Shown: positions 1-64,000, numbered from the stretch's first letter. The stretch: 64,000 bases of DNA from Chloroflexota bacterium (GCA_023485685.1 JAMCZK010000013.1:442-64441); one strand, 5' to 3'. The notes: generated by a model from the letters alone, not told the origin. Made by a program: numbers and translations.

Positions 1-631
1 GAATCGTAGCAGCGCTGGTCATCCCCAATTCGTTGAAGGCAAACTCCGCGGCTACACGACCCTGGAAGAGGTCGTTGTGCGCAGTGCGCAGATAGCCAGG
101 CCAGGCATCGGGGTGATCGGGGTTGGTGAGGTCGGGGTTGGTGTTTGACGAGGAAATCATGAGCATGCCGGCTTCAGAGATCAGAGGCATTGCGCCACGT
201 GCTTCGCTGGAGCATGCGGTGCCAATAACGGCTACCACAGAGGGGTCAGCGGCAATCTTGGCACCTGCAGCCTGGCCACCTTCGATGCTGCACAGGCCGT
301 CTTCACCGTCCCACTGGATCGGGTGCCCCAAAAGTTCGAAGTTGATCTCATTGAGCGCAACTTCGGCACCGCGGACGTTAGTGGTCCCAAGGGGTTCAAC
401 GGCACCAGTGACCGGCTGGATCCACGCGAGGTGGATCGGATCGCCGGGGGCGACGGTCACGCAGCCGATAGCATCTGTGCACTCAAAAGCGGCGGCCGGT
501 TCTTCCGCAGCGGGCTCCTCAGCCGCCGGCTCTTCGACGGCGGCAGTGGGGGTGGCGGCAGGCGCACAAGCTGCCAACACCAAGCTGGCAATTGTTAGTA
601 ATGCCAGTAAACCAAATACTTTTTTAGACAT
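1..631 (-). CDS. Branched-chain amino acid (LivJ / Peripla_BP_6 type) ABC transporter substrate-binding lipoprotein; C-terminal part lies outside the window
   Basis: Absent from the ORF track because it runs off the window edge. The reverse-strand ATG at 629-631 is preceded by GGAGG (638-642). Translation MSKKVFGLLALLTIASLVLAACAPAAT... gives a signal peptide with lipobox, then a Pro/Glu/Ala linker, then ...VAVIGTACSSEARGAMPLISEAGMLMISSSNTNPDLT..., typical of LivJ-like binding proteins. The + strand ORF 123-758 is its antisense shadow. Confidence 0.8.
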   Translation of the reverse strand, partial: MSKKVFGLLALLTIASLVLAACAPAATPTAAVEEPAAEEPAAEEPAAAFECTDAIGCVTVAPGDPIHLAWIQPVTGAVEPLGTTNVRGAEVALNEINFELLGHPIQWDGEDGLCSIEGGQAAGAKIAADPSVVAVIGTACSSEARGAMPLISEAGMLMISSSNTNPDLTNPDHPDAWPGYLRTAHNDLFQGRVAAEFAFNELGMTSAATI

Positions 632-1087
632 TCTTACTCCTCCGAAAAACTTGCAAGTTGAAGTTTCTTCCATAGGAAGGGGAAAGCTTGCTATTGGCGA
701 AGGGCTTCTGAGATTATCACCTCCTTCCAACAAAAGGTCTGAAGATTGCTATAGATAAAGGTGCACCCCGGCGCACCTTTGCGTGTCAAGCCTAATATCT
801 TTGTGTGAATGTTAACTAAGAGTTAGATCGAATCTGTCTGTGCGGTTGATTCGACCTATCTATAACCCTTCATTTTACATAACTCCGCGGCCTAGTCAAG
901 GGGATGAGAATTGGGTGACAGTAATACTCAAACACGCCTCAAAAGGGTCAGCGCACTGGGAGCTGCCATGGTAAAATAGAACATGCATACCAGATTTTGC
1001 CTAACGAGGTTTCAATATCTGAAGCAATACGCAAGAATCGAATACTGTATGTTGTGGGGAAAATAGCAGGCGAATTTCTTTTTTTGA

Positions 1088-3031
<1,944 letters not shown>

Positions 3032-3135
3032 TAGACACGGGCCAAAAAATCGAAGTAGATTTGGCAATGATAAGGGGGTCAAACATCTCTAGTTTGTGCA
3101 ATAATTCACATGTATAATCGCAAACTGGAGGCCTA

Positions 3136-4017
3136 ATGAGCGCTACGATTCTGGATGGAAAAGCCCTTGCTGCAAAAGTCCGTGCTGAGACAACAGCAAA
3201 AGTGGCTGCGCGCACGGCCGCCGGGAAAGCGCCACCGGGGTTGGCCACTGTGCTGGTAGGCAACGACCCGGCATCCGAGACTTATGTTCGCAACAAGCGC
3301 AAGTCTAGCGAAGAAGTGGGCATGGTGTCCTTTGGTTATGAAATGCCGGCGGAGACCAGCCAGGAAGAACTGCTTAAACTAATCGCCGAGCTAAATGCTC
3401 GCCCTGAAGTGCATGGAATTTTGGTTCAGGTGCCCCTGCCCAAACAGATCGAGGCGGCCGCCATCCAGTCTGCGATATCTCCGAAAAAAGATGTGGATTG
3501 TTTGCATCCGGAAAATATCGGTTATCTCGCACAAAAGGGACGCGAACCTCGCTTTGTCTCTTGCACTCCCGCTGGCATCATGCGCATGCTGGCTGAAGCC
3601 GGGGTCAAGCTATCCGGGGCTAACGCCGTAGTGCTGGGCCGTTCGAATATTGTGGGCATGCCGATTGCTCTTCTGCTGATCAAGGCAGACGCTACAGTCA
3701 CTGTCGCTCACTCGCGTACACAGGATTTGCCAGCAGTCTGCCGCGAAGCCGATGTATTGGTGGCGGCGGTGGGGAAGGCCGAGATGGTGCGCGGCGAGTG
3801 GGTCAAACCCGGTGCAGTGGTGATCGATGTGGGCGTGAATCGGATGGAGGATGCCAGCGCCAAGCGCGGTTACCGGCTGGTGGGCGATGTAGCCTTCGCG
3901 GAAGCCAGCCAGGTGGCCTCAGCGATTACGCCAGTTCCTGGCGGCGTGGGGCCGATGACCATAGCCATGCTGTTGGAGAATACTTATCACGCAGCGGAAT
4001 TAGCCGGCGGAAGTTAA
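3136..4017 (+). CDS. folD: Bifunctional 5,10-methylenetetrahydrofolate dehydrogenase / cyclohydrolase
   Basis: 293 aa. N-terminus ILDGKALAAKVR, then VGNDPASETYVRNK, GRSNIVGMP and PVPGGVGPMT, matching FolD. Confidence 0.95.
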   Translation: MSATILDGKALAAKVRAETTAKVAARTAAGKAPPGLATVLVGNDPASETYVRNKRKSSEEVGMVSFGYEMPAETSQEELLKLIAELNARPEVHGILVQVPLPKQIEAAAIQSAISPKKDVDCLHPENIGYLAQKGREPRFVSCTPAGIMRMLAEAGVKLSGANAVVLGRSNIVGMPIALLLIKADATVTVAHSRTQDLPAVCREADVLVAAVGKAEMVRGEWVKPGAVVIDVGVNRMEDASAKRGYRLVGDVAFAEASQVASAITPVPGGVGPMTIAMLLENTYHAAELAGGS

Positions 4018-4053
4018 AACCTACTCGCAATCAATTTCGCCTTAGGAGAAATA

Positions 4054-4667
4054 ATGGTTAGGATCGTGTTTTGGATTTCGACCGGTGTCTTGCTAACTGC
4101 GTGTAGCAACGCTGCCGTTCTGCCTTCACCTGAAGTGTTGGCGCCGACTGGAAACAATGTTAGCGAACCTATTACAATCGTGACTTCTACACCCGTCACC
4201 TTGATTTCCGAACTAACAGCTACCACCACCTACACCGTCCCTGATTTAGGTTATGCCTTTGATTATCCGGTTGCCTGGACCATTTCAGCATTGCCTGATG
4301 TGCCCGAATCTGCGGTGACTATCCATAGCTGGGATCCCGCAATGGCAACCGGTGACCGCCCGCAAAGCGAAGGCATCCCTGAGGGCGGCGAAAAGTTGGA
4401 CATCATCCCTCTGTCAATGTTTGACGTGGATTACGATGAGGCGCTACCTTGGTCCGTGAACAGAATGAGGGGAAGTCGTTCACCGAAGAGAACGTAACAT
4501 TGCCCAGCGGCGCTCCCGGCATCCTTTTCGTGTTCGAGCAAAACGAAGATGTCGGGAGTCGCTGTTTACTCGCCGAAGTTAACCATACTGCCATCCTGGC
4601 TTGCGGATTAGCCTGGAAATTCCAATACTTCGAATCGATTGCCTTTTCGTTACACCCGGCGCAGTAA
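4054..4667 (+). pseudogene. Small lipoprotein gene interrupted by one frameshift (or a local sequence error)
   Basis: ORF 4054-4497 starts with a signal peptide and lipobox (VLLTAC). ORF 4449-4667 in another frame continues as plausible protein (VREQNEGKSFTEENVTLPSGAPGILFVFEQ...). The two ORFs overlap around 4449-4497. Confidence 0.45.
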
Positions 4668-4750
4668 CCCCGCAATGAAGCTTATGGGGCTTTTTCGGCT
4701 GTTTGACAAGTAGCCGCGCCTCAGTTACACTAGTTGTCAGACAACTGAAT

Positions 4751-6136
4751 ATGTCTACTCTGCTTATCCGGCGTGCAACTCTATTAGCCACCTTTGATAA
4801 TCAGCGTCATGAGATTGCCGATGCTGGTCTATTCATTCGTGATGGCTTTATCCAACAAGTTGGCCCATCGGCTGAGCTTCCCAACACAGCCGACGAGGTG
4901 CTGGATTTAAGCGACCACGTCGTTCTCCCGGGTTTAATAAACACTCACCACCACTTTTATCAGACGCTGACCCGGGCAGTACCGGCAGCTCAGAACGCCA
5001 ACCTCTTCAATTGGCTCAAGACCTTGTATCCTATCTGGGCCAGGTTGACGCCCGAAGATATCTTCATCTCCACTCAGACAGCCTTGGCTGAGCTAGCCTT
5101 ATCAGGTTGTACCACCGCCTCAGACCATCTCTATGTCTTCCCAAACGGCTCCCGCTTGGAAGATGAAATCGAAGCAGCCGGCGAAGTAGGTCTGCGCTTG
5201 CATGCATCCCGCGGCTCGATGAGCGTCGGGGAAAGCCAGGGTGGCCTACCGCCAGACAGTGTGGTGGAAGATGAAGACACCATTCTTGCGGATAGCAGCC
5301 GCCTAATTGAAAGCCATCACCATGCCGAAGCAGGCGCGATGACCCAAATCGTGCTGGCTCCCTGTTCGCCTTTCAGCGTCTCGCAGGACTTGATGAAAGA
5401 GACAGCCAAGCTGGCCAGGCAGTATCAAGTTCATTTGCATACCCATTTGGCAGAAACGCAGGACGAAGAGCAATATACGCAGGAACATTTTGGATTGCGC
5501 CCGGTTGCCTGGATGGAGACTCTGGGCTGGCTGGGTGAAGATGTTTGGTATGCGCACTCGGTGCACGTGAACGACGAAGAAATTACCAAATATGCGGAGA
5601 TGGGCTGTGGTGTAGCTCATTGCCCTTCTTCCAATATGCGCCTGGCCTCCGGGATTGCCCCGGTCGCCCAGATGATGACGGCGGGCGTGAAAGTGGGCTT
5701 GGGCGTGGACGGATCCGCCAGCAATGATTCTTCGCACATGCTGGCTGAAGCGCGGCAGACGATGTTGCTTTCTCGGCTGGAGGCAGGATTGCGCGGCGCG
5801 TCCCTTTCGGGCAACGATGCACCCGAGCTGATGACCGCGCGCCAATCGCTGGAATTAGCCACGCGCGGCGGAGCAGGCGTGTTGGGGCGCGAGGACATCG
5901 GCTCGCTTGAAGTGGGGAAGTGCGCGGATTTCTTTGCAGTGAATCTCAACCAGTTGGATTTCGCCGGGGCGTTGCACGATCCCCTGGCAGCGCTGGTGTT
6001 TTGCGCGCCGGCTAAAGCGGATTACACAGTGGTCGGCGGCAAATTTGTCGTAAAGGAGGGCCAAATGCAAACCGTGGAGTTGCCTCGTTTGATGGAAAAA
6101 CACCATCGCGCGGCGGCGCGTTTGCTGGCAAATTAA
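4751..6136 (+). CDS. Metal-dependent amidohydrolase / aminohydrolase of the ATZ-TRZ / SsnA / 8-oxoguanine-deaminase-like branch
   Basis: HxH motif in LPGLINTHHHFYQTLTR, followed by HLHTHLAET, AHSVH and GVDGSASND. ATG 4751 (MSTLLIRRATLL...) is preferred over the upstream TTG 4703. Confidence 0.8.
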   Translation: MSTLLIRRATLLATFDNQRHEIADAGLFIRDGFIQQVGPSAELPNTADEVLDLSDHVVLPGLINTHHHFYQTLTRAVPAAQNANLFNWLKTLYPIWARLTPEDIFISTQTALAELALSGCTTASDHLYVFPNGSRLEDEIEAAGEVGLRLHASRGSMSVGESQGGLPPDSVVEDEDTILADSSRLIESHHHAEAGAMTQIVLAPCSPFSVSQDLMKETAKLARQYQVHLHTHLAETQDEEQYTQEHFGLRPVAWMETLGWLGEDVWYAHSVHVNDEEITKYAEMGCGVAHCPSSNMRLASGIAPVAQMMTAGVKVGLGVDGSASNDSSHMLAEARQTMLLSRLEAGLRGASLSGNDAPELMTARQSLELATRGGAGVLGREDIGSLEVGKCADFFAVNLNQLDFAGALHDPLAALVFCAPAKADYTVVGGKFVVKEGQMQTVELPRLMEKHHRAAARLLAN

Positions 6137-6137
6137 T

Positions 6138-6866
6138 ATGCTGAAAACCGGAATCCTCTCAAATCGTTTGCATTCAGAACTTGGAGAACTGATCGCCAAG
6201 ACAAATCCAGGCGAGCGCCTGCCCACTGAGCCCAAGTTGGCGGAGATGCTGGGTGTTTCGCGGGCGACGTTGCGCGAAGCAATGCGCACCTTCGAGACGC
6301 AGGGATTGATCCAGCGGCGTCAAGGGGTGGGCACGTTTGTGGTGCACCCCTCGAGCGTCATTGATACCGGCCTCGAGTTGCTCGAAAGCATCGAAAGTAT
6401 GGCGCAGCGCGTCGGTTTGCCGGTGCGTATGGGCGACTACGAGATCGAGCGCCGCGCGGCTGATCCTGAGGAACACCAGTTGCTGAAAGACTCTCAGGTG
6501 CTTCATGTTTCGCGCGTGATGGAAGCCGAAGGCCGTCCGATTGCCTATTTGGTGGACGTGTTGCCGGATAAGCTCTTCACTGAAGTCGAGTTTCGGCGTG
6601 AGTTTAGCGGCTCGGTGCTGGACTTGTTGCTCAAACAAAGTAGCTTGCGGGTGACCAGCGCGGATACCGAGATTCACGCGGAAGCCGCCGAAACGAATGA
6701 GGCGCGGGCGCTACATATGCAACGCGGCGACGTGGTGCTGCATTTCAAGTCCACCCTGTTTTCGATGGACGGCTCGGTGATCGATCTCTCCCGCTCGTAT
6801 TTCCTTCCCGGCTATTTCCGCTTCCATGTGATCCGCCGCGTCGAACCGCGGCGCCCAACGAGTTAA
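6138..6866 (+). CDS. GntR family (HutC/FarR-like, UTRA effector domain) transcriptional regulator
   Basis: Winged-HTH segment LPTEPKLAEMLGVSRATLREAMRTFETQGLI plus a ~150-aa C-terminal effector domain. The start lies 1 nt after the upstream stop. Confidence 0.85.
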   Translation: MLKTGILSNRLHSELGELIAKTNPGERLPTEPKLAEMLGVSRATLREAMRTFETQGLIQRRQGVGTFVVHPSSVIDTGLELLESIESMAQRVGLPVRMGDYEIERRAADPEEHQLLKDSQVLHVSRVMEAEGRPIAYLVDVLPDKLFTEVEFRREFSGSVLDLLLKQSSLRVTSADTEIHAEAAETNEARALHMQRGDVVLHFKSTLFSMDGSVIDLSRSYFLPGYFRFHVIRRVEPRRPTS

Positions 6867-6892
6867 TCCTTAATCCCAAACCCACGGAGGTT

Positions 6893-7849
6893 GTGATGCG
6901 CAGTTTTGCAGGACGAGATATTCTCTCTTTGAAAGATTTTGAACGCCAGGAATTTTTCCGCGTCTTTGAGATTGCTGAAGACCTGGAACATTTTGCCCGT
7001 GACCGCCAGAACACGGACTTGCTGAAGGAAAAGACGCTGGTCACCGCGTTCTACCAGCCCAGCACCCGCACACGTCTGGCCCACGAAGCGGCCATGATCC
7101 GTTTAGGCGGACAGGTAACCGGCTTCGCCGATGCCAAGATGACCCGTGCCGGCGATTTTTACCAGGAGTCGATCAAGGACACGGTAAAGATGCTGGAGTT
7201 CTACGGGGACGTGATTGTGATGCGCCATTTTCAGCAAGGGGCCCCGCATGAGGCGGCCAAATGGGCCAGTATCCCCATCATCAATGGTGGTGACGGCTGG
7301 GGCGAGCACCCGACCCAGATCCTGACCGACCTCTACACCGTGTGGAAGGAAAAGGGCACCATCGATGGGCTCAAATGGCTTGCCGTAGGGGATATGCGCA
7401 TGCGCACCATGCACTCCTTGGCTTATGGCCTGACTCAATTCGACTGCCCGATCACCTTCGTGGCGCCCCCAGACATGTCCCTGACCAAAGAGTTCAAGGA
7501 TGAATTAAAGCAGTACAGCCTCAACTATAAGGAAGCGGAACATGTCGAACAGGCCATCGCGGAGGCCGACGTCATTCTGGTGGAGCCGGTAGTGCAGCCA
7601 GATTACACGAAATCCCGCGACGAGCGTTCGGGCGACGTGAATTTGACGCCAGCCAACTACAAGATCACCCGCGAACTGCTATCGACAAAGGCTAAATCGG
7701 ACGCCATCTTGCTGCATTCCCTGCCGCGCATGGACGAGATTCCGCCCGATGTAGACATCACCCGCTGGTCGCGCTATTGGCAGGAAGCCTTTAATGGCGT
7801 AGTCATGCGCATGGCGCTTTTGGCGCTAGTTTTAGGCGCCACTGAATGA
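6893..7849 (+). CDS. Aspartate-carbamoyltransferase-like transcarbamylase, substrate uncertain
   Basis: Carbamoyl-phosphate site motifs STRTR, VMRH and EHPTQ, plus HSLPR in place of HPLPR. The canonical R-x-Q-x-E-R aspartate-binding segment is replaced by EPVVQPDY. Confidence 0.75.
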   Translation: MMRSFAGRDILSLKDFERQEFFRVFEIAEDLEHFARDRQNTDLLKEKTLVTAFYQPSTRTRLAHEAAMIRLGGQVTGFADAKMTRAGDFYQESIKDTVKMLEFYGDVIVMRHFQQGAPHEAAKWASIPIINGGDGWGEHPTQILTDLYTVWKEKGTIDGLKWLAVGDMRMRTMHSLAYGLTQFDCPITFVAPPDMSLTKEFKDELKQYSLNYKEAEHVEQAIAEADVILVEPVVQPDYTKSRDERSGDVNLTPANYKITRELLSTKAKSDAILLHSLPRMDEIPPDVDITRWSRYWQEAFNGVVMRMALLALVLGATE

Positions 7850-7861
7850 ATAATGAAGTTT

Positions 7862-7893
7862 GATAGTCAGGTAGTCGTGTAGTCGGATAGTCA
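7862..7893. repeat. Four tandem 8-nt units with a TAGTC core (left flank of four-helix-bundle cassette 1)
   Basis: Reads gatagtca ggtagtcg tgtagtcg gatagtca. It is the inverted counterpart of the array at 8192-8215. Confidence 0.8.
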
Positions 7894-7895
7894 AA

Positions 7896-8198
7896 ATGCC
7901 AAAGATAGAGCGCTTCGAAGACCTGCAAAGCTGGCAGAAAGCTCGTTTGCTAGTAAATCGGATCTATAAACTTACGCTGAATGGTTCATTTTCAAAAGAC
8001 TTTGCTTTGCGAGATCAGATTCGACGATCCGGTGGATCGGTGATGCACAACATAGCGGAAGGTTTTGACGCCGGTTCAGATCTTGAGTTCGTTCGCTTTC
8101 TTAAAATGGCTCGCCGATCGGCAAGTGAAGTTCAATCCCAGTTATATCTGGCAGTTGATCTCAACTACATCAGTCCTGAAGAAATGAATGTCGACTAA
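7896..8198 (+). CDS. Four-helix-bundle protein (23S rRNA intervening-sequence protein / Avd-like family)
   Basis: 100 aa. FEDLQSWQKARLL...IRRSGGSVMHNIAEGF...FLKMARRSASEVQSQLYLA matches the family signature. The ORF is visibly more AT-rich than its neighbours. Confidence 0.85.
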   Translation: MPKIERFEDLQSWQKARLLVNRIYKLTLNGSFSKDFALRDQIRRSGGSVMHNIAEGFDAGSDLEFVRFLKMARRSASEVQSQLYLAVDLNYISPEEMNVD

Positions 8199-8215
8199 TT
8201 GACTAGGAGACTAAG
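8192..8215. repeat. Three tandem 8-nt units with a GACTA core (right flank of cassette 1; inverted relative to 7862-7893)
   Basis: Reads cgactaat tgactagg agactaag. The Shine-Dalgarno AGGAGA of the next gene is embedded in the array. Confidence 0.75.
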
Positions 8216-8216
8216 C

Positions 8217-9200
8217 ATGCAGACTAACTTACGCGGTCGCGATTTCATTAGCGACCTGGACTTTAGCAAGGAAGAAATCGAAACCGTTTTAGATGTAGCC
8301 TGGGACTTGAAGCGCAAGCGCGCCCTTGGGGAGCCGCACGCTCTTTTACGAGACAAGGTGCTGGCCATGCTCTTTTTCTTTTCGAGCACGCGCACTCGCG
8401 GCTCTTTCGAAGCGGGTATGGCTCAATTGGGCGGGCACGCCGCCTTCATTGAATCTCGCACCACCCAGATTTCACATGGGGATACGGAAAAGGAAATGGG
8501 CCATATCTTCGGCCGATATTTCGATGGCATCGCCATCCGCCACGTGGAGTGGGGTGTGGGCAACCGCTACCTCAATCTGGTGGCAGAAGCCTCCGGGGTG
8601 CCGGTGCTCAACATGCAGTGCGAGATCTACCACCCCCACCAATGCCTGGCCGATCTCATGACCATGATGGAGAAGTTCAGCACTCGCAGCTTGCGCGGCA
8701 AGCGCGTAGTGGTTTCCTGGGCTTACGCCTCCAGCTACCTCAAACCTATTTCAGTTCCCCAATCGCTGATTTTGCAGCTGCCTCGCTTCGGCGCAGACGT
8801 TGTACTTTCCCACCCCAAGGGCTTTGAGTTGATGCCAGAGATCATGGATCAAGCCAAGTCGCTTTCCAAGCGATACAAGACTGGCTTTGATGTGGTCCAC
8901 GACATGAAGGAAGGCTTCGAGGACGCCGACGTGGTGTACGCGAAATCCTGGGGACCGCTACTGACGACTTCGGATGTCGCCAAAGGCAAAGAGTTGCAGG
9001 ACGCCAACAAAGATTGGATCACCGATGCCAAGAAGATGGCCGTTGCACACGACGATGCCATCTACATGCATCCACTTCCCGCGGACCGTGACGTGGAAAT
9101 CACCAGCGAAGTCCTGGACGGTCCACAATCGGTTGTGATCGACGAAGCTGAAAACCGCCTGCACGCGCAAAAGGCCGTGATGGCGTTAACGATGTGCTGA
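8217..9200 (+). CDS. Ornithine/aspartate transcarbamylase-fold enzyme (YgeW/OTCase-like), substrate uncertain
   Basis: Motifs STRTR and HPHQCLADL, MHPLPADRD (HPLP rather than the OTCase HCLP), and KSWG where OTCases have SMG. ATG 8217 follows AGGAGA; the track start at 8199 is less likely. Confidence 0.8.
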   Translation: MQTNLRGRDFISDLDFSKEEIETVLDVAWDLKRKRALGEPHALLRDKVLAMLFFFSSTRTRGSFEAGMAQLGGHAAFIESRTTQISHGDTEKEMGHIFGRYFDGIAIRHVEWGVGNRYLNLVAEASGVPVLNMQCEIYHPHQCLADLMTMMEKFSTRSLRGKRVVVSWAYASSYLKPISVPQSLILQLPRFGADVVLSHPKGFELMPEIMDQAKSLSKRYKTGFDVVHDMKEGFEDADVVYAKSWGPLLTTSDVAKGKELQDANKDWITDAKKMAVAHDDAIYMHPLPADRDVEITSEVLDGPQSVVIDEAENRLHAQKAVMALTMC

Positions 9201-9232
9201 GTACATAAGTAAATAGGTACACTGGTACATAA
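9201..9232. repeat. Four tandem 8-nt units with a GTACA core (left flank of four-helix-bundle cassette 2)
   Basis: Reads gtacataa gtaaatag gtacactg gtacataa. It is the inverted counterpart of the array at 9751-9782. Confidence 0.8.
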
Positions 9233-9243
9233 GGCAGGTTATC

Positions 9244-9747
9244 TTGCATCTTATTCGGGCAAATCATCAACCGTCTGGTGGAGATGGGAATAGCAGCTTT
9301 GAGGATCTGCAATGTTATAAACTTGCTCTTGATGTGATGGTCAACGCTCATCAGCTCGCTGTGAATCTGCCGCCACAAGAGAAATATGACTTGGCTCAGC
9401 AAATCCGAAGGGCTTCGAAAGGGATATCTGCAAATATTGCTGAGGGCTACGGCAGGTTCCATTTTCTAGATTCATTGCGATTCTATTCAATGGCAAGGGG
9501 TTCTTTAAATGAGACGCGAAATCATGTGATCACTGCCAAAGTGCTTGGATACATCGAAGAATCCTTTTATCAACAGTTTGTTACACTCATGCGCGAAGCA
9601 GAAAAGACGCTGAATGGACTCATGCGCTATGTGCGTGAACAACGAAGGGGTGGCGACTTATATAAAAACAGCGTGATCCGCGAGGAAGCCGGCACATATG
9701 AAGCTGAATTCTCTGACTATCTGGACGAACTAAGACCCCACGAATGA
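9244..9747 (+). CDS. Four-helix-bundle protein (23S rRNA intervening-sequence protein / Avd-like family)
   Basis: FEDLQCYKLAL...QIRRASKGISANIAEGYGRF...FYSMARGSLNETRNH matches the family signature. TTG is the only in-frame start. The ORF is AT-rich relative to its neighbours. Confidence 0.8.
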   Translation: MHLIRANHQPSGGDGNSSFEDLQCYKLALDVMVNAHQLAVNLPPQEKYDLAQQIRRASKGISANIAEGYGRFHFLDSLRFYSMARGSLNETRNHVITAKVLGYIEESFYQQFVTLMREAEKTLNGLMRYVREQRRGGDLYKNSVIREEAGTYEAEFSDYLDELRPHE

Positions 9748-9750
9748 CCC

Positions 9751-9782
9751 TTATGTACTTATCTACTTGTGTACTAATCTAC
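9751..9782. repeat. Four tandem 8-nt units with a TGTAC/TCTAC core (right flank of cassette 2)
   Basis: Reads ttatgtac ttatctac ttgtgtac taatctac. The innermost unit is the exact reverse complement of gtacataa at 9225-9232. Confidence 0.8.
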
Positions 9783-9808
9783 TCATCGCCAAAGGAGCTT
9801 CCTTCTAA

Positions 9809-10753
9809 ATGACTACCAAACGCGTCGCTGTTGTTGCCGTGGGGGGCAACGCACTCATAAAAGAAAAGGGAAAGCAGTCGGTCCCCGACCAATTTGCCGC
9901 TGCCAGCGAAACGATGGGATACATCGCCGGCATGATTGTAGAAGGTTGGGATGTGGTCGTCACACACGGGAACGGGCCGCAGGTGGGTTTTATCCTGCGC
10001 CGTTCCGAGTTGTCATCCCATGAATTGCACCCGGTGCCGCTGGACTATTGTGGCGCGGATACCCAAGGGGCGATCGGTTACATGTTCCAGCAATCGCTGC
10101 GCAACGAGTTCAAGAAACGCGGCATGAAAAAACATGCAGTAACGGTGGTGACTCAATGTCTGGTGGATAAGAACGATGATGCCTTCAAGAATCCCACGAA
10201 ACCAATCGGCTCGTTCTTGGATGAAAGCACCGCCAAAGCACGTATGGCTGAAGGGAAACATGTCATGGAAGATGCCGGGCGCGGCTGGCGCGAGGTGGTC
10301 GCCTCACCGATACCACAAGAGATCATCGAAGCCCCCGCCATCAAAAAGCTTATCGAGCATGACTTTACGGTGATCGGAGTGGGTGGGGGAGGCATCCCGG
10401 TTATCGAAGATGATGCTGGGGATTTGGTCGGTACGGCGGCCGTAATCGATAAGGATTTCGCCTCCAGCTTGCTGGCGCGCGAAATTAAGGCGGACCTGCT
10501 GCTGATCTCGACTGCGGTAGAGAAGGTTGCTATCAATTTCAACAAACCCAACCAGAAAAATTTGGATCGGATGACAATTGCTGAGGCCGAGCAATACATC
10601 AAGGAGGGCCACTTTGCCAAAGGCAGCATGCTGCCCAAGGTGCAGGCGGCGATCCTGTTTTTGATGGCTGGCGGAAAACAAGCGTTGATCACCGATCCGC
10701 CGAATATCACCAACGCCTTGAATGGGAAGACTGGAACCTGGATCGTTCCTTAG
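9809..10753 (+). CDS. arcC: Carbamate kinase
   Basis: 314 aa. Motifs VVAVGGNAL, VVTHGNGPQVG and GVGGGGIPV, with overall carbamate-kinase length. Confidence 0.93.
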   Translation: MTTKRVAVVAVGGNALIKEKGKQSVPDQFAAASETMGYIAGMIVEGWDVVVTHGNGPQVGFILRRSELSSHELHPVPLDYCGADTQGAIGYMFQQSLRNEFKKRGMKKHAVTVVTQCLVDKNDDAFKNPTKPIGSFLDESTAKARMAEGKHVMEDAGRGWREVVASPIPQEIIEAPAIKKLIEHDFTVIGVGGGGIPVIEDDAGDLVGTAAVIDKDFASSLLAREIKADLLLISTAVEKVAINFNKPNQKNLDRMTIAEAEQYIKEGHFAKGSMLPKVQAAILFLMAGGKQALITDPPNITNALNGKTGTWIVP

Positions 10754-10837
10754 GATAAAACTTTGGCGAAGGTTGGACTTGCATAAGTCTGGCATCAAAT
10801 TCAAACCTTCGCAAGGTTGGAAGGGATTAGGAGAAAA

Positions 10838-12088
10838 GTGAGCAAGTTCCCGGGATACAAGTGTAGTCAGTGTGGTCAGGAATTCAAACCTGACGAAGTC
10901 ACCTACCTGTGCCCCAATGATGGCGGTGTGCTGGACGTCTTGCTTGACATCGACGTGATCAAGAGGACCACTGGACCTCGTGACATCCAGGCTTCATCCG
11001 ACTTCTCCATTTGGCGTTACTTGCCCTTGTTGCCCGTGGGAGATCCCGGGCATACAGGTACACCTTTGCGTTCAGCTGGCTGGACGCCCGTGTATTCCCC
11101 GCCGGCATTAGCTCGGTCTTTAAACATGGGCCAGCTTTGGATCAAAGATGAAAGCAGCAATCCGACCGCTTCTTTCAAAGATCGCGCCAGCGCCTTGCTG
11201 ATTGCCCGCGCCCAGGAGATCGGCGCCAAGGTGATCGTGACGGCCTCCACAGGTAACGCCGGCGCCGCCCTGGCCGGCATGGCGGCTGCCGCCAGCGCCC
11301 GTGCGGTGATCTTCGCTCCCAAGACCGCCCCGCCTGCCAAGGTGGCTCAATTGCTCATCTTTGGCGCCAGCGTCTTCTTGGTGGACGGGAGTTACGGTGA
11401 CGCCGTGGAACTTTCGCGGCAGGCCGCTGATGAATTCGGCTGGTACTGCCGCAACACCGGCTATAACCCGTTCACGGCAGAGGGAAAGAAAACAGCTGCT
11501 CTGGAAATTTGGGAGCAGGTTATAGCCACACAGAAGCTAGATATCCCACTGTCAGTATTTGTTTCCGTGGGAGATGGCAATATCATTTCTGGGATTCATA
11601 AGGGGTTCAAAGACCTACTCGCCTTGGGCTGGATCGAAAAAGTTCCACGCATTTTTGGAGTGCAAGCCGAGGGTTCGGCCGCCATTGCCAATGCCTTCGA
11701 AGCTGGGAAAGAAAAGATTGAGGCGGTGCAAGCTAAGACGATCGCCGACAGCATTTCTGTGGATTTGCCCAGCGATGGGTTGCGTGCGTTGAGGGCTGCC
11801 ACCCACACTGGCGGGGCTTATATCAAAGTCAGCGACGAGTCGATTTTGAAAGCTATTGCCGACCTGGGTCGTTCTGGGATCTTTGCGGAACCTGCCGGAG
11901 CAGCCGCCTTTGCCGGCCTGCGCAAAGCCCTCGAATCGGGTTTAATCGCATCGGGAGATCCCGTTTTGGTGATTAACACGGGCAGTGGTTTGAAAGACGT
12001 GTCCGCAGCGCGCAAAGCAGCCGGGGAAGCGCCCGTTATCGAGCCCACGTTAGCAGCGCTGAAACGCGTTCTTGAGGTGCAGCATTGA
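10838..12088 (+). CDS. Threonine-synthase-family PLP enzyme with an N-terminal zinc ribbon
   Basis: Zinc ribbon CSQCG...CPNDGG, PLP-lysine motif TASFKDRAS, and glycine loops STGNAGAA and GDGN. GTG 10838 follows GGAGAA; the track TTG 10817 is an alternative start. Confidence 0.78.
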   Translation: MSKFPGYKCSQCGQEFKPDEVTYLCPNDGGVLDVLLDIDVIKRTTGPRDIQASSDFSIWRYLPLLPVGDPGHTGTPLRSAGWTPVYSPPALARSLNMGQLWIKDESSNPTASFKDRASALLIARAQEIGAKVIVTASTGNAGAALAGMAAAASARAVIFAPKTAPPAKVAQLLIFGASVFLVDGSYGDAVELSRQAADEFGWYCRNTGYNPFTAEGKKTAALEIWEQVIATQKLDIPLSVFVSVGDGNIISGIHKGFKDLLALGWIEKVPRIFGVQAEGSAAIANAFEAGKEKIEAVQAKTIADSISVDLPSDGLRALRAATHTGGAYIKVSDESILKAIADLGRSGIFAEPAGAAAFAGLRKALESGLIASGDPVLVINTGSGLKDVSAARKAAGEAPVIEPTLAALKRVLEVQH

Positions 12089-13035
12089 GCAAGCCCCCGG
12101 TTTATTCTGTTGTGGCCCCGGTGTACAACGAAGCCGAAACCATACCAGAATTCATCGCCCGCACTACAGCGGTGATGAAAAAGATGGGAGAACCCTGGGA
12201 GCTGGTCATCGTAGATGATGGTTCCAAGGACCGCACCAGCAAAATCATCCAGCAGCATGCGGCCAAAGACAAGCACATCCACCCTTTGCTGTTCGCGCGC
12301 AATTTTGGACACCAGATCGCGGTGACCGCGGGGATGGATCATGCCCTAGGGCAAGCGGTGATCTTGATCGACGGCGATCTGCAGGATCCCCCCGAAGTGA
12401 TTCCGGAGTTGATCGCCAACTGGCGCGACGGTTATGAAGTGGTGTACGCCGTACGCCGCCAGCGTAAAGGGGAATCCTTCTTCAAACGCTTCACTGCATC
12501 TGCTTTCTATCGGCTGATCAATCGCATTACCGAGATCGACATCCCCCTGGATGCCGGTGATTTCCGTTTGATGGATCGCCGCGTGGTGGACGTGCTCAAC
12601 CAGATGCGAGAGCATCACCGCTTTTTGCGGGGTATGTCTGCCTGGGTGGGTTTCCGCCAAGTCGGTGTTCCTTATGATCGCGCGGCGCGCTTTGCAGGCG
12701 AGACGCATTACACATTAGGGCGCATGATTCGGCTGGCGCTCACCGCCATCACCGGCTTCTCATTCTTTCCACTGCAACTAGCGACTTATCTTGGTTTTAT
12801 TTCCGCAGGAATTGCTTTGCTCGCAATCCCCGTTGTGGTTTATTTACGTTTGGTGGGCAGTGCCGCATTTTTCGGACAGGCGACCACACTGATCGCCGTA
12901 TTGTTCTTTGGCGGCGCACAACTGATCTCCCTTGGCATTTTGGGCGAATATATCGGCCGTCTATACGATGAGGCGCGCGGCCGCCCGCTTTACATCTTGC
13001 GCCAACCCCCTGAAGAACCTAAGAAAGGAAAATAG
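12085..13035 (+). CDS. GT2 polyprenyl-phosphate glycosyltransferase (DPM1/ArnC-like) with two C-terminal TM helices
   Basis: YSVVAPVYNEAETI, VIVDDGSKDRT and DGDLQDPPE (DxD). The TTG start overlaps the stop of the upstream gene (12085-12088). Confidence 0.85.
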   Translation: MSKPPVYSVVAPVYNEAETIPEFIARTTAVMKKMGEPWELVIVDDGSKDRTSKIIQQHAAKDKHIHPLLFARNFGHQIAVTAGMDHALGQAVILIDGDLQDPPEVIPELIANWRDGYEVVYAVRRQRKGESFFKRFTASAFYRLINRITEIDIPLDAGDFRLMDRRVVDVLNQMREHHRFLRGMSAWVGFRQVGVPYDRAARFAGETHYTLGRMIRLALTAITGFSFFPLQLATYLGFISAGIALLAIPVVVYLRLVGSAAFFGQATTLIAVLFFGGAQLISLGILGEYIGRLYDEARGRPLYILRQPPEEPKKGK

Positions 13036-13039
13036 TTGC

Positions 13040-14500
13040 ATGATCGATTTAACCATGATGGAGGAGCGACTCAAGCATGGCGTTGAGCGCGCTCGGCAGC
13101 AAAACATTGTCATCCCAACATATGCCCAACAAAAAGACCCGACGAAAGCCCCCGGCAAGATCAAGGCCGATCTCAAGAACATCGGCTTGTGGGATATCGC
13201 CTCACAGAACTTATTCAGAATTACATGGAAAAATGAGCCGAAAGCCAAAGGTGGCAGTTACGGCGGAGTGAACTACATCGAGTTCCCTTCCAGCCTGACC
13301 GGCGTCCCTGCGCGCATCATCGCCTTAGTAGGCAAATGGTTCCCCACCGGCGCACACAAAGTAGGTGCCGCCTTCAGCTGCCTGGTGCCGCGACTGGTTA
13401 CTGGCCAGTTCGATCCCACTACCCAGAAAGCCGTATGGCCTTCCACCGGCAACTATTGCCGCGGCGGAGCGTATGATTCGGCATTGCTGGCTTGCGAATC
13501 TATTGCCATTTTGCCGGAAGGGATGAGCAAGGAACGTTTTGAGTGGTTGGAAAAAATTGCCGGTGAGACGATCAAAACCCCCGGCAGCGAATCGAACGTG
13601 AAAGAGATCTTCGACAAATGCAAGGAACTGCGTGCTTCCGGCCAGGACTTGATGATCTTCAACCAATTCGAAGAATTCGGCAATTACCTTTGGCACTATG
13701 AGGTAACCGGCCATGCGATGGAAGAGGTTCTGGAGAAGGAACTGGGTAAGGGGACCTATCGCGGCCTGGCTTCGTCTACCGGCTCGGCTGGCACCATCGC
13801 CTGCGGCGATTACATGAAGCAAGTTTTCCCCGCCAGCAAAGTGGCTGCCAGCGAAGCCCTGCAATGCCCCACCTTGCTCGAGAACGGCTTTGGCGCACAT
13901 CGCATCGAGGGCATCGGCGACAAACATGTTCCCTGGATCCACAACCTGAAGAGCACCGATATGGTGGTCGCCATCGACGACAATGCCGTAGTCAATCTGG
14001 CGAGGCTTTTCAATGAGCCAGCCGGGCGCAAGCACTTGGTTAAGAGCGGTGTGCCCGAGGCAATAGTAAACCAACTTGACCTGCTGGGTTTCTCCGGCAT
14101 CAGCAACGTACTCTCCTGCATCAAGATGGCAAAGTATTACGACCTGGGCCCAGACGATGTCTTGCTCACCGTTTTGACCGATTCGATGGAGTTGTATGGC
14201 AGCCGGCTAAAGGAAATGCACGCTGAGGTCGGCGAATATACGGAACTCAATGCCGCAGCCGACCAGGCGCGCTACCTGCTCGGCGAGCGCACCGACAATC
14301 TGTTGGAGTTATCCGAACAAGACCGCCGCCGCATCCACAACCTGAAATACTTTACCTGGGTGGAGCAGCAGGGGAAAACCTACGAAGAGATCCTGGCTCA
14401 GTGGCACGATCCGGATTATTGGACCGGCGTCCAACGCCAGGCGCCTGAAATCGATGCGCTGATCGAGCAGTTCAATGCGCGGGTTGGCCTGCTGAACTAA
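13040..14500 (+). CDS. PLP-dependent enzyme of the tryptophan-synthase-beta / cysteine-synthase fold (PALP family), function unknown
   Basis: Candidate PLP lysine in FPTGAHKVGAA, a STGNYCRGGA loop and STGSAGT. ATG 13040 is preferred; the track start at 12932 would overlap the GT2 gene by 100 nt. Confidence 0.7.
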   Translation: MIDLTMMEERLKHGVERARQQNIVIPTYAQQKDPTKAPGKIKADLKNIGLWDIASQNLFRITWKNEPKAKGGSYGGVNYIEFPSSLTGVPARIIALVGKWFPTGAHKVGAAFSCLVPRLVTGQFDPTTQKAVWPSTGNYCRGGAYDSALLACESIAILPEGMSKERFEWLEKIAGETIKTPGSESNVKEIFDKCKELRASGQDLMIFNQFEEFGNYLWHYEVTGHAMEEVLEKELGKGTYRGLASSTGSAGTIACGDYMKQVFPASKVAASEALQCPTLLENGFGAHRIEGIGDKHVPWIHNLKSTDMVVAIDDNAVVNLARLFNEPAGRKHLVKSGVPEAIVNQLDLLGFSGISNVLSCIKMAKYYDLGPDDVLLTVLTDSMELYGSRLKEMHAEVGEYTELNAAADQARYLLGERTDNLLELSEQDRRRIHNLKYFTWVEQQGKTYEEILAQWHDPDYWTGVQRQAPEIDALIEQFNARVGLLN

Positions 14501-14520
14501 GCACCCCGCTCGTGTACAAT

Positions 14521-14553
14521 AAGCAGGAAGGTTAAAAGCCTTCCTGCTTTTTT
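14521..14553 (+). terminator. Rho-independent terminator closing the 6.9-14.5 kb operon
   Basis: aagcaggaagg-ttaaaag-ccttcctgctt, an 11-bp stem running into a T6 tract. Confidence 0.75.
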
Positions 14554-14560
14554 ATTTCCC

Positions 14561-15142
14561 ATGGTTGACCTGTCTTCACCGAACGATCTGGTTTTAGTGG
14601 CCTTCTTGCCATCACCCAAGGACTTGGAGATCGCTCGCGTTTTGGGTTGGTACCGCATCCCCCTCCGCAGCGCGCCCCGTGTCGTGGCGGTGGATAGGCT
14701 GGCTTTCTACCAGCCGGCAACATTTGGTGACGAACACAAGTGGCGTATCGAATTCGTGGCTCCGGTTACTGGCCATGAATTAACCACACGGGGCCAGCTA
14801 TTCAAGGAGAATTTCGACCATCCGCGGGCAAGGGAAGAGTATTTCAAGCTGCAACTGGGGCCTCTTCAGGCGCTGCCCCAACCGATTCCTGCGGGAGATT
14901 GGAAACGCATCACCTTTTTGTATACAACTGGCGAGCGACTGCTAAGCGCAAAAACAATCGACGACCTTAGCGTGCACGATGAGGAACGCCAGGTGCTGTG
15001 GAAGGCCTTGCGCGAACGCGCCGAAAAAGAGCAGCAATACGGCGCGGATCATCTGCCCGAGTTTCCCTGGGACCCGGAATTGCTGGCATTTTTTGGCATG
15101 CGGGGTTCCGGCGCCCTTTACTTTGGTGACAATACCGAATAG
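14561..15142 (+). CDS. Hypothetical cytoplasmic protein
   Basis: 193-aa ORF with protein-like composition, placed 2 nt before the hydantoinase start. No family recognised. Confidence 0.55.
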   Translation: MVDLSSPNDLVLVAFLPSPKDLEIARVLGWYRIPLRSAPRVVAVDRLAFYQPATFGDEHKWRIEFVAPVTGHELTTRGQLFKENFDHPRAREEYFKLQLGPLQALPQPIPAGDWKRITFLYTTGERLLSAKTIDDLSVHDEERQVLWKALRERAEKEQQYGADHLPEFPWDPELLAFFGMRGSGALYFGDNTE

Positions 15143-15144
15143 CC

Positions 15145-16560
15145 ATGCTGCTCATCAAATCCGGAACCCTGGTAACCCATGAAGGCAGTTTTCGCGCCGA
15201 TCTCTTGATTGACGGGGAACAGATCAGCAAAGTCGGCGCGAGTGTCGACGCCCGGGGCGCTGAAGTGGTGGACGCCAGCGGAAAACTGGTGCTGCCCGGC
15301 GGCGTGGATCCTCATACCCACTTTGATCTAGAGATGTTTAACACCGTGTCCTCCGACGATCATTACACGGGCCACAAGGCTGCCGCCTTTGGCGGCACCA
15401 CTACGGTTTTGGATTTCGTTCCTCAACCAGATAAAGGTTCCCTGAGGTCTGGGGTGGACGCCTGGCATGCGAAAGCGGACCCCAAGGCCGCAGTGGATTG
15501 GGGCTTCCACATGAACATCACACGCCTGGAGGAAAGCGTATTAACTGAAATCCCTGCGTTGCTAGATTTGGGCATCAACACGCTCAAAGTGTTTATGGCA
15601 TATAACGGCCGGTTGCGACTGTCGGATGGAGAAATCTTCCAAGTGATGCAATTGGCGCGGGAGCATGGCATGCTCACCATGCTTCATGCAGAAAATGGCG
15701 ACGTGATCGATCTGCTGGTGGCTCAAGCGTTGACGGCCGGGCATCTTTCCCCGGAATGGCATGCGCGCACGCGCCCAGCCTGGGGCGGCGTGGAAGCTGT
15801 TTTGCGCGCGTGTGCCTTGGCGGCGCAATCCGACGCACGCCTCTACATTGTGCACATGAACAGCGCCGGAGAGCTGGATCAGCTCAATTATGCGCGCCAA
15901 CGGGGCGTGCAGGTGATGGGGGAGACCTGCCCCCAATACCTTTTCTTTAGTGAAGAAGATCTTGCCTGCCCAGATGGCGCCAAATGGATTTGTTCACCGC
16001 CCATGCGCACCAAGGCGGATAACGCCGCCTTGTGGACCGGCCTCTCCACCGATCAATTCCAAACTATCGGCACAGACCATTGCCCCTTTTTCTTCGATGG
16101 AACGCAGCCTATCGAATATGAGGGTAAACCCGTTGCCATTCCAGGCAAGGAACTTGGCGCCGGGAACTTCACCCAGATTCCCAATGGGCTCCCCATGGTT
16201 GGAGACCGCTTGCCGATCCTGTGGACTTATGGCGTGGGCGCCGGCAAACTGACCCCGAAACAATTCGTGGCGCTTACCAGCACCAATCCCGCAAAAATCT
16301 TCGGCTTGTACCCGCGCAAAGGCGCTTTGCAACCGGGCTCTGATGCGGATATCGTCATTTGGGATCCTAACCGGGAAATAACGTACGGACGCCTCCACAA
16401 CCATCACCGTACGGATTACAACCTGTTCGAAGACTGGAAATTGAAAGGTTTCCCGGAGAAAGTGTTTTTGCGCGGACATCTCATCGTCGATGGTGACCGC
16501 TGGCTGGGCAAGGCCGGCATGGGTAATTATTTGCCTCGCGGCGAAGTGCAATTTATTTAG
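15145..16560 (+). CDS. D-hydantoinase / dihydropyrimidinase
   Basis: 471 aa. Motifs LPGGVDPHTHF and GGTTTVLDF, a carboxylated-Lys region TLKVFMAY, then MLHAENGD, IVHMN and GTDHCPF. Confidence 0.9.
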   Translation: MLLIKSGTLVTHEGSFRADLLIDGEQISKVGASVDARGAEVVDASGKLVLPGGVDPHTHFDLEMFNTVSSDDHYTGHKAAAFGGTTTVLDFVPQPDKGSLRSGVDAWHAKADPKAAVDWGFHMNITRLEESVLTEIPALLDLGINTLKVFMAYNGRLRLSDGEIFQVMQLAREHGMLTMLHAENGDVIDLLVAQALTAGHLSPEWHARTRPAWGGVEAVLRACALAAQSDARLYIVHMNSAGELDQLNYARQRGVQVMGETCPQYLFFSEEDLACPDGAKWICSPPMRTKADNAALWTGLSTDQFQTIGTDHCPFFFDGTQPIEYEGKPVAIPGKELGAGNFTQIPNGLPMVGDRLPILWTYGVGAGKLTPKQFVALTSTNPAKIFGLYPRKGALQPGSDADIVIWDPNREITYGRLHNHHRTDYNLFEDWKLKGFPEKVFLRGHLIVDGDRWLGKAGMGNYLPRGEVQFI

Positions 16561-16563
16561 CCG

Positions 16564-18096
16564 ATGTTGCTTTTTCTTCCCTTAATTATTTTTGGGGCCA
16601 CGTTAGTGGCCTTGCTGGCCGGCAATCTATTTCAACGCAACTTCCGTTCGAGTTGGCTGCTCAGTGTGAGCGGCGCCGCGCTTTCCTTCCTTGCCTTGCT
16701 TTTCCTTAGATTGCGCCTTCCGTTATCTTTAAGCTTCTCAGCCTGGTGGGCAGGCGAAGGCTTGTTTTCCTCGTCCAGTTTCCTGCTGGATGGCGTAGCC
16801 TGGCTATTTGCCTATATTCTGAGCGGGCTGGTATTGGCTTTTTTCCTGATCCAGGTCCACGAGGCCGTCAGCCAGCAGTGGCTCACTTGGGCATCTAGCC
16901 TTGCCCTGGCGGCGGCCAGCCTGTTAGCTGTCTTCTCGGGTGATTTGCTCACCTGGGCATTTTTCTGGGTCCTGGTCGACGCCATGGCAACTCTCAGCGT
17001 GTTCAGGCAATTCACGAAACCAGAAGAGCGCATTGCCGCGCTTGCCTTTCTCCCGGCGAACATCTCTGCCACTTTCCTCTTGCTGGCTGCCTGGATTCTT
17101 TCTGCCCCGCCAGGCCAAGTCGCCAATCTCCTAGTATTGTTGAGCGCGGCTTTACGCTTGGGAATATTTGCGCTTCGCCATAGTGGCTCAGGAATCACTA
17201 AGGGTTCCAATCCATCCTTCTCCTTGCGCCTTATTTCAATAACCTCGGTTCTGGTTTTGTTGGCTCGTCCCTTGGCAATAGAAGGGTTTGCGTTGATCGC
17301 CGTGCTGGTCCTCCTTTTGCTCCCTGGGCTGAACAGCGCGGTTCGATTTCTGCAGCCCAAGCAAGGAATGGAAACTACCGGATACTTCGAATATGGATTT
17401 GCTACGCTGGTTTTAGCAGCGGCCAGCTTGGGCCGGCCCACTGCAGCCGTCGCTTTTGGTCTGGCGCTGATGGTCGGCAGGAGTTTATTGCTGCTGGTTC
17501 AAAATGCCGGGCGGTTTCGCTGGCCCGTGATCATCTTGTCTGCATTTTTGCTGAGCAGCTTGCCTTTTAGCCCGACAATTTCTGCTAATGAATTCTACGG
17601 ATCTTCATCGATTGCATTTGCTTTCTTCCCTATCCACGCGACGCTGTTGGCCGGATGGCTGCGCCATGCCAGGGCCCAGGCGCCGGAGGAGGCGCTTGCT
17701 GAACCCTGGATGCGTACGATGAGGATGCTTGGTTTGGTCCTACTGCCGGTGACCGTCCTCCTTTTTGGCTTTGGCCTGGCTCCTTCGTTTTCTACGGAGG
17801 CAACTGATTTTTCCTTCTGGCCTGCGATCGTTGTGCTGATCATTGCTGCGCTGTTTTTCATTGCGAGCGAAAAAACCCGTCCTCCGCAAGTTGTCCCACC
17901 AATATACGCAAGTGCGATAGCCACAATCTTCTCCTTGCGCTGGCTGGAAGCCTCGTTCGTTTGGACGCTCAGGGCGCTTGCCTGGTTATTGAATGTGGTT
18001 AGCCGGGTTCTTGAAGGCCAGGCGGGTGTCCTGTGGGCTTTACTGGTGATCGCTCTTTTGCTGTCGCTGGCTTCTCAATTCGCCCTGGCTGGTTAG
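16564..18096 (+). CDS. Polytopic membrane protein, degenerate NuoL/M/N-MrpA/D antiporter-like
   Basis: 510 aa with about 14 predicted hydrophobic spans. The N-terminal pattern LLDGVAWLF...FSGDLLTWAFFWVLVD resembles the antiporter-subunit TM3-5 region, but the conserved WE glutamate is absent. Starts 3 nt after the hydantoinase stop. Confidence 0.5.
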   Translation: MLLFLPLIIFGATLVALLAGNLFQRNFRSSWLLSVSGAALSFLALLFLRLRLPLSLSFSAWWAGEGLFSSSSFLLDGVAWLFAYILSGLVLAFFLIQVHEAVSQQWLTWASSLALAAASLLAVFSGDLLTWAFFWVLVDAMATLSVFRQFTKPEERIAALAFLPANISATFLLLAAWILSAPPGQVANLLVLLSAALRLGIFALRHSGSGITKGSNPSFSLRLISITSVLVLLARPLAIEGFALIAVLVLLLLPGLNSAVRFLQPKQGMETTGYFEYGFATLVLAAASLGRPTAAVAFGLALMVGRSLLLLVQNAGRFRWPVIILSAFLLSSLPFSPTISANEFYGSSSIAFAFFPIHATLLAGWLRHARAQAPEEALAEPWMRTMRMLGLVLLPVTVLLFGFGLAPSFSTEATDFSFWPAIVVLIIAALFFIASEKTRPPQVVPPIYASAIATIFSLRWLEASFVWTLRALAWLLNVVSRVLEGQAGVLWALLVIALLLSLASQFALAG

Positions 18097-18100
18097 TGAT

Positions 18101-18697
18101 ATGGAAAACGGCTTACTCGGTTTTATTGTTTTGCTTTTTTTACTTGGAACTTCGTTAACTTTACTGACCCATCAAGACTGGCGCTGGGTGCTGGCAGCGC
18201 TTGGATTGCAATATTTCTTCGCTTTCCTGCTCATACTACCGTCCTGGCCGTTGGAATTGGCCGCCGTGAAACTTGTCTCTGGTTGGATGTCAGGCGCCGT
18301 TCTTGGGTTGACTCGCCTGAACATAATAAAAGCTCCCAGTGATGCGGAACAGCGACTGCCGACTAGTCCTGCATTTCAAGTCTTATCGGCAGCCCTGGTC
18401 ATCTTAGTGGTCATCGGCGCAGCCCCGGGGTTGGCGGACTGGACTCGGCAACTTAATTTGAACCAGGCCTGGGGAGGGTTGCTGCTCATGGGTATCGGTT
18501 TGCTTCAGGTGGGCCTGAGAGGCAGCAGTTTCCGCAACATCATTGGCTTGTTGAGCTTGTTGTGCGGGTTCGAAATCCTGTATGCAGCCGTTGAAGCTTC
18601 GTTGCTTGTTGCCGCGTTGCTGGGGATCCTGAACCTTGGTATTGCATTCGTTGGCTCGTACTTACTGCTTTCCCCTGGGCTGGATCCCCTGGAATGA
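18101..18697 (+). CDS. Integral membrane protein (about 6 TM), unknown family
   Basis: 198-aa hydrophobic ORF between the two antiporter-like genes. Its stop overlaps the next start (ATGA at 18694-18697). Confidence 0.5.
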   Translation: MENGLLGFIVLLFLLGTSLTLLTHQDWRWVLAALGLQYFFAFLLILPSWPLELAAVKLVSGWMSGAVLGLTRLNIIKAPSDAEQRLPTSPAFQVLSAALVILVVIGAAPGLADWTRQLNLNQAWGGLLLMGIGLLQVGLRGSSFRNIIGLLSLLCGFEILYAAVEASLLVAALLGILNLGIAFVGSYLLLSPGLDPLE

Positions 18698-20136
18698 GTT
18701 CAGCCATCCTTTGGATCATCCTACCCGGCTTGGTTGGTTTGGGATTGTTAATCCTCCGGCGGCAAGGTCAATTTCCATTAATGGCGGCTGGGCTGCTCAG
18801 CCTCTTCCTCGCCTGGGCCGCTTGGCAATTGCCGATCGATCGCGTGTTAAGTATCGGACCGTTTTCCTTCGAGATATTCCCGAGCCTTACTATCTTCGGA
18901 CGTAGCTTTACTTTGTCCGACCTGGATAGACCATTGCTCGCATTCATCTTTTTATTCCAAACCCTATGGTTGTTTGGAACTTTGATCGCCAAGCCTCCAC
19001 GCTTATTCGTCCCCATTAGCCTTATCTGTGTCTGCTTGTTCGTTGCTGCTCTATCCGTTGACCCGTTTCTCTATGCTGCACTTCTCATTGCGCTAGCGGT
19101 GTTATTGCTGATCCCTCTTTTATCGCCGCCGGGTCAACCCGCGGGCCCCGGTGTGTTGCGTTTCCTGATCTTTCAAATCTTTGCGGTGCCTTTTATCCTT
19201 TTTACCGGGTGGATCCTCACTGGAGTAGAGGCCAGTCCGGGCAATCTCAATCTCATCCTGCGCTCCGGATTGCTCCTTCTACTTGGATTTGCTTTCCTGT
19301 TAGCGCTTTTTCCGTTTCATTCCTGGATCCCCATGTTGGCCAAAGAGAGCCACCCATACGTTTTGGGTTTTCTGCTCTTTTTCCTGCCGACCGTCGCCAC
19401 AATCTTTTCATTAAGTTTTTTTGATCGTTATGCTTGGTTGCGCGACAATGGTTTCGTCTTTCAAATCCTGACCTTGATTGGCGGCTTCACGGTCTTGCTC
19501 CCGGGACTCTGGGCGTTGGCGGAGCCCCACCTGGGGCGGCTACTTGGGTTTGCGGCCATGATGGGCGTGGGCTTCAGCCTGCTGGGCATAGGTCTGGCAG
19601 GCCCTCAGGGGGTACAAATTTTCTTCGCGCTGCTGTTACCCCAGGCCATGGCGATATGGGTATTGACCGTTTCCCTCGGCGCTGTCTGGCGCAAGGATTC
19701 CTCATTTGACCTCCAAAGTCTTGCCATCTTCTTTCGCTCATCTCCTTTGGCCTTAGCTACTTTGCTGCTTTCAGTATTCTCGTTATCCGGTCTGCCGCTA
19801 CTGGCTAGTTTTCCGCCACGTATAGCGTTATTTACACAGCTGAGTTCCAGTTCACCCTGGGTTGCAATCGCCGCCTTGGTGGGCTGCCTCGGTCTTGCGG
19901 GCGCCGGTGCGAGGATATTATTCGCGTCGTTGCCCAAAGCAGAAAAGACGCGTCCCGGTTGGGTTGAAGAAGGGGAGTCCCTTGATACTGGCATCAAGAG
20001 TGACATTGCGGATCCATACGTTTGGAGTTTTTTAATGCTTTCTGCAATCGGATTGTTGGGATTCGGTTTGTTTTCACGCCTGTTCCTGGCCGGTGTGCCC
20101 AGCTTGGCCTCTATGTTTCCTCTGCTCTTTCCTTAA
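18694..20136 (+). CDS. Polytopic membrane protein, degenerate NuoN/MrpD antiporter-like
   Basis: 480 aa. LFPFHSWIPMLAKESHP resembles the PF00361 HxWLPxAxxxPTP segment but is divergent. Confidence 0.55.
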   Translation: MSSAILWIILPGLVGLGLLILRRQGQFPLMAAGLLSLFLAWAAWQLPIDRVLSIGPFSFEIFPSLTIFGRSFTLSDLDRPLLAFIFLFQTLWLFGTLIAKPPRLFVPISLICVCLFVAALSVDPFLYAALLIALAVLLLIPLLSPPGQPAGPGVLRFLIFQIFAVPFILFTGWILTGVEASPGNLNLILRSGLLLLLGFAFLLALFPFHSWIPMLAKESHPYVLGFLLFFLPTVATIFSLSFFDRYAWLRDNGFVFQILTLIGGFTVLLPGLWALAEPHLGRLLGFAAMMGVGFSLLGIGLAGPQGVQIFFALLLPQAMAIWVLTVSLGAVWRKDSSFDLQSLAIFFRSSPLALATLLLSVFSLSGLPLLASFPPRIALFTQLSSSSPWVAIAALVGCLGLAGAGARILFASLPKAEKTRPGWVEEGESLDTGIKSDIADPYVWSFLMLSAIGLLGFGLFSRLFLAGVPSLASMFPLLFP

Positions 20137-20211
20137 AAAGCGATCAGAATCCCCACATGCTATAATCGCTCGACCTATCCCAGATCATAACTTTGGCAGG
20201 TCCGCCAGAAA

Positions 20212-21378
20212 ATGGAAAAAGAACAACTCGAAAAAAAAGTGGAATGGCTGGATGCCGAGCGTCGCAAGGCTCTGGAAGCTGTTGCCGCCCTGGAGAAGCG
20301 TCTCGCCGTTCTTGAAAAATCGGTGAATAAAGAAACAGCGTCCGTCAAATCTATTAGTGGTCAAGCTACCCGCATCAACAACCAAGCCGAAAAAATAGCC
20401 GAACTCGATGAACAACTCAAAACCCACCGGTCTGAGACCAGGGCTGAATTCCAGAATCTAGAGAAACAGCGCAAGCAGCAGGAAAAGAGCTTCCAGCAAG
20501 AGCAAAAGGGCCTGAACAGGGTCTTGGAGGATTTTCGAAAGGAAGTCGGCCAATTACAGGCATTGCAAAAGGGGATAAATCAGCACGAAGGGCAGATTGA
20601 AAAGTTGACCGGTAAGCTGGATGTCTTGAAAGAGTCAGTCCAGGATGTGATCACGGGTGAGCAACGACGCACCCAGTTAGCGCGCAGTCTAGAGGAGGCC
20701 AGCAAACAGGATGCCCAAAGACTCACGGAAATGCATGCCGAAGTAGCGGCTTTGTTGACTCGTCTGGAATCGGCAGCTAAACAAACCGAAGGCATCCTGC
20801 TTTCCCAGCGTAAGGTAGATAAACGTATGGATGAAGTAGCAGCCGCGGAGGCCGAACGCCAAAAAGAGCATGACGCTGCATTGGAAAAAGTGGCCTTGGC
20901 GGAATCGGACCGCGAGCACCGCTGGAAGGAATGGGACAAGAGATTCGTGGCCGTCGAGCAACTTGCCGGGGAAGTGGCGGAGCGATTAAAGGAATTCGAT
21001 AGTACTGAATTGGCGCTCAAGCGCGCCCAGACGGCTTTTGATGAATTGGTAGAGAAGATCGACCGGCGAGTGAACGAGCTCAGCGAGATCCAGCGCCTGG
21101 GCGATCAGCGCTTCCGCCAGGAATGGTCGACGTTCCAGGCGGATGCGCAAAAGCGCTGGTCCAGCTTCACCTTGAGCCATGAAGAACAGCAGCGCGAAAC
21201 AGCGCGGCAACGCGAAAAGCTGGCCGACCAGACCTCGCAACTGGAGGACAACTTGCGGGAGTTGCAGGATACGGTGCAGCATTTAAGCGACCAATCCGAG
21301 CGCAGTTTGCAGACCCTCCTTGAAATGGCGCGTGACTCTTTAGCGGAACACGAACGCTTTGTAAGTAATTCGCGGTAA
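20212..21378 (+). CDS. Long coiled-coil protein (Glu/Lys/Gln/Leu-rich), function unknown
   Basis: 388 aa with heptad-like composition throughout and no TM segment or signal peptide. Confidence 0.6.
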   Translation: MEKEQLEKKVEWLDAERRKALEAVAALEKRLAVLEKSVNKETASVKSISGQATRINNQAEKIAELDEQLKTHRSETRAEFQNLEKQRKQQEKSFQQEQKGLNRVLEDFRKEVGQLQALQKGINQHEGQIEKLTGKLDVLKESVQDVITGEQRRTQLARSLEEASKQDAQRLTEMHAEVAALLTRLESAAKQTEGILLSQRKVDKRMDEVAAAEAERQKEHDAALEKVALAESDREHRWKEWDKRFVAVEQLAGEVAERLKEFDSTELALKRAQTAFDELVEKIDRRVNELSEIQRLGDQRFRQEWSTFQADAQKRWSSFTLSHEEQQRETARQREKLADQTSQLEDNLRELQDTVQHLSDQSERSLQTLLEMARDSLAEHERFVSNSR

Positions 21379-21406
21379 ATTCCCACTCGCCCCTATAAAT
21401 AAAATT

Positions 21407-23002
21407 TCAACTTCTCCATACCCAGTGGCCGCCAACCATGGTCGCCAGGAGCTTGATGTGTTGCAGGTCATGCGGCGCAACAGAAAAGGGATCTTCATTT
21501 ACCACGATGAGATCCGCCAGGTAACCGGGCGACAGGCGCCCCAGCCGATTTTCCATGCCGGCCGATCGAGCAGCTCCATAAGTAAAAGCCCCCAGCGCTT
21601 CTTGCAAGCTTAAACGCTGTTCGGGGATCCAGCCTGCGTCTCCAGGGCTACCGTCCGCGCGGCGGCGAGTCACCGCGGCATGGATGCCAAGCCAGGGATT
21701 GGGGGATTCAACCGGTGCATCGGAGCCGAAGGCCAGAACTGCCCCAGCCTCTAGTTGGGTTTTCCAACCGTAGGAATATGGCGCACGTTCGCCCCAATAT
21801 TTATCGGCAGCCTCCATATCGGAGGTGGCATGAATGGGCTGCATCGAAGCAATCAATCCCAATTGGCCAAGACGATCAACGTCATCTGGATGCAGCACCT
21901 GCACATGTTCGATACGATGGCGGCGAGGGGTTAGATAATTCGTCTGCTCGAAAGAGCGTATTTGTTCGAAGGCATTGAGCACCTCGTGATTGGCTCGGTC
22001 GCCAATAGCGTGCACTGCCATTCCCAGTCCTCCCTTGACGGCCTGCTGGCCCCATTCCAATAGCTGCTCGCTATCGACAAACAGCATGCCGCGATTCTGC
22101 GGCTCTCCTTCGTAGGGCTCGAACATCGCCGCCGTGCGCGGACCTAGGGCGCCATCGGCGAATACTTTCACCGCGCCGACGCGTAATAAATCATCGCCGA
22201 ATCCGCTATGCAACCCGATAGCCAAAACGTGTTCCAAATCTTCAATGGGAATACTCTTGAGCGCGCGGAGTTTCAATTCGTCGCGTTCGCGCAGGGTCTG
22301 CAGGGCGCGGAAACAATCTGATCGATCGAAATCATGCACGCTGGTTAAGCCAAAGCTCCAAAGCTTGGATTCGGCGTTCTGGATGGCTTGCACATTATCT
22401 TCGGGCGAGGGCTCGGGGAGAAAAGCAGTAATAAGCCCAAGCGCAGCTTCGAAAAGAATGCCCGTCGGCGTGCCATCTGAATTCCGCTGGATACGGCCAT
22501 TGGGTGGGTCGGGAGTCTCCGTCGTGATCCCTGCGGCCTTGAGCGCGGCGCTATTGACCCAGGCCGCGTGCAGCGATGCCGCCGTAAGAAATACGGGATT
22601 GCGTGGGGCTGCCGCGTCCAGTTGAAAAGCGGTGCCAAAACCTTCCGGCCAGTCATTTTGCTGCCAGCCATGACCCAGAATCCAGGCACTGGGCGGCGTT
22701 TGCGTGGCTCGAGCTGCCACGCGTTCCAGGCATTCAGCCCTGGTTGCCGTGCGGCAATCGAGGGCCTGCAGCATCAACGCGTACTGGCGCAGGTGCAGGT
22801 GGGCGTCGGTTAGACCGGGCAGGACGACGCGTCCCTCGAGGTCTTCGAGTTTGGCCTTGGAAAATTCTTGCTGGAGTGCTTCGACATTTCTCAAAGCGAG
22901 AATACGACTGGAGCAATCTGACCGCTGTTCGATAGCGAGCGCGGTGGCCGTGGGGCGTTGTGGGTTGAGTGTGTAGATGCGGGCGTTGTGCAGAATTAAC
23001 AT
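21407..23002 (-). CDS. Amidohydrolase family protein (Amidohydro_3 / YtcJ-like)
   Basis: 531 aa. Motifs LPGLTDAHLHL, HAIGDRAN, RIEHVQ and FGSDAPVE. Confidence 0.85.
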   Translation of the reverse strand: MLILHNARIYTLNPQRPTATALAIEQRSDCSSRILALRNVEALQQEFSKAKLEDLEGRVVLPGLTDAHLHLRQYALMLQALDCRTATRAECLERVAARATQTPPSAWILGHGWQQNDWPEGFGTAFQLDAAAPRNPVFLTAASLHAAWVNSAALKAAGITTETPDPPNGRIQRNSDGTPTGILFEAALGLITAFLPEPSPEDNVQAIQNAESKLWSFGLTSVHDFDRSDCFRALQTLRERDELKLRALKSIPIEDLEHVLAIGLHSGFGDDLLRVGAVKVFADGALGPRTAAMFEPYEGEPQNRGMLFVDSEQLLEWGQQAVKGGLGMAVHAIGDRANHEVLNAFEQIRSFEQTNYLTPRRHRIEHVQVLHPDDVDRLGQLGLIASMQPIHATSDMEAADKYWGERAPYSYGWKTQLEAGAVLAFGSDAPVESPNPWLGIHAAVTRRRADGSPGDAGWIPEQRLSLQEALGAFTYGAARSAGMENRLGRLSPGYLADLIVVNEDPFSVAPHDLQHIKLLATMVGGHWVWRS

Positions 23003-23025
23003 TCGGATTGTTAGGACGTAATTGC

Positions 23026-23200
23026 CTTATTTTGCCATTCTGAGGAAGCGAGAGCGCTGAAAGCGATCGGGCGAACCGAAGAATCCATGCTTAAGATTTT
23101 TCTGTAATTCCAGCTTATTAATCAAGCCATCTCACGGATGGATTCTTCGCGTCGCACGGCATACCTTCAGCTGCCAGCGCTCGCTCGGAATGGCAATAAG
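23026..23200. repeat. Nested imperfect inverted repeat (~175 nt) in the parB / amidohydrolase intergenic region
   Basis: Outer arms pair as 23026-23031/23195-23200, 23034-23040/23188-23194 and 23054-23059/23175-23180. A perfect 12-bp inner pair is cgaagaatccat (23077-23088) with atggattcttcg (23138-23149). The central loop is AT-rich and 49 nt long. Confidence 0.6.
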
Positions 23201-23213
23201 TATTGATAAAAAA

Positions 23214-24071
23214 TTAGGGCCTGCGTTTAAGAAGGCGGGCAACCAGTGAATCAAGTTCTTCGTCGGAGTAGTAATACAGGGTAATGCGTCCGCCTTTGGC
23301 GCTGTGCTGCAGGCTCACCTTGGTGCCCAAGGCATCGCGGAGTTCGTCTTGTAAGGCGCGGATTTCAGCGGGAGCCGCAGGTTTGCGAACCTTCTTCGGC
23401 TTATAACCCTTCAGTTTGCGCACCAGATCTTCAGTCTGGCGCACGTTGAGGTCCTGAGAAATGATCGTGCGTAGCGCAGCTGACTGCGCCTGGGCGGAAT
23501 CCAAGGCCTTAAGGGCGCGTCCGTGCCCTTCACTGATCTGGCCAGAGGCCAGTGCTTTCTTTACCGCCTCAGAAAGGTCCAACAGACCGATGGTGTTGGT
23601 GATGGCAACCCGGCTTTTGCCCACGCGTTCGGCGATCTGCTCATGAGAAAGCCGGAATTCTTCATGGAGTTGCTGGTAGGCGTCCGCAGCTTCCAGCGGA
23701 CCGAGATCGGCTCGCTGGACGTTTTCCACCAGCGCCACTTCGACCAGCGCCTGGTCGTCCGCTTCTCGCAGAACCACGGGCACTTCCGCTAGCCCGGCCA
23801 GCCGGGCGGCGTGCAGGCGCCGTTCGCCGGCGATCAGCGTGTATTGACCGGGGCCGCTGCGTTTGACGATCAGCGGTTGGATGACTCCGTGTGCCTTGAT
23901 GGAGATCGCAAGTTCGGTCAGTTGCTCTTTGGGAAAGGTGCTGCGCGGCTGGTGAGGGTTCGGCTGGATTTGGTCTATGGGCACTTGCTGTACATCGCTG
24001 AGCTTCAGCGCGCTGTCGCTAGGCGGAATGAGTGCATCCAGCCCTTTGCCGAGACGGATTTTGCCAGCCAT
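23214..24071 (-). CDS. parB: Chromosome partitioning protein ParB/Spo0J
   Basis: 285 aa. ParB box IQPLIV...LIAGERRLHAARLAGL plus an HTH region. Confidence 0.93.
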   Translation of the reverse strand: MAGKIRLGKGLDALIPPSDSALKLSDVQQVPIDQIQPNPHQPRSTFPKEQLTELAISIKAHGVIQPLIVKRSGPGQYTLIAGERRLHAARLAGLAEVPVVLREADDQALVEVALVENVQRADLGPLEAADAYQQLHEEFRLSHEQIAERVGKSRVAITNTIGLLDLSEAVKKALASGQISEGHGRALKALDSAQAQSAALRTIISQDLNVRQTEDLVRKLKGYKPKKVRKPAAPAEIRALQDELRDALGTKVSLQHSAKGGRITLYYYSDEELDSLVARLLKRRP

Positions 24072-24072
24072 C

Positions 24073-24861
24073 TTAGACCTCTAAGGCGATTTTCACGCCG
24101 TCTTGCTCCAGGACTTCTTCGGCCAGGGCGCGGTGGGCTTCCGCGCCCGGGGAGCTGGGGAAATAGGCCAAGATGGGCTGCCCGTGTGAAGGCGCTTCGG
24201 CGAGGCGCACCGAGCGCGGGATGATGGTCACAAAGGCCTGCTTCTTGAAATGGCGGCGAACCTCTTCCACCACTTCTTGTGAAAGGTTGGTGCGGTTATC
24301 GAACATGGTGAGCAGAACGCCACGGATGCGCAGATTAGGAAACAAGGCCCGGCGCACGCGCTCGATGGTGTCCATCAGCATACCCAGACCCTCCAGCGCC
24401 AGGTATTCGCATTGCACTGGGATGATGAGGCCGTCTTGCGCCGCCACCATGCCATTGAGCGTCAGCAAGCCAAGCGAGGGTGGACAGTCGATCAAGATGT
24501 AATCGTAGCGATCTCGGAGAGGCCCCAGCGCCTGCTTCAGGCGGGTCTCGCGCGCCAATTCATTGACTAATTCCACTTCCCCGCCCGCCAAACCAGGGGC
24601 CGCGGGCAACAGCGAGAGTTTGAATTGTTTGTTGTGCAAAATGCTTTCCGCAGCTGGGTGCGTGCCCATTAGAGCTTCGTAGGTTCCACCCTTCACGCTG
24701 GTTTTATCAATGCCAAGGCAAGAGGTGGCGTTGGCCTGAGGGTCGAGGTCCACCAGCAAGACTCGCTGGCCCAGGTTCGCCAGGTAAGCGCCCAGGTTGA
24801 TCGTGGTGGTGGTCTTACCAACACCCCCTTTTTGATTCACCATGGTGTAGATGCGCGCCAT
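24073..24861 (-). CDS. parA: Chromosome partitioning ATPase ParA/Soj
   Basis: Deviant Walker A NQKGGVGKTTT. ATG 24861 (MARIYTMVNQKGG) is preferred over the extended track start 24960. Its stop lies 1 nt before the parB start. Confidence 0.93.
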   Translation of the reverse strand: MARIYTMVNQKGGVGKTTTTINLGAYLANLGQRVLLVDLDPQANATSCLGIDKTSVKGGTYEALMGTHPAAESILHNKQFKLSLLPAAPGLAGGEVELVNELARETRLKQALGPLRDRYDYILIDCPPSLGLLTLNGMVAAQDGLIIPVQCEYLALEGLGMLMDTIERVRRALFPNLRIRGVLLTMFDNRTNLSQEVVEEVRRHFKKQAFVTIIPRSVRLAEAPSHGQPILAYFPSSPGAEAHRALAEEVLEQDGVKIALEV

Positions 24862-24862
24862 G

Positions 24863-25711
24863 CTACAGCGCCTCGGCCATGAGGTCGTAGATCTCGTCCC
24901 GATTGGGCACAGAATCCAGGCCGACACGCTGTACAGAGCGCGCGGCCAGCTGGCTGGCAAAACGTGCTGCCTCTAATGGATCTCCGCTGAGGTGCAAGCG
25001 GATGAAGAAGGCTGCAGCAAAAACATCGCCGGCACCTGTCGTGTCTACAGCATGCACCGCGGGGGCTTCAATTTGATGTTCCTCGCCGTACGCATAGAGT
25101 TTGGCGCCGGCTTCCCCTTCCGTGACGACGAAAATGGGGCAGGCGGCCGCCATGCGTTCGATTTGTTCCGGGTCATTGCCGACATCTTCACGGGCAATAA
25201 CCGCCGCGTCGGCGTGACTCAGCAGCAGGTCCGCCTCTTCCCAATGGGCGACCTGCACTTCACCCGATTGATTCCATTCACGCAGCCAGCCCTGGGGTGT
25301 CAATCCAAGTGTTGAATCTGGAAAATATCGCAAAATGCGCGGTGAGACTTCGCGTGCAACGGGCGCCAGGTGCAGGATGCGCGGCTGGCGCCAGGCTTCG
25401 GGGATCAGGTGGTATTCGAGAAAAGGGGCCTGAACAAGAATTTTTTGCTTGCGACCCTCGGGCGTGTTTCTATTTTCAAACGTGGTGCTTTGGTCCGCGC
25501 CGATGTTGACGATGGGGAGGTCGGCCAACGGGCCCAGTGGCAACTCTTCGGCCCAGGCGGTTACGATTCCTGCGCGCAGCCCGAGAGCTTGCACGGTCAA
25601 CGCGGAATAGGCGGCCGAACCACCGAGGCGCGGGCCCCCCACGGTATTGTCGATGGTGATGTGACCGATAACTAAATAATCGATGGGTTCGAGGCGCGCG
25701 GGAACCTGCAT
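24863..25711 (-). CDS. PfkB-family carbohydrate/nucleoside kinase
   Basis: 282 aa with the C-terminal signature DTTGAGDVFAAAF. Its stop lies 1 nt before the parA start. Confidence 0.85.
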   Translation of the reverse strand: MQVPARLEPIDYLVIGHITIDNTVGGPRLGGSAAYSALTVQALGLRAGIVTAWAEELPLGPLADLPIVNIGADQSTTFENRNTPEGRKQKILVQAPFLEYHLIPEAWRQPRILHLAPVAREVSPRILRYFPDSTLGLTPQGWLREWNQSGEVQVAHWEEADLLLSHADAAVIAREDVGNDPEQIERMAAACPIFVVTEGEAGAKLYAYGEEHQIEAPAVHAVDTTGAGDVFAAAFFIRLHLSGDPLEAARFASQLAARSVQRVGLDSVPNRDEIYDLMAEAL

Positions 25712-25735
25712 GGCGGGATTATACCGCGCAGGTAC

Positions 25736-26533
25736 TTACACCAATTTTCCTAAAAATTTTGTCACGCTGCGATTGAATTCTTCCGGTTGCTCAAGATTAG
25801 GCAGGTGCCCCGCTTTGTCGATGAGGTGCAGGGCATTGTTTGGAATTGCCTTTGCCATCCCTTCTGCTTCCGCGGGCGGGATCACCCGGTCATCTTTGCC
25901 ATGGATGATGAGTACGGGCATGTGTAGGTTGGGAAGCAGGTCGGTGGAGTCGAGCCGGTCGCGCATCGCGGCCAGCGCGGCGATGACGCCTTCAGAGGTC
26001 GCTGTGCGCATGATCGCCTTGAGCTCATTCGCAACCGCCGGCTGATCCTTATAAGTATCGGACGAAAGCAATTTTGGGTACATGCTTTCGGCAACCACAG
26101 AAGCGCCGCTCTCCTTCACTTGGGCGATGGTTTTGTCGCGGGTCGTCTTGCTTTCGGCGGTGTCGGCGCCCGCGCGGGTGGAGGCTAATATCAGGCCGCT
26201 GACGCGCAAAGGGAAGAGACGCGCCGCGGCCAGGGCGATGTAGCCGCCCATGGAAAGCCCGCCGATAACGACTGGATCCATGATGTGGAGCGCGTCTAAC
26301 ACTGAAAGGCAATCCTCGGCATATTGGTCAACGCTAGCGGCACCCTGGCGGGCAGGCGAATCTCCAAAACCTGGCAAATCGGGCGCCAGGACGCGAGCAG
26401 ACTTGGAAAGGCTCTCCAATTGGCCGGCCCACATACGCCCGCTGAAGGGGAAGCCGTGGATCAATAAAAGCGGCAGCCCACGGCCACGTTCTTCGAAGTG
26501 AAGCTTGAAAGTTGCCTTGTTAGCGATGGTCAT
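25736..26533 (-). CDS. Alpha/beta-fold hydrolase
   Basis: HG oxyanion motif LLIHGFP, nucleophile elbow GLSMGG and a C-terminal GHLPNLE. ATG 26533 follows GGAGGA. Confidence 0.85.
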   Translation of the reverse strand: MTIANKATFKLHFEERGRGLPLLLIHGFPFSGRMWAGQLESLSKSARVLAPDLPGFGDSPARQGAASVDQYAEDCLSVLDALHIMDPVVIGGLSMGGYIALAAARLFPLRVSGLILASTRAGADTAESKTTRDKTIAQVKESGASVVAESMYPKLLSSDTYKDQPAVANELKAIMRTATSEGVIAALAAMRDRLDSTDLLPNLHMPVLIIHGKDDRVIPPAEAEGMAKAIPNNALHLIDKAGHLPNLEQPEEFNRSVTKFLGKLV

Positions 26534-26640
26534 TGATCCTCCATACACAACGATGAACCCGGCTTCTTAGTGTAACGTAGATTTGTTCAGGGATATGACA
26601 AGGAAGTTCCATATAAATCTTGAATATCCTAAACTGAACC

Positions 26641-26669
26641 TTGACAAAATTAATAGATATATTTACAAT
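26641..26669 (+). promoter_or_regulatory. Sigma-70-type promoter candidate for the MFS transporter gene
   Basis: TTGACA (26641-26646), a 17-nt spacer, then TACAAT (26664-26669), in an AT-rich divergent intergenic region. Confidence 0.45.
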
Positions 26670-26751
26670 TTCTACGAGTTTTGGTTAAATAATGTACTAT
26701 TTCCTTGTTACATATAAAATATATTGAGACGGGTATTGAAAAAGAGGAAGA

Positions 26752-28059
26752 ATGGCTGAACAATCGTTAGTTGTGATCGGAAAAAACTGGAAGAAGCCCT
26801 TTTTCCTGGTATGGACCGGCCAGGCATTTTCTTTACTCGGCAGCCAATTGGTGCAGTTTGCGCTGATTTGGTACCTTACCAAGCAAACGGGCTCTGCCAC
26901 GGTGTTGGCCACCGCCACGCTGGTGGGTATGTTGCCCTACATTTTCCTGGGCCCGATCGCCGGCTCATTCGTCGACCGCTCGAACCGGCGGCGCATAATG
27001 ATCCTGGCCGACATCGCTATTGCATTGGCCACTTTGCTGTTGGTTGGGCTGTTTGCGCTGGGCTGGGTTCAGATCTGGCATATCTACGCATTGATGTTGT
27101 TGCGCTCGCTGGGGCAATCCTTCCACTCGCCCGCCTTTGCTGCGTCTACATCACTGATGGTGCCTAAGGAGCACCTCGCCCGCATCCAGGGCATCAATCA
27201 GATGCTTAACGGCGGCCTGAATATCGTCTCCGCGCCGCTTGGTGCACTGTTACTGGAGTTGCTGCCCATGCAGGCTGTGCTCTCCGTCGACATCATCACT
27301 GCGTTGATCGCTGTCGCTTCAGTGCTGCCTGTCGCCATCCCGCAGCCCAGGCGCGAGCTTAATGGTGTCGATGGCAAACCCATCGGCTTCTGGGCAGATT
27401 TCCGCGAGGGCTTCCGTTACGTGCTCGGTTGGCCCGGGCTGCTCATCGTAATCCTGATGGCTGCGCTGATCAATTTCCTGCTCACGCCCGCCAGCGCGTT
27501 GATCCCTTTGCTGATCACTGAGCATTTTGGAAAAGGTGTCGTGCAGTTGGGCTGGTTTGAAGGCATATCAGGGGTGGGGGTGATCGTGGGTGGTTTGTTG
27601 CTTGGCGCATGGGGAGGTTTCAAAAAACGCATTGTCACCACCATGGCTGGCCTTGTGGGTTTGGGTCTGCCGTTTGCTTTTATCGGGTTCCTTCCACCAA
27701 ACGGATTCATGATTTCACTTGGGCTTGTACTGGCAGCAGGGTTCATGATTCCCATTGTCAATGGCTCGCTGGACGCCACTATGCAAGCCACCGTGGATCC
27801 CAGCCGCCAAGGTCGCATCTTCACGCTGACCGGCAGCCTGGCGACCGGGATGACACCCATGGGGCTACTTATCGCAGGACCGCTGGCAGACTTGCTTGGC
27901 GTGCAGTCCTGGTTCATCGTGGGTGGCCTGCTTTGCGCGGCGATGGGCGTAGCGGGTTTTTTCATCCCCAGTGTGATGAACATCGAGGCCGGGCGGCCGG
28001 AAAAGCATCCACCATCAGTTGAGATACCCCAAACTGGTGAGGTCAATAAAGCAGTCTAG
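26752..28059 (+). CDS. MFS transporter (12 TM; EntS / macrolide-efflux-like subgroup)
   Basis: 435 aa. Twelve hydrophobic spans and GPIAGSFVDRSNRRR (MFS motif A-like) after TM2. Confidence 0.85.
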   Translation: MAEQSLVVIGKNWKKPFFLVWTGQAFSLLGSQLVQFALIWYLTKQTGSATVLATATLVGMLPYIFLGPIAGSFVDRSNRRRIMILADIAIALATLLLVGLFALGWVQIWHIYALMLLRSLGQSFHSPAFAASTSLMVPKEHLARIQGINQMLNGGLNIVSAPLGALLLELLPMQAVLSVDIITALIAVASVLPVAIPQPRRELNGVDGKPIGFWADFREGFRYVLGWPGLLIVILMAALINFLLTPASALIPLLITEHFGKGVVQLGWFEGISGVGVIVGGLLLGAWGGFKKRIVTTMAGLVGLGLPFAFIGFLPPNGFMISLGLVLAAGFMIPIVNGSLDATMQATVDPSRQGRIFTLTGSLATGMTPMGLLIAGPLADLLGVQSWFIVGGLLCAAMGVAGFFIPSVMNIEAGRPEKHPPSVEIPQTGEVNKAV

Positions 28060-28090
28060 TCATAGACTCTTTCTCTTGAAAATAAAAATT

Positions 28091-28369
28091 CTACTTCACA
28101 CGATATGTTGGGAGCTTGGAAGCAGTTCTTTCGATGATTTTCCTGGCTTCCAGGTCGAGTTTGACCGTCTCTCCATACCAACTGATATTGCCCGAAATTT
28201 TTCCCCTTAAGTTCCGGTGCAACTGATCGAATAACTCCGTGTGGGTGAGCTCTTTTCCTTTCAATGCGAAAAGGATGGCTTTCTTGAGCGTTTCGTAATT
28301 TTGTTTGCTAATCCTTTTTCCACTTTTGCCCTCTAGCGGGTGTTTGGTGAGGATTTTTTCTTCGGCCAT
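28091..28369 (-). CDS. Small hypothetical protein
   Basis: 92-aa lysine-rich ORF, 16 nt downstream of miaB on the same strand. Confidence 0.5.
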   Translation of the reverse strand: MAEEKILTKHPLEGKSGKRISKQNYETLKKAILFALKGKELTHTELFDQLHRNLRGKISGNISWYGETVKLDLEARKIIERTASKLPTYRVK

Positions 28370-28385
28370 TTTTCTCCCTCTTTCG

Positions 28386-29747
28386 TCACGCGCGAATGGG
28401 AATACTCTCTAGCGGCAGCGTGATTGCGGCATCCGTCAGCAGACGGCCTTGCATGGACCAGGGTCCCGTCCAGGTAATCTGCACCGGCAGCATCTGGCCA
28501 CGCAGCTCGCGGTCAGATTGCACGAAGACTAACTTATTGGTCTCAGTGCGGCCCTTCCAGCGACCCTTCACTTCTTCCTCAAACAGCACCTTCACTGTTT
28601 CCCCCAGATAGCGGGCGTTAATCTCGGCCACGATGCCTTCTTGCATCTCTTCAATCGCTTTCAGGCGGCGCAACTTTTCGTCTTCGGGCACGTCGTCAGC
28701 CAGGCGGCGGGCGGCCACGGTGCCTTCGCGCTCCGAGTAGCGCGCCACATGCACCACATCTAGCTTCAGGTCCGCCAACAAATCATACGTGGATCGGAAT
28801 TGCTGTTCTGTTTCTCCGGGAAATCCGAGAATCACATCTGTGGCAATGGCCACATTGGGAATGATCTGGCGGATGCGGGCGATCAGGCGGCCATAATCCT
28901 CAGCGGTATAGCCGCGCTTCATGTTCTCCAATACCTGGTTACCACCCGCTTGGATGGGGACTTCGATATGGGGCATTACTTTAGGCAGTTCGGCTACCGT
29001 TTCCAGAAGCTCGTCGGTCATCCAGTTCGGGTGCGACGTAAGAAAACGGATGCGCTCTATGCCGTCGATTTCGCTCACATGTCTTAGCAGCAAGGGCAGG
29101 CTGGGGCCATCGGGTACGTCTTTTCCGTAGCGATCCACGATCTGGCCGAGGAGGGTGACTTCCTTCACGCCTTGTGATGCCAGTGAACGCACCTCGGCCA
29201 CGATTTCGCCCCACGGCCGGCTGCGCTCGGCGCCGCGGCGGTAGGGGATGATACAGAAGGTGCAGGCGTGTGAGCAGCCAAATACCACGGGCACGTGGGC
29301 GGCTACCAGGCTGCCGCGCTCGTACTCCGGGAGCATCAGATCACCATCCATGAGAGCGAAGCGCTGCTCAGTCTCTTTCAATGCAATGAAGCGACTGTCG
29401 TGCTGGGTGAGGTGTGCGACCAGCGGCCCGGGGTCCGAGGGCGGGGAAAATACATCTACAAAGGGCAATTGCCGGCGCAGCCGGTCCTGGCCTTTAACGC
29501 CCACTAGGCAGCCCATCAGGTTGATGGTGAGGCTGGGATTCTGCTCCTTAAGCGGCTTGAGCGAGGTGACGCGGCCCATGGCCTTGTCCTCGGCTTGTTG
29601 CCGCACCACGCAGGTGTTGAGCACGATCACGTCAGCTTGCTCGATCTGCTCCACGGCGCGATAGCCCAGGCGCTCTAACGCCGAGGCCACTCGCTGCGAA
29701 TCGGCCACGTTCATCTGGCAACCCTCGGTCCAGATGTGATATTTCAT
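28386..29747 (-). CDS. miaB: tRNA-i6A37 methylthiotransferase
   Basis: 453 aa. N-terminal MTTase domain (TEGCQMN), radical-SAM motif CSHACTFCIIP and a C-terminal TRAM domain. Confidence 0.93.
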   Translation of the reverse strand: MKYHIWTEGCQMNVADSQRVASALERLGYRAVEQIEQADVIVLNTCVVRQQAEDKAMGRVTSLKPLKEQNPSLTINLMGCLVGVKGQDRLRRQLPFVDVFSPPSDPGPLVAHLTQHDSRFIALKETEQRFALMDGDLMLPEYERGSLVAAHVPVVFGCSHACTFCIIPYRRGAERSRPWGEIVAEVRSLASQGVKEVTLLGQIVDRYGKDVPDGPSLPLLLRHVSEIDGIERIRFLTSHPNWMTDELLETVAELPKVMPHIEVPIQAGGNQVLENMKRGYTAEDYGRLIARIRQIIPNVAIATDVILGFPGETEQQFRSTYDLLADLKLDVVHVARYSEREGTVAARRLADDVPEDEKLRRLKAIEEMQEGIVAEINARYLGETVKVLFEEEVKGRWKGRTETNKLVFVQSDRELRGQMLPVQITWTGPWSMQGRLLTDAAITLPLESIPIRA

Positions 29748-29861
29748 ATAGAATCCGGATTATATCAATGTGATCCTAATGCTCGTGCATGGGCCTTTAT
29801 CTTTATCATGGAGAAGGCGTGCCCTTAGAGCCTTAATTACAAGGATTTCGGCGGACCACAC

Positions 29862-30272
29862 CTACCAACAGATATCCAGCATGATTTGATAATCTGCTGG
29901 GTCCGCGGGCTGGGAGACCAGCGGATACGGATCGACTTGAACCAGAGTGACCACTTGACTCGGGAGGGTGATCGAACTCATATCGCCTTCAAGTAGCTCG
30001 CCCAGTGTAAGCGTGTATGGTTGTATTTCTGTCCCAAAGTTGCGTCTAAAAGGACTTTTACCTTCCTTGCCAAACGCACATGGCGTCTGCCGGGCAGCGA
30101 CTATCCTCTACTACTTCGAGAAAGGTAATCTTGATCGACCCACCCGCATTGGAGATGCTTTCCCGGGGACTCAGCTCAACGTTGCCTTCTCGAAGTATGT
30201 GAGTCGAGGGTGAACAGGCAGTGAATGATATCAGTGCAACCGCGACGAGTGGAAAAATGCTTTGGCCTTCAT
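29862..30272 (-). pseudogene. Small lipoprotein gene with two compensating frameshifts
   Basis: ATG 30270-30272 gives MKAKAFF, then the frame is lost at an A5/T5 run (30253-30257). The shifted frame reads PLVAVALISFTAC (lipobox)...EVVEDSRCPADAMCVWQG and stops. The original frame resumes near 30061-30069 and reads ...TEIQPYTLTLGEL...DPADYQIMLDICW to the stop at 29862. Confidence 0.5.
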
Positions 30273-30362
30273 TAAAAATCCTATCTGTGAGTTTGTAGGA
30301 TTAACGCCAGATTTATTTCCTATTTTCCCTTACTTTCGTTTGTAAATGGGTAAAATCTGGCG

Positions 30363-31574
30363 ATGTTTTTTCGCCGAATGGCTTTATTTTCAGTAGGTGC
30401 TGTTTTGCTGGCCTTCCTTGTTTACCAAATCCCCTGGGTCCGCCTCCGCGTGGACTGGCGGCTGCAGGTTGCGCAAACCTATATCACCAGCCGCCTGAAC
30501 CCCGCCGGCGCGCTACCTCCGCCGCAGATTGAGAGTTCAGAGATACCTTTTGCGACCGCAAACAGCCCCACTTCGCAACCCCCGACGGCAATTCCGCAGG
30601 CCACCCCGACGCCGCTGCCGTTGTCAGTGCAGTTAACGCCGGCGGAATACGAGTTACAGGGTCCTAACAATTGCGGCCCTGCCACGTTAGCGATGTACCT
30701 GCGTTATTACGGTTGGGATGGCGACCAATATGATATTTCGGACGAGATCAAGCCGGTAACTAGGGACCGCAACGTCAATGTGGACGAGCTCATTTATTAC
30801 ACGAGTAATTGGGCGGGATGGCTGAAATCCACTTTTCGTGTCGGCGGTGACATCGATCTGCTCAAACAATTCCTGGCCGCCGGCATCCCGGTAATGGTGG
30901 AGAAGGGGTATGTCATCGAGATCGATTATTTCTATCAGGATGATTATTGGAACGGGCACTACGCGCTGGTCACCGGATACGATGACGCCGCACAAACCTT
31001 TACGTATCAGGACAGCTACAAAGGCCCCGATGAGCAAATAGATTACGCGGAATTTGATGAATTCTGGCAGCAATTCAACCGCGTATTCATCCTTCTTTAC
31101 CTGCCGGAGCAGGAACAGACAGTTATCAATCTGCTCGGCGCTGACTGGGATGAAGAAGTCAACCGCCAAAATGCTTTGGCTATTGCCCAGGCGGAAACGA
31201 TTTCGGATCCTGACAATGCTTTCCCCTGGTTCAATCTTGGTATGAACCAGGTCTATTTCGAAGATTACGCCGCTGCGGCTGCTTCATTTGACCGCGCCCG
31301 CGAGATCGGCTTGCCGATGCGCATGTTGCGCTACCAGTTCGGTCCTTTTTTCGCGTATTACAATGTCGGGCGTATGGACGATTTGAACGAATTGTTGGAT
31401 TACGCCCTACAGATCACACCCGAATCCGAAGAGGCGTTCATTTGGAAGGGCTGGATGTTGTATCGACAAGGGGACAATAACCGGGCTATCTCGCAGTTTC
31501 TCTTGGCCCAGGAAGCCAATCCCAAATCTGTTTACGTGGCGCAAGCGCTGAGTTTTATGGGCGTGACGCCCTGA
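30363..31574 (+). CDS. Membrane-anchored C39-like cysteine peptidase domain protein with C-terminal TPR repeats
   Basis: N-terminal TM segment and a Pro-rich linker. GPNNCGPATLAMYLRYYGW supplies the catalytic Cys context and NGHYALVTGYDD a His context. TPR-like repeats fill the C-terminus. Confidence 0.65.
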   Translation: MFFRRMALFSVGAVLLAFLVYQIPWVRLRVDWRLQVAQTYITSRLNPAGALPPPQIESSEIPFATANSPTSQPPTAIPQATPTPLPLSVQLTPAEYELQGPNNCGPATLAMYLRYYGWDGDQYDISDEIKPVTRDRNVNVDELIYYTSNWAGWLKSTFRVGGDIDLLKQFLAAGIPVMVEKGYVIEIDYFYQDDYWNGHYALVTGYDDAAQTFTYQDSYKGPDEQIDYAEFDEFWQQFNRVFILLYLPEQEQTVINLLGADWDEEVNRQNALAIAQAETISDPDNAFPWFNLGMNQVYFEDYAAAAASFDRAREIGLPMRMLRYQFGPFFAYYNVGRMDDLNELLDYALQITPESEEAFIWKGWMLYRQGDNNRAISQFLLAQEANPKSVYVAQALSFMGVTP

Positions 31575-31592
31575 TCTATCACACGAGGAAAA

Positions 31593-32030
31593 ATGAAAAA
31601 ATCCGGAGAGCTGATTTGCGCGTTAGCGATCACCGCGATGCTGGCTGCCTGTGGTCCTGCAACGGCCACACCGGAACCTTTTATCGAGCCTGACTACCTG
31701 ATCGAGCAATTAATCCCCCCACTGGAGGCGCCGGAGGGTGCGCAGCAGCTCGGGGGCGGGGGCGGAGGCGGACCCAACGGGATGGGCGTTGGCGCCTTTT
31801 TCATTAGTGACCTGACTATCGGCGAAGTTCATCAGCATTATTACGAACAGCTGGAAGAGGCTGGTTGGCGTTTCATCTCCGAGCAAGATTCGGAAAACGA
31901 AATGATCACATTTTGGGAATTGTCCGATAAGGATGGCGCTGCCTGGTCTGGGAAATTGGAGGTTGTCTTCAGCCCTCCAGATTTCCCCGACACCTATAAA
32001 GTGGATGTCATGATCCTGCTCCCTCGATAA
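31593..32030 (+). CDS. Small lipoprotein, unknown function
   Basis: Signal peptide with lipobox (AMLAAC) and a glycine run. Confidence 0.6.
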   Translation: MKKSGELICALAITAMLAACGPATATPEPFIEPDYLIEQLIPPLEAPEGAQQLGGGGGGGPNGMGVGAFFISDLTIGEVHQHYYEQLEEAGWRFISEQDSENEMITFWELSDKDGAAWSGKLEVVFSPPDFPDTYKVDVMILLPR

Positions 32031-32061
32031 CAAAACACAATCGCCTGCCGTTGTCGTAGAT

Positions 32062-32211
32062 GTGATCCGCAAATTGAAATCCGGCAAGTATCGTCTCTAT
32101 TCGAAGAAGAAAGATCCCAAAACCGGCAAACGACGCAATCTTGGCACTTTCAATACACGTGCAGCTGCCGAAAAGCACGAACGCGAGGTCCAGTATTTCA
32201 AACGACAATAA
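32062..32211 (+). CDS. 49-aa basic small protein (below the ORF-track cutoff)
   Basis: GTG start. Translation VIRKLKSGKYRLYSKKKDPKTGKRRNLGTFNTRAAAEKHEREVQYFKRQ looks protein-like and is followed directly by a strong terminator. The family assignment is from memory only. Confidence 0.45.
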   Translation: MIRKLKSGKYRLYSKKKDPKTGKRRNLGTFNTRAAAEKHEREVQYFKRQ

Positions 32212-32226
32212 TGCGGCAAACGAAAA

Positions 32227-32248
32227 GGGCAGGCTCCAAAACCTGCCC
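32227..32248. terminator. Bidirectional rho-independent terminator between convergent genes
   Basis: gggcagg-ctccaaaa-cctgccc, flanked by an A-run upstream and a T-run downstream. Confidence 0.65.
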
Positions 32249-32277
32249 CTTTTTGCCCTTGGCAAAAAAAAAATCAG

Positions 32278-33822
32278 TTACTGTTCCATTGTCCCAACCC
32301 AGTTCTGTCCAGCGATTTCCAATCTCACCTGATCTTCCTCGAAGCGCATCCATAAAAACATCAGATCCAAACCGGGGCCTTCGTTGTATTCGATGATGAA
32401 GGTTTGTTCATCCACCCACTCGGCGCGGGCTTTGACAATCCTACCGTTCACGCTGTCGCGGTACAACCCATCCAACCCGGCCATATCCAGGCGCGGCTCT
32501 GGCTCGTAGGCTACTTTGAGTTCGAATTGCATTTGATTTGGCTCATCAAAAGTTAGTGCGATGTACTCCAGTAAGGTGTTTGGCTCTCCTACAAACCTCT
32601 TCCCGGAAATCTCGCGTGCGATGTCTGGCAGAGGTGGCACGGGTTCTGTCTCAGGAGCCTGCGCAACCCCGGCTATCGCTTCCTGCAGCAGTGCCTGGCC
32701 TTCAACATTCTCTGGCAGCGCCGGGGCTCCACTCTCTACGTCGCCGACGGACGCTTCGATGAACTGGTCGACCTGACTGGGGTCAAAACCGGCCCCGGTT
32801 TTCACGATGACTACGTCAAATGCAGGCACGACTTGGATCTCTTGACCGCCGCGACCAGAGGCCATGTAAGCAAAGATTTCGTCCAGGTTAACCCACCAGC
32901 CGTATCCGTAGGCCTCGCCATTGTCGGCTACCAGCCGCGGCTTGACCGCGTTTTCCACCCATTTGCGAGAAATTATTTGCTGCCCCTCCCACATTCCATT
33001 GTTCAGCCACAGGTAACCTACCTTGGCCATGTCGCGCGGATACATGGCGAGGTCTCCCCAGCCGTGATTGAACCCTGTGGCATCTGCAGGCCAGTAGACT
33101 TCCTCGATACCAAGTGGATCGAACAGGTTCTCCTGGGCAAACTCTAGAGTGCTCATTCCCGTCGCCTGGGTCAGGATGGCAGACAACATGTGCGAGCCTG
33201 GGCTGCAGTAGTCCCAAACAGTACCAGGTTGGTGAATAGGCTTGAGATCGAGGGTGAACTGCACCCAATCATCACTGGCTTTCATCTGTTGTAATGTAGG
33301 CTCTCCCTCGGATGTCCGATAGCAATCCAACCCCGAACTCATGGTGACGAGATGGCGAACGGTGATCTGTTTCTTCCATTCATCGAGGTTGGCAATGGTC
33401 CGTTCGGGGAAAAAGGAAATCATCGGCGCATCCAGGTCCAGCAAGCCCTTGTCAGCTGCGATACCGATCAATGTAGTTGTGATGCTCTTGGTCACCGAAG
33501 CCACATCATGCAGAGTGGTTCCGTCGTAGGGATAGAAATAGGCATCGAGAAATATTGTTCCATGGCGGACGATCGTGAGGCTGTGGATGGCGGTGCCATT
33601 CGTCTTCATCGTGTTGATGGCAATCGCCAATTTCGCGGAGTCGAATCCCCGGGATTCCGGGGAAGCTGTTTCCCAGCCATTCGTCGGCCAGTAATCGCGG
33701 GTCGGCGCGCTGGCGCGCGGCCAAAAGGTAAAGACGCCCGCGGCGACTAACGAAACGCTGAGAACGGCGAAGATAATTCGAGCCGGACTAAGCCAACTCT
33801 TGCTGCTTAGTGTGTTGCTCAT
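32278..33822 (-). CDS. Membrane-anchored beta-lactamase-fold serine hydrolase (class C / PBP4*-like), paralog A
   Basis: S-x-x-K motif in ASVTKSITT, an N-terminal TM anchor and a ~150-aa C-terminal extra domain. ATG 33822 follows GGAGG. Confidence 0.85.
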   Translation of the reverse strand: MSNTLSSKSWLSPARIIFAVLSVSLVAAGVFTFWPRASAPTRDYWPTNGWETASPESRGFDSAKLAIAINTMKTNGTAIHSLTIVRHGTIFLDAYFYPYDGTTLHDVASVTKSITTTLIGIAADKGLLDLDAPMISFFPERTIANLDEWKKQITVRHLVTMSSGLDCYRTSEGEPTLQQMKASDDWVQFTLDLKPIHQPGTVWDYCSPGSHMLSAILTQATGMSTLEFAQENLFDPLGIEEVYWPADATGFNHGWGDLAMYPRDMAKVGYLWLNNGMWEGQQIISRKWVENAVKPRLVADNGEAYGYGWWVNLDEIFAYMASGRGGQEIQVVPAFDVVIVKTGAGFDPSQVDQFIEASVGDVESGAPALPENVEGQALLQEAIAGVAQAPETEPVPPLPDIAREISGKRFVGEPNTLLEYIALTFDEPNQMQFELKVAYEPEPRLDMAGLDGLYRDSVNGRIVKARAEWVDEQTFIIEYNEGPGLDLMFLWMRFEEDQVRLEIAGQNWVGTMEQ

Positions 33823-33879
33823 GAGGTCCTCCAAACCTTTTCCAGGTCAAATTGAGTTGCCCCTAAGATAGCCAGTATC

Positions 33880-33909
33880 GGTTAGGCTTGTCGCCTAGAA
33901 AAAGTTAGG
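33880..33909 (-). promoter_or_regulatory. Conserved 30-nt upstream box, copy A
   Basis: ggttaggcttgtcgcctagaaaaagttagg matches 35610-35639 at 29 of 30 positions. It lies 57 nt upstream of the start and contains TAGGC-N5-GCCTA. Confidence 0.4.
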
Positions 33910-33925
33910 TTTTAGGTCTGGATAG

Positions 33926-33956
33926 AAAAAGCGCAGGTACATACCTGCGCTTTTTT
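33926..33956. terminator. Bidirectional rho-independent terminator between the two serine-hydrolase paralogs
   Basis: aaaaa-gcgcagg-tacata-cctgcgc-tttttt. Confidence 0.7.
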
Positions 33957-33985
33957 CCTTTCTCCTATTCTTCAGGCTGTTTTTA

Positions 33986-35554
33986 TCAGGGCTCCATGGT
34001 CCCCACGAAAGTCCCCACGTCGGTGATTTTCATCTCCAGTTGATTGCCTTCGAATTTCATCCAGAAGAACAATAGGTTTAGCCCAGGGCCTTCGTTGTAC
34101 TCGATGACAAAGGTTTTTTCATCCACCCATTCGCCGCGGGCAAGGACAGGTTTACCAGAAACGCTTGCTCGGTAAAGGCCATCCAGTCCGACAAGACTCA
34201 CACGCGGTTCAGATTCATTTTGAACTGTAAATTCAAGCCTCGCTTCCCCTGTTTCAGGGAAGGTGAGCGTCAAAGCCGAATTCAAGATGCCGTTGCTCTC
34301 CAAGATGAAGTTCTTGCCTGAAATTTCTTGGACAATCGCCGGCAAGGATGGCACCGGTTCGGCTTCGGGCGCATCCAGGATCGCCACCAGTGCTTCCTGC
34401 AACTGTGCTTGTCCTTCGGGATTCTCCGGCATTCCATTCTCCAGGTCGCCCACTGCAGATCCAAGGTAATTGTCGATCTGTCCCGGGTCGTAGCCTCCGC
34501 CGGTCTTTACAATCACAACATTAAATTCGGGTATTACCTGTATCTCCTGCCCGCCTCGCCCGGAGGCCATATAAGAGAATGGTTCATCATCATTCAGCCA
34601 AATTCCGTAGCCGTAGTCTTGTCCGCGGTCGGTCCCGATTTGTGGGGTGATCGCATTTTCAACCCATTCTCGCGAAACGATCTGTTGGCCATCCCAAGCG
34701 CCTAAATTCAGCCACAGGTACCCGATTTTGGCAGCATCTTGAGGGTACATTGCCAGGTCTCCCCACCCATAGTTGATCCCATTGGAGTCGGCAGGCCAAA
34801 AGACTTCTTCGATGCCCAAGGGCCCAAACAGATGCTTCTGGGCAAAGGCAAGCTCGCTCATTCCCGTTGCCTGCGTAAGGATGGCGGACAACATGTAGGA
34901 ACCTGGGCTGCAGTAGGCGAAGACAGTTCCAGGCTCATGAATTGCCTCGAGGTCGAGGACAAACTGTATCCAGTCATCGCTGGCTCGCATTTCAGCCTGC
35001 GTCCGCTCCTCACCGCCTTTGTCGTCGCAGTGGAGACCAGAGCTCATCGTCATAAGATCGCGTACAGTGATCTGCTCCTTCCATTCGTTGCGATTGGCGA
35101 TCGTTCGCTCGGGGAAGAATGAAACCATGCTGTCGTCCAGGTTCAAGTATCCTTTGTCGATGGCAATGCCGATAAGAGTTGTTGTGACGCTCTTGGTTGC
35201 GGATGCCATGTCATGCAGCGTGGTGCCATCGTATGGATAAAAATAAGCATCCAATACGATCTGGCCATTTCGCATGACCAACCAACTGTGCATCGGGGTT
35301 TCATTGCGCTTTACGGTGTCAAGCACTGTCGCCAACTTGGCCGAATCCAGTCCCAGCGACTCTGGTGAGGCGAATTGCCATCCCTCCGTCGGCCAGTAGT
35401 CTGCGGCTGGCACGTTCGCCTGCGGAAGGGCGACAGACGCGGTTGCCCGCGGCCAAAAATAAAACGCGGCTGCCCCGGCCAGTGAAACCCCCAATACGAT
35501 AATGATGATTCGGATCGGATTAAGCCAACCCTTGCTGCTGATAATGTTGCTCAT
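33986..35554 (-). CDS. Membrane-anchored beta-lactamase-fold serine hydrolase, paralog B
   Basis: 522 aa, collinear and highly similar to 32278-33822. S-x-x-K in ASATKSVTT. ATG follows AGGAGG. Confidence 0.85.
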   Translation of the reverse strand: MSNIISSKGWLNPIRIIIIVLGVSLAGAAAFYFWPRATASVALPQANVPAADYWPTEGWQFASPESLGLDSAKLATVLDTVKRNETPMHSWLVMRNGQIVLDAYFYPYDGTTLHDMASATKSVTTTLIGIAIDKGYLNLDDSMVSFFPERTIANRNEWKEQITVRDLMTMSSGLHCDDKGGEERTQAEMRASDDWIQFVLDLEAIHEPGTVFAYCSPGSYMLSAILTQATGMSELAFAQKHLFGPLGIEEVFWPADSNGINYGWGDLAMYPQDAAKIGYLWLNLGAWDGQQIVSREWVENAITPQIGTDRGQDYGYGIWLNDDEPFSYMASGRGGQEIQVIPEFNVVIVKTGGGYDPGQIDNYLGSAVGDLENGMPENPEGQAQLQEALVAILDAPEAEPVPSLPAIVQEISGKNFILESNGILNSALTLTFPETGEARLEFTVQNESEPRVSLVGLDGLYRASVSGKPVLARGEWVDEKTFVIEYNEGPGLNLLFFWMKFEGNQLEMKITDVGTFVGTMEP

Positions 35555-35609
35555 GTGTTCCTCCTAACTTTTTTCAGGTAGTCGATTTGAATCCACCATA
35601 GCGGGTAAG

Positions 35610-35639
35610 GGTTAGGGTTGTCGCCTAGAAAAAGTTAGG
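35610..35639 (-). promoter_or_regulatory. Conserved 30-nt upstream box, copy B
   Basis: ggttagggttgtcgcctagaaaaagttagg, 55 nt upstream of the start of paralog B. Confidence 0.4.
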
Positions 35640-35660
35640 GTCTGGTCAAAGACCAGACCC
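35638..35660 (-). terminator. Hairpin terminator candidate after the LuxR-type gene
   Basis: gggtctggtc-aaa-gaccagaccc is a 10-bp perfect stem. On the minus strand, T-rich sequence follows after 4 nt. Confidence 0.5.
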
Positions 35661-35710
35661 TTATTGCGAGCAATCCTCTAAGTAGCTAAAAACTCAATTG
35701 GCGAGGTTGA

Positions 35711-37030
35711 TTAGAGAGGGGTTTGATTTTTGGAAAGAAGGCGAAACTCTCTGGCGCGTACCAGCGCTTGGGTTCGGCTGTTGACCCCCAGCTTGGTATA
35801 GATGTTATTGGTGTGCCACTTTACAGTACCAACCGTCAGGTAAAGTTGATCGGCAATTTCCCTGTTGGAAAGACCCGCGTCAATGAAGCCCAAGACGTCC
35901 TTCTCGCGTTCACTGAGGGGATCGGCCAGGGGGGCAGGTGTCTTCGTTGTTGTTTGGGTGATTCCCAGGTAGGGCTGAATGCCAAAGAACCGACGATCCA
36001 CAAAATGTTGCAATTGTTGACGCGCGGGCTGAAACAAAATGGCGATGATCACGGCGGATGCGGTGAGCATGACCGAGGTGAACTGGTTGCCGAACAGGGC
36101 GATCGATAGATTTTGAAGCAGCAGTGCGGAGCCAAAGAATACGAGACCAAGCAGTAAGGTGAGGAAACTATATACGATGCCGCGATTGATATAGAAGTCG
36201 ATATCCCAAAGGTGGTATCGCAGGATGGAAATGGTGATGACCGTCGGGAGGATCAGCAGAACGACGATCTGTACAAAAGTGCGGAACACTTCGTAGATAA
36301 AGATCACGGAACTTGCCGGTGCAAAGTAATTGAGTGCTGCGAAATGGATGAGGTTCAAGCCATAAGCGATCAGGATAATGACGGCAGTTCCAAACACTAC
36401 CCATTTGATCTGTTGCTGTTGTTCCGCCGACGTAGTTCGGTATCGGTAGATGAGTGCAAGCAGGCCGCTGCCCAGAAAGACCAGGTCGAGGATATCTTCG
36501 GTGGCGTCTCCTGGGAGGAGGTCGAGTTGGACGATCCCTAGATAGATCAGCCATGGCGCTAACAGCCAGCCAATCCACTTCGGCACCACGCGCCCATCCG
36601 GAAAAGAAAACATGAATAACAATGACAAGAAATCCGCCATCATCTCGTAAACACGGAGGGATGGAGGCAATGGTTCGGGTAAATAATTGATCACCCCGTT
36701 GGTCACCCCGATAACAATTAAAGCAGCGGAAAAAAACAACGCCGGTCGGTTATCCCCGCGCCGCCAAAAGATCAACGCAGCCGCGGCAAGAAATCCCGCG
36801 ATGAGCAAGACACGCAAAAAGAGCGCGGTGAAGGACAGGGCTTCAATTACGATGGGCGATAAGTTGAGCAGGGTAAGCTCTTCTGGGGCGGAAGCCAAGA
36901 AAATCGCTTTGTACGACGCTGCGGGGGTCCCAAGAACAATGATCCCCAGGCTCAGAAACAATAGTCCCCACCAAGCGATTCGCGCCCATTTGTTTCCAAA
37001 TGGCAAGGCAACTCCTTTGCGGGAAAGCAA
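35711..37030 (-). CDS. Polytopic membrane protein fused to a C-terminal LuxR/FixJ-type HTH (membrane-bound one-component regulator)
   Basis: About 350 aa with 8-10 hydrophobic spans, then LSEREKDVLGFIDAGLSNREIADQLYLTVGTVKWHTNNIYTKLGV (the GerE/LuxR_C signature). No receiver or kinase domain is present. Confidence 0.75.
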   Translation of the reverse strand: MLSRKGVALPFGNKWARIAWWGLLFLSLGIIVLGTPAASYKAIFLASAPEELTLLNLSPIVIEALSFTALFLRVLLIAGFLAAAALIFWRRGDNRPALFFSAALIVIGVTNGVINYLPEPLPPSLRVYEMMADFLSLLFMFSFPDGRVVPKWIGWLLAPWLIYLGIVQLDLLPGDATEDILDLVFLGSGLLALIYRYRTTSAEQQQQIKWVVFGTAVIILIAYGLNLIHFAALNYFAPASSVIFIYEVFRTFVQIVVLLILPTVITISILRYHLWDIDFYINRGIVYSFLTLLLGLVFFGSALLLQNLSIALFGNQFTSVMLTASAVIIAILFQPARQQLQHFVDRRFFGIQPYLGITQTTTKTPAPLADPLSEREKDVLGFIDAGLSNREIADQLYLTVGTVKWHTNNIYTKLGVNSRTQALVRAREFRLLSKNQTPL

Positions 37031-37118
37031 GAAACAGGCGGGAAGCTTGCATTATATGCCGAAGCTAGCTCTTCTCTTAACTATTTGTTAGAACTTAAAG
37101 CTTATTCGTGCCGGTTTC

Positions 37119-37147
37119 TTGACTTGCCTAGCTGCGCTTGTTAAAAT
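37119..37147 (+). promoter_or_regulatory. Sigma-70-type promoter of the hrcA-grpE-dnaK-dnaJ operon
   Basis: TTGACT (37119-37124), a 17-nt spacer, then TAAAAT (37142-37147). Confidence 0.6.
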
Positions 37148-37162
37148 GGCTGAATGCTGCGT

Positions 37163-37189
37163 TTAGCACTCTCGACCAGAGAGTGCTAA
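37163..37189 (+). promoter_or_regulatory. CIRCE operator (HrcA binding site)
   Basis: Perfect TTAGCACTC-N9-GAGTGCTAA, 14 nt upstream of the hrcA ATG. Confidence 0.92.
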
Positions 37190-37203
37190 AACAAGCCGAA
37201 ATT

Positions 37204-38244
37204 ATGGAACGCCTTAGCGAACGCCAAAAACTGATCCTTGGATTGATTGTGAAGGATTACGTGGAATCCGCTCAGCCGGTCGGCTCGAAGCGCCTCGTCG
37301 AGCATTACGGCTTGGACGTCAGTTCGGCCACCGTGCGCAATGAGATGTTGGAACTCACCGAGAGCGGCTTCCTGCGCCAGCCGTTCACCTCCGCCGGTCG
37401 CGTGCCCACCGAAGAAGGCTTCCGCTTCTTCGTCGGAGAGCTGATGCACCGCCAGGAGCTGCCGGCTTCCACGAAACACACCATCAGCCACCAGTTCTAT
37501 CAGGCCCGCCATGAAGTTCATCAATGGATGCGGCTGGCAGCTTCCGTGCTGGCGGCCCAGGCCAAGGCGGCCTCTCTCATTACCACCCCTCAATCCCAAC
37601 AGGCACGCTTTAAACACTTGGAGCTCATTCTCACCGCCGGCCGCCAGGTGTTGATGGTGCTGGTCCTGGAGAGCGGCCAGGTGATCCAGCAAATGCTGGT
37701 GCTCAAAGACGCCTTCAGCCAGGAAAAACTGAGCAACACCGCCACTCAACTCAATGATCTGTTGCGCGGGTCGACAGCCGCCAACCTGACACCTCCTCCC
37801 GCAGACATGGGCACTTTGGCTAGCGAAATTTATCGGCTGATCAAAGGCGAGTTGCAATCCTTGGAAAAAGGCCTGGGCGGGGAGATCTATCATGATGGTT
37901 GGACCAACGTGCTCGCCGAGCCCGAATTTAGCGAATCCGATGCTGCCCAGCGCGCTCTGCGTGTTCTCGAAGAACGCCCGCTGCTGGACACGCTGCTGAC
38001 CCAAACCATGACCGGCGCCGAGATCGGCGGCGTGCAGGTACTCATCGGCGGCGAAGGCCGCTGGGAAGAATTGAATGACTTTTCGCTGGTGCTGGCGCGC
38101 TATGGCGCGCCCGAGGCCGCCAGTGGTTACGTGGGCGTGCTTGGCCCCATCCGCATGTCCTATGGCCGGGCTGTCTCCGCAGTGGATTATGTGGCCGGCC
38201 TGCTCAGCGAGATGGTGGCCGAATCCATGAGCGCTCACGATTAA
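37204..38244 (+). CDS. hrcA: Heat-inducible transcription repressor HrcA
   Basis: MERLSERQKLILGLIVKDYVESAQPVGSKRL...SSATVRNEM is the HrcA N-terminal wHTH. The track TTG 37138 lies upstream of the predicted transcription start. Confidence 0.93.
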   Translation: MERLSERQKLILGLIVKDYVESAQPVGSKRLVEHYGLDVSSATVRNEMLELTESGFLRQPFTSAGRVPTEEGFRFFVGELMHRQELPASTKHTISHQFYQARHEVHQWMRLAASVLAAQAKAASLITTPQSQQARFKHLELILTAGRQVLMVLVLESGQVIQQMLVLKDAFSQEKLSNTATQLNDLLRGSTAANLTPPPADMGTLASEIYRLIKGELQSLEKGLGGEIYHDGWTNVLAEPEFSESDAAQRALRVLEERPLLDTLLTQTMTGAEIGGVQVLIGGEGRWEELNDFSLVLARYGAPEAASGYVGVLGPIRMSYGRAVSAVDYVAGLLSEMVAESMSAHD

Positions 38245-38254
38245 ACAAGGAGAC

Positions 38255-38872
38255 TTGTTAGAGGCGGGTCCAAGACCGCCCATGATTATGATGAGCGATA
38301 AAAAAGAAGATATAGAAAAAGTAAAGGACTCGGGCGAAGAAGAAGCTCAGGCAGAAATGGTCTCCGAAGGCGGGAGCGTGGCGGAGCAACCCTCCGACGG
38401 CAAGAACGAATTGAGCGCCCTGCAAGAGAAACTCGCTGAAACCGAAGCCAAGGCTGCCGAACACCTGGATGGCTGGCAGCGCGCTCAGGCGGAGTTTTCC
38501 AATTACAAGAAACGCCTCGCCCGCGAGCAGGAGCAACAGGCCGCCGAGGTGCGCGGGCGCGTGCTCAAACGCTACCTGGAGATCGTCGACGATCTTGAGC
38601 TCGCCTTGAAAAACGCTCCGAAAGATGGCCCCGGCGCCGATTGGGCGCAGGGCATCGAATTGATTTACAAGAAACTCGTTTCCTTTTTGGAAAGCGAAGG
38701 GCTGACCCGCATGGATCCATTGGGTGAACCCTTCGATGCGAATCTGCATGAAGCTGTGACTCAAGAAGAAAGCCCCGACCATGAAAGTGGCACCATTATC
38801 GAAGTGCTGCGGCCGGGTTACCTGCTGGCTGAGCGCGTGTTGCGCCCGGCCTCTGTAAAAGTTGCGAAATAA
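38255..38872 (+). CDS. grpE: Nucleotide exchange factor GrpE
   Basis: An acidic N-terminus, a coiled coil, then the C-terminal GrpE signature (PFDANLHEAV...GYLLAERVLRPASVKV). The start is uncertain; ATG 38282-38291 are alternatives. Confidence 0.9.
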   Translation: MLEAGPRPPMIMMSDKKEDIEKVKDSGEEEAQAEMVSEGGSVAEQPSDGKNELSALQEKLAETEAKAAEHLDGWQRAQAEFSNYKKRLAREQEQQAAEVRGRVLKRYLEIVDDLELALKNAPKDGPGADWAQGIELIYKKLVSFLESEGLTRMDPLGEPFDANLHEAVTQEESPDHESGTIIEVLRPGYLLAERVLRPASVKVAK

Positions 38873-38888
38873 TTGAGGAGATATAAAC

Positions 38889-40799
38889 ATGGCAAAAATC
38901 ATCGGCATTGACCTGGGCACCACCAATTCGGTTGGCGCCGTCATGGAAGGCGGCGAACCCGTCGTAATCCCTACTGCGGAAGGCGAACGTCTCGTCCCTT
39001 CTGTGGTAGCCATCAACAAGAACGGTGAACGCATGGTGGGGCGTCAAGCGCGCAACCAGGCGGTGGTGAATCCGGAAAATACGATCTATTCCATCAAGCG
39101 CTTTATGGGACGCAAATACAACGATCCCGAAACCCGCAAGGCGCTTGATGTAGTTCCCTATCACATCGAAAAGGCCGCCAACGAAGGCATCGAAGTCGAG
39201 TTGGCTGGCAAGCGTTACACCCCGCCGGAGATCTCGGCCATGATCCTTGGCAAGATCAAGGCCGACGCCGAAGCCTATCTCGGCGAACCTGTGACCCAGG
39301 CCGTGATCACCGTCCCGGCCTACTTCAACGATGCCCAGCGCAACGCCACGAAAGATGCCGGCAAGATTGCCGGCCTCGAAGTGTTGCGCATCATCAACGA
39401 GCCCACGGCTTCCTCTCTCGCCTACGGACTCGACAAAAAGAAAAACGAGGTCATCGCCGTGTACGACCTGGGCGGTGGCACCTTCGATATTTCCATCCTC
39501 GATGTGGGCGATGGCGTCTTTCAGGTGCGCTCCACCAGCGGCGACACCTTCCTGGGCGGAGATGATTTCGACCAGCGCGTGATCAATTACCTGGCCGAAG
39601 AATTCCAAAAGGAGCAGGGCATCGACCTTCGTAAAGATCGCCAATCCCTGCAACGTTTAAAGGAAGCTGCCGAGAAAGCCAAGATCGAGCTTTCTTCCCT
39701 GCAGCAGACCGAGATCAACCTGCCCTATATCACGGCTGACGCCTCCGGCCCCAAGCACCTGGTCACCAAGCTGACCCGCGCCAAGCTGGAGCAGCTCACC
39801 GGCGATCTCATCGAGCGCACCCTGGGCCCGGTCAAGCAGGCCCTCAAGGACGCCGACCTGAAACCCAGCGATATCAATGAGATCGTACTGGTGGGCGGCA
39901 TGACCCGTATGCCCGCCGTGCAGGAAGCCGTGAGGAAGACTTTCGGCAAGGAACCGCACAAAGGCGTGAACCCCGATGAAGTGGTTGCTATCGGCGCGGC
40001 CATCCAGGCAGGTGTTCTTGGCGGCGACGTGAAGGACATCCTGCTGCTCGACGTGACCCCGCTGACCCTGTCCATCGAGACCCTGGGCGGCGTTTCCACA
40101 CCGCTGATTGAGCGCAATACCACCATCCCTACCCGCAAGAGCCAGATCTTCTCCACCGCCAGCGATAACCAGAACCAGGTGGAAGTGAACGTTCTGCAGG
40201 GCGAGCGCCCCATGGCCGTGGATAACAAGTCCCTGGGCCGCTTCAACCTGGACGGCATTCCGCCCGCGCCGCGCGGCATCCCGCAGATCGAAGTGACCTT
40301 CGACATCGACGCCAACGGCATCCTCAACGTGACCGCTTCCGATAAGGCTACCGGGCGCAGCCAGCACATCACGATCACGGCCTCCTCCGGCCTCTCCGAG
40401 GATGAGGTCGAGCGCATGCGTAAGGACGCCGAAGCCCACGCCGCCGAAGACAAGAAGCGCAAGGACTTGGTCGAGGCGCGTAATACGGGCGACTCCGCGG
40501 CGTACACCGCTGAAAAGACAGTGAAGGATCTGGGCGACAAGGTTTCCGCTGAGCGCAAGAAGGAAATCGAAGACGCGGTTGCCAAACTGCGTGGTTTGCT
40601 GCCCGGTGAAGATGCCGCTGCCATCAAATCCGCTACCGAGGCTCTAATGGAGATTGTCCAGAAGCTGGGCGCCGAGGCTTACCAGGCCGGAGCCCAGGGT
40701 CCTCAAGCCGGTGGCGGGCAGCCCGGAGGCGAGCAAAAACCCGGTGGCGATGGCAAGGGCGGCGAAGATGTGGTGGAGGGGGAGTTTAAAGAGGCGTAA
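38889..40799 (+). CDS. dnaK: Molecular chaperone DnaK (Hsp70)
   Basis: 636 aa. Motifs [18 protein letters not shown] and [10 protein letters not shown], with a Gly-rich C-terminus. Confidence 0.98.
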
Positions 40800-40804
40800 T
40801 TCCA

Positions 40805-40868
40805 TATTGCGTATTGCGTATTACGTAATACGCAATACGTAATACGTAATACGTAATACGTAATACGA
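40805..40868. repeat. Palindromic array of nine 7-nt units (ATTGCGT x2, ATTACGT | AATACGC, AATACGT x4, AATACGA) in the dnaK-dnaJ spacer
   Basis: Perfect 30-nt palindrome at 40810-40839, centred on tacgta. It extends to about 20 bp per arm if one G-U pair is allowed, and extra right-arm units follow. Confidence 0.85.
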
Positions 40869-40874
40869 GTCACC

Positions 40875-41999
40875 TTGCCTAGTAAACGCGACTATTACGA
40901 CATTCTCGGTGTTCACCGTTCCGCCTCGCCGGAGGAGATCAAATCATCCTTCCGGCGTTTGGCGCGCCAGTATCACCCTGACGTCAATAAATCCCACGAC
41001 GCCGAAGAGCGCTTTAAGGAAATCAACGAAGCTTACGCGGTATTAGCCGACCCGCAGAAGCGCGCCGCCTACGACCGTTACGGCCACGCCGGTCTGAATG
41101 GTTTTGGCGGCATGCCCGATTTCACTAACGTGGACCTGGGCGACATCTTCGAAGAATTGTTCGGCTTCGGCTTTGGCCGCCGCTCCGGGCGCCAGCAGCG
41201 CAATGCGCCCCGCCGCGGCGCCGATCTGCAATACAACTTGACCCTCGATTTCGAAGAAGCCGTATTCGGCGTTGAGAAAGAGGTGGAATTCACCCGCGAC
41301 GAAGTCTGCAAGCGCTGCGATGGCGAAGGCGCCGAGCCCGGTACGACTAAATCGAACTGTCCCACCTGCGGCGGCAGCGGCGAAGTGCGCGCTTCGCGCC
41401 AAACGATTTTTGGTTCCATGGTGCAGGTGACCACTTGTCCTAACTGCCGCGGCACGGGCACCATCATTGGCTCTCCCTGCAAAGTTTGCAATGGTCGTGG
41501 CTTGGAACGAAAAACAGTAAAAAAGAAAGTGGATATCCCCGCGGGTGTTGACAGCGGTACTCAAGTACGGCTGAATGGGGAAGGGCAGCCCGGTCTCAAC
41601 GGCGGCCCGCAAGGCGATCTGTACATCGCGCTCAATGTGCGCCCGCACAAATATTTCCATCGCCGCGACGATGACATTTTGCTGGACCTGGACATTAACG
41701 TGGCGCAGGCTACCTTAGGCGGCGAGGTGGAAGTGCCTACTGTGGACGGACCCGCCGAACTCAGCATCCCCGTCGGCGTACAGCCCGGCAAAGTATTGCG
41801 CATGCGCGGCAAAGGCGTGCCGCACCTGCGCGGCTCCGGCCGCGGTGACCAATTGGTCATGGTCAATGTCGCCATCCCGCACAAACTTAACGCCGAACAG
41901 CGCAAGCTCTTCGAGCAGCTCGCCGCCACCATGGGCACCGAAGCTCACCCGCGCGAAAGCGGATTCTTGGACCGATTGAGAGAAGTGTTGGGGGGATAA
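40875..41999 (+). CDS. dnaJ: Co-chaperone DnaJ (Hsp40)
   Basis: J-domain (DYYDILGV...HPD), a G/F region and four CxxCxGxG zinc motifs. TTG start. Confidence 0.95.
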   Translation: MPSKRDYYDILGVHRSASPEEIKSSFRRLARQYHPDVNKSHDAEERFKEINEAYAVLADPQKRAAYDRYGHAGLNGFGGMPDFTNVDLGDIFEELFGFGFGRRSGRQQRNAPRRGADLQYNLTLDFEEAVFGVEKEVEFTRDEVCKRCDGEGAEPGTTKSNCPTCGGSGEVRASRQTIFGSMVQVTTCPNCRGTGTIIGSPCKVCNGRGLERKTVKKKVDIPAGVDSGTQVRLNGEGQPGLNGGPQGDLYIALNVRPHKYFHRRDDDILLDLDINVAQATLGGEVEVPTVDGPAELSIPVGVQPGKVLRMRGKGVPHLRGSGRGDQLVMVNVAIPHKLNAEQRKLFEQLAATMGTEAHPRESGFLDRLREVLGG

Positions 42000-42020
42000 T
42001 CTGGGACTTCATGGCAGTAG

Positions 42021-42057
42021 AAAAAAAAGGCGTAATTTTATTTGCGCCTGTTTTTTT
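42021..42057. terminator. Weak bidirectional terminator between dnaJ and the convergent CHAP-like gene
   Basis: A8, then aggcg, a 12-nt loop, cgcct, then gT7. The stem is short, so confidence is moderate. Confidence 0.45.
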
Positions 42058-42075
42058 GTTAGGGATCTAATTCGG

Positions 42076-42771
42076 CTATGGGAAAAGTCTCCAAAAACTT
42101 ACTGGGTTGCCGGACGGTACAAAGATCGTGCCTAAAGCCACGTTGTTACAGCCTGCCATCGTACGGAAGGTGTTGTCAAATGAATAGAGAGTCCCGTTTT
42201 CTATGATGGACAAACGGTTGCCATTCTCATCAACATCATAATCATTGTCCCAATTTGCACTTTCCATTGAGATCCTCCACCCTTCAATTGTTTTGCCCTC
42301 GATTGTCGCAGTTGTATACTTGGCCGAGTTCACAATCCCTATATGGCCTGCACCATAGCCGATATTGGTAATCAATCGCGAATAAGTTCCATCTCTGAAT
42401 TGCACATAAACTCTCGCCTCGGATTGCATAATAATTACATCGCCAGCTTGCGCGGTGGCGGTGTGTGAGCCAGTTGGATCAGGAGTTTCCAAAGTGCCTC
42501 CAACCTGATATCGCTGCAGGCCACTGTTCTTGGGAATAACCGAATCATTCGACCAATAATCAGCAGTGGCCATTTCCTCGGCGGTATCCCAACTGTGCCC
42601 TGCAATGGCGGGACGAGCCCCACCAATATCATAGAACAGCTTGTTTACCACGTATTCAACACACTGACACCGAGCGGCATCTTGTTTGGCATTTACGTTT
42701 GATGGGATTAAAAGTAAAAGTAATAATGCAATCAATATTACAGTTTTGGTCGGTTTTATTGTATTTTTCAT
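42076..42771 (-). CDS. Secreted CHAP-like cysteine amidase/peptidase domain protein (tentative)
   Basis: Signal peptide, then a Cys context ARCQCVEYVV and a His context GAGHIGIV preceded by GDVIIM, as in CHAP domains. The gene is visibly AT-rich relative to its neighbours. Confidence 0.5.
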   Translation of the reverse strand: MKNTIKPTKTVILIALLLLLLIPSNVNAKQDAARCQCVEYVVNKLFYDIGGARPAIAGHSWDTAEEMATADYWSNDSVIPKNSGLQRYQVGGTLETPDPTGSHTATAQAGDVIIMQSEARVYVQFRDGTYSRLITNIGYGAGHIGIVNSAKYTTATIEGKTIEGWRISMESANWDNDYDVDENGNRLSIIENGTLYSFDNTFRTMAGCNNVALGTIFVPSGNPVSFWRLFP

Positions 42772-43020
42772 TTCTTTCCCTTCCTTTCATTGTTGTTAAG
42801 AGGGACACAGAAGAGGTTACTACTGTTTTAGCGGAAAGTAAATACCGACTTAGCACATTCTTTCGTGTGCGCGTACGGCGTAGCCGCTAATTGCGCGCGG
42901 AAACTTCCATATAACCTCGTTCCGCAGACCCTTCTCGCCTAAAAAACACAAATTGACCCAATACCAGAAAAAAACGTTCATGGGGGTATCCAAGGCACAC
43001 AGCTTGATTTCAGTTTATCC

Positions 43021-43049
43021 TTGACATAGAACAACAGTTCTATTGTTAT
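43021..43049 (+). promoter_or_regulatory. Promoter of the PolB cassette
   Basis: Perfect TTGACA (43021-43026), a 17-nt spacer, then TGTTAT (43044-43049). A 7-bp inverted repeat tctctag-cc-ctagaga (43049-43064) abuts the start codon. Confidence 0.5.
43027..43042 (+). promoter_or_regulatory. LexA (SOS) box of the Gram-positive / Dehalococcoides type
   Basis: TAGAAC-AACA-GTTCTA is a perfect GAAC-N4-GTTC palindrome. It occupies the -35/-10 spacer. Confidence 0.7.
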
Positions 43050-43063
43050 CTCTAGCCCTAGAG

Positions 43064-43654
43064 ATGGCTAGCCAGGCGATCATCCAAATTCCCGGCCCGT
43101 TTGCGTTTTCCAGCGTGCGCCAGATGGTGCCGCTGAGCCAGGGATCGGTATATCTATTCCAGGGGGATAGCGACGTCCTGCAGGCTGCCATGCAGGAGTT
43201 TATCGACCGCCTGGGGATGCGCGGGGCAGTCCAAGTGGTCGTCGGCGGCAACCGCATCTCCTTCGACCATTTGCCGCTGATTCTTGGGGACCAGATCGGC
43301 AGGGTCTACGAGATCATGGACCGCATCCTGGTTTCGCGTGCGGAAACCTGCTATCAAATGCAGGATGTGCTTGCTGCTTTGGAGCCCAGCCCAATACCCA
43401 TCGTGATCACGGACATGCTGGAATCCTTCTATGAAGAAGATCTGACCCCTCAAGAAGTAACTCTCTTGTTGCAAAAGTGCATCAGGCACATTCATAAACT
43501 TAGTGAGGCAGCGCCCGTTCTCATCAGTGCGTGCGGCGATCCTTCTCGTCCCAAGCTGCTTGAGTTGATCGAACAAAACTCGGACGAGCGCTTTTACTTC
43601 CAGCCCTTTGATCATGCCGATGATCTGGTTCAGGTGAATTTGCCGGGAATCTGA
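43064..43654 (+). CDS. RecA-superfamily-like protein lacking a P-loop (ImuA/SulA-like architecture, tentative)
   Basis: 196 aa from ATG 43064; the track TTG 43043 lies inside the -10 region. VYLFQGDSDVLQAAM sits where a Walker A would be, and a Walker-B-like strand IPIVITDMLESF follows. The fold call comes from pattern reading only. Confidence 0.45.
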   Translation: MASQAIIQIPGPFAFSSVRQMVPLSQGSVYLFQGDSDVLQAAMQEFIDRLGMRGAVQVVVGGNRISFDHLPLILGDQIGRVYEIMDRILVSRAETCYQMQDVLAALEPSPIPIVITDMLESFYEEDLTPQEVTLLLQKCIRHIHKLSEAAPVLISACGDPSRPKLLELIEQNSDERFYFQPFDHADDLVQVNLPGI

Positions 43655-43655
43655 A

Positions 43656-44012
43656 ATGGGTCATACGCTTTCGACTGTCACTCAGAATTATCAGCGTTTC
43701 TTGACATACGTGCGGCCCTTCCGACGGGCATTGCGCAAGTCCGACCAGTTGGCGCTGGATGCCTTGCTCGATGAAGCCAATCAGCATTTGCCCGCCGCCG
43801 GTTACGCGGCCAACCTGCTGCCTGGGATCGCCTTCTTGCTTTCCTTGTTGCTGGAAAAACACAAACAGGCAGTGCAGCTTGAAGCTGAACTCGAGAACCA
43901 ACGAATGGATTTCAGGCGTGAGCTGGAAAAAAATCGGAAGGAATTTGCCGCCGAACTTGCCAAACTGCGCACAGAGATCTTCTTGCTTAAGGGCAGCCCC
44001 AATGGCCACTGA
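43656..44012 (+). CDS. 118-aa helical/coiled-coil protein, no recognised family
   Basis: Starts 1 nt after the upstream stop, and its stop overlaps the PolB start by 11 nt. The C-terminal half (QLEAELENQRMDFRRELEKNRKEFAAELAKLRTE) is coiled-coil-like. Confidence 0.6.
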   Translation: MGHTLSTVTQNYQRFLTYVRPFRRALRKSDQLALDALLDEANQHLPAAGYAANLLPGIAFLLSLLLEKHKQAVQLEAELENQRMDFRRELEKNRKEFAAELAKLRTEIFLLKGSPNGH

Positions 44013-46323
44013 ATATTCAGGCTGGATTATGGATGTTTACGCCGACAAAGGTAAGGGCGCCGTGGTCTGGTTCGTTTGCGAGGATGGGCGCCGTCTGCGG
44101 TTTATCCAGGATCTGGCGATCACCTTTTATGTAGGTGGTGATCAGCACGACCTGCGACGATTCTGTGAATACCTAACCAGGTCCCGCTTGCGATTTGAGT
44201 ACATCGAACGCGAGCACCTTTTCCATGGAATGATTGATGTGATCGCCATCCCCGTTCGCAACGGCGCATTGCAGCGATCTTTGTTCCGCAAATTGCATAA
44301 TGTGTTTCCGGATTTGGATTACTACAATGCGGATATTGCTTTGCCGGTTCATTACTTCGTCATCACCAAAACATTTCCCCTCGCCTTCTCCAAAATCTGG
44401 GTGGACGGTCAAAATCGAATTTCCAAAATTTCGGTGCAAGACGACAAATGGGATCTCAAACCCAAGCTCCCTGAACACTTAGTGCGAAAGATGGACGTGG
44501 AACCCACCAGCTCACCCCTTAAATCCTTGCCCTCATCGATCCGCGTCACTTTCGGCAACCAAACAGAAACTATCAGCACAGCAGATCCTGCGAAGTTGCT
44601 GAGGCATTTCGGTGAGTGGATCGAAGTCTATGATCCGGACATCGTTCGCACTCGTTATGGGGATGCCTGGATGTTTCCTTACCTTTTTTCCATCGCGAAG
44701 ACAACCAATATTCCTTTCAACCCCAATCGCGACAAGTCGCGGCAACCTCTACGGATTGAAGCTAATCAGTTTGAAAGCTACGGCCACCTGGTGCATCGGG
44801 ACCAGCAGACTTTGCTTTTTGGTCGCCTTCACCTGGATCCGCAGAACTCAATGGCCTTCAAAGACTGGGGGCTCTTGGGCACTTACGAGACCGCACGCTT
44901 GAGCAATCTTCCGATCCAAAACGCGGCGCGGCGCAGCGCGGGCGGCGCCTTTGTGGGCATGCAGGTGACTGCATCGCTGGAGAAGGGCATCCTGATCCCG
45001 ATTCGCAAAGAACAGCGCGAGCGCTTTAAGAGCGCCACACAAATGATCGCTGCCGATAACGGTGGCGTCATCTTCAAACCGATCACTGGCCTGCATGCCA
45101 ATGTTGCGGAGATCGATTTCTTTTCCATGTATCCGCATATCATGACGGGTTGGAATATTTCCGCGGAAACCGTGGGTGGGATGGGTGCAAACACTCGAAT
45201 TGCGCCAGGCATTGGTGTGCCGATAAACCAGGATGAACCCGGCATTGTGGCGGATGTGCTCAGGCCGATCCTGGCCAAACGTGCCGCGGCTAAAGACCTG
45301 CTGGAAACTGGCAACACTCAAGGCTATGACGAAAATTACCTTCAGACAGCTTACGAATTCTTGAAGGGCCTAGGCTGGGTCTCGTATGGCTATCAAGGCT
45401 TCAGCGGCAACCGCATCGGCAGCATCGAAGCCCACGAAGTGATCAATGCCGTAAGCCGCGATGTGATTCTGCTTGCCAAGGAGGCCGCTGAGGACGCCGG
45501 CTTTGAAGTGCTGCATATCTATGTGGATAGCTTATTTGCAAAAGTGGAAGGAAGAAGTAGAGCGCAAATAAACGAATTGTTGGCCGAGATCAAGAATCGC
45601 ACCGGCTTGAAGGTGGATCTGGAGGGCATACTGCGCTGGATTGCCTTCCTGCCGTCCAAGCAGAACGAGAGCCTGCCTGTGCCGAATTGCTATTTTGGCG
45701 TCTTTGAAAGCGGAGAACTGAAATGCCGCGGCATCATGGCTCGCCGGGGTGACACACCCTTATACATTGCTGATGTGCAAATGGCTGCGATCCGCCTGAT
45801 GGCTGCAAAACAGGATTTAGTCGAACTGCGTAAGCTCATCCCGGAATTAGTGGAGTTCTTTAAATCACGTTACAAAAAGATCGCAAATGGGGAGGTTCCG
45901 CTGGAAAAGCTGGTGATCTCGCAAACATTAAGCCGCAACATCGAAGATTTTAGGGTTATCTCTCCCGCCAGTGCAGCTGCCCGCCAATTGGAGAAAGAAG
46001 GCAAGGTTATCCGTGCCGGGCAAAATGTGGAATTCATTCGTGTGCGGGATGTGCCACATTCGCTTTCCTGGCACCTGGTGCGCGAAGACCAAAAGCCGAA
46101 TCTAGACACGGACTGGTATTGTGAGCAGCTATTGCGTGCTGCAGATGAGGTGCTTTCGCCGCTTGGGGTGCCAAAGGATGTTCTATTAGCCTGGTTTACT
46201 GACCAAGGCGCCTACTGGATACCTGAGGATTATGTGGACAATACGCCTATCACCTGGCCATTGTTGGAAGTCATTAAACGACGATCGAGGATCAGCAATA
46301 TTCGGGTGCCCGCGAAGTTATAG
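44002..46323 (+). CDS. Divergent family-B DNA polymerase with degenerate 3'-5' exonuclease motifs
   Basis: 773 aa from ATG 44002. N-terminus IMDVYADKGKGAVVWF resembles PolB. Motif A is EIDFFSMYPHI, motif B KGLGWVSYG and motif C IYVDSLF (not YGDTDS), with CRGIMARRGD downstream. Exo I is MDVEP, Exo II GDAWMFPYL and Exo III YETAR. Confidence 0.85.
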   Translation: MATEYSGWIMDVYADKGKGAVVWFVCEDGRRLRFIQDLAITFYVGGDQHDLRRFCEYLTRSRLRFEYIEREHLFHGMIDVIAIPVRNGALQRSLFRKLHNVFPDLDYYNADIALPVHYFVITKTFPLAFSKIWVDGQNRISKISVQDDKWDLKPKLPEHLVRKMDVEPTSSPLKSLPSSIRVTFGNQTETISTADPAKLLRHFGEWIEVYDPDIVRTRYGDAWMFPYLFSIAKTTNIPFNPNRDKSRQPLRIEANQFESYGHLVHRDQQTLLFGRLHLDPQNSMAFKDWGLLGTYETARLSNLPIQNAARRSAGGAFVGMQVTASLEKGILIPIRKEQRERFKSATQMIAADNGGVIFKPITGLHANVAEIDFFSMYPHIMTGWNISAETVGGMGANTRIAPGIGVPINQDEPGIVADVLRPILAKRAAAKDLLETGNTQGYDENYLQTAYEFLKGLGWVSYGYQGFSGNRIGSIEAHEVINAVSRDVILLAKEAAEDAGFEVLHIYVDSLFAKVEGRSRAQINELLAEIKNRTGLKVDLEGILRWIAFLPSKQNESLPVPNCYFGVFESGELKCRGIMARRGDTPLYIADVQMAAIRLMAAKQDLVELRKLIPELVEFFKSRYKKIANGEVPLEKLVISQTLSRNIEDFRVISPASAAARQLEKEGKVIRAGQNVEFIRVRDVPHSLSWHLVREDQKPNLDTDWYCEQLLRAADEVLSPLGVPKDVLLAWFTDQGAYWIPEDYVDNTPITWPLLEVIKRRSRISNIRVPAKL

Positions 46324-46350
46324 TGAAAAGCGGATGCTATACTCCGCGCC

Positions 46351-47268
46351 GTGCCCACTGAACCCACTTCCTGGCTGCGCATCTCACTTAGAGTCGACCC
46401 CGAGCTTGCCGAGGCCGTCTCCGAGGTACTCGCCCGCTACATCCCCGGCGGCGTGGTCATCGAGAGCACTGCCATTGAAGCGGACGCCGAAGACATAGGC
46501 CGCGCCGTTGGGCCTCTGCGTGTTTCTGGCTACATCCCCGCGGATGCATACCTAGAAGATACGCGAGCCAACATCGAGCAAGGGTTGCGCTATTTAGCCA
46601 TGATCCAGCCCATCCCCGAACCCAGTTACGAAAGCATCCAGGAGCAAAACTGGATGGAAAGCTGGAAGGAACACTACAGACCGCTGCCCGTCGGCGAGCG
46701 CTTGCTGATTCTGCCTGCCTGGATCCAAATGGAGACTGGTGGCCGCGTGCCCATCCGCATCGAGCCCGGCATGGCCTTCGGTACCGGAGTGCACCCCACG
46801 ACGCAGCTCAGCCTGCAGCTCCTCGAGCACTGCGTGCAGCCGGGCAACTCCGTCATCGACGTGGGCTGCGGTTCCGCCATCCTGGCGATCGCCGCCGCCA
46901 AGCTGGGCGCCGCGCCCGTGGTCGCTGTCGACATTGACTCGCAAGCTTTGGATAACGCGCGCCACAACGTGCAATTGAATAATGTTGACATCGAAATAGG
47001 CCAAGGCTCGGTTGCCGAATTGTTGAAAGGTCAATTTGGATTGCAGCAAGCTGATGTCGTGGTAGCGAACATCCTCGCGAAGGTGCTCATTCGCCTTTTA
47101 GATCAAGAGTTGGCGAGGTTAATGAACCCGAAGGGAATGCTGATCCTCTCCGGGATTCTGGCAGAACAGGAGGATGAGATGAAAAAGAGTTTGGAAAAGG
47201 CAAAGCTACAAATTATTGCAGAGCGTAGGATTGAAGATTGGTTGGGGCTTGCAGTTCGATTTGGGTAG
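46351..47268 (+). CDS. prmA: Ribosomal protein L11 methyltransferase
   Basis: 305 aa with a GTG start. PrmA N-domain, the HPTT motif (GTGVHPTTQL) and the SAM motif VIDVGCGSAILAIAAAKLGA. Confidence 0.9.
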   Translation: MPTEPTSWLRISLRVDPELAEAVSEVLARYIPGGVVIESTAIEADAEDIGRAVGPLRVSGYIPADAYLEDTRANIEQGLRYLAMIQPIPEPSYESIQEQNWMESWKEHYRPLPVGERLLILPAWIQMETGGRVPIRIEPGMAFGTGVHPTTQLSLQLLEHCVQPGNSVIDVGCGSAILAIAAAKLGAAPVVAVDIDSQALDNARHNVQLNNVDIEIGQGSVAELLKGQFGLQQADVVVANILAKVLIRLLDQELARLMNPKGMLILSGILAEQEDEMKKSLEKAKLQIIAERRIEDWLGLAVRFG

Positions 47269-47291
47269 GGGCGGGGTTACCCCGCCCTGTG

Positions 47292-47648
47292 TCACGCCAT
47301 GTCTTTGCCCGTCGGCTGCCAAAGCTCGATAGCATTTCCCTCAGGGTCAGACAGCCGTGCGAATCGCCCGTTTGGATATTCATTTGGATCTGGCTCGACC
47401 TCAATCCCAGCGGTTTGCAATTGCTTGACCATCGCGTCTAGGTCGCGCACCCGAAAGTTAACCATCCACCTTTTCTTGGTTTTCCGAAATGATAGGTATC
47501 GTTCGGAAATGGTTGGAAGATGTAGGCCCCGCTTCTTGCGTCCAGGGCTGATCGTCATAGCTTTGTGGCGTCAGCGCCACCCCGAGATGGTCAACGTACC
47601 ATTTCGCTAAGCCGACTGGATCCCGCCGATCCCAGCTACCTTTTCCAT
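47292..47648 (-). pseudogene. VOC/glyoxalase-family gene with two compensating frameshifts
   Basis: ATG 47646-47648 gives MEKVAGIGGI and then a stop. A shifted frame reads GLAKWYVDHLGVALTPQSYDDQPWTQEAGPT. The original frame resumes as ...WMVNFRVRDLDAMVKQLQTAGIEVEPDPNEYPNGRFARLSDPEGNAIELWQP. Confidence 0.55.
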
Positions 47649-47664
47649 ACCCGCTCCTGTGAAT

Positions 47665-48240
47665 TTACCTTTGCATCCAGCGTTCCAAGCCTTCGGGCGG
47701 CTGGTATGCAGCCAGCGCGTCCAGCAATTCCTCTGGGCGTTCGGCCTGGCTGTATAACTTCTGGTGCTCCCAAAACGTGAAACCTTCTTTGTTGGCATGC
47801 GCCAAGAATTTCAAGAGATCATCGAAGTAGGAGTACACGTTCAATAACCCAACGGGTTTGCGATGAAGCCCGATCTGAGCCCAGGTCAATGTTTCGAACA
47901 GTTCCTCCAGCGTGCCGAATCCTCCGGGAAGCGCCACGAACGCGTCGGCCAGTTCGGCCATGCGCGCCTTGCGAGTATGCATGCCATTCACCAACTCCAG
48001 CCGCGTCAACCGGCTGTGCGCCATGCTGGGCTTGTTGAAGTGTTCGGGCAGCACGCCGATTACCTCGCCACCCGCGTCCAACACGGCATCAGCCACCGCG
48101 CCCATCAACCCCGTGCTGCCGCCGCCAAAGATCAGTTGCAACCTGCGCCCCGCCATCACTTCACCCATATGGCGCGCCACCTCGATGTATTTGGCGCCGA
48201 CCTCGTCGGAGGAACCGCAGAACACGCAAACAGCCTTCAT
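47665..48240 (-). CDS. LOG-family (TIGR00730) nucleotide phosphoribohydrolase
   Basis: 191 aa. Motifs GGGSTGLMG and PGGFGTLEE. Confidence 0.9.
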
Positions 48241-48974
48241 TCCGTTTCTCTTTCTTCTGCTTCTTCCAGTAATTGCTTGTCCTTCTTGCTCAATTCCGCG
48301 TGCTCTAATAAATCGGGTCTGCGCTGGGCGGTGCGCAGCAAGGACTGTTGCCGCCGCCAGCGCACGATGCGGCCGTGATCACCGGATTTTAGAACTTCAG
48401 GAACGGCCCAGCCCCGAAATTCAGGCGGACGCGTGTAGTGTGGGTGCTCCAGTAGGCCGCTTGCGTGTGAATCGGTGATGGCACCGGTCGGGTCACCCAA
48501 AGCGCCTGGAAGCAGCCTTGCTACCGAGTCAATAATGAGTAGTGCGGGCAATTCACCCCCAGTAAGCACATAATCGCCCACCGAAATTTCATCGCTAACC
48601 AAGTGCTCGCGTACTCGCTCGTCCACGCCTTCATAGCGGCCGCAAATCAGCGCAAAGTGCTCGTGTGCGCTCAGTTCTTGAGCCACTTGTTGGTTGAAAA
48701 TCCGGCCTTGAGGACTCAGTAGGATAATGGGAATCACTGGCTCGGCGCCCAAGACTCCCTCCACGGCGGCGAAGATGGGTTCGGGTTTCATCACCATGCC
48801 CCCTCCGCCGCCGTAGGGCTCATCGTCGGTGACCTGGTGCTTGTCGGTGGCGTAATCGCGGATATTGTGCAATTTCACTTCCAGCAATCCCGCCTGCCGG
48901 GCGCGGCCCAGGATGCTGGCATCCAGATAAGGTGGGAACAATTCAGGGAATAGCGTGAACACATCAATGCGCAT
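48237..48974 (-). CDS. trmD: tRNA (guanine37-N1)-methyltransferase
   Basis: 245 aa. TrmD pattern [11 protein letters not shown]...[10 protein letters not shown]...[12 protein letters not shown]...[11 protein letters not shown]. Confidence 0.95.
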
Positions 48975-49105
48975 GGAGGCATAATTCTAACCCCGTCATT
49001 CCGGGGCGCTTGCCCCAAGCCTGATACCGCGGTAATTCAAGCGCTTAATAGTTCTCTCACCGCCTTTCCTTGACGCTGGTTTTGCGCAAACGGTAGAATT
49101 TCCCC

Positions 49106-50398
49106 ATGTATTTGCGAGGCAGCCGCTGGCATATGCAGCGGCAGCGAACCAAACGCCGGACGAACCCGGCGTTTATTGGGTTGCTGGCCATGCTCATTGT
49201 GGCGGCCATTTACTTCAACCAATACGTAGTGCCCACGCTGCCGCTTCCTCAGGCGCCCACGCTCACCCCAACATTGGACCCCGAATCCTACATGAATGCC
49301 GGCGCCGCATCCTTTGCCGAAGGCAACTTGTTGCAGGCGATTACATCTTACGAGCAGGCTGCCATGGCCGATCCCGGCAATCCGGCCATCTATATCGAAC
49401 TGGCCCGCGTACAGGTGCTCGCTGGACGCTATGAAGCGGCGCAAACCAGCGCCAGCAACGCGCTGCTACTCAGCCCAGACAATCCAACGGCTTTGGCCAT
49501 CCTCGGACAGACTCTGAACTTCCTCGGCGACCAAGCTGGCGCAGAAGCGGCGCTCAAACGGGCCTTGGCGCTGGACGCTAACAACGCCATCGCGCATGGA
49601 TATTTCGCGGAATTGTTGGCGGATCGGGAGCAGTATTTGCAGGCAGGAGAGGAATCGCGGCTCGCAGTTGACTTGGACGGTAACTCACTGGAAGTGCGGC
49701 GCTCGCGCGGTTACGTTCTCGAGGCCACTGGTAACTACGCGGAGGCCGCCTTCCAATATGAAGCCGCTCTGGCGATCAACGACCGCATCGCTGATTTGCA
49801 TTTGTCGCTGGGTCGCGCCTATCGCGCCCTGGAACGATACGATGATGCCATCAACGAATTTGTCATTGCTGACTCGCTGAATCCCACGGACCCCCTGCCC
49901 AATACGTACACGGGCCTCATCTACATCACCACTGGTGAATTTGGCAAAGCGGTACAAGCGATGTTGCAAGCCGTCTCGGAGGATCCAGCGAACCCGGTTC
50001 GCTATGCGAACTTGGGAGTGGCGTATTATCGCAATCAACAGCCCATAGAAGCGCTCGACGCGTTGCATTTGGCTATCCGCGGCGGAAATACAGCAGATGG
50101 CGTCGCAGTGTCGGGCTTACTGCTTGACAGTGCCGATGTTGTTCCTTACTTCTATATCTATGGTTTGCTCCTGGCGCGTGCCGGCCGCTGCTCTGAGGCT
50201 CTGCCGATTTCTCAGGTGTTGGGAAACCCGGAAGGCGCCTTCGCCGAGGATGAGGTAGCCGTCAGCAATGCCGAGGAAATGGTTCGCATCTGCGAAGAGC
50301 AAGTTGACGTCCCACTAACGGAAACTCCGCTTCCATCTGCAGTTCCGCAACCCACCGCGCCGGAAGAGATGGTGCCGGCGCCAACCACCACCTATTAA
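49106..50398 (+). CDS. Membrane-anchored TPR-repeat protein
   Basis: Basic N-terminus, one TM segment and at least 7 TPR-like repeats. ATG 49133 is an alternative start. Confidence 0.75.
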   Translation: MYLRGSRWHMQRQRTKRRTNPAFIGLLAMLIVAAIYFNQYVVPTLPLPQAPTLTPTLDPESYMNAGAASFAEGNLLQAITSYEQAAMADPGNPAIYIELARVQVLAGRYEAAQTSASNALLLSPDNPTALAILGQTLNFLGDQAGAEAALKRALALDANNAIAHGYFAELLADREQYLQAGEESRLAVDLDGNSLEVRRSRGYVLEATGNYAEAAFQYEAALAINDRIADLHLSLGRAYRALERYDDAINEFVIADSLNPTDPLPNTYTGLIYITTGEFGKAVQAMLQAVSEDPANPVRYANLGVAYYRNQQPIEALDALHLAIRGGNTADGVAVSGLLLDSADVVPYFYIYGLLLARAGRCSEALPISQVLGNPEGAFAEDEVAVSNAEEMVRICEEQVDVPLTETPLPSAVPQPTAPEEMVPAPTTTY

Positions 50399-50403
50399 CT
50401 GAT

Positions 50404-51717
50404 ATGCGCGTTCGTCAGCGACGCTCCACTCTTTTTCACGATTCGGGTCCCACGTCGAATCCGTATCGATTGATCTTATGGGGCATGTTGATCATGGCTG
50501 GCCTCTACTTGATGTGGAACATCGACACGGGAAAAGTTCAGCCATTATTTCTTCCTACTCCCACGGCCACGCGCAGCGCGATATCCTATCGAGAAGAAGG
50601 GACCGCGTTCTTTGAGGCCGGTAATCTCGACTTGGCAATTCAGGCATATCGAGACGCGTTAGCTGAAAATCCCGATGATTATGTCGGCTGGACAGAATTG
50701 GCGCGCATCCAGACTTATTCCTCAGCTTTGCTAACCCAGGAACGCCAACGCGATCGCCTTGCTGAAGCGCTAGCCAGTATCGACAAAGCTGTCCAGCTTG
50801 CTCCAGAGGACAGCTCGGCCCATGCAGTGCGAGCTTTTGTCTTGGATTGGACCGCGGGCGCCTCAGGAACTACAGCCGAGTACGAGGCAAACATAGCCGA
50901 AGCAAGTACGGAAGCCGTGTTGGCCCTGCAATTGGACAATAACAACGTGCTGGCCTTGGCTTATCAGGCTGAGATTTATGCAGACCAACAGCAATATTCT
51001 CAGGCGGCGGAATACGCTGAGCGCGCAATGGCGCTGGATCCTAATTCACTGGATACGTTGCGCGTGAATGGCTATGTACTGGAATCGACTGAGAATTATG
51101 GTGCGGCCATCGAACAATATAAACAAGCCGCCGCGGTGGCTCCTAACCAAACCTTTTTGTACATCCGCATCGGCCAGAATTATCGCGAACTGGGTTTGTA
51201 CGATGAGGCCCTAGAATATTTCGACCGTGCGGCTAGCATCAACGAAGTGCTGGGCATCGATGACCCATTGCCTTACATTGCTATCGCCAAGACCTATTCC
51301 CGCATGGGCGAATTCTTTGCCGCCGCACTCAATGCTGAAAAAGCCGTCGACCTGGATCCTACCAACCCCGACTGGTACGGCCAGCTAGGCATCATCTACG
51401 ATAGAGCTCGTAACTTCGAGAGCGCCGTGCTGGTCTTGCGTTGCACCGTGGAGGGCTGTTCCGACGTCCAAAACAGTGCCGATAGCGATGGACGCTGGAC
51501 AGTTTCCGTAGAGGGCTTGCCTTTGGATAACAATACGGTGGTGTATTACTACACCTATGGCGCCCGGCTGGCGGCTTTGAACCAGTGCGAGCAGGCCCTG
51601 CCTGTCCTGGATATCGTAAGTTCCACCTATCCTGACGATGCCATCATCATGCTGATTGTCAACGAAAGTTACACAGTATGCGAAAACCTGGCTGCCAGCT
51701 CTAACTCCAACCAATAG
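50404..51717 (+). CDS. Membrane-anchored TPR-repeat protein (paralogous architecture)
   Basis: Same layout as 49106-50398. A Cys-containing tail (CTVEGCSD...CEQALP) parallels the upstream paralog. Confidence 0.75.
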   Translation: MRVRQRRSTLFHDSGPTSNPYRLILWGMLIMAGLYLMWNIDTGKVQPLFLPTPTATRSAISYREEGTAFFEAGNLDLAIQAYRDALAENPDDYVGWTELARIQTYSSALLTQERQRDRLAEALASIDKAVQLAPEDSSAHAVRAFVLDWTAGASGTTAEYEANIAEASTEAVLALQLDNNNVLALAYQAEIYADQQQYSQAAEYAERAMALDPNSLDTLRVNGYVLESTENYGAAIEQYKQAAAVAPNQTFLYIRIGQNYRELGLYDEALEYFDRAASINEVLGIDDPLPYIAIAKTYSRMGEFFAAALNAEKAVDLDPTNPDWYGQLGIIYDRARNFESAVLVLRCTVEGCSDVQNSADSDGRWTVSVEGLPLDNNTVVYYYTYGARLAALNQCEQALPVLDIVSSTYPDDAIIMLIVNESYTVCENLAASSNSNQ

Positions 51718-51783
51718 ATATCAGAGTTTTGTAAGAATTTTTACGGGGAAGGCAGATTTTGGCGTAGTTTTGTCAAGCCCATC

Positions 51784-51811
51784 TTGACTCATATTTCCAA
51801 AATGGTATGAT
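51784..51811 (+). promoter_or_regulatory. Sigma-70-type promoter of groES-groEL
   Basis: TTGACT (51784-51789), a 16-nt spacer, then an extended -10 TGgTATGAT (51803-51811). Confidence 0.6.
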
Positions 51812-51816
51812 TGGAG

Positions 51817-51843
51817 TTAGCACTCAACGAGCTTGAGTGCTAA
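51817..51843 (+). promoter_or_regulatory. CIRCE operator (HrcA binding site)
   Basis: Perfect TTAGCACTC-N9-GAGTGCTAA. Confidence 0.92.
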
Positions 51844-51897
51844 ATCTGTGTAAAACGCCAAAGCGCGTAAAGATATCTAACTTTCAGGAGGCATTGT

Positions 51898-52191
51898 ATG
51901 GCTATATCACTCAAACCGCTCGCCGACCGTGTGTTGGTGGAGCCCATTGAGGACGAGGAAGTCACCCCGGGTGGCATCGTTCTCCCTGAGACCGCCAAGG
52001 AGAAACCCCAGCGCGGCAAAATATTGGCTGTGGGGCCCGGAGGGCGCGATGAGGACGGCAAGCTCATCAGCATGGAAGTGAAGGTGGGCGAAACTGTACT
52101 GTTTGCCAAATACGCCGGCACCGAGATCAAGTTGGAAGGCAAGAAAAGATTGATCTTGCGTCAATCGGATCTGCTGGCAATTGTGGCTTAA
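51898..52191 (+). CDS. groES: Co-chaperonin GroES
   Basis: 97 aa. [10 protein letters not shown]...[24 protein letters not shown]. Confidence 0.97.
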
Positions 52192-52229
52192 TCTGCAAGT
52201 TCATTTGAAATTGTAAGGAGAATCGATTT

Positions 52230-53858
52230 ATGGCAAAGATACTCGCCTTCTCAGAAGAAGCACGCCGCCACCTGTTACGCGGTGTGGACTCCGTTGCCGA
52301 AGCGGTGGTCACCACCTTGGGCCCCAAGGGCCGCAATGTGGCCTTAGACCGAAAATTCGGCGCCCCCACCATCACCCACGACGGTGTGACGGTGGCCAAG
52401 GAAATAGAGCTGGAAGACCCCTTTGAGAATATGGGCGCCCAGCTGCTCAAAGAGGCCGCCTCCAAAACCAATGACATCGCCGGCGACGGCACCACCACCT
52501 CAACGCTGTTGGCGCATGCCATTGTCACCGACGGCATGAAGAACCTGGCTGCCGGCGCCAACCCGATGATGCTTAAGCGCGGCATCGAAGCTGCCACCAA
52601 AGCTGTGGCCGATGAAATCACCAAGACGGCCATTGAGCTGAAGACCAAAGCGGATATCGCTAACGTGGCTTCGGTTTCCGCGCAGGATCGTGAGATCGGC
52701 GAATTGATCGCCGACGTGTTCGATAAGGTCGGCAACGACGGCGTCATCACCGTCGAAGACTCGCAGGGCCTGCAATTCGAGACCGAATACGTCGAAGGTA
52801 TGCAGTTCGATCGCGGCTATCTCTCCGCATACTTCGTCACCAATCCGGAGAATATGGAAGCGGTGATCGAGGATGCCCAGATCCTGATCCACGACAAGAA
52901 GATCTCCGCTGCTCAAGACATGGTGCCCTTGCTGGAGAAGTTGGTCCAGACCGGCAAGCGCAACCTGCTGATCATCGCCGAAGACATCGATGGTGAAGCG
53001 CTGGCTACCCTGGTGCTGAATAAACTGCGCGGCATGCTGAACGTGCTGGCTGTGAAGGCTCCTGGCTTCGGCGACCGCCGCAAGGCGATGCTGCAGGATA
53101 TCGCCATCCTCACCGGCGCCACCGTGATCTCCGAAGAAGTTGGCCGCAAACTGGAATCCGCTACACTGGAAGACCTTGGCCAGGCCGAGAAAGTGGTGTC
53201 CGACAAGGACGATACCACTATCATCGGCGGCAAGGGCGATGCGAAAGCTATCAAAGGCCGCATCGAAGAGATCCGTGTGGAGAAGGAAAACAGCACCAGC
53301 GACTACGACAAAGAGAAGCTAGATGAACGTCTCGCCAAGCTTTCCGGCGGCGTGGCTATCATCCGCGTGGGCGCAGCCACCGAGACCGAGCTGAAGGAAA
53401 AGAAACACCGCGTGGAAGACGCTGTCTCTGCTACCCGCGCTGCCATTGAGGAAGGCATCGTGCCCGGCGGCGGTGTGGCATTGATCAATGCGCGTGCCGC
53501 CCTCAACAAGGTCAAGCCCGAAGACGACGATGCCAAGGTGGGTGTGCAGATCGTCCGCATGGCTCTTGAGATGCCCATGCGTCGCATTGCCGAGAACGCA
53601 GGCCACGATGGGGCGGTAGTCCTCGACACCGTGTTGCGCAAACAGGCAGAGGACAAGAACAAGAACATTGGCTACGACGTGTTGGCCGAAGACTATGTGG
53701 ACATGGTCGAGAAAGGCTGGATCGACCCCGCCAAGGTAACCCGCGGCGCGCTGGAGAATGCAGCTTCCATCGCGGCTATGATCCTGACCACCGAAGCTTT
53801 GATAACCGACAAGCCGGAGAAGGAGAAACCCGCTCCGCCTCCGATGCCGGAATACTAA
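52230..53858 (+). CDS. groEL: Chaperonin GroEL
   Basis: 542 aa. AGDGTTT and the overall Cpn60 sequence. The tail is PPPMPEY rather than a GGM repeat. Confidence 0.98.
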
Positions 53859-53937
53859 GTTGGTGAAAATCTAGTAAAGGGTGATTTTGGAAAAACTGGA
53901 GTAAGCTACTAAAGTACACAGAAAAACAAATCTGTTT

Positions 53938-53980
53938 GCAAAACAGACCCCTGCCCACTACGGGGGTCTGTTTTGCTTTT
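53938..53980 (+). terminator. Rho-independent terminator after groEL
   Basis: A 14-bp stem (gcaaaacagacccc / ggggtctgttttgc) with an 11-nt loop, followed by TTTT. Confidence 0.75.
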
Positions 53981-54336
53981 AAGTTGGAACGTTCATCCCA
54001 AACCTCTTTCAGCGCCTCACACACCAGATTCAGATTGTTTTGTGGCTAAGCGATGCTTACTGTTTCAAATAATGATGAAAGTCGGCTCGCGAGCACAAGG
54101 GAAGCTGTTCATCAGACTCGAGACTGTCTACTAAAAAAGCCACGGTATTTTATCGGCATGAAAGACCCCGTGGTGCCTCAATAGAAAATATTACCGAAGG
54201 GTGGGGCGTTGAGGCAATGCGAGGCCTTGCAAAATTGCAAAGCCTAAATTATCGTTGAGGCTATGACGGGTGGACAGGCAGGGAGATCGGGCGGGAACCA
54301 GAAAGCAACCACACCACAGCATTGGCGAGGAGTGAG

Positions 54337-57300
54337 ATGAAAAACATAGCGTTTTTTCGTATGCTCTTGGGCAGCTTGTTTCTGGTGTTGTTGTTAGGCG
54401 CAGTGTTGCCAATTACGGCGTTGGCGGATGGCGGTAATCCGCCTGCCGATCCTGCTCCAACCGACACGACCAGTGTCGCCGAATCGTCCAATGATGAGGC
54501 TGACGAATCAGAGGTTGTTTCGATTGAACCCTCGTCCTCAGAGGAGTTGCCGGAATTGAACGAAAATGCGGCCAGCGATGCGGGCGGGACTGCGGCCGCC
54601 GATGTTAATGAGATCTCTTCTTCAGTAGAGCTAGATGTTGAAGCTCTCCCCACAGATGGAACGCCAACCCTGGAGGAGGGTGAGGCCGAAATCGCGGGCG
54701 AGACCGCCAACGAGGGGCCAAATCCCGAAAATGTGGCCGCCACCATCCTTGAGGAGGAGCCCGTGGCTGGTCAGCCTGAGGACTTGGCGAGTATTGAAAT
54801 TGCGGTTGCAGACGAAACCGGCGAAGCCCTGCCCTTGGCCTCAGAAGCCGCTGCCGAAATTCTGGCTTCCGGCGATCCGATCTGGTGCCCGGTTTCCGTG
54901 GCGGTGCCGAAGCCGAACAGCGGTGGCTGCACGGCATCATTTACCAGTTTGGCCGATTTGTTCGCTGAATTGACCGCACATCCAAAGAATGTAGATGGCA
55001 CGATATGGATCGAGAAAGACTACAGCAGTGGCGTAGACGCCACGTTGGATGGAGCGAATATCAACCTGGCGACCATGCGCAATTTCAAGCTCACCCTCAA
55101 GGGTGGCTGGAATGGATGCGGCGTTAATCCTCCGGCAACTTGTGTGGGCACTATCGATACATTGAGCCCCTCCGAAATCACTCATCAGGTGAATATCCTC
55201 GCCTGGAACAACGACGTGACCCTTAGCGATCTGCTGATTACCGATGTTTCGGGTGATGGATCTGCGCTGTCGGTAGCAACAACCGGAACGATCACGCTGA
55301 CCCGCGTCGAGGTGAGTGACAACGATGGGCCCGGAGCCCGTTTAGATAATACGGCCGGCACAAAAGACATCAGCATTACTGCCAGCACGTTTAACAACAA
55401 TGCCGATGGCGACGGTCTGAACGTGACTTCGAATGGTTTGGTGACCCTCAAAGATGTAGAGGCAACCCATAACGGAGCCGGCGGCGCTTCCATCAACAAC
55501 GTTTCATTGACTTTGAAAAACGTTACCCTTCTGGGTACCAATGTGTTCTCGGAAAACCTGGGTCACGGTCTGGAGATCCGTAGCAGCGGTCAAGTCAACC
55601 TCAGCAATTTGGTCAACAATGTCAATGGCAACTACGGTTTATGGATTGATAATTCAAGTTCCACAAAGACGGTAATTATTTCTGGGACCAATGAATTCAA
55701 ATTCAACGGCGGGGGATTAAAAGTCCTTTCCAACGGGGCGATCACGATTAACAACATTACCGCCACCAACAACTCGGTCTTCGAAGGGGCGCTTATAGAT
55801 AATTCAGGGGGCCTGGCCGCCAATGTCGCGCTGACAGGCACAAACGTGCTTAATTTCAATCAACTGGATGGATTACACATCTTGAGCAAAGGTGTCATCA
55901 CCCTTAATAAAACGACAGCCAGCGATAATGGTCTAGGCGGAGTAAATGGATATGGCGCGTGGTTAGATAATTCCGATGCCACCTCGGCCAGGGCGATCGT
56001 CATTAATACTGGGACTTTTAGCGACAACCTTGAAGGCGGTCTGCTGGCGACCAGCAAGGGAGCCATTACTATCTCCAAATTGGTTGCGAATGGAAATGAG
56101 GGCACGGGGGCTGAGCTGAGTAATCTGGGCGCCGATCCCCTGGCCCCTCAAAATATCGTGTTGACAGGTTCGGTGGCTGCAAGCCTCAATGAGGGGGCAG
56201 GGCTTGACATCCACAGCCTCGGAGCGATTACCCTGGCTTTGGTAACTGCAAACGGCAATCAAGGGGACGGGGCGATCTTGACCGCAGCAAAATCGGTCAC
56301 GATTACTGGCACGAGTAGTTTCAATGAGAACGGAGCGGCTGGTTTAAGTATCACCAGCAAGGGGTGGATTACGCTAAGCAATATCACCGCAAACTCGAAT
56401 ATCGATCAGGGCGTCTTATTGGATAACAACTTCGAAGGCTCAACTGGAAACGTGAGCATCAACGGCGTCAGCGAGTTCTCGAAAAATCACAAGACCGGAC
56501 TGCAAATATCAACCCGCGGATCTGTCCTGATTACTAATCTTCACGCACTTGGAAACCTGGCCAAGGGAGTCGCCATTGATAATTCTGTCGATGGGTTTCA
56601 AGGTTCCGTAACTGTAGGCACTATGCTGTTAAATTGGTGCAACGAAATTTCCCTGAACGCATCGTCGGGGTTGGAAATCTCCAGCAACGGCACGGTGACT
56701 TTGACCAATGTATGCGCCTCCGGAAATGGCAGGTTCGAAACTCCGGGCTACGGCGCGGTGATCGACAATAGCACCGCCAATTCCCCTAAAGCGGTGGTTT
56801 TGAACGGGGTAAATTCATTTACTGACAACTACACAGGCGGAATCCAAATACTGAGCAATGGAAGCATTAAGGTGGCTAATTTGACCGCCTCCAATAGCAT
56901 CCATGGGTTTGGGGCAACTTTGGATAACGCCAGCGACGTAAACAAACCTCAATCGATTACCTTCACGGGATTCAATCAAGTTTCCGCCAATTATGGAAAC
57001 GGTTTGACCGTGACCACTTACGGCGCCGTCCTCATCAATAACCTGACGGCCAGCAGCAATGGCGCCAACGGCGGCAGCGGATATGGCGCCTGGTTGGATA
57101 ACTGCAATATGATCGATGGCGAATGCAACACCGTGACTCCTCAATCGATCACGCTGACCGGGCGAAACTCTTTTTCAAGCAATATGGGAAACGGGCTCAA
57201 GATACTTGGCCTTGGGGCGATCATGGTTAATAACGTAGGCGCTACCTCCAATAGCGGTACCGGAGCTATCCTGAATAATGATTTCGATGGGGCGGTGGGT

Positions 57301-58758
57301 GGTATCACGATTACGGGAACCTTCAATGTCTTTAGCAATAATGCGAATGGGCTCGAGGGTACCAGCCGGCGCGCCATCAGCATCTCTAATCTAGAAGCCT
57401 CGTCCAATACCGGTTATGGCGCAAGCCTAAGCAATTATGCTAACCCGCCTTCTCCTCAAGGCATAACCATAACCGGGTACGCGATTTTTGATGACAACGG
57501 TAGTGGGCACGGATTGTTTGTAAGAACCTGGGGAGCTATCACCATCCAAAATCTCAGCGCTTCAAATAATGGCGCGCAAGGCGCCACCCTGGATAATGCC
57601 GAGGCCGGCGCAACCGGTGCAGTGACGCTGACAGGAATTCAGACGCTCGTCGACAATGATGGTTCCGGTCTCGAAATTATCAGCAACCGGGCGGTGACGA
57701 TCAGCAACATTACTGCTTCGCTGAACAATAATTACGGGTTATCCATTGACAATAAGGCTGCCGGCCTAGTTTACGATGTGACCCTCACGGGAAGCAATAC
57801 ATTCAGTGAAAATGATCGGATTGGATTGGATATCCGCACCTACGGCGCCATAACGCTCAACAACATCACCGCAAACAAAAATGGCCTTGATGCCTTGGAG
57901 GATTTTGGCTATGGTGCCTATTTGGATAATCAGACCGGCGCGACTACAGCCAAACCGATTACCCTGACAGGCGCCAATACCTTTAATGAGAACTTCGAAG
58001 ACGGCTTACTGGCTCTATCTCTGGGGCAGATCAAGGTGAATTCGCTTTCGGCAATTGGGAATAGCGGCGACGGGGTCAATCTCGATAACCGGTTAGGCAC
58101 GGCCGGCATTGCTTTGACGGGAGTGAATAATTTTCAAGACAATGCGGGTTACGGTTTGCTCGTGCTCAGCCGGGGCAGCATTTCAGTAGTCAACTTGACT
58201 GCCAATCTCAATCGTTCCGGCGGCGCCAAGGTGGATAATTCAGGATCAAGCTTCGCTGCAACTGTGTCCATCAGCGGCATAAATACCTTCAGTGCAAATG
58301 GAACTGTAGATGTCGAAGGAGCGGGTCTGCTGGTAAAAAGTCGCAGCACTATCACATTGAGCAATCTGACTGCCGATGGCAATCTCTTTTATGGCGTCCA
58401 ATTGGACAATCAGACCAATGCGCTGGGAACGCCCTCGATTAGTCTGACAGGCGTCAATTCTTTCTCTGGCAACAGGAGTACGGGATTGTTCGTCCAGGCT
58501 GGCGGAGATGTCAATCTCTCCAAACTGGTTGCCGATGGCAATACCGGGGATGGCCTGTTCGTCGCTTCGGTCAAGAATGTGAGCCTGACCTGCGGGAGTC
58601 TGACGGCCAATGAGGGAACCGGGGTGACCATTTATGCTCTTACCGGAACGGTCACCCTCAAAGGTGTGTTCGCTTACGGAAACGATGATCCCCTGGGCGG
58701 CAACTCCGACGTGCACGCCGGAAAACTGGTGACGTCTCTCGGCTGCCCGCTGAAGTAA
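54337..58758 (+). CDS. Giant secreted protein with about 20 right-handed beta-helix-type repeat units (paralog 1)
   Basis: 1473 aa from ATG 54337, which follows GAGGAG. It has a signal peptide, an acidic Glu/Ala/Pro linker and a Cys module (GDPIWCP...GGC). Then come about 57-aa units of the form (V/I)TLTGxNxFxxNxxxGLxIxSxGAITLxNxTAxxNGxxGxGAxLDN. Confidence 0.8.
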   Translation: MKNIAFFRMLLGSLFLVLLLGAVLPITALADGGNPPADPAPTDTTSVAESSNDEADESEVVSIEPSSSEELPELNENAASDAGGTAAADVNEISSSVELDVEALPTDGTPTLEEGEAEIAGETANEGPNPENVAATILEEEPVAGQPEDLASIEIAVADETGEALPLASEAAAEILASGDPIWCPVSVAVPKPNSGGCTASFTSLADLFAELTAHPKNVDGTIWIEKDYSSGVDATLDGANINLATMRNFKLTLKGGWNGCGVNPPATCVGTIDTLSPSEITHQVNILAWNNDVTLSDLLITDVSGDGSALSVATTGTITLTRVEVSDNDGPGARLDNTAGTKDISITASTFNNNADGDGLNVTSNGLVTLKDVEATHNGAGGASINNVSLTLKNVTLLGTNVFSENLGHGLEIRSSGQVNLSNLVNNVNGNYGLWIDNSSSTKTVIISGTNEFKFNGGGLKVLSNGAITINNITATNNSVFEGALIDNSGGLAANVALTGTNVLNFNQLDGLHILSKGVITLNKTTASDNGLGGVNGYGAWLDNSDATSARAIVINTGTFSDNLEGGLLATSKGAITISKLVANGNEGTGAELSNLGADPLAPQNIVLTGSVAASLNEGAGLDIHSLGAITLALVTANGNQGDGAILTAAKSVTITGTSSFNENGAAGLSITSKGWITLSNITANSNIDQGVLLDNNFEGSTGNVSINGVSEFSKNHKTGLQISTRGSVLITNLHALGNLAKGVAIDNSVDGFQGSVTVGTMLLNWCNEISLNASSGLEISSNGTVTLTNVCASGNGRFETPGYGAVIDNSTANSPKAVVLNGVNSFTDNYTGGIQILSNGSIKVANLTASNSIHGFGATLDNASDVNKPQSITFTGFNQVSANYGNGLTVTTYGAVLINNLTASSNGANGGSGYGAWLDNCNMIDGECNTVTPQSITLTGRNSFSSNMGNGLKILGLGAIMVNNVGATSNSGTGAILNNDFDGAVGGITITGTFNVFSNNANGLEGTSRRAISISNLEASSNTGYGASLSNYANPPSPQGITITGYAIFDDNGSGHGLFVRTWGAITIQNLSASNNGAQGATLDNAEAGATGAVTLTGIQTLVDNDGSGLEIISNRAVTISNITASLNNNYGLSIDNKAAGLVYDVTLTGSNTFSENDRIGLDIRTYGAITLNNITANKNGLDALEDFGYGAYLDNQTGATTAKPITLTGANTFNENFEDGLLALSLGQIKVNSLSAIGNSGDGVNLDNRLGTAGIALTGVNNFQDNAGYGLLVLSRGSISVVNLTANLNRSGGAKVDNSGSSFAATVSISGINTFSANGTVDVEGAGLLVKSRSTITLSNLTADGNLFYGVQLDNQTNALGTPSISLTGVNSFSGNRSTGLFVQAGGDVNLSKLVADGNTGDGLFVASVKNVSLTCGSLTANEGTGVTIYALTGTVTLKGVFAYGNDDPLGGNSDVHAGKLVTSLGCPLK

Positions 58759-58869
58759 GAGGCGGTTGCATCCAAACCCGCCTCTAGCCTGATTGGTTGC
58801 ATTGCGCAACAAGATCTGACGAGCTACCGCTTTCGTGGGCCTAACGGTTTATGGCAAATACCCAGCCTT

Positions 58870-59580
58870 TCAATTAAGAGCTGACCTGTAAGCTTTCAAC
58901 ATAAGCACAGTCTCTGAGCGAAGTTTGTTTTTCACCCAAACCTTTTCCTTCTCCCCCAGCAGCTCGCCCAAGCCTTGCAGGATTTGGTTGTCTTTCACCT
59001 CTTCGATGATAGAGATGCAATCCTCCAAATAGGGCTTGACGGCCTGGCCTGTTCTTAATCGAACCACCTTTTCATCAATGTCCCAGATTTCTTTGGCAAA
59101 AAACCAGATGTCGTATATATCCCGCATCGCAATTTCCTTGCGAGTGGTCAGGGCCGCCAACTTGCTGGCAAATAAATAGGGCTTTTTCCCCACCATCATC
59201 GATATGCCTAAATAATCTTTGAGTTCAAAATGCTCTTCGATGCTGGGTATGAGAAGACGGGTATTGATTTCGATCTTGATGTTCCTGTCCTTTTCCCTGT
59301 AAGTAAGCAGCCAAAACAAAGTGTGCCGCTTTATCTGGCTTTGCTTGATTTGGCAATGCCTTCTGGCAATATTCTGAATGGCTTCGCCTACCCGGGAAAG
59401 AATCTCCTGTTTCGTGGCGAAAAGGTCGAAATCCAAATCCACGGAAAAGCGCGGCAGGCCGTAGAAAATATAAGCGCAGGTGCCTCCTTTCAGGCCTAAA
59501 AGCCCGGCGATGGAGGTCGTCGAATAGATGTCCTGCAAAATCCTTCCCATAATAAGCTGGTGCTTTTCTCTATTCAGCAT
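58870..59580 (-). CDS. AbiEii/AbiGii-family nucleotidyltransferase toxin (type IV TA / abortive infection)
   Basis: 236 aa. LGLKGGTCAYIFYGLPRFSVDLDFDL matches the DUF1814/AbiEii N-terminal signature. The gene is AT-rich. Confidence 0.78.
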   Translation of the reverse strand: MLNREKHQLIMGRILQDIYSTTSIAGLLGLKGGTCAYIFYGLPRFSVDLDFDLFATKQEILSRVGEAIQNIARRHCQIKQSQIKRHTLFWLLTYREKDRNIKIEINTRLLIPSIEEHFELKDYLGISMMVGKKPYLFASKLAALTTRKEIAMRDIYDIWFFAKEIWDIDEKVVRLRTGQAVKPYLEDCISIIEEVKDNQILQGLGELLGEKEKVWVKNKLRSETVLMLKAYRSALN

Positions 59581-60142
59581 ATTCCTTTTGATATCCTATT
59601 AGACGCTTGAGCAACTGCTTGTTTTTATAAATCGAAATTAGCTGTTTGCATTTTGTCCAATCGACCGGGGAAAGGTTATCGAAATAATAGGTTGGGAACA
59701 GATAAATCATGTCGAGGAAGGCTCTTTCGGGCTCGGCGATGCTGTAGTTTTCCTTGAACAGGGTGCCAGCTGGATTGAAAAGGACGACATCCTTGAGTTT
59801 CCTGAACGTGAACTTGTGCCCGTCGACCTGCAGAGCGGCCGAACGCTTGGCAGCCACAAAGATCGTCTCGTAGTGCTGGAAGATCATTCCGGCTTCCCGA
59901 AGAACGGTTTCGAAACTAATGTAGGATGGTGCATAGATACTCGTCGCCAATTCCCTGGGGTTGTAATCTTTGCCAAGGGCGAAGATGCTTCGGCTTAAGC
60001 GAATGAGGATCCCTCGTTTGGCGTAGTAGGCCGCTTTTGCCTTTAGATGATCATAGTTGGTTTCCTGCCAAATGAGGGCCAAATCCTTGAGGGTAACGAC
60101 GGTTTTTTTGGTTTGGTAAAGCCTTACGACTGGATTTCTCAT
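59570..60142 (-). CDS. AbiEi-family antitoxin / transcriptional regulator
   Basis: 190 aa, located upstream of AbiEii with an 11-nt overlap. An N-terminal wHTH-like region and a YISFETVLREAGMI segment are typical of AbiEi. Confidence 0.68.
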   Translation of the reverse strand: MRNPVVRLYQTKKTVVTLKDLALIWQETNYDHLKAKAAYYAKRGILIRLSRSIFALGKDYNPRELATSIYAPSYISFETVLREAGMIFQHYETIFVAAKRSAALQVDGHKFTFRKLKDVVLFNPAGTLFKENYSIAEPERAFLDMIYLFPTYYFDNLSPVDWTKCKQLISIYKNKQLLKRLIGYQKEYAE

Positions 60143-60403
60143 AACTTTATAACACCGAAGCGATAAAATTTATTACTTCCATGATAAATTATTGCGCTGC
60201 GGATGTCAATAGCGGACCCATAATTTGCGAGGTGGGTATAAGGGTTGGCTAAGGAAAGCAGGGACATTTGCCCCTTGCGTTTTTGTAAGGATAGTTTTAG
60301 CATCAAACTCAGATTAAGCCCGAAAGGGAGGAAGGCGGCGGGTTTCTTTGGCCGCAGATTAGTGCTTGATTTTTCCCCTAAGTAGTCTCAAGAAGGAGAA
60401 AAC

Positions 60404-63400
60404 ATGAAACCAGCATTTTTGCGCGTCCTGACCAGCGCCATTCTCTTGGCGTTCCTGTTCGCTGCGGCATTGCCCGCAGCTGCCTTCGCCGACGAAGGCA
60501 CCCCGCCGCCCACGGAGGAACCGGCGCCGCCGCCTGATGACGGCAGCGAGCCGGCCCCCGAGGAGGTTGCCTCTGATCCTGTCGAGGAAGCCGCGCCGAG
60601 CGAAGAGATAGCTCCCGAGACTGTTGAGGAAGCCGCGCCTAGCGAAGAGGTTGCCTCCGATCCTATAGAGGACCCTGCGGCGAGCGAAGAGATTGCTCCC
60701 GTCGAGAGTCCCGAAGAGGCTGCCTCCAGTGAAACTGCGGCAGAACCCGAGGTCGTCGAGGAGCCAGTGGTTGATGAACCAGCCATCGAGGATCCTGGCT
60801 TACTGCTCTCCGAGTTGCCGGAAGGCACTGAAGTGGTGGTGCTGGATGAGGCTGGCGAACCCCTGTCCCTGGCTAGTGAAGAAGCCGCGGATCTGCTTGC
60901 TACTGGCGACCCGATTTGGTGCCCAAGCGGCATGACGCCGGCGGCCGGGCCTGATGTATGGGCTGGAGGATGCTCTCCGTCGTTCTTGGGTCTGGATGAA
61001 CTGGAAGCCTGGCTGTACACGTATGACCCTACAGTCAATGGCGTGATCTGGATCGAAAAGACTTATGCCGATCCGAGCGGGCTTGATCTGGATGGGGGCT
61101 TTCTGACCAACATGGCGATCAAAACCTTGGCGGTTAAAGGCGGGTGGACCGGTTTGGGAACTGCGACAGTTGATACGGCAAATCCCTCCGAGGTAAACGA
61201 CTTTATCTGGATCTATAACTGGGCCAACGATGTGACCCTCAGCGATATCATCATCGATTCAACAGATAATACGGGCCTATATATCGATACCTCTGGCAAG
61301 GTCACTCTTACGCGGGTGGATGCTACCAACAATGACGGACACGGTGCTTATATAGAAAATACTGATGGCACCAAGGACGTAATGATTACTGATGGTGAGT
61401 TTACGGGTAATGGCGAATTTGGTGGCAACGGCTTGGTGGTGTACTCCAAAGGGGCCATCACACTGGCCAACGTGATTGCAAATGAGAACTGGGAGAAAGG
61501 CGCACTGCTGGTTAACTGTGCCTGGGATGATGTATTAGGGTGCACAGGCGCAGCGAGCGCCAAGCCCGTCACCCTGACCAGCGGCGCCTTCGAATTCAAT
61601 TACAACGGGGACAACGGCCTGGAGATCTATTCCGGTGGCGCCATCATGCTCAAAGACATGGACGTGATCGGCAATGCTGGCAGTGGGAACAATGGCCTCT
61701 GGCTGGACAACACAGCCGGCACGGGAATAGTCAGCCTCACCGGCACCAACGTCATTTCGGAGAACGCACCCGGCGGGCTGGTAGTTTTTAGCAATGGAGC
61801 TGTCACGGTTAACAATCTGGTGGCCAATTCCAATGGTTCCTGGTCGGGCGCGTACATCGATAATTCGACCGCCGGTTCAGCGCAACCGGTGACCCTAACT
61901 GGGTTCGTGGAAGCCAAATTCAATGGCCGCGGACTGCATATCCTTTCCAATGGCGTGATCACCCTGAACAACGTGAACGCCTCCAACAATACCAACAATT
62001 GCGAGGAATGCGGCGGCGCCTACCTTAGAAACGATTTTGCGTTCACTTCCGGGGTCAGCATATTGGGCACCAATATCTTCAACGACAACGGCGCCGGCGG
62101 GCTGACTGTTTGGAGTAAGGGAGTTATCAACATCAACAACCTGACGGCCAATGGAAACTCCATGTACTGTGTTTTGAATGAGGACGATGAATGCGATGGG
62201 TTTGACGGCGGCGACGGCGCTTATCTTGATAATCACAATGCTGTTACTCCAATGGCCGTCACCATCACCGTGAGCGGCGGCAACACGGACACCGAGTTGA
62301 AGGGTAATGAGGGTGACGGCATTCAAGTACTAAGCAAGGGTGCGATTAGCCTGAGCGGAGTAGTAGCTTGGAGTAACGGCTACGGCGGCTACCTGGATAA
62401 CTGGTGGGACGGCGCGGTTGGCGGCATCAGCTTCACCGGCTGGGGCGCGAGCTTTAGCTACAACGACAACTATGGGCTTGAGGCGTACAGCAAAAGTGCC
62501 ATTACCGTCGCTCACTTGTATGCCTGGGGTAATGGTGGATACGGGGCTTACATAGAAAATATGGGGAATGTGACCTTTAGCGGAGATAGCAGCTTTGGTG
62601 ATAACGGGGGCAGCGGCCTGGAGATCGCCAGCCATGGCGCTATCTCCCTGAACACCTTGTACGCTGCTCGCAACGCCGGAATAGGTGTTGACCTATACAA
62701 CGCATACGAAGGTATTTCACAAAATGTCAATTTAACAGGTGCTAGCTACGAGTTCCAAGAGAACGCCCTCGGGCTGGTCATCTCTTCCTTTGGCACTATC
62801 ACGATCGCCAACATCAACGCTCATGACAACGGGGACTTTGGCGCAGTGCTGGATAACTGCCTGCAGGAAGGCGGCGCATGCTGGAATCCGGCGGCCAAGA
62901 CAGTTACCTTGACCGGGGACAATACCTTCGAACGCAACGAATGGACTGGCCTGGATATCAGCAGCAAGGGCAGCATCACGATAAATAATGTGATCGCCAG
63001 TGACAACGGCGGGTTTGGCGCCTACTTGGATAACCAGTGGCCAGGCGCCGTTGGCGCAGTTAATGTCAATAACACTCCCACCTATTGGCCGGAATTCTCC
63101 GGCAATGGGATGGACGGCCTGACGATTTACAGTAATGGGGCTGTAACGGTCAAAGACCTGGACGCTTACGATAATGGTTGGTGGGAGGACACATCCTACA
63201 CTTTCGGGTACGGCGTTTATATCAACACTTACGGTAATGTCATGCTGGGTACCAGCCGCTCCGGATGGTGGAATAGCTTGAGCAATAACTTCCTGTCTGG
63301 TTTGGAAATCTACACCAGTGGGACTGTAACGCTCAGCAATCTGACCGCCTGGGGTAATGGTTGGGAAACTGAAGATCCTGAATACATCCCGTACGGCTAT

Positions 63401-64000
63401 GGGGCCTATATATGGAATGCTGATGGAGTTCTGAAAGCCGTCACGCTGAACAGCACCAATGGTGTTAACTATTTCGCTGATAACGCCTCTGGCGGTCTGT
63501 ACATTTACACCGGTGGGGCGGTCACACTCAACAACGTGGAGGCTAGAGACAATGGCATTCGCACGGAGGCCGGAGACGGCGTCCATGTGGATACCTGCCT
63601 CTGGAACGATGTATCGTGTGATATCACCAGCGCGCCGCAGGCTGTGAATGTCAAGGGCAACAATGTATTCGAGAACAACTGGAACAACGGCCTCAGTATC
63701 CAGGCGAAAGGCGCCATCACCGTCAATAACATCGACGCCAATTACAACGGCGATGGGGCTGAGCTATACAACTGGTTCACCGGCCCATCCACGCCGCAGA
63801 ATGTGACCCTAACCGGTTATGGTAACTTCTTCGGCAACTACAACAACGGTCTGGATATCCAAACCTATGGCACCGTGCTAGCTGCTAACCTGGACGCGGA
63901 GGACAATGGGCAGGGAAGTGGAGATTATGGTACCGGCGTTTACATCGATAATTACCTGGGAGTTGTCCATACTCCGAAACCCATTACCCTGACAGGCAAC
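60404..64000 (+). CDS. Giant secreted beta-helix repeat protein (paralog 2), 3' end beyond the window
   Basis: Absent from the ORF track because the frame stays open to the window end (1199 codons). ATG 60404 follows AAGGAG. It has a signal peptide (LPAAAFA), an acidic repeat linker, the same GDPIWCP Cys module, and then repeat units like paralog 1 but richer in Trp, Tyr and Cys. Confidence 0.8.
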   Translation, partial: MKPAFLRVLTSAILLAFLFAAALPAAAFADEGTPPPTEEPAPPPDDGSEPAPEEVASDPVEEAAPSEEIAPETVEEAAPSEEVASDPIEDPAASEEIAPVESPEEAASSETAAEPEVVEEPVVDEPAIEDPGLLLSELPEGTEVVVLDEAGEPLSLASEEAADLLATGDPIWCPSGMTPAAGPDVWAGGCSPSFLGLDELEAWLYTYDPTVNGVIWIEKTYADPSGLDLDGGFLTNMAIKTLAVKGGWTGLGTATVDTANPSEVNDFIWIYNWANDVTLSDIIIDSTDNTGLYIDTSGKVTLTRVDATNNDGHGAYIENTDGTKDVMITDGEFTGNGEFGGNGLVVYSKGAITLANVIANENWEKGALLVNCAWDDVLGCTGAASAKPVTLTSGAFEFNYNGDNGLEIYSGGAIMLKDMDVIGNAGSGNNGLWLDNTAGTGIVSLTGTNVISENAPGGLVVFSNGAVTVNNLVANSNGSWSGAYIDNSTAGSAQPVTLTGFVEAKFNGRGLHILSNGVITLNNVNASNNTNNCEECGGAYLRNDFAFTSGVSILGTNIFNDNGAGGLTVWSKGVININNLTANGNSMYCVLNEDDECDGFDGGDGAYLDNHNAVTPMAVTITVSGGNTDTELKGNEGDGIQVLSKGAISLSGVVAWSNGYGGYLDNWWDGAVGGISFTGWGASFSYNDNYGLEAYSKSAITVAHLYAWGNGGYGAYIENMGNVTFSGDSSFGDNGGSGLEIASHGAISLNTLYAARNAGIGVDLYNAYEGISQNVNLTGASYEFQENALGLVISSFGTITIANINAHDNGDFGAVLDNCLQEGGACWNPAAKTVTLTGDNTFERNEWTGLDISSKGSITINNVIASDNGGFGAYLDNQWPGAVGAVNVNNTPTYWPEFSGNGMDGLTIYSNGAVTVKDLDAYDNGWWEDTSYTFGYGVYINTYGNVMLGTSRSGWWNSLSNNFLSGLEIYTSGTVTLSNLTAWGNGWETEDPEYIPYGYGAYIWNADGVLKAVTLNSTNGVNYFADNASGGLYIYTGGAVTLNNVEARDNGIRTEAGDGVHVDTCLWNDVSCDITSAPQAVNVKGNNVFENNWNNGLSIQAKGAITVNNIDANYNGDGAELYNWFTGPSTPQNVTLTGYGNFFGNYNNGLDIQTYGTVLAANLDAEDNGQGSGDYGTGVYIDNYLGVVHTPKPITLTGN
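60546..60712 (+). repeat. In-frame 42-nt (14-aa) tandem repeats encoding the acidic linker of paralog 2
   Basis: Units at 60584-60625 and 60626-60667 (EEAAPSEE[I/V]A[P/S][E/D]..) plus degenerate flanking copies. Confidence 0.6.

Follow-up and report, generated by a model that had tools for sequence, protein, structure and literature searches.

The operon iRadA-arCOG07300-PolB2, bacterial copies linked to lexA included, was described by Makarova et al. in 2014 (PMC4104785), and the complex that it encodes, the PolB2 mutasome, was modelled as a heteropentamer by Timinskas et al. in 2025 (PMC11791011). Both studies regard it as a translesion polymerase system that bacteria acquired from archaea (PMC4104785, PMC11791011). 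The predicted complex has a 1:1:3 composition, and in some cases iRadA or PolB2 carries a clamp-binding motif (PMC11791011). Dpo2, the PolB2 of Sulfolobus, is an active polymerase without exonuclease activity and extends mismatches (PMC8764526). In other bacteria lexA often lies inside the operon (PMC4104785, PMC11791011), and it is enriched beside bacterial PolB2 operons (PMC11791011). Such nearby lexA genes have been the main evidence so far for an SOS link in bacteria. To our knowledge, there has been no experimental study of a bacterial PolB2 system.

Here we analysed a locus of this kind within the window, the whole 64-kb stretch of DNA examined. The promoter and the three genes are as follows.

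43021..43026, plus strand: -35 hexamer TTGACA of the operon promoter, read from the sequence
43027..43042, no strand assigned: LexA-type operator TAGAAC-AACA-GTTCTA of the GAAC-N4-GTTC class, in the promoter spacer, read from the sequence
43044..43049, plus strand: probable -10 hexamer TGTTAT, weak, after a 17-nt spacer, positioned by ortholog alignment
43064..43654, plus strand: ORF1, iRadA, an inactivated RadA/Rad51 homolog of 196 aa
43656..44012, plus strand: ORF2, PPB2 (partner of PolB2), 118 aa, arCOG07300 / DUF8156
44002..46323, plus strand: ORF3, PolB2, a family-B DNA polymerase of the archaeal PolB2/Dpo2 clade, 773 aa

A preliminary description of this DNA had reported a TTGACA element directly abutting the TAGAAC-N4-GTTCTA palindrome and three tightly coupled ORFs; both elements were found at the positions reported, and the ORF coordinates, the 1-nt gap between ORF1 and ORF2 and the 11-nt overlap of ORF2 with ORF3 were reproduced. 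The genes are translationally coupled. They lie adjacent on one strand in the order iRadA-PPB2-PolB2, the rule for bacterial PolB2 operons, and this order recurs at the related loci L001-L003, L005-L008, L130, L131 and L031 (at L004 there is PolB2 alone). The locus is a real three-gene operon, probably inducible by DNA damage, for an error-tolerant DNA polymerase.

Supplementary data file 1 of PMC11791011 contains the exact PolB sequence of the window and enters the operon as iRadA MCL5428617.1, PPB2 MCL5428618.1 and PolB2 MCL5428619.1, group 1a, with the motif YVD. The earlier statement that no such cassette had been described is therefore incorrect, refuted by the reports of 2014 (PMC4104785) and 2025 (PMC11791011), the latter with this very locus in its supplement. 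The functional reading given at the same time (a LexA-type operator gating an exonuclease-dead PolB, a small helical protein and a RecA-superfamily member that lacks ATPase motifs, organized with the logic of a mutasome) is supported and agrees with the published family. We are confident that the cassette is the known iRadA-PPB2-PolB2 operon, derived from archaea and read as an SOS-controlled extender. As a PolB2 mutasome already in the catalogue, it has little significance beyond confirmation. Since the reports of 2014 and 2025 cover this kind of operon and the catalogue includes the locus itself, the conserved promoter switch is the sole, small addition made here; as far as could be found, a promoter-embedded LexA-type operator is not explicitly described in the literature searched.

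Neither ORF1 nor ORF2 had a significant match in Pfam or NCBIfam, and ORF1 matched no ImuA model there and no sequence in the PDB. Sub-threshold matches of the two ORFs to Proteasome, DUF1843 and OmpH were dismissed as noise. A profile search with iRadA collected 698 relatives, among which iRadA-PPB2 fusion proteins occur; a weak Pfam Rad51 match was seen in 2 of 10 relatives tested. The AF2 model of iRadA (pLDDT 80.6, pTM 0.78) was compared with known structures using Foldseek, and the best 50 matches were all chains of the RAD51/DMC1/RadA type (E ~1e-6, probability 1.0, query TM 0.53-0.66). [quoted passage not shown] GDSD stands where GxxGK[TS] would be expected, and the one-residue junction between strand 29-34 and helix 36-53 leaves no space for a P-loop. 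As modelled, ORF1 is a Rad51/RadA-core fold without a P-loop and belongs to the RadA/Rad51 lineage. The preliminary description was right about a RecA-superfamily fold without a P-loop, as AF2 and Foldseek indicate; its suggested kinship with ImuA, SulA or KaiC was dropped because all of the best 50 structural matches are of the Rad51/DMC1/RadA type.

The C-terminal tail of iRadA contains a further element.

[quoted passage not shown]

Q190 was invariant in 44 orthologs, whose tails follow the pattern Q-x-x-[LFM]-x(0,1)-[GRW]-[FILM], and the tail is disordered in the AF2 model (pLDDT <50). The published table gives no clamp motif for the MCL5428617.1/18.1/19.1 operon (PMC11791011). Judging from the pattern, we infer that the tail may be a degenerate beta-clamp-binding motif.

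ORF2, previously held to have no recognisable family, does belong to one: PPB2 / arCOG07300 / Pfam DUF8156. Its orthologs carry a precomputed PF26485 DUF8156 match. At 118 aa it falls within the ~90-120 aa of that family, and AF2 places three helices at residues 3-23, 28-44 and 48-111. The N-terminal arm reads MGHT; orthologs invariably have MG[HR]T, with MGRT at the distant loci L031 and L107 and MGHT inside the iRadA-PPB2 fusion proteins. The published family has MGRT as its conserved arm. A resemblance of PPB2 to sigma factors was reported by the authors of the 2025 study (PMC11791011); it was not reproduced with our single-sequence model, which gave no Foldseek match at E <1.

ORF3 matched Pfam DNA_pol_B at 4e-22. 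Its best NCBIfam matches were the archaeal-type PRK05761 models (3e-92), with the Pol II model at just 4.5e-10, and its profile matched archaeal PolB in the PDB at 1e-70 versus 9e-13 for E. coli Pol II. Four elements were located in the polymerase.

44659..44685, plus strand: degenerate Exo II GDAWMFPYL, catalytic Asp replaced by Met224, aligned to Pfu GDSFDFPYL
44725..44742, plus strand: NRDKSR loop with the PolB2-specific D(K/R) motif, after the IPFNP strand
45115..45141, plus strand: motif A DFFSMYPHI, catalytic Asp372 kept, aligned to Pfu motif A
45514..45540, plus strand: motif C HIYVDSLFA, DxD changed to YVD, Asp509 kept, aligned to Pfu YIDTDGLYA

Motif A aligned with the Pfu motif that we take to be YLDFRALYPSI; in PDB 2jgu the aligned segment is YLDYKSLYPSI. 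D372, F373, Y377 and P378 were invariant, an archaeal relative included. In motif C the first Asp alone is lost, and H505, V508 and D509 were invariant; the published entry is 'YVD, 505' (PMC11791011). The motif B Asn is replaced (KGLGWVSYG vs Pfu KLLANSFYG), and conservation extends, besides D372 and D509, to K455, the RRGD motif and the YG pair. Residues 237-247, IPFNPNRDKSR, contain an invariant R243 and a conserved D/E-K/R; in the family the D(K/R) loop comes after a beta-alpha element, and the IPFNP strand that precedes the loop here is predicted to bind iRadA (PMC11791011).

The Exo II Asp position is occupied by M, L or I in orthologs. The segment corresponding to Exo III (aa 254-294) is shortened, being deleted or unalignable. 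Exo I, left unscored in the preliminary description, is ambiguous: the window has D165-V-E167, which is not conserved in relatives. MAFFT put Exo I on 'VQDDKW'; we preferred the profile-HMM placement on 'LRxMxVE', the register being uncertain. Two acidic residues (D165 and E167) may be left in Exo I, so the case for exonuclease loss is built on Exo II and Exo III; judged from these two sites, PolB2 is exonuclease-dead. The preliminary description had noted the loss of the Exo II Asp and an altered motif C, which we confirmed, except that only the first Asp of motif C is gone and D509 is invariant. It had also correctly called Exo III lost, on a mistaken register: the YETAR assigned to Exo III aligns with Pfu residues ~329-333, downstream of it. 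With the first DxD Asp replaced, the second and the motif A Asp kept, a decayed exonuclease site and the D(K/R) motif, ORF3 has the features of the PolB2 family.

The palindrome matches the GAAC-N4-GTTC class consensus and overlaps the core promoter, filling the spacer between -35 and -10. GAAC-N4-GTTC is also the LexA motif in Dehalococcoides. The 8-base core by itself is unsurprising (1 observed vs 0.95 expected in the window); the perfect 12-base palindrome is the sole site in 64 kb, even with two mismatches tolerated. Across 8 aligned orthologous loci, TTGACATAG[A/C]A[C/T]-N4-GTTCTATTAT was invariant while N4 and the flanks diverged, and the -35 TTGACA was likewise invariant. The more divergent loci L130 and L131 also possess the promoter and the palindrome, with slight changes beside the -35 and in the -10; TTGACA is kept in L130 and reads TTGACT in L131. 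At the matching position, the -10 of orthologs is TATCAT or TATGAT vs TGTTAT in the window. A consensus promoter scan of the window called neither the operon promoter nor its -10, TGTTAT being missed because it has no A at position 2. The operator was conserved in 10/10 Anaerolineales loci while the surrounding DNA diverged, and it was also present in two distant PolB2 operons, the PolB2 of which is only ~35% identical.

Employing tblastn, we found neither lexA nor recA in the 64-kb contig or the orthologous loci, so the cognate repressor of the organism was not seen there. Among 120 metagenome loci with the identical 14-base palindrome, 11 have it directly upstream of lexA, one of them of Chloroflexota type, and several of these lexA promoters share the TTGACA-box-(-10) layout. 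Two LexA homolog searches were run to place box-bearing lexA loci taxonomically, and one resolved: that LexA was 75-83% identical to Chloroflexota/Dehalococcoidales LexA. The matches of the other carried no organism names. The tie to Chloroflexota therefore runs through a Dehalococcoidia-like LexA only, not through an Anaerolineales LexA.

The palindrome might instead be the operator of another dimeric repressor, for example of the XRE or MarR type, which would put the operon outside the SOS regulon. The absence of lexA from the contig would fit, as would the presence of a recognisable lexA beside just ~9% of the metagenome palindrome loci and the published table, in which MarR_2, too, is enriched in the vicinity of PolB2 operons (PMC11791011). 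For one gene per genome, however, 11/120 adjoining sites is a very large enrichment, and several of the lexA promoters are of matching design. Moreover, GAAC-N4-GTTC has been established as the motif that LexA recognises in Gram-positive bacteria (PMC3323433), and lexA frequently occupies the operon itself elsewhere. We consider a non-LexA repressor improbable and favour a LexA-type operator.

Two further explanations concern the polymerase. According to the original 2008/2014 hypothesis, held in PMC4104785, PolB2 would be catalytically dead, and the complex would act without DNA synthesis, in damage sensing or in the initiation of replication. The lost first Asp of DxD and the replaced motif B Asn point that way, but Sulfolobus Dpo2, with IID for DxD, is a robust polymerase (PMC8764526) and is needed for targeted mutagenesis, and D372, D509, K455, the YG pair and RRGD are all conserved here; a dead polymerase is thus very unlikely. 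The other reading, in which the PolB serves to replicate a mobile element (casposon, pipolin or prophage) of which it is part, can practically be dismissed. A low-GC CHAP gene lies just upstream of the cassette, and phage head genes occur inside the operon at the distant locus L107; yet the CHAP gene is absent in L002, where dnaJ abuts the operon, and a polymerase without proofreading is unlike the PolBs of replicative elements. The decisive points are the lack of borders (no integrase, Cas1, terminal repeats or tRNA target flanks the cassette) and the housekeeping genes that several orthologs have in common with the window (dnaK-dnaJ in L002, trmD and prmA at P0052).

As an active translesion system, the operon could work as follows. 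Homology with Sulfolobus Dpo2 and the AlphaFold models in the literature suggest a complex in which a PPB2 trimer is joined by single copies of PolB2 and iRadA. iRadA, a Rad51-fold protein presumably unable to bind ATP, would receive PolB2 via a loop mimicking the Rad51 oligomerisation motif, and one of the PPB2 subunits is predicted to insert its N-terminal MG[HR]T arm near the polymerase active site. PolB2 keeps its two metal-binding aspartates (D372, D509) and apparently has no working proofreading exonuclease; during translesion synthesis its most likely task is to extend primer ends that are mismatched or lie opposite a lesion. Complex formation and extender activity are suggested by homology. 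Transcription would start from the promoter whose 17-nt spacer is occupied by the GAAC-N4-GTTC-class palindrome. LexA on the palindrome would occlude RNA polymerase, and RecA-stimulated cleavage of LexA upon DNA damage would release the operon. From the operator sequence, we infer that LexA binding and damage induction may take place in the source organism.

Taken together, it is likely that an archaeal-derived PolB2 mutasome is placed under a promoter-spacer LexA-type operator, conserved across Anaerolineales and in PolB2 operons of ~35% identity even without an adjacent lexA, and that the iRadA tail may carry a degenerate beta-clamp-binding motif missed by the published profile search. Conservation of the operator is a modest addition to the known operon. 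It would provide direct cis evidence that bacteria wired the archaeal-derived translesion system into the SOS response.

Several other polymerase systems resemble this one in part. ImuA-ImuB-DnaE2 is analogous in its logic: a multi-gene cassette under LexA control encodes an adaptor, an error-prone polymerase that does not proofread and a member of the RecA superfamily devoid of ATPase function. No component is orthologous, however: the polymerase here is of family B, not C, and in place of the Y-family-like ImuB there is a 118-aa helical protein, predicted to form trimers. E. coli Pol V (UmuD'2C-RecA) is likewise an SOS-induced mutasome; its polymerase uses an oligomerisation-like motif to contact a protein of the recombinase family, and a small subunit extends its N-terminal arm to the active site (PMC11791011), but Pol V has a Y-family catalytic subunit, an active RecA borrowed from the filament and a dimeric UmuD' vs trimeric PPB2. 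E. coli Pol II (polB) is a LexA-regulated family-B extender in translesion synthesis; it differs as a single-subunit, distantly related enzyme (9e-13 vs 1e-70 for archaeal PolB) with active proofreading and an intact DxD, whereas PolB2 lacks intact Exo I-III and DxD and is not encoded by a stand-alone gene. Eukaryotic Pol zeta (Rev3-Rev7(2)-Pol31-Pol32) is also a multisubunit family-B extender with an inactivated exonuclease (PMC11791011), but with other accessory subunits, no Rad51-like partner and eukaryotic regulation. Compared to the PolB2 mutasome operon of Sulfolobus Dpo2 and its bacterial homologs (PMC4104785, PMC11791011), the locus departs in details alone: it has an MGHT rather than an MGRT arm, no lexA, SRAP or DUF72 neighbour, and a conserved Q-x-x-L-like iRadA tail where the authors called no clamp motif. 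Yet all tested features match that operon: gene order, tight coupling, a Rad51-fold partner devoid of both the N-terminal domain and ATPase motifs, a three-helix partner with an MG[HR]T arm, the change of DxD to xxD, a dead exonuclease and the D(K/R) loop.

The anatomy of the cassette was established from the following features:

43021-43026: -35 element TTGACA of the operon promoter
43027-43042: perfect 6+4+6 palindrome TAGAAC-AACA-GTTCTA, between -35 and -10
43044-43049: weak -10 element TGTTAT, with a spacer of 17 nt
43064-43654: ORF1, iRadA (inactivated RadA), 196 aa
43656-44012: ORF2, PPB2, 118 aa
44002-46323: ORF3, PolB2, 773 aa

ORF1 and ORF2 are separated by 1 nt, and ORF2 and ORF3 overlap by 11 nt. 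The promoter region reads CTTGACA-TAGAAC-AACA-GTTCTA-TTGTTATCT; iRadA starts with the ATG at 43064, which leaves a very short leader. In the window, the 8-base core GAAC-N4-GTTC was observed 1 time versus 0.95 expected and is by itself without significance, but the 12-base palindrome is a single site in the 64 kb, even with two mismatches permitted. The promoter palindrome and the three ORFs of the preliminary description are thus borne out by the sequence. The -10 element of the window (43044-43049) is degraded (TGTTAT) relative to that of seven orthologs (TATCAT or TATGAT), which suggests that basal or induced expression may be lower in this genome.

The cassette itself is a known system. 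In 2014, Makarova, Krupovic and Koonin reported that the genes for an 'inactivated' PolB2/Dpo2, a small helical protein (arCOG07300) and an inactivated RadA form a conserved operon, and noted bacterial copies with lexA in the operon itself (PMC4104785). Timinskas, Timinskas and Venclovas (2025) renamed the arCOG07300 protein and the inactivated RadA PPB2 and iRadA, reported iRadA-PPB2-PolB2 as the sole order in bacteria, inferred a single archaea-to-bacteria transfer, and modelled a PolB2:iRadA:PPB2(3) heteropentamer named the PolB2 mutasome (PMC11791011). Searching the supplementary table of the latter paper with the motif C peptide and the N-terminus from the window, we found an exact match (PolB2 MCL5428619.1, iRadA MCL5428617.1 and PPB2 MCL5428618.1 of Chloroflexota bacterium), assigned to group '1a (iRadA-PPB2-PolB2)' with the motif 'HIYVDSLFA / 505 / YVD'; no LexA neighbour, SRAP neighbour or clamp motif is recorded in this row. 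Among the operon-bearing Anaerolineae in that supplement are the cultured Ornatilinea apprima, Longilinea arvoryzae, Pelolinea submarina, Brevefilum fermentans and a Bellilinea sp. The window locus was therefore already catalogued, and the earlier statement that no such cassette had been described was wrong, while the functional reading offered with it was a good one.

A profile of ORF3 matched archaeal PolB (1e-70) and E. coli Pol II (9e-13) among PDB structures, and its top NCBIfam models were of the archaeal type. ORF3 was aligned with Pfu Pol, using a Pfu sequence that differs from the one in the PDB alignment at 3 residues, all in motif A. The states of the catalytic residues are as follows:

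Motif A, D372: catalytic Asp kept, invariant
Motif C, D509: DTD changed to YVD; second Asp invariant
Exo II, M224: FD changed to WM
Exo III, aa 254-294: segment about 45 residues shorter, unaligned
D(K/R) loop, aa 242-247: NRDKSR, the PolB2-specific motif, present

The loss of Exo III that had been claimed stands, but the 'YETAR' taken for this motif was mis-registered and aligns downstream of it. For Exo I, D165-V-E167 lies on the right strand, but the profile alignment places it two residues off. Relatives do not conserve the acidic pair (they have E-x-E, D-x-K, T-L-Q or S-L-T), and the Exo I state of ORF3 is uncertain. Near the C-terminus (aa about 748-760, window about 46240-46290), there is a conserved P-[IL]-x-x-P-L-[LF] motif, and the PolB2 of one ortholog (L006) terminates exactly at '...SPLF'. 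A role of this motif as a second, non-canonical peptide for binding a partner or the clamp is conceivable.

The ORF1 sequence had no match in Pfam, NCBIfam or PDB, and its close homologs are confined to Anaerolineales. With a profile from 44 orthologs, 698 relatives were retrieved at E ≤ 1e-3 among 1.84 billion representatives; two of the ten scanned against Pfam gave weak Rad51 matches. The fold was established with an AlphaFold model (pLDDT 80.6, pTM 0.78), for which the top 50 Foldseek matches were all RAD51/DMC1/RadA-type chains (E about 1e-6, probability 1.0, query TM 0.53-0.66). RecA, SulA and KaiC were absent from these 50 matches. Strand 29-34 (SVYLFQ) passes almost straight into helix 36-53, indicating that the P-loop has been physically deleted; the RadA-like segment 'SRAETCYQ...IVITD117' is retained. 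The tail QVNLPGI (aa 190-196) is disordered in the model, with Gln190 invariant and the hydrophobic positions conserved. We hypothesize that it is a candidate degenerate beta-clamp motif; the authors of PMC11791011, with their profile, recorded no clamp motif in the window operon.

A single-sequence model of ORF2 contains helices 3-23, 28-44 and 48-111, three as in the published PPB2, and found no fold match in PDB. Its orthologs carry a precomputed Pfam match to DUF8156 (PF26485), a family missing from the Pfam copy used to scan the window ORFs. ORF2 begins with MGHT; an MG[HR]T start is invariant across all orthologs, and MGRT is found at the PPB2 start in two distant operons. In four of the ten scanned ORF1 relatives, which are longer, the C-terminal coiled-coil half is a fused PPB2 domain. 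These iRadA-PPB2 fusions (P0065, P0079, P0106 and P0084; 295-321 aa) have MG[HR]T internally, as MGHT at the junction. Such fusions, already noted in PMC11791011, are independent support for the idea that the two small proteins interact physically.

Scanning genomes with the polymerase as query, we found eight Anaerolineales loci (66-88% identity) and one archaeal relative. All three genes are present in unchanged order in 7 of the 8; the remaining one (L004) begins within the operon and has PolB2 alone. When the upstream DNA of the window was aligned with that of the seven bacterial loci covering this region, TTGACATAG[A/C]A[C/T]-N4-GTTCTATTAT[C/G]AT was invariant, and the 4-nt operator centre and all DNA outside this block were fully divergent. 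Conserved arms with a variable centre are the pattern expected for a dimeric-repressor operator within a promoter. The most divergent homologs of ORF1, at about 50-56% identity to it, led to two further loci whose promoters, TTGACA-CAGAAC-AAAC-GTTCTA-TTATGAT and TTGACT-G-TAGAAC-TATT-GTTCTA-TTACAAT, have the same design as the window. The operator was found in all 10 loci.

The archaeal relative (L009, a Thermoproteota archaeon) has a PolB2-like gene at 1609-3951, 30% identical and with IVD as motif C; the ORFs of 70 aa or more in this 8.5-kb locus include no iRadA or PPB2 gene. It exemplifies a PolB2 relative that stands alone.

The operon is surrounded by housekeeping genes, with hrcA-grpE-dnaK-dnaJ upstream (37138-41999) and prmA, a LOG-like gene and trmD downstream (46351-48974). 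In a divergent ortholog (P0052) the operon is again flanked by prmA and trmD, which counts against a mobile-element context. Between dnaJ and the operon, a CHAP-domain-like secreted protein of 231 aa is encoded on the - strand (42076-42771; Pfam CHAP 1.3e-4, under the curated cut-off) in a patch with a GC content of 43-47% versus 55-63% in the flanks. In ortholog L002, dnaJ directly abuts the operon, so the CHAP-like gene looks recently inserted.

Neither lexA nor recA was found on the window contig or in the orthologous loci; we therefore scanned metagenome contigs for ATAGAAC-N4-GTTCTAT and obtained at least 120 loci. Among the matches listed, the box lies directly upstream of a LexA homolog in 11 loci and directly upstream of iRadA in two distantly related PolB2 operons, L031 (PolB2 35% identical, full length) and L107 (34% identical over the first 61 residues, where the locus ends). 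In several box-bearing lexA promoters the arrangement is exactly CTTGACA-ATAGAAC-N4-GTTCTAT, with a -10 element after it. Exact-sequence look-ups of box-bearing LexA returned 'transcriptional repressor LexA' from Syntrophales, Kiritimatiellia and Paceibacterota, and of two box-bearing LexA lineages whose homologs were sought, one is 75-83% identical to LexA from Chloroflexota/Dehalococcoidales MAGs. GAAC-N4-GTTC is reportedly the LexA motif of Dehalococcoides too. In Gram-positive bacteria, it is an established LexA motif (PMC3323433). Control of the operon by LexA is strongly indicated, and for the window organism it is predicted.

In L107, phage head genes spanning about 7.6 kb (about 770-8280), including a portal (1e-23) and a protease/major-head fusion (7e-26) in PHROGs, lie between the LexA-box-controlled iRadA and PPB2-PolB2. 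They could be a prophage fragment within an SOS operon or a misassembly.

In the literature searched, no paper was found to state that bacterial PolB2 operons have a LexA box embedded in their promoter; papers on these operons report only enrichment of lexA genes nearby. The residual value of the analysis lies in the operator evidence and in a straightforward experimental test. As the cis element suggests, LexA would sit in the promoter spacer and be removed upon DNA damage. Judging from the family, iRadA, PPB2 and PolB2 would form a 1:1:3 complex, PolB2:iRadA:PPB2(3), in which PolB2 may dock on iRadA via a Rad51-oligomerisation-like element preceding the DK motif and the arm of one PPB2 may extend to the polymerase active site. 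PolB2, lacking exonuclease, would probably extend mismatched or lesion-opposed termini, as Sulfolobus Dpo2 does (PMC8764526).
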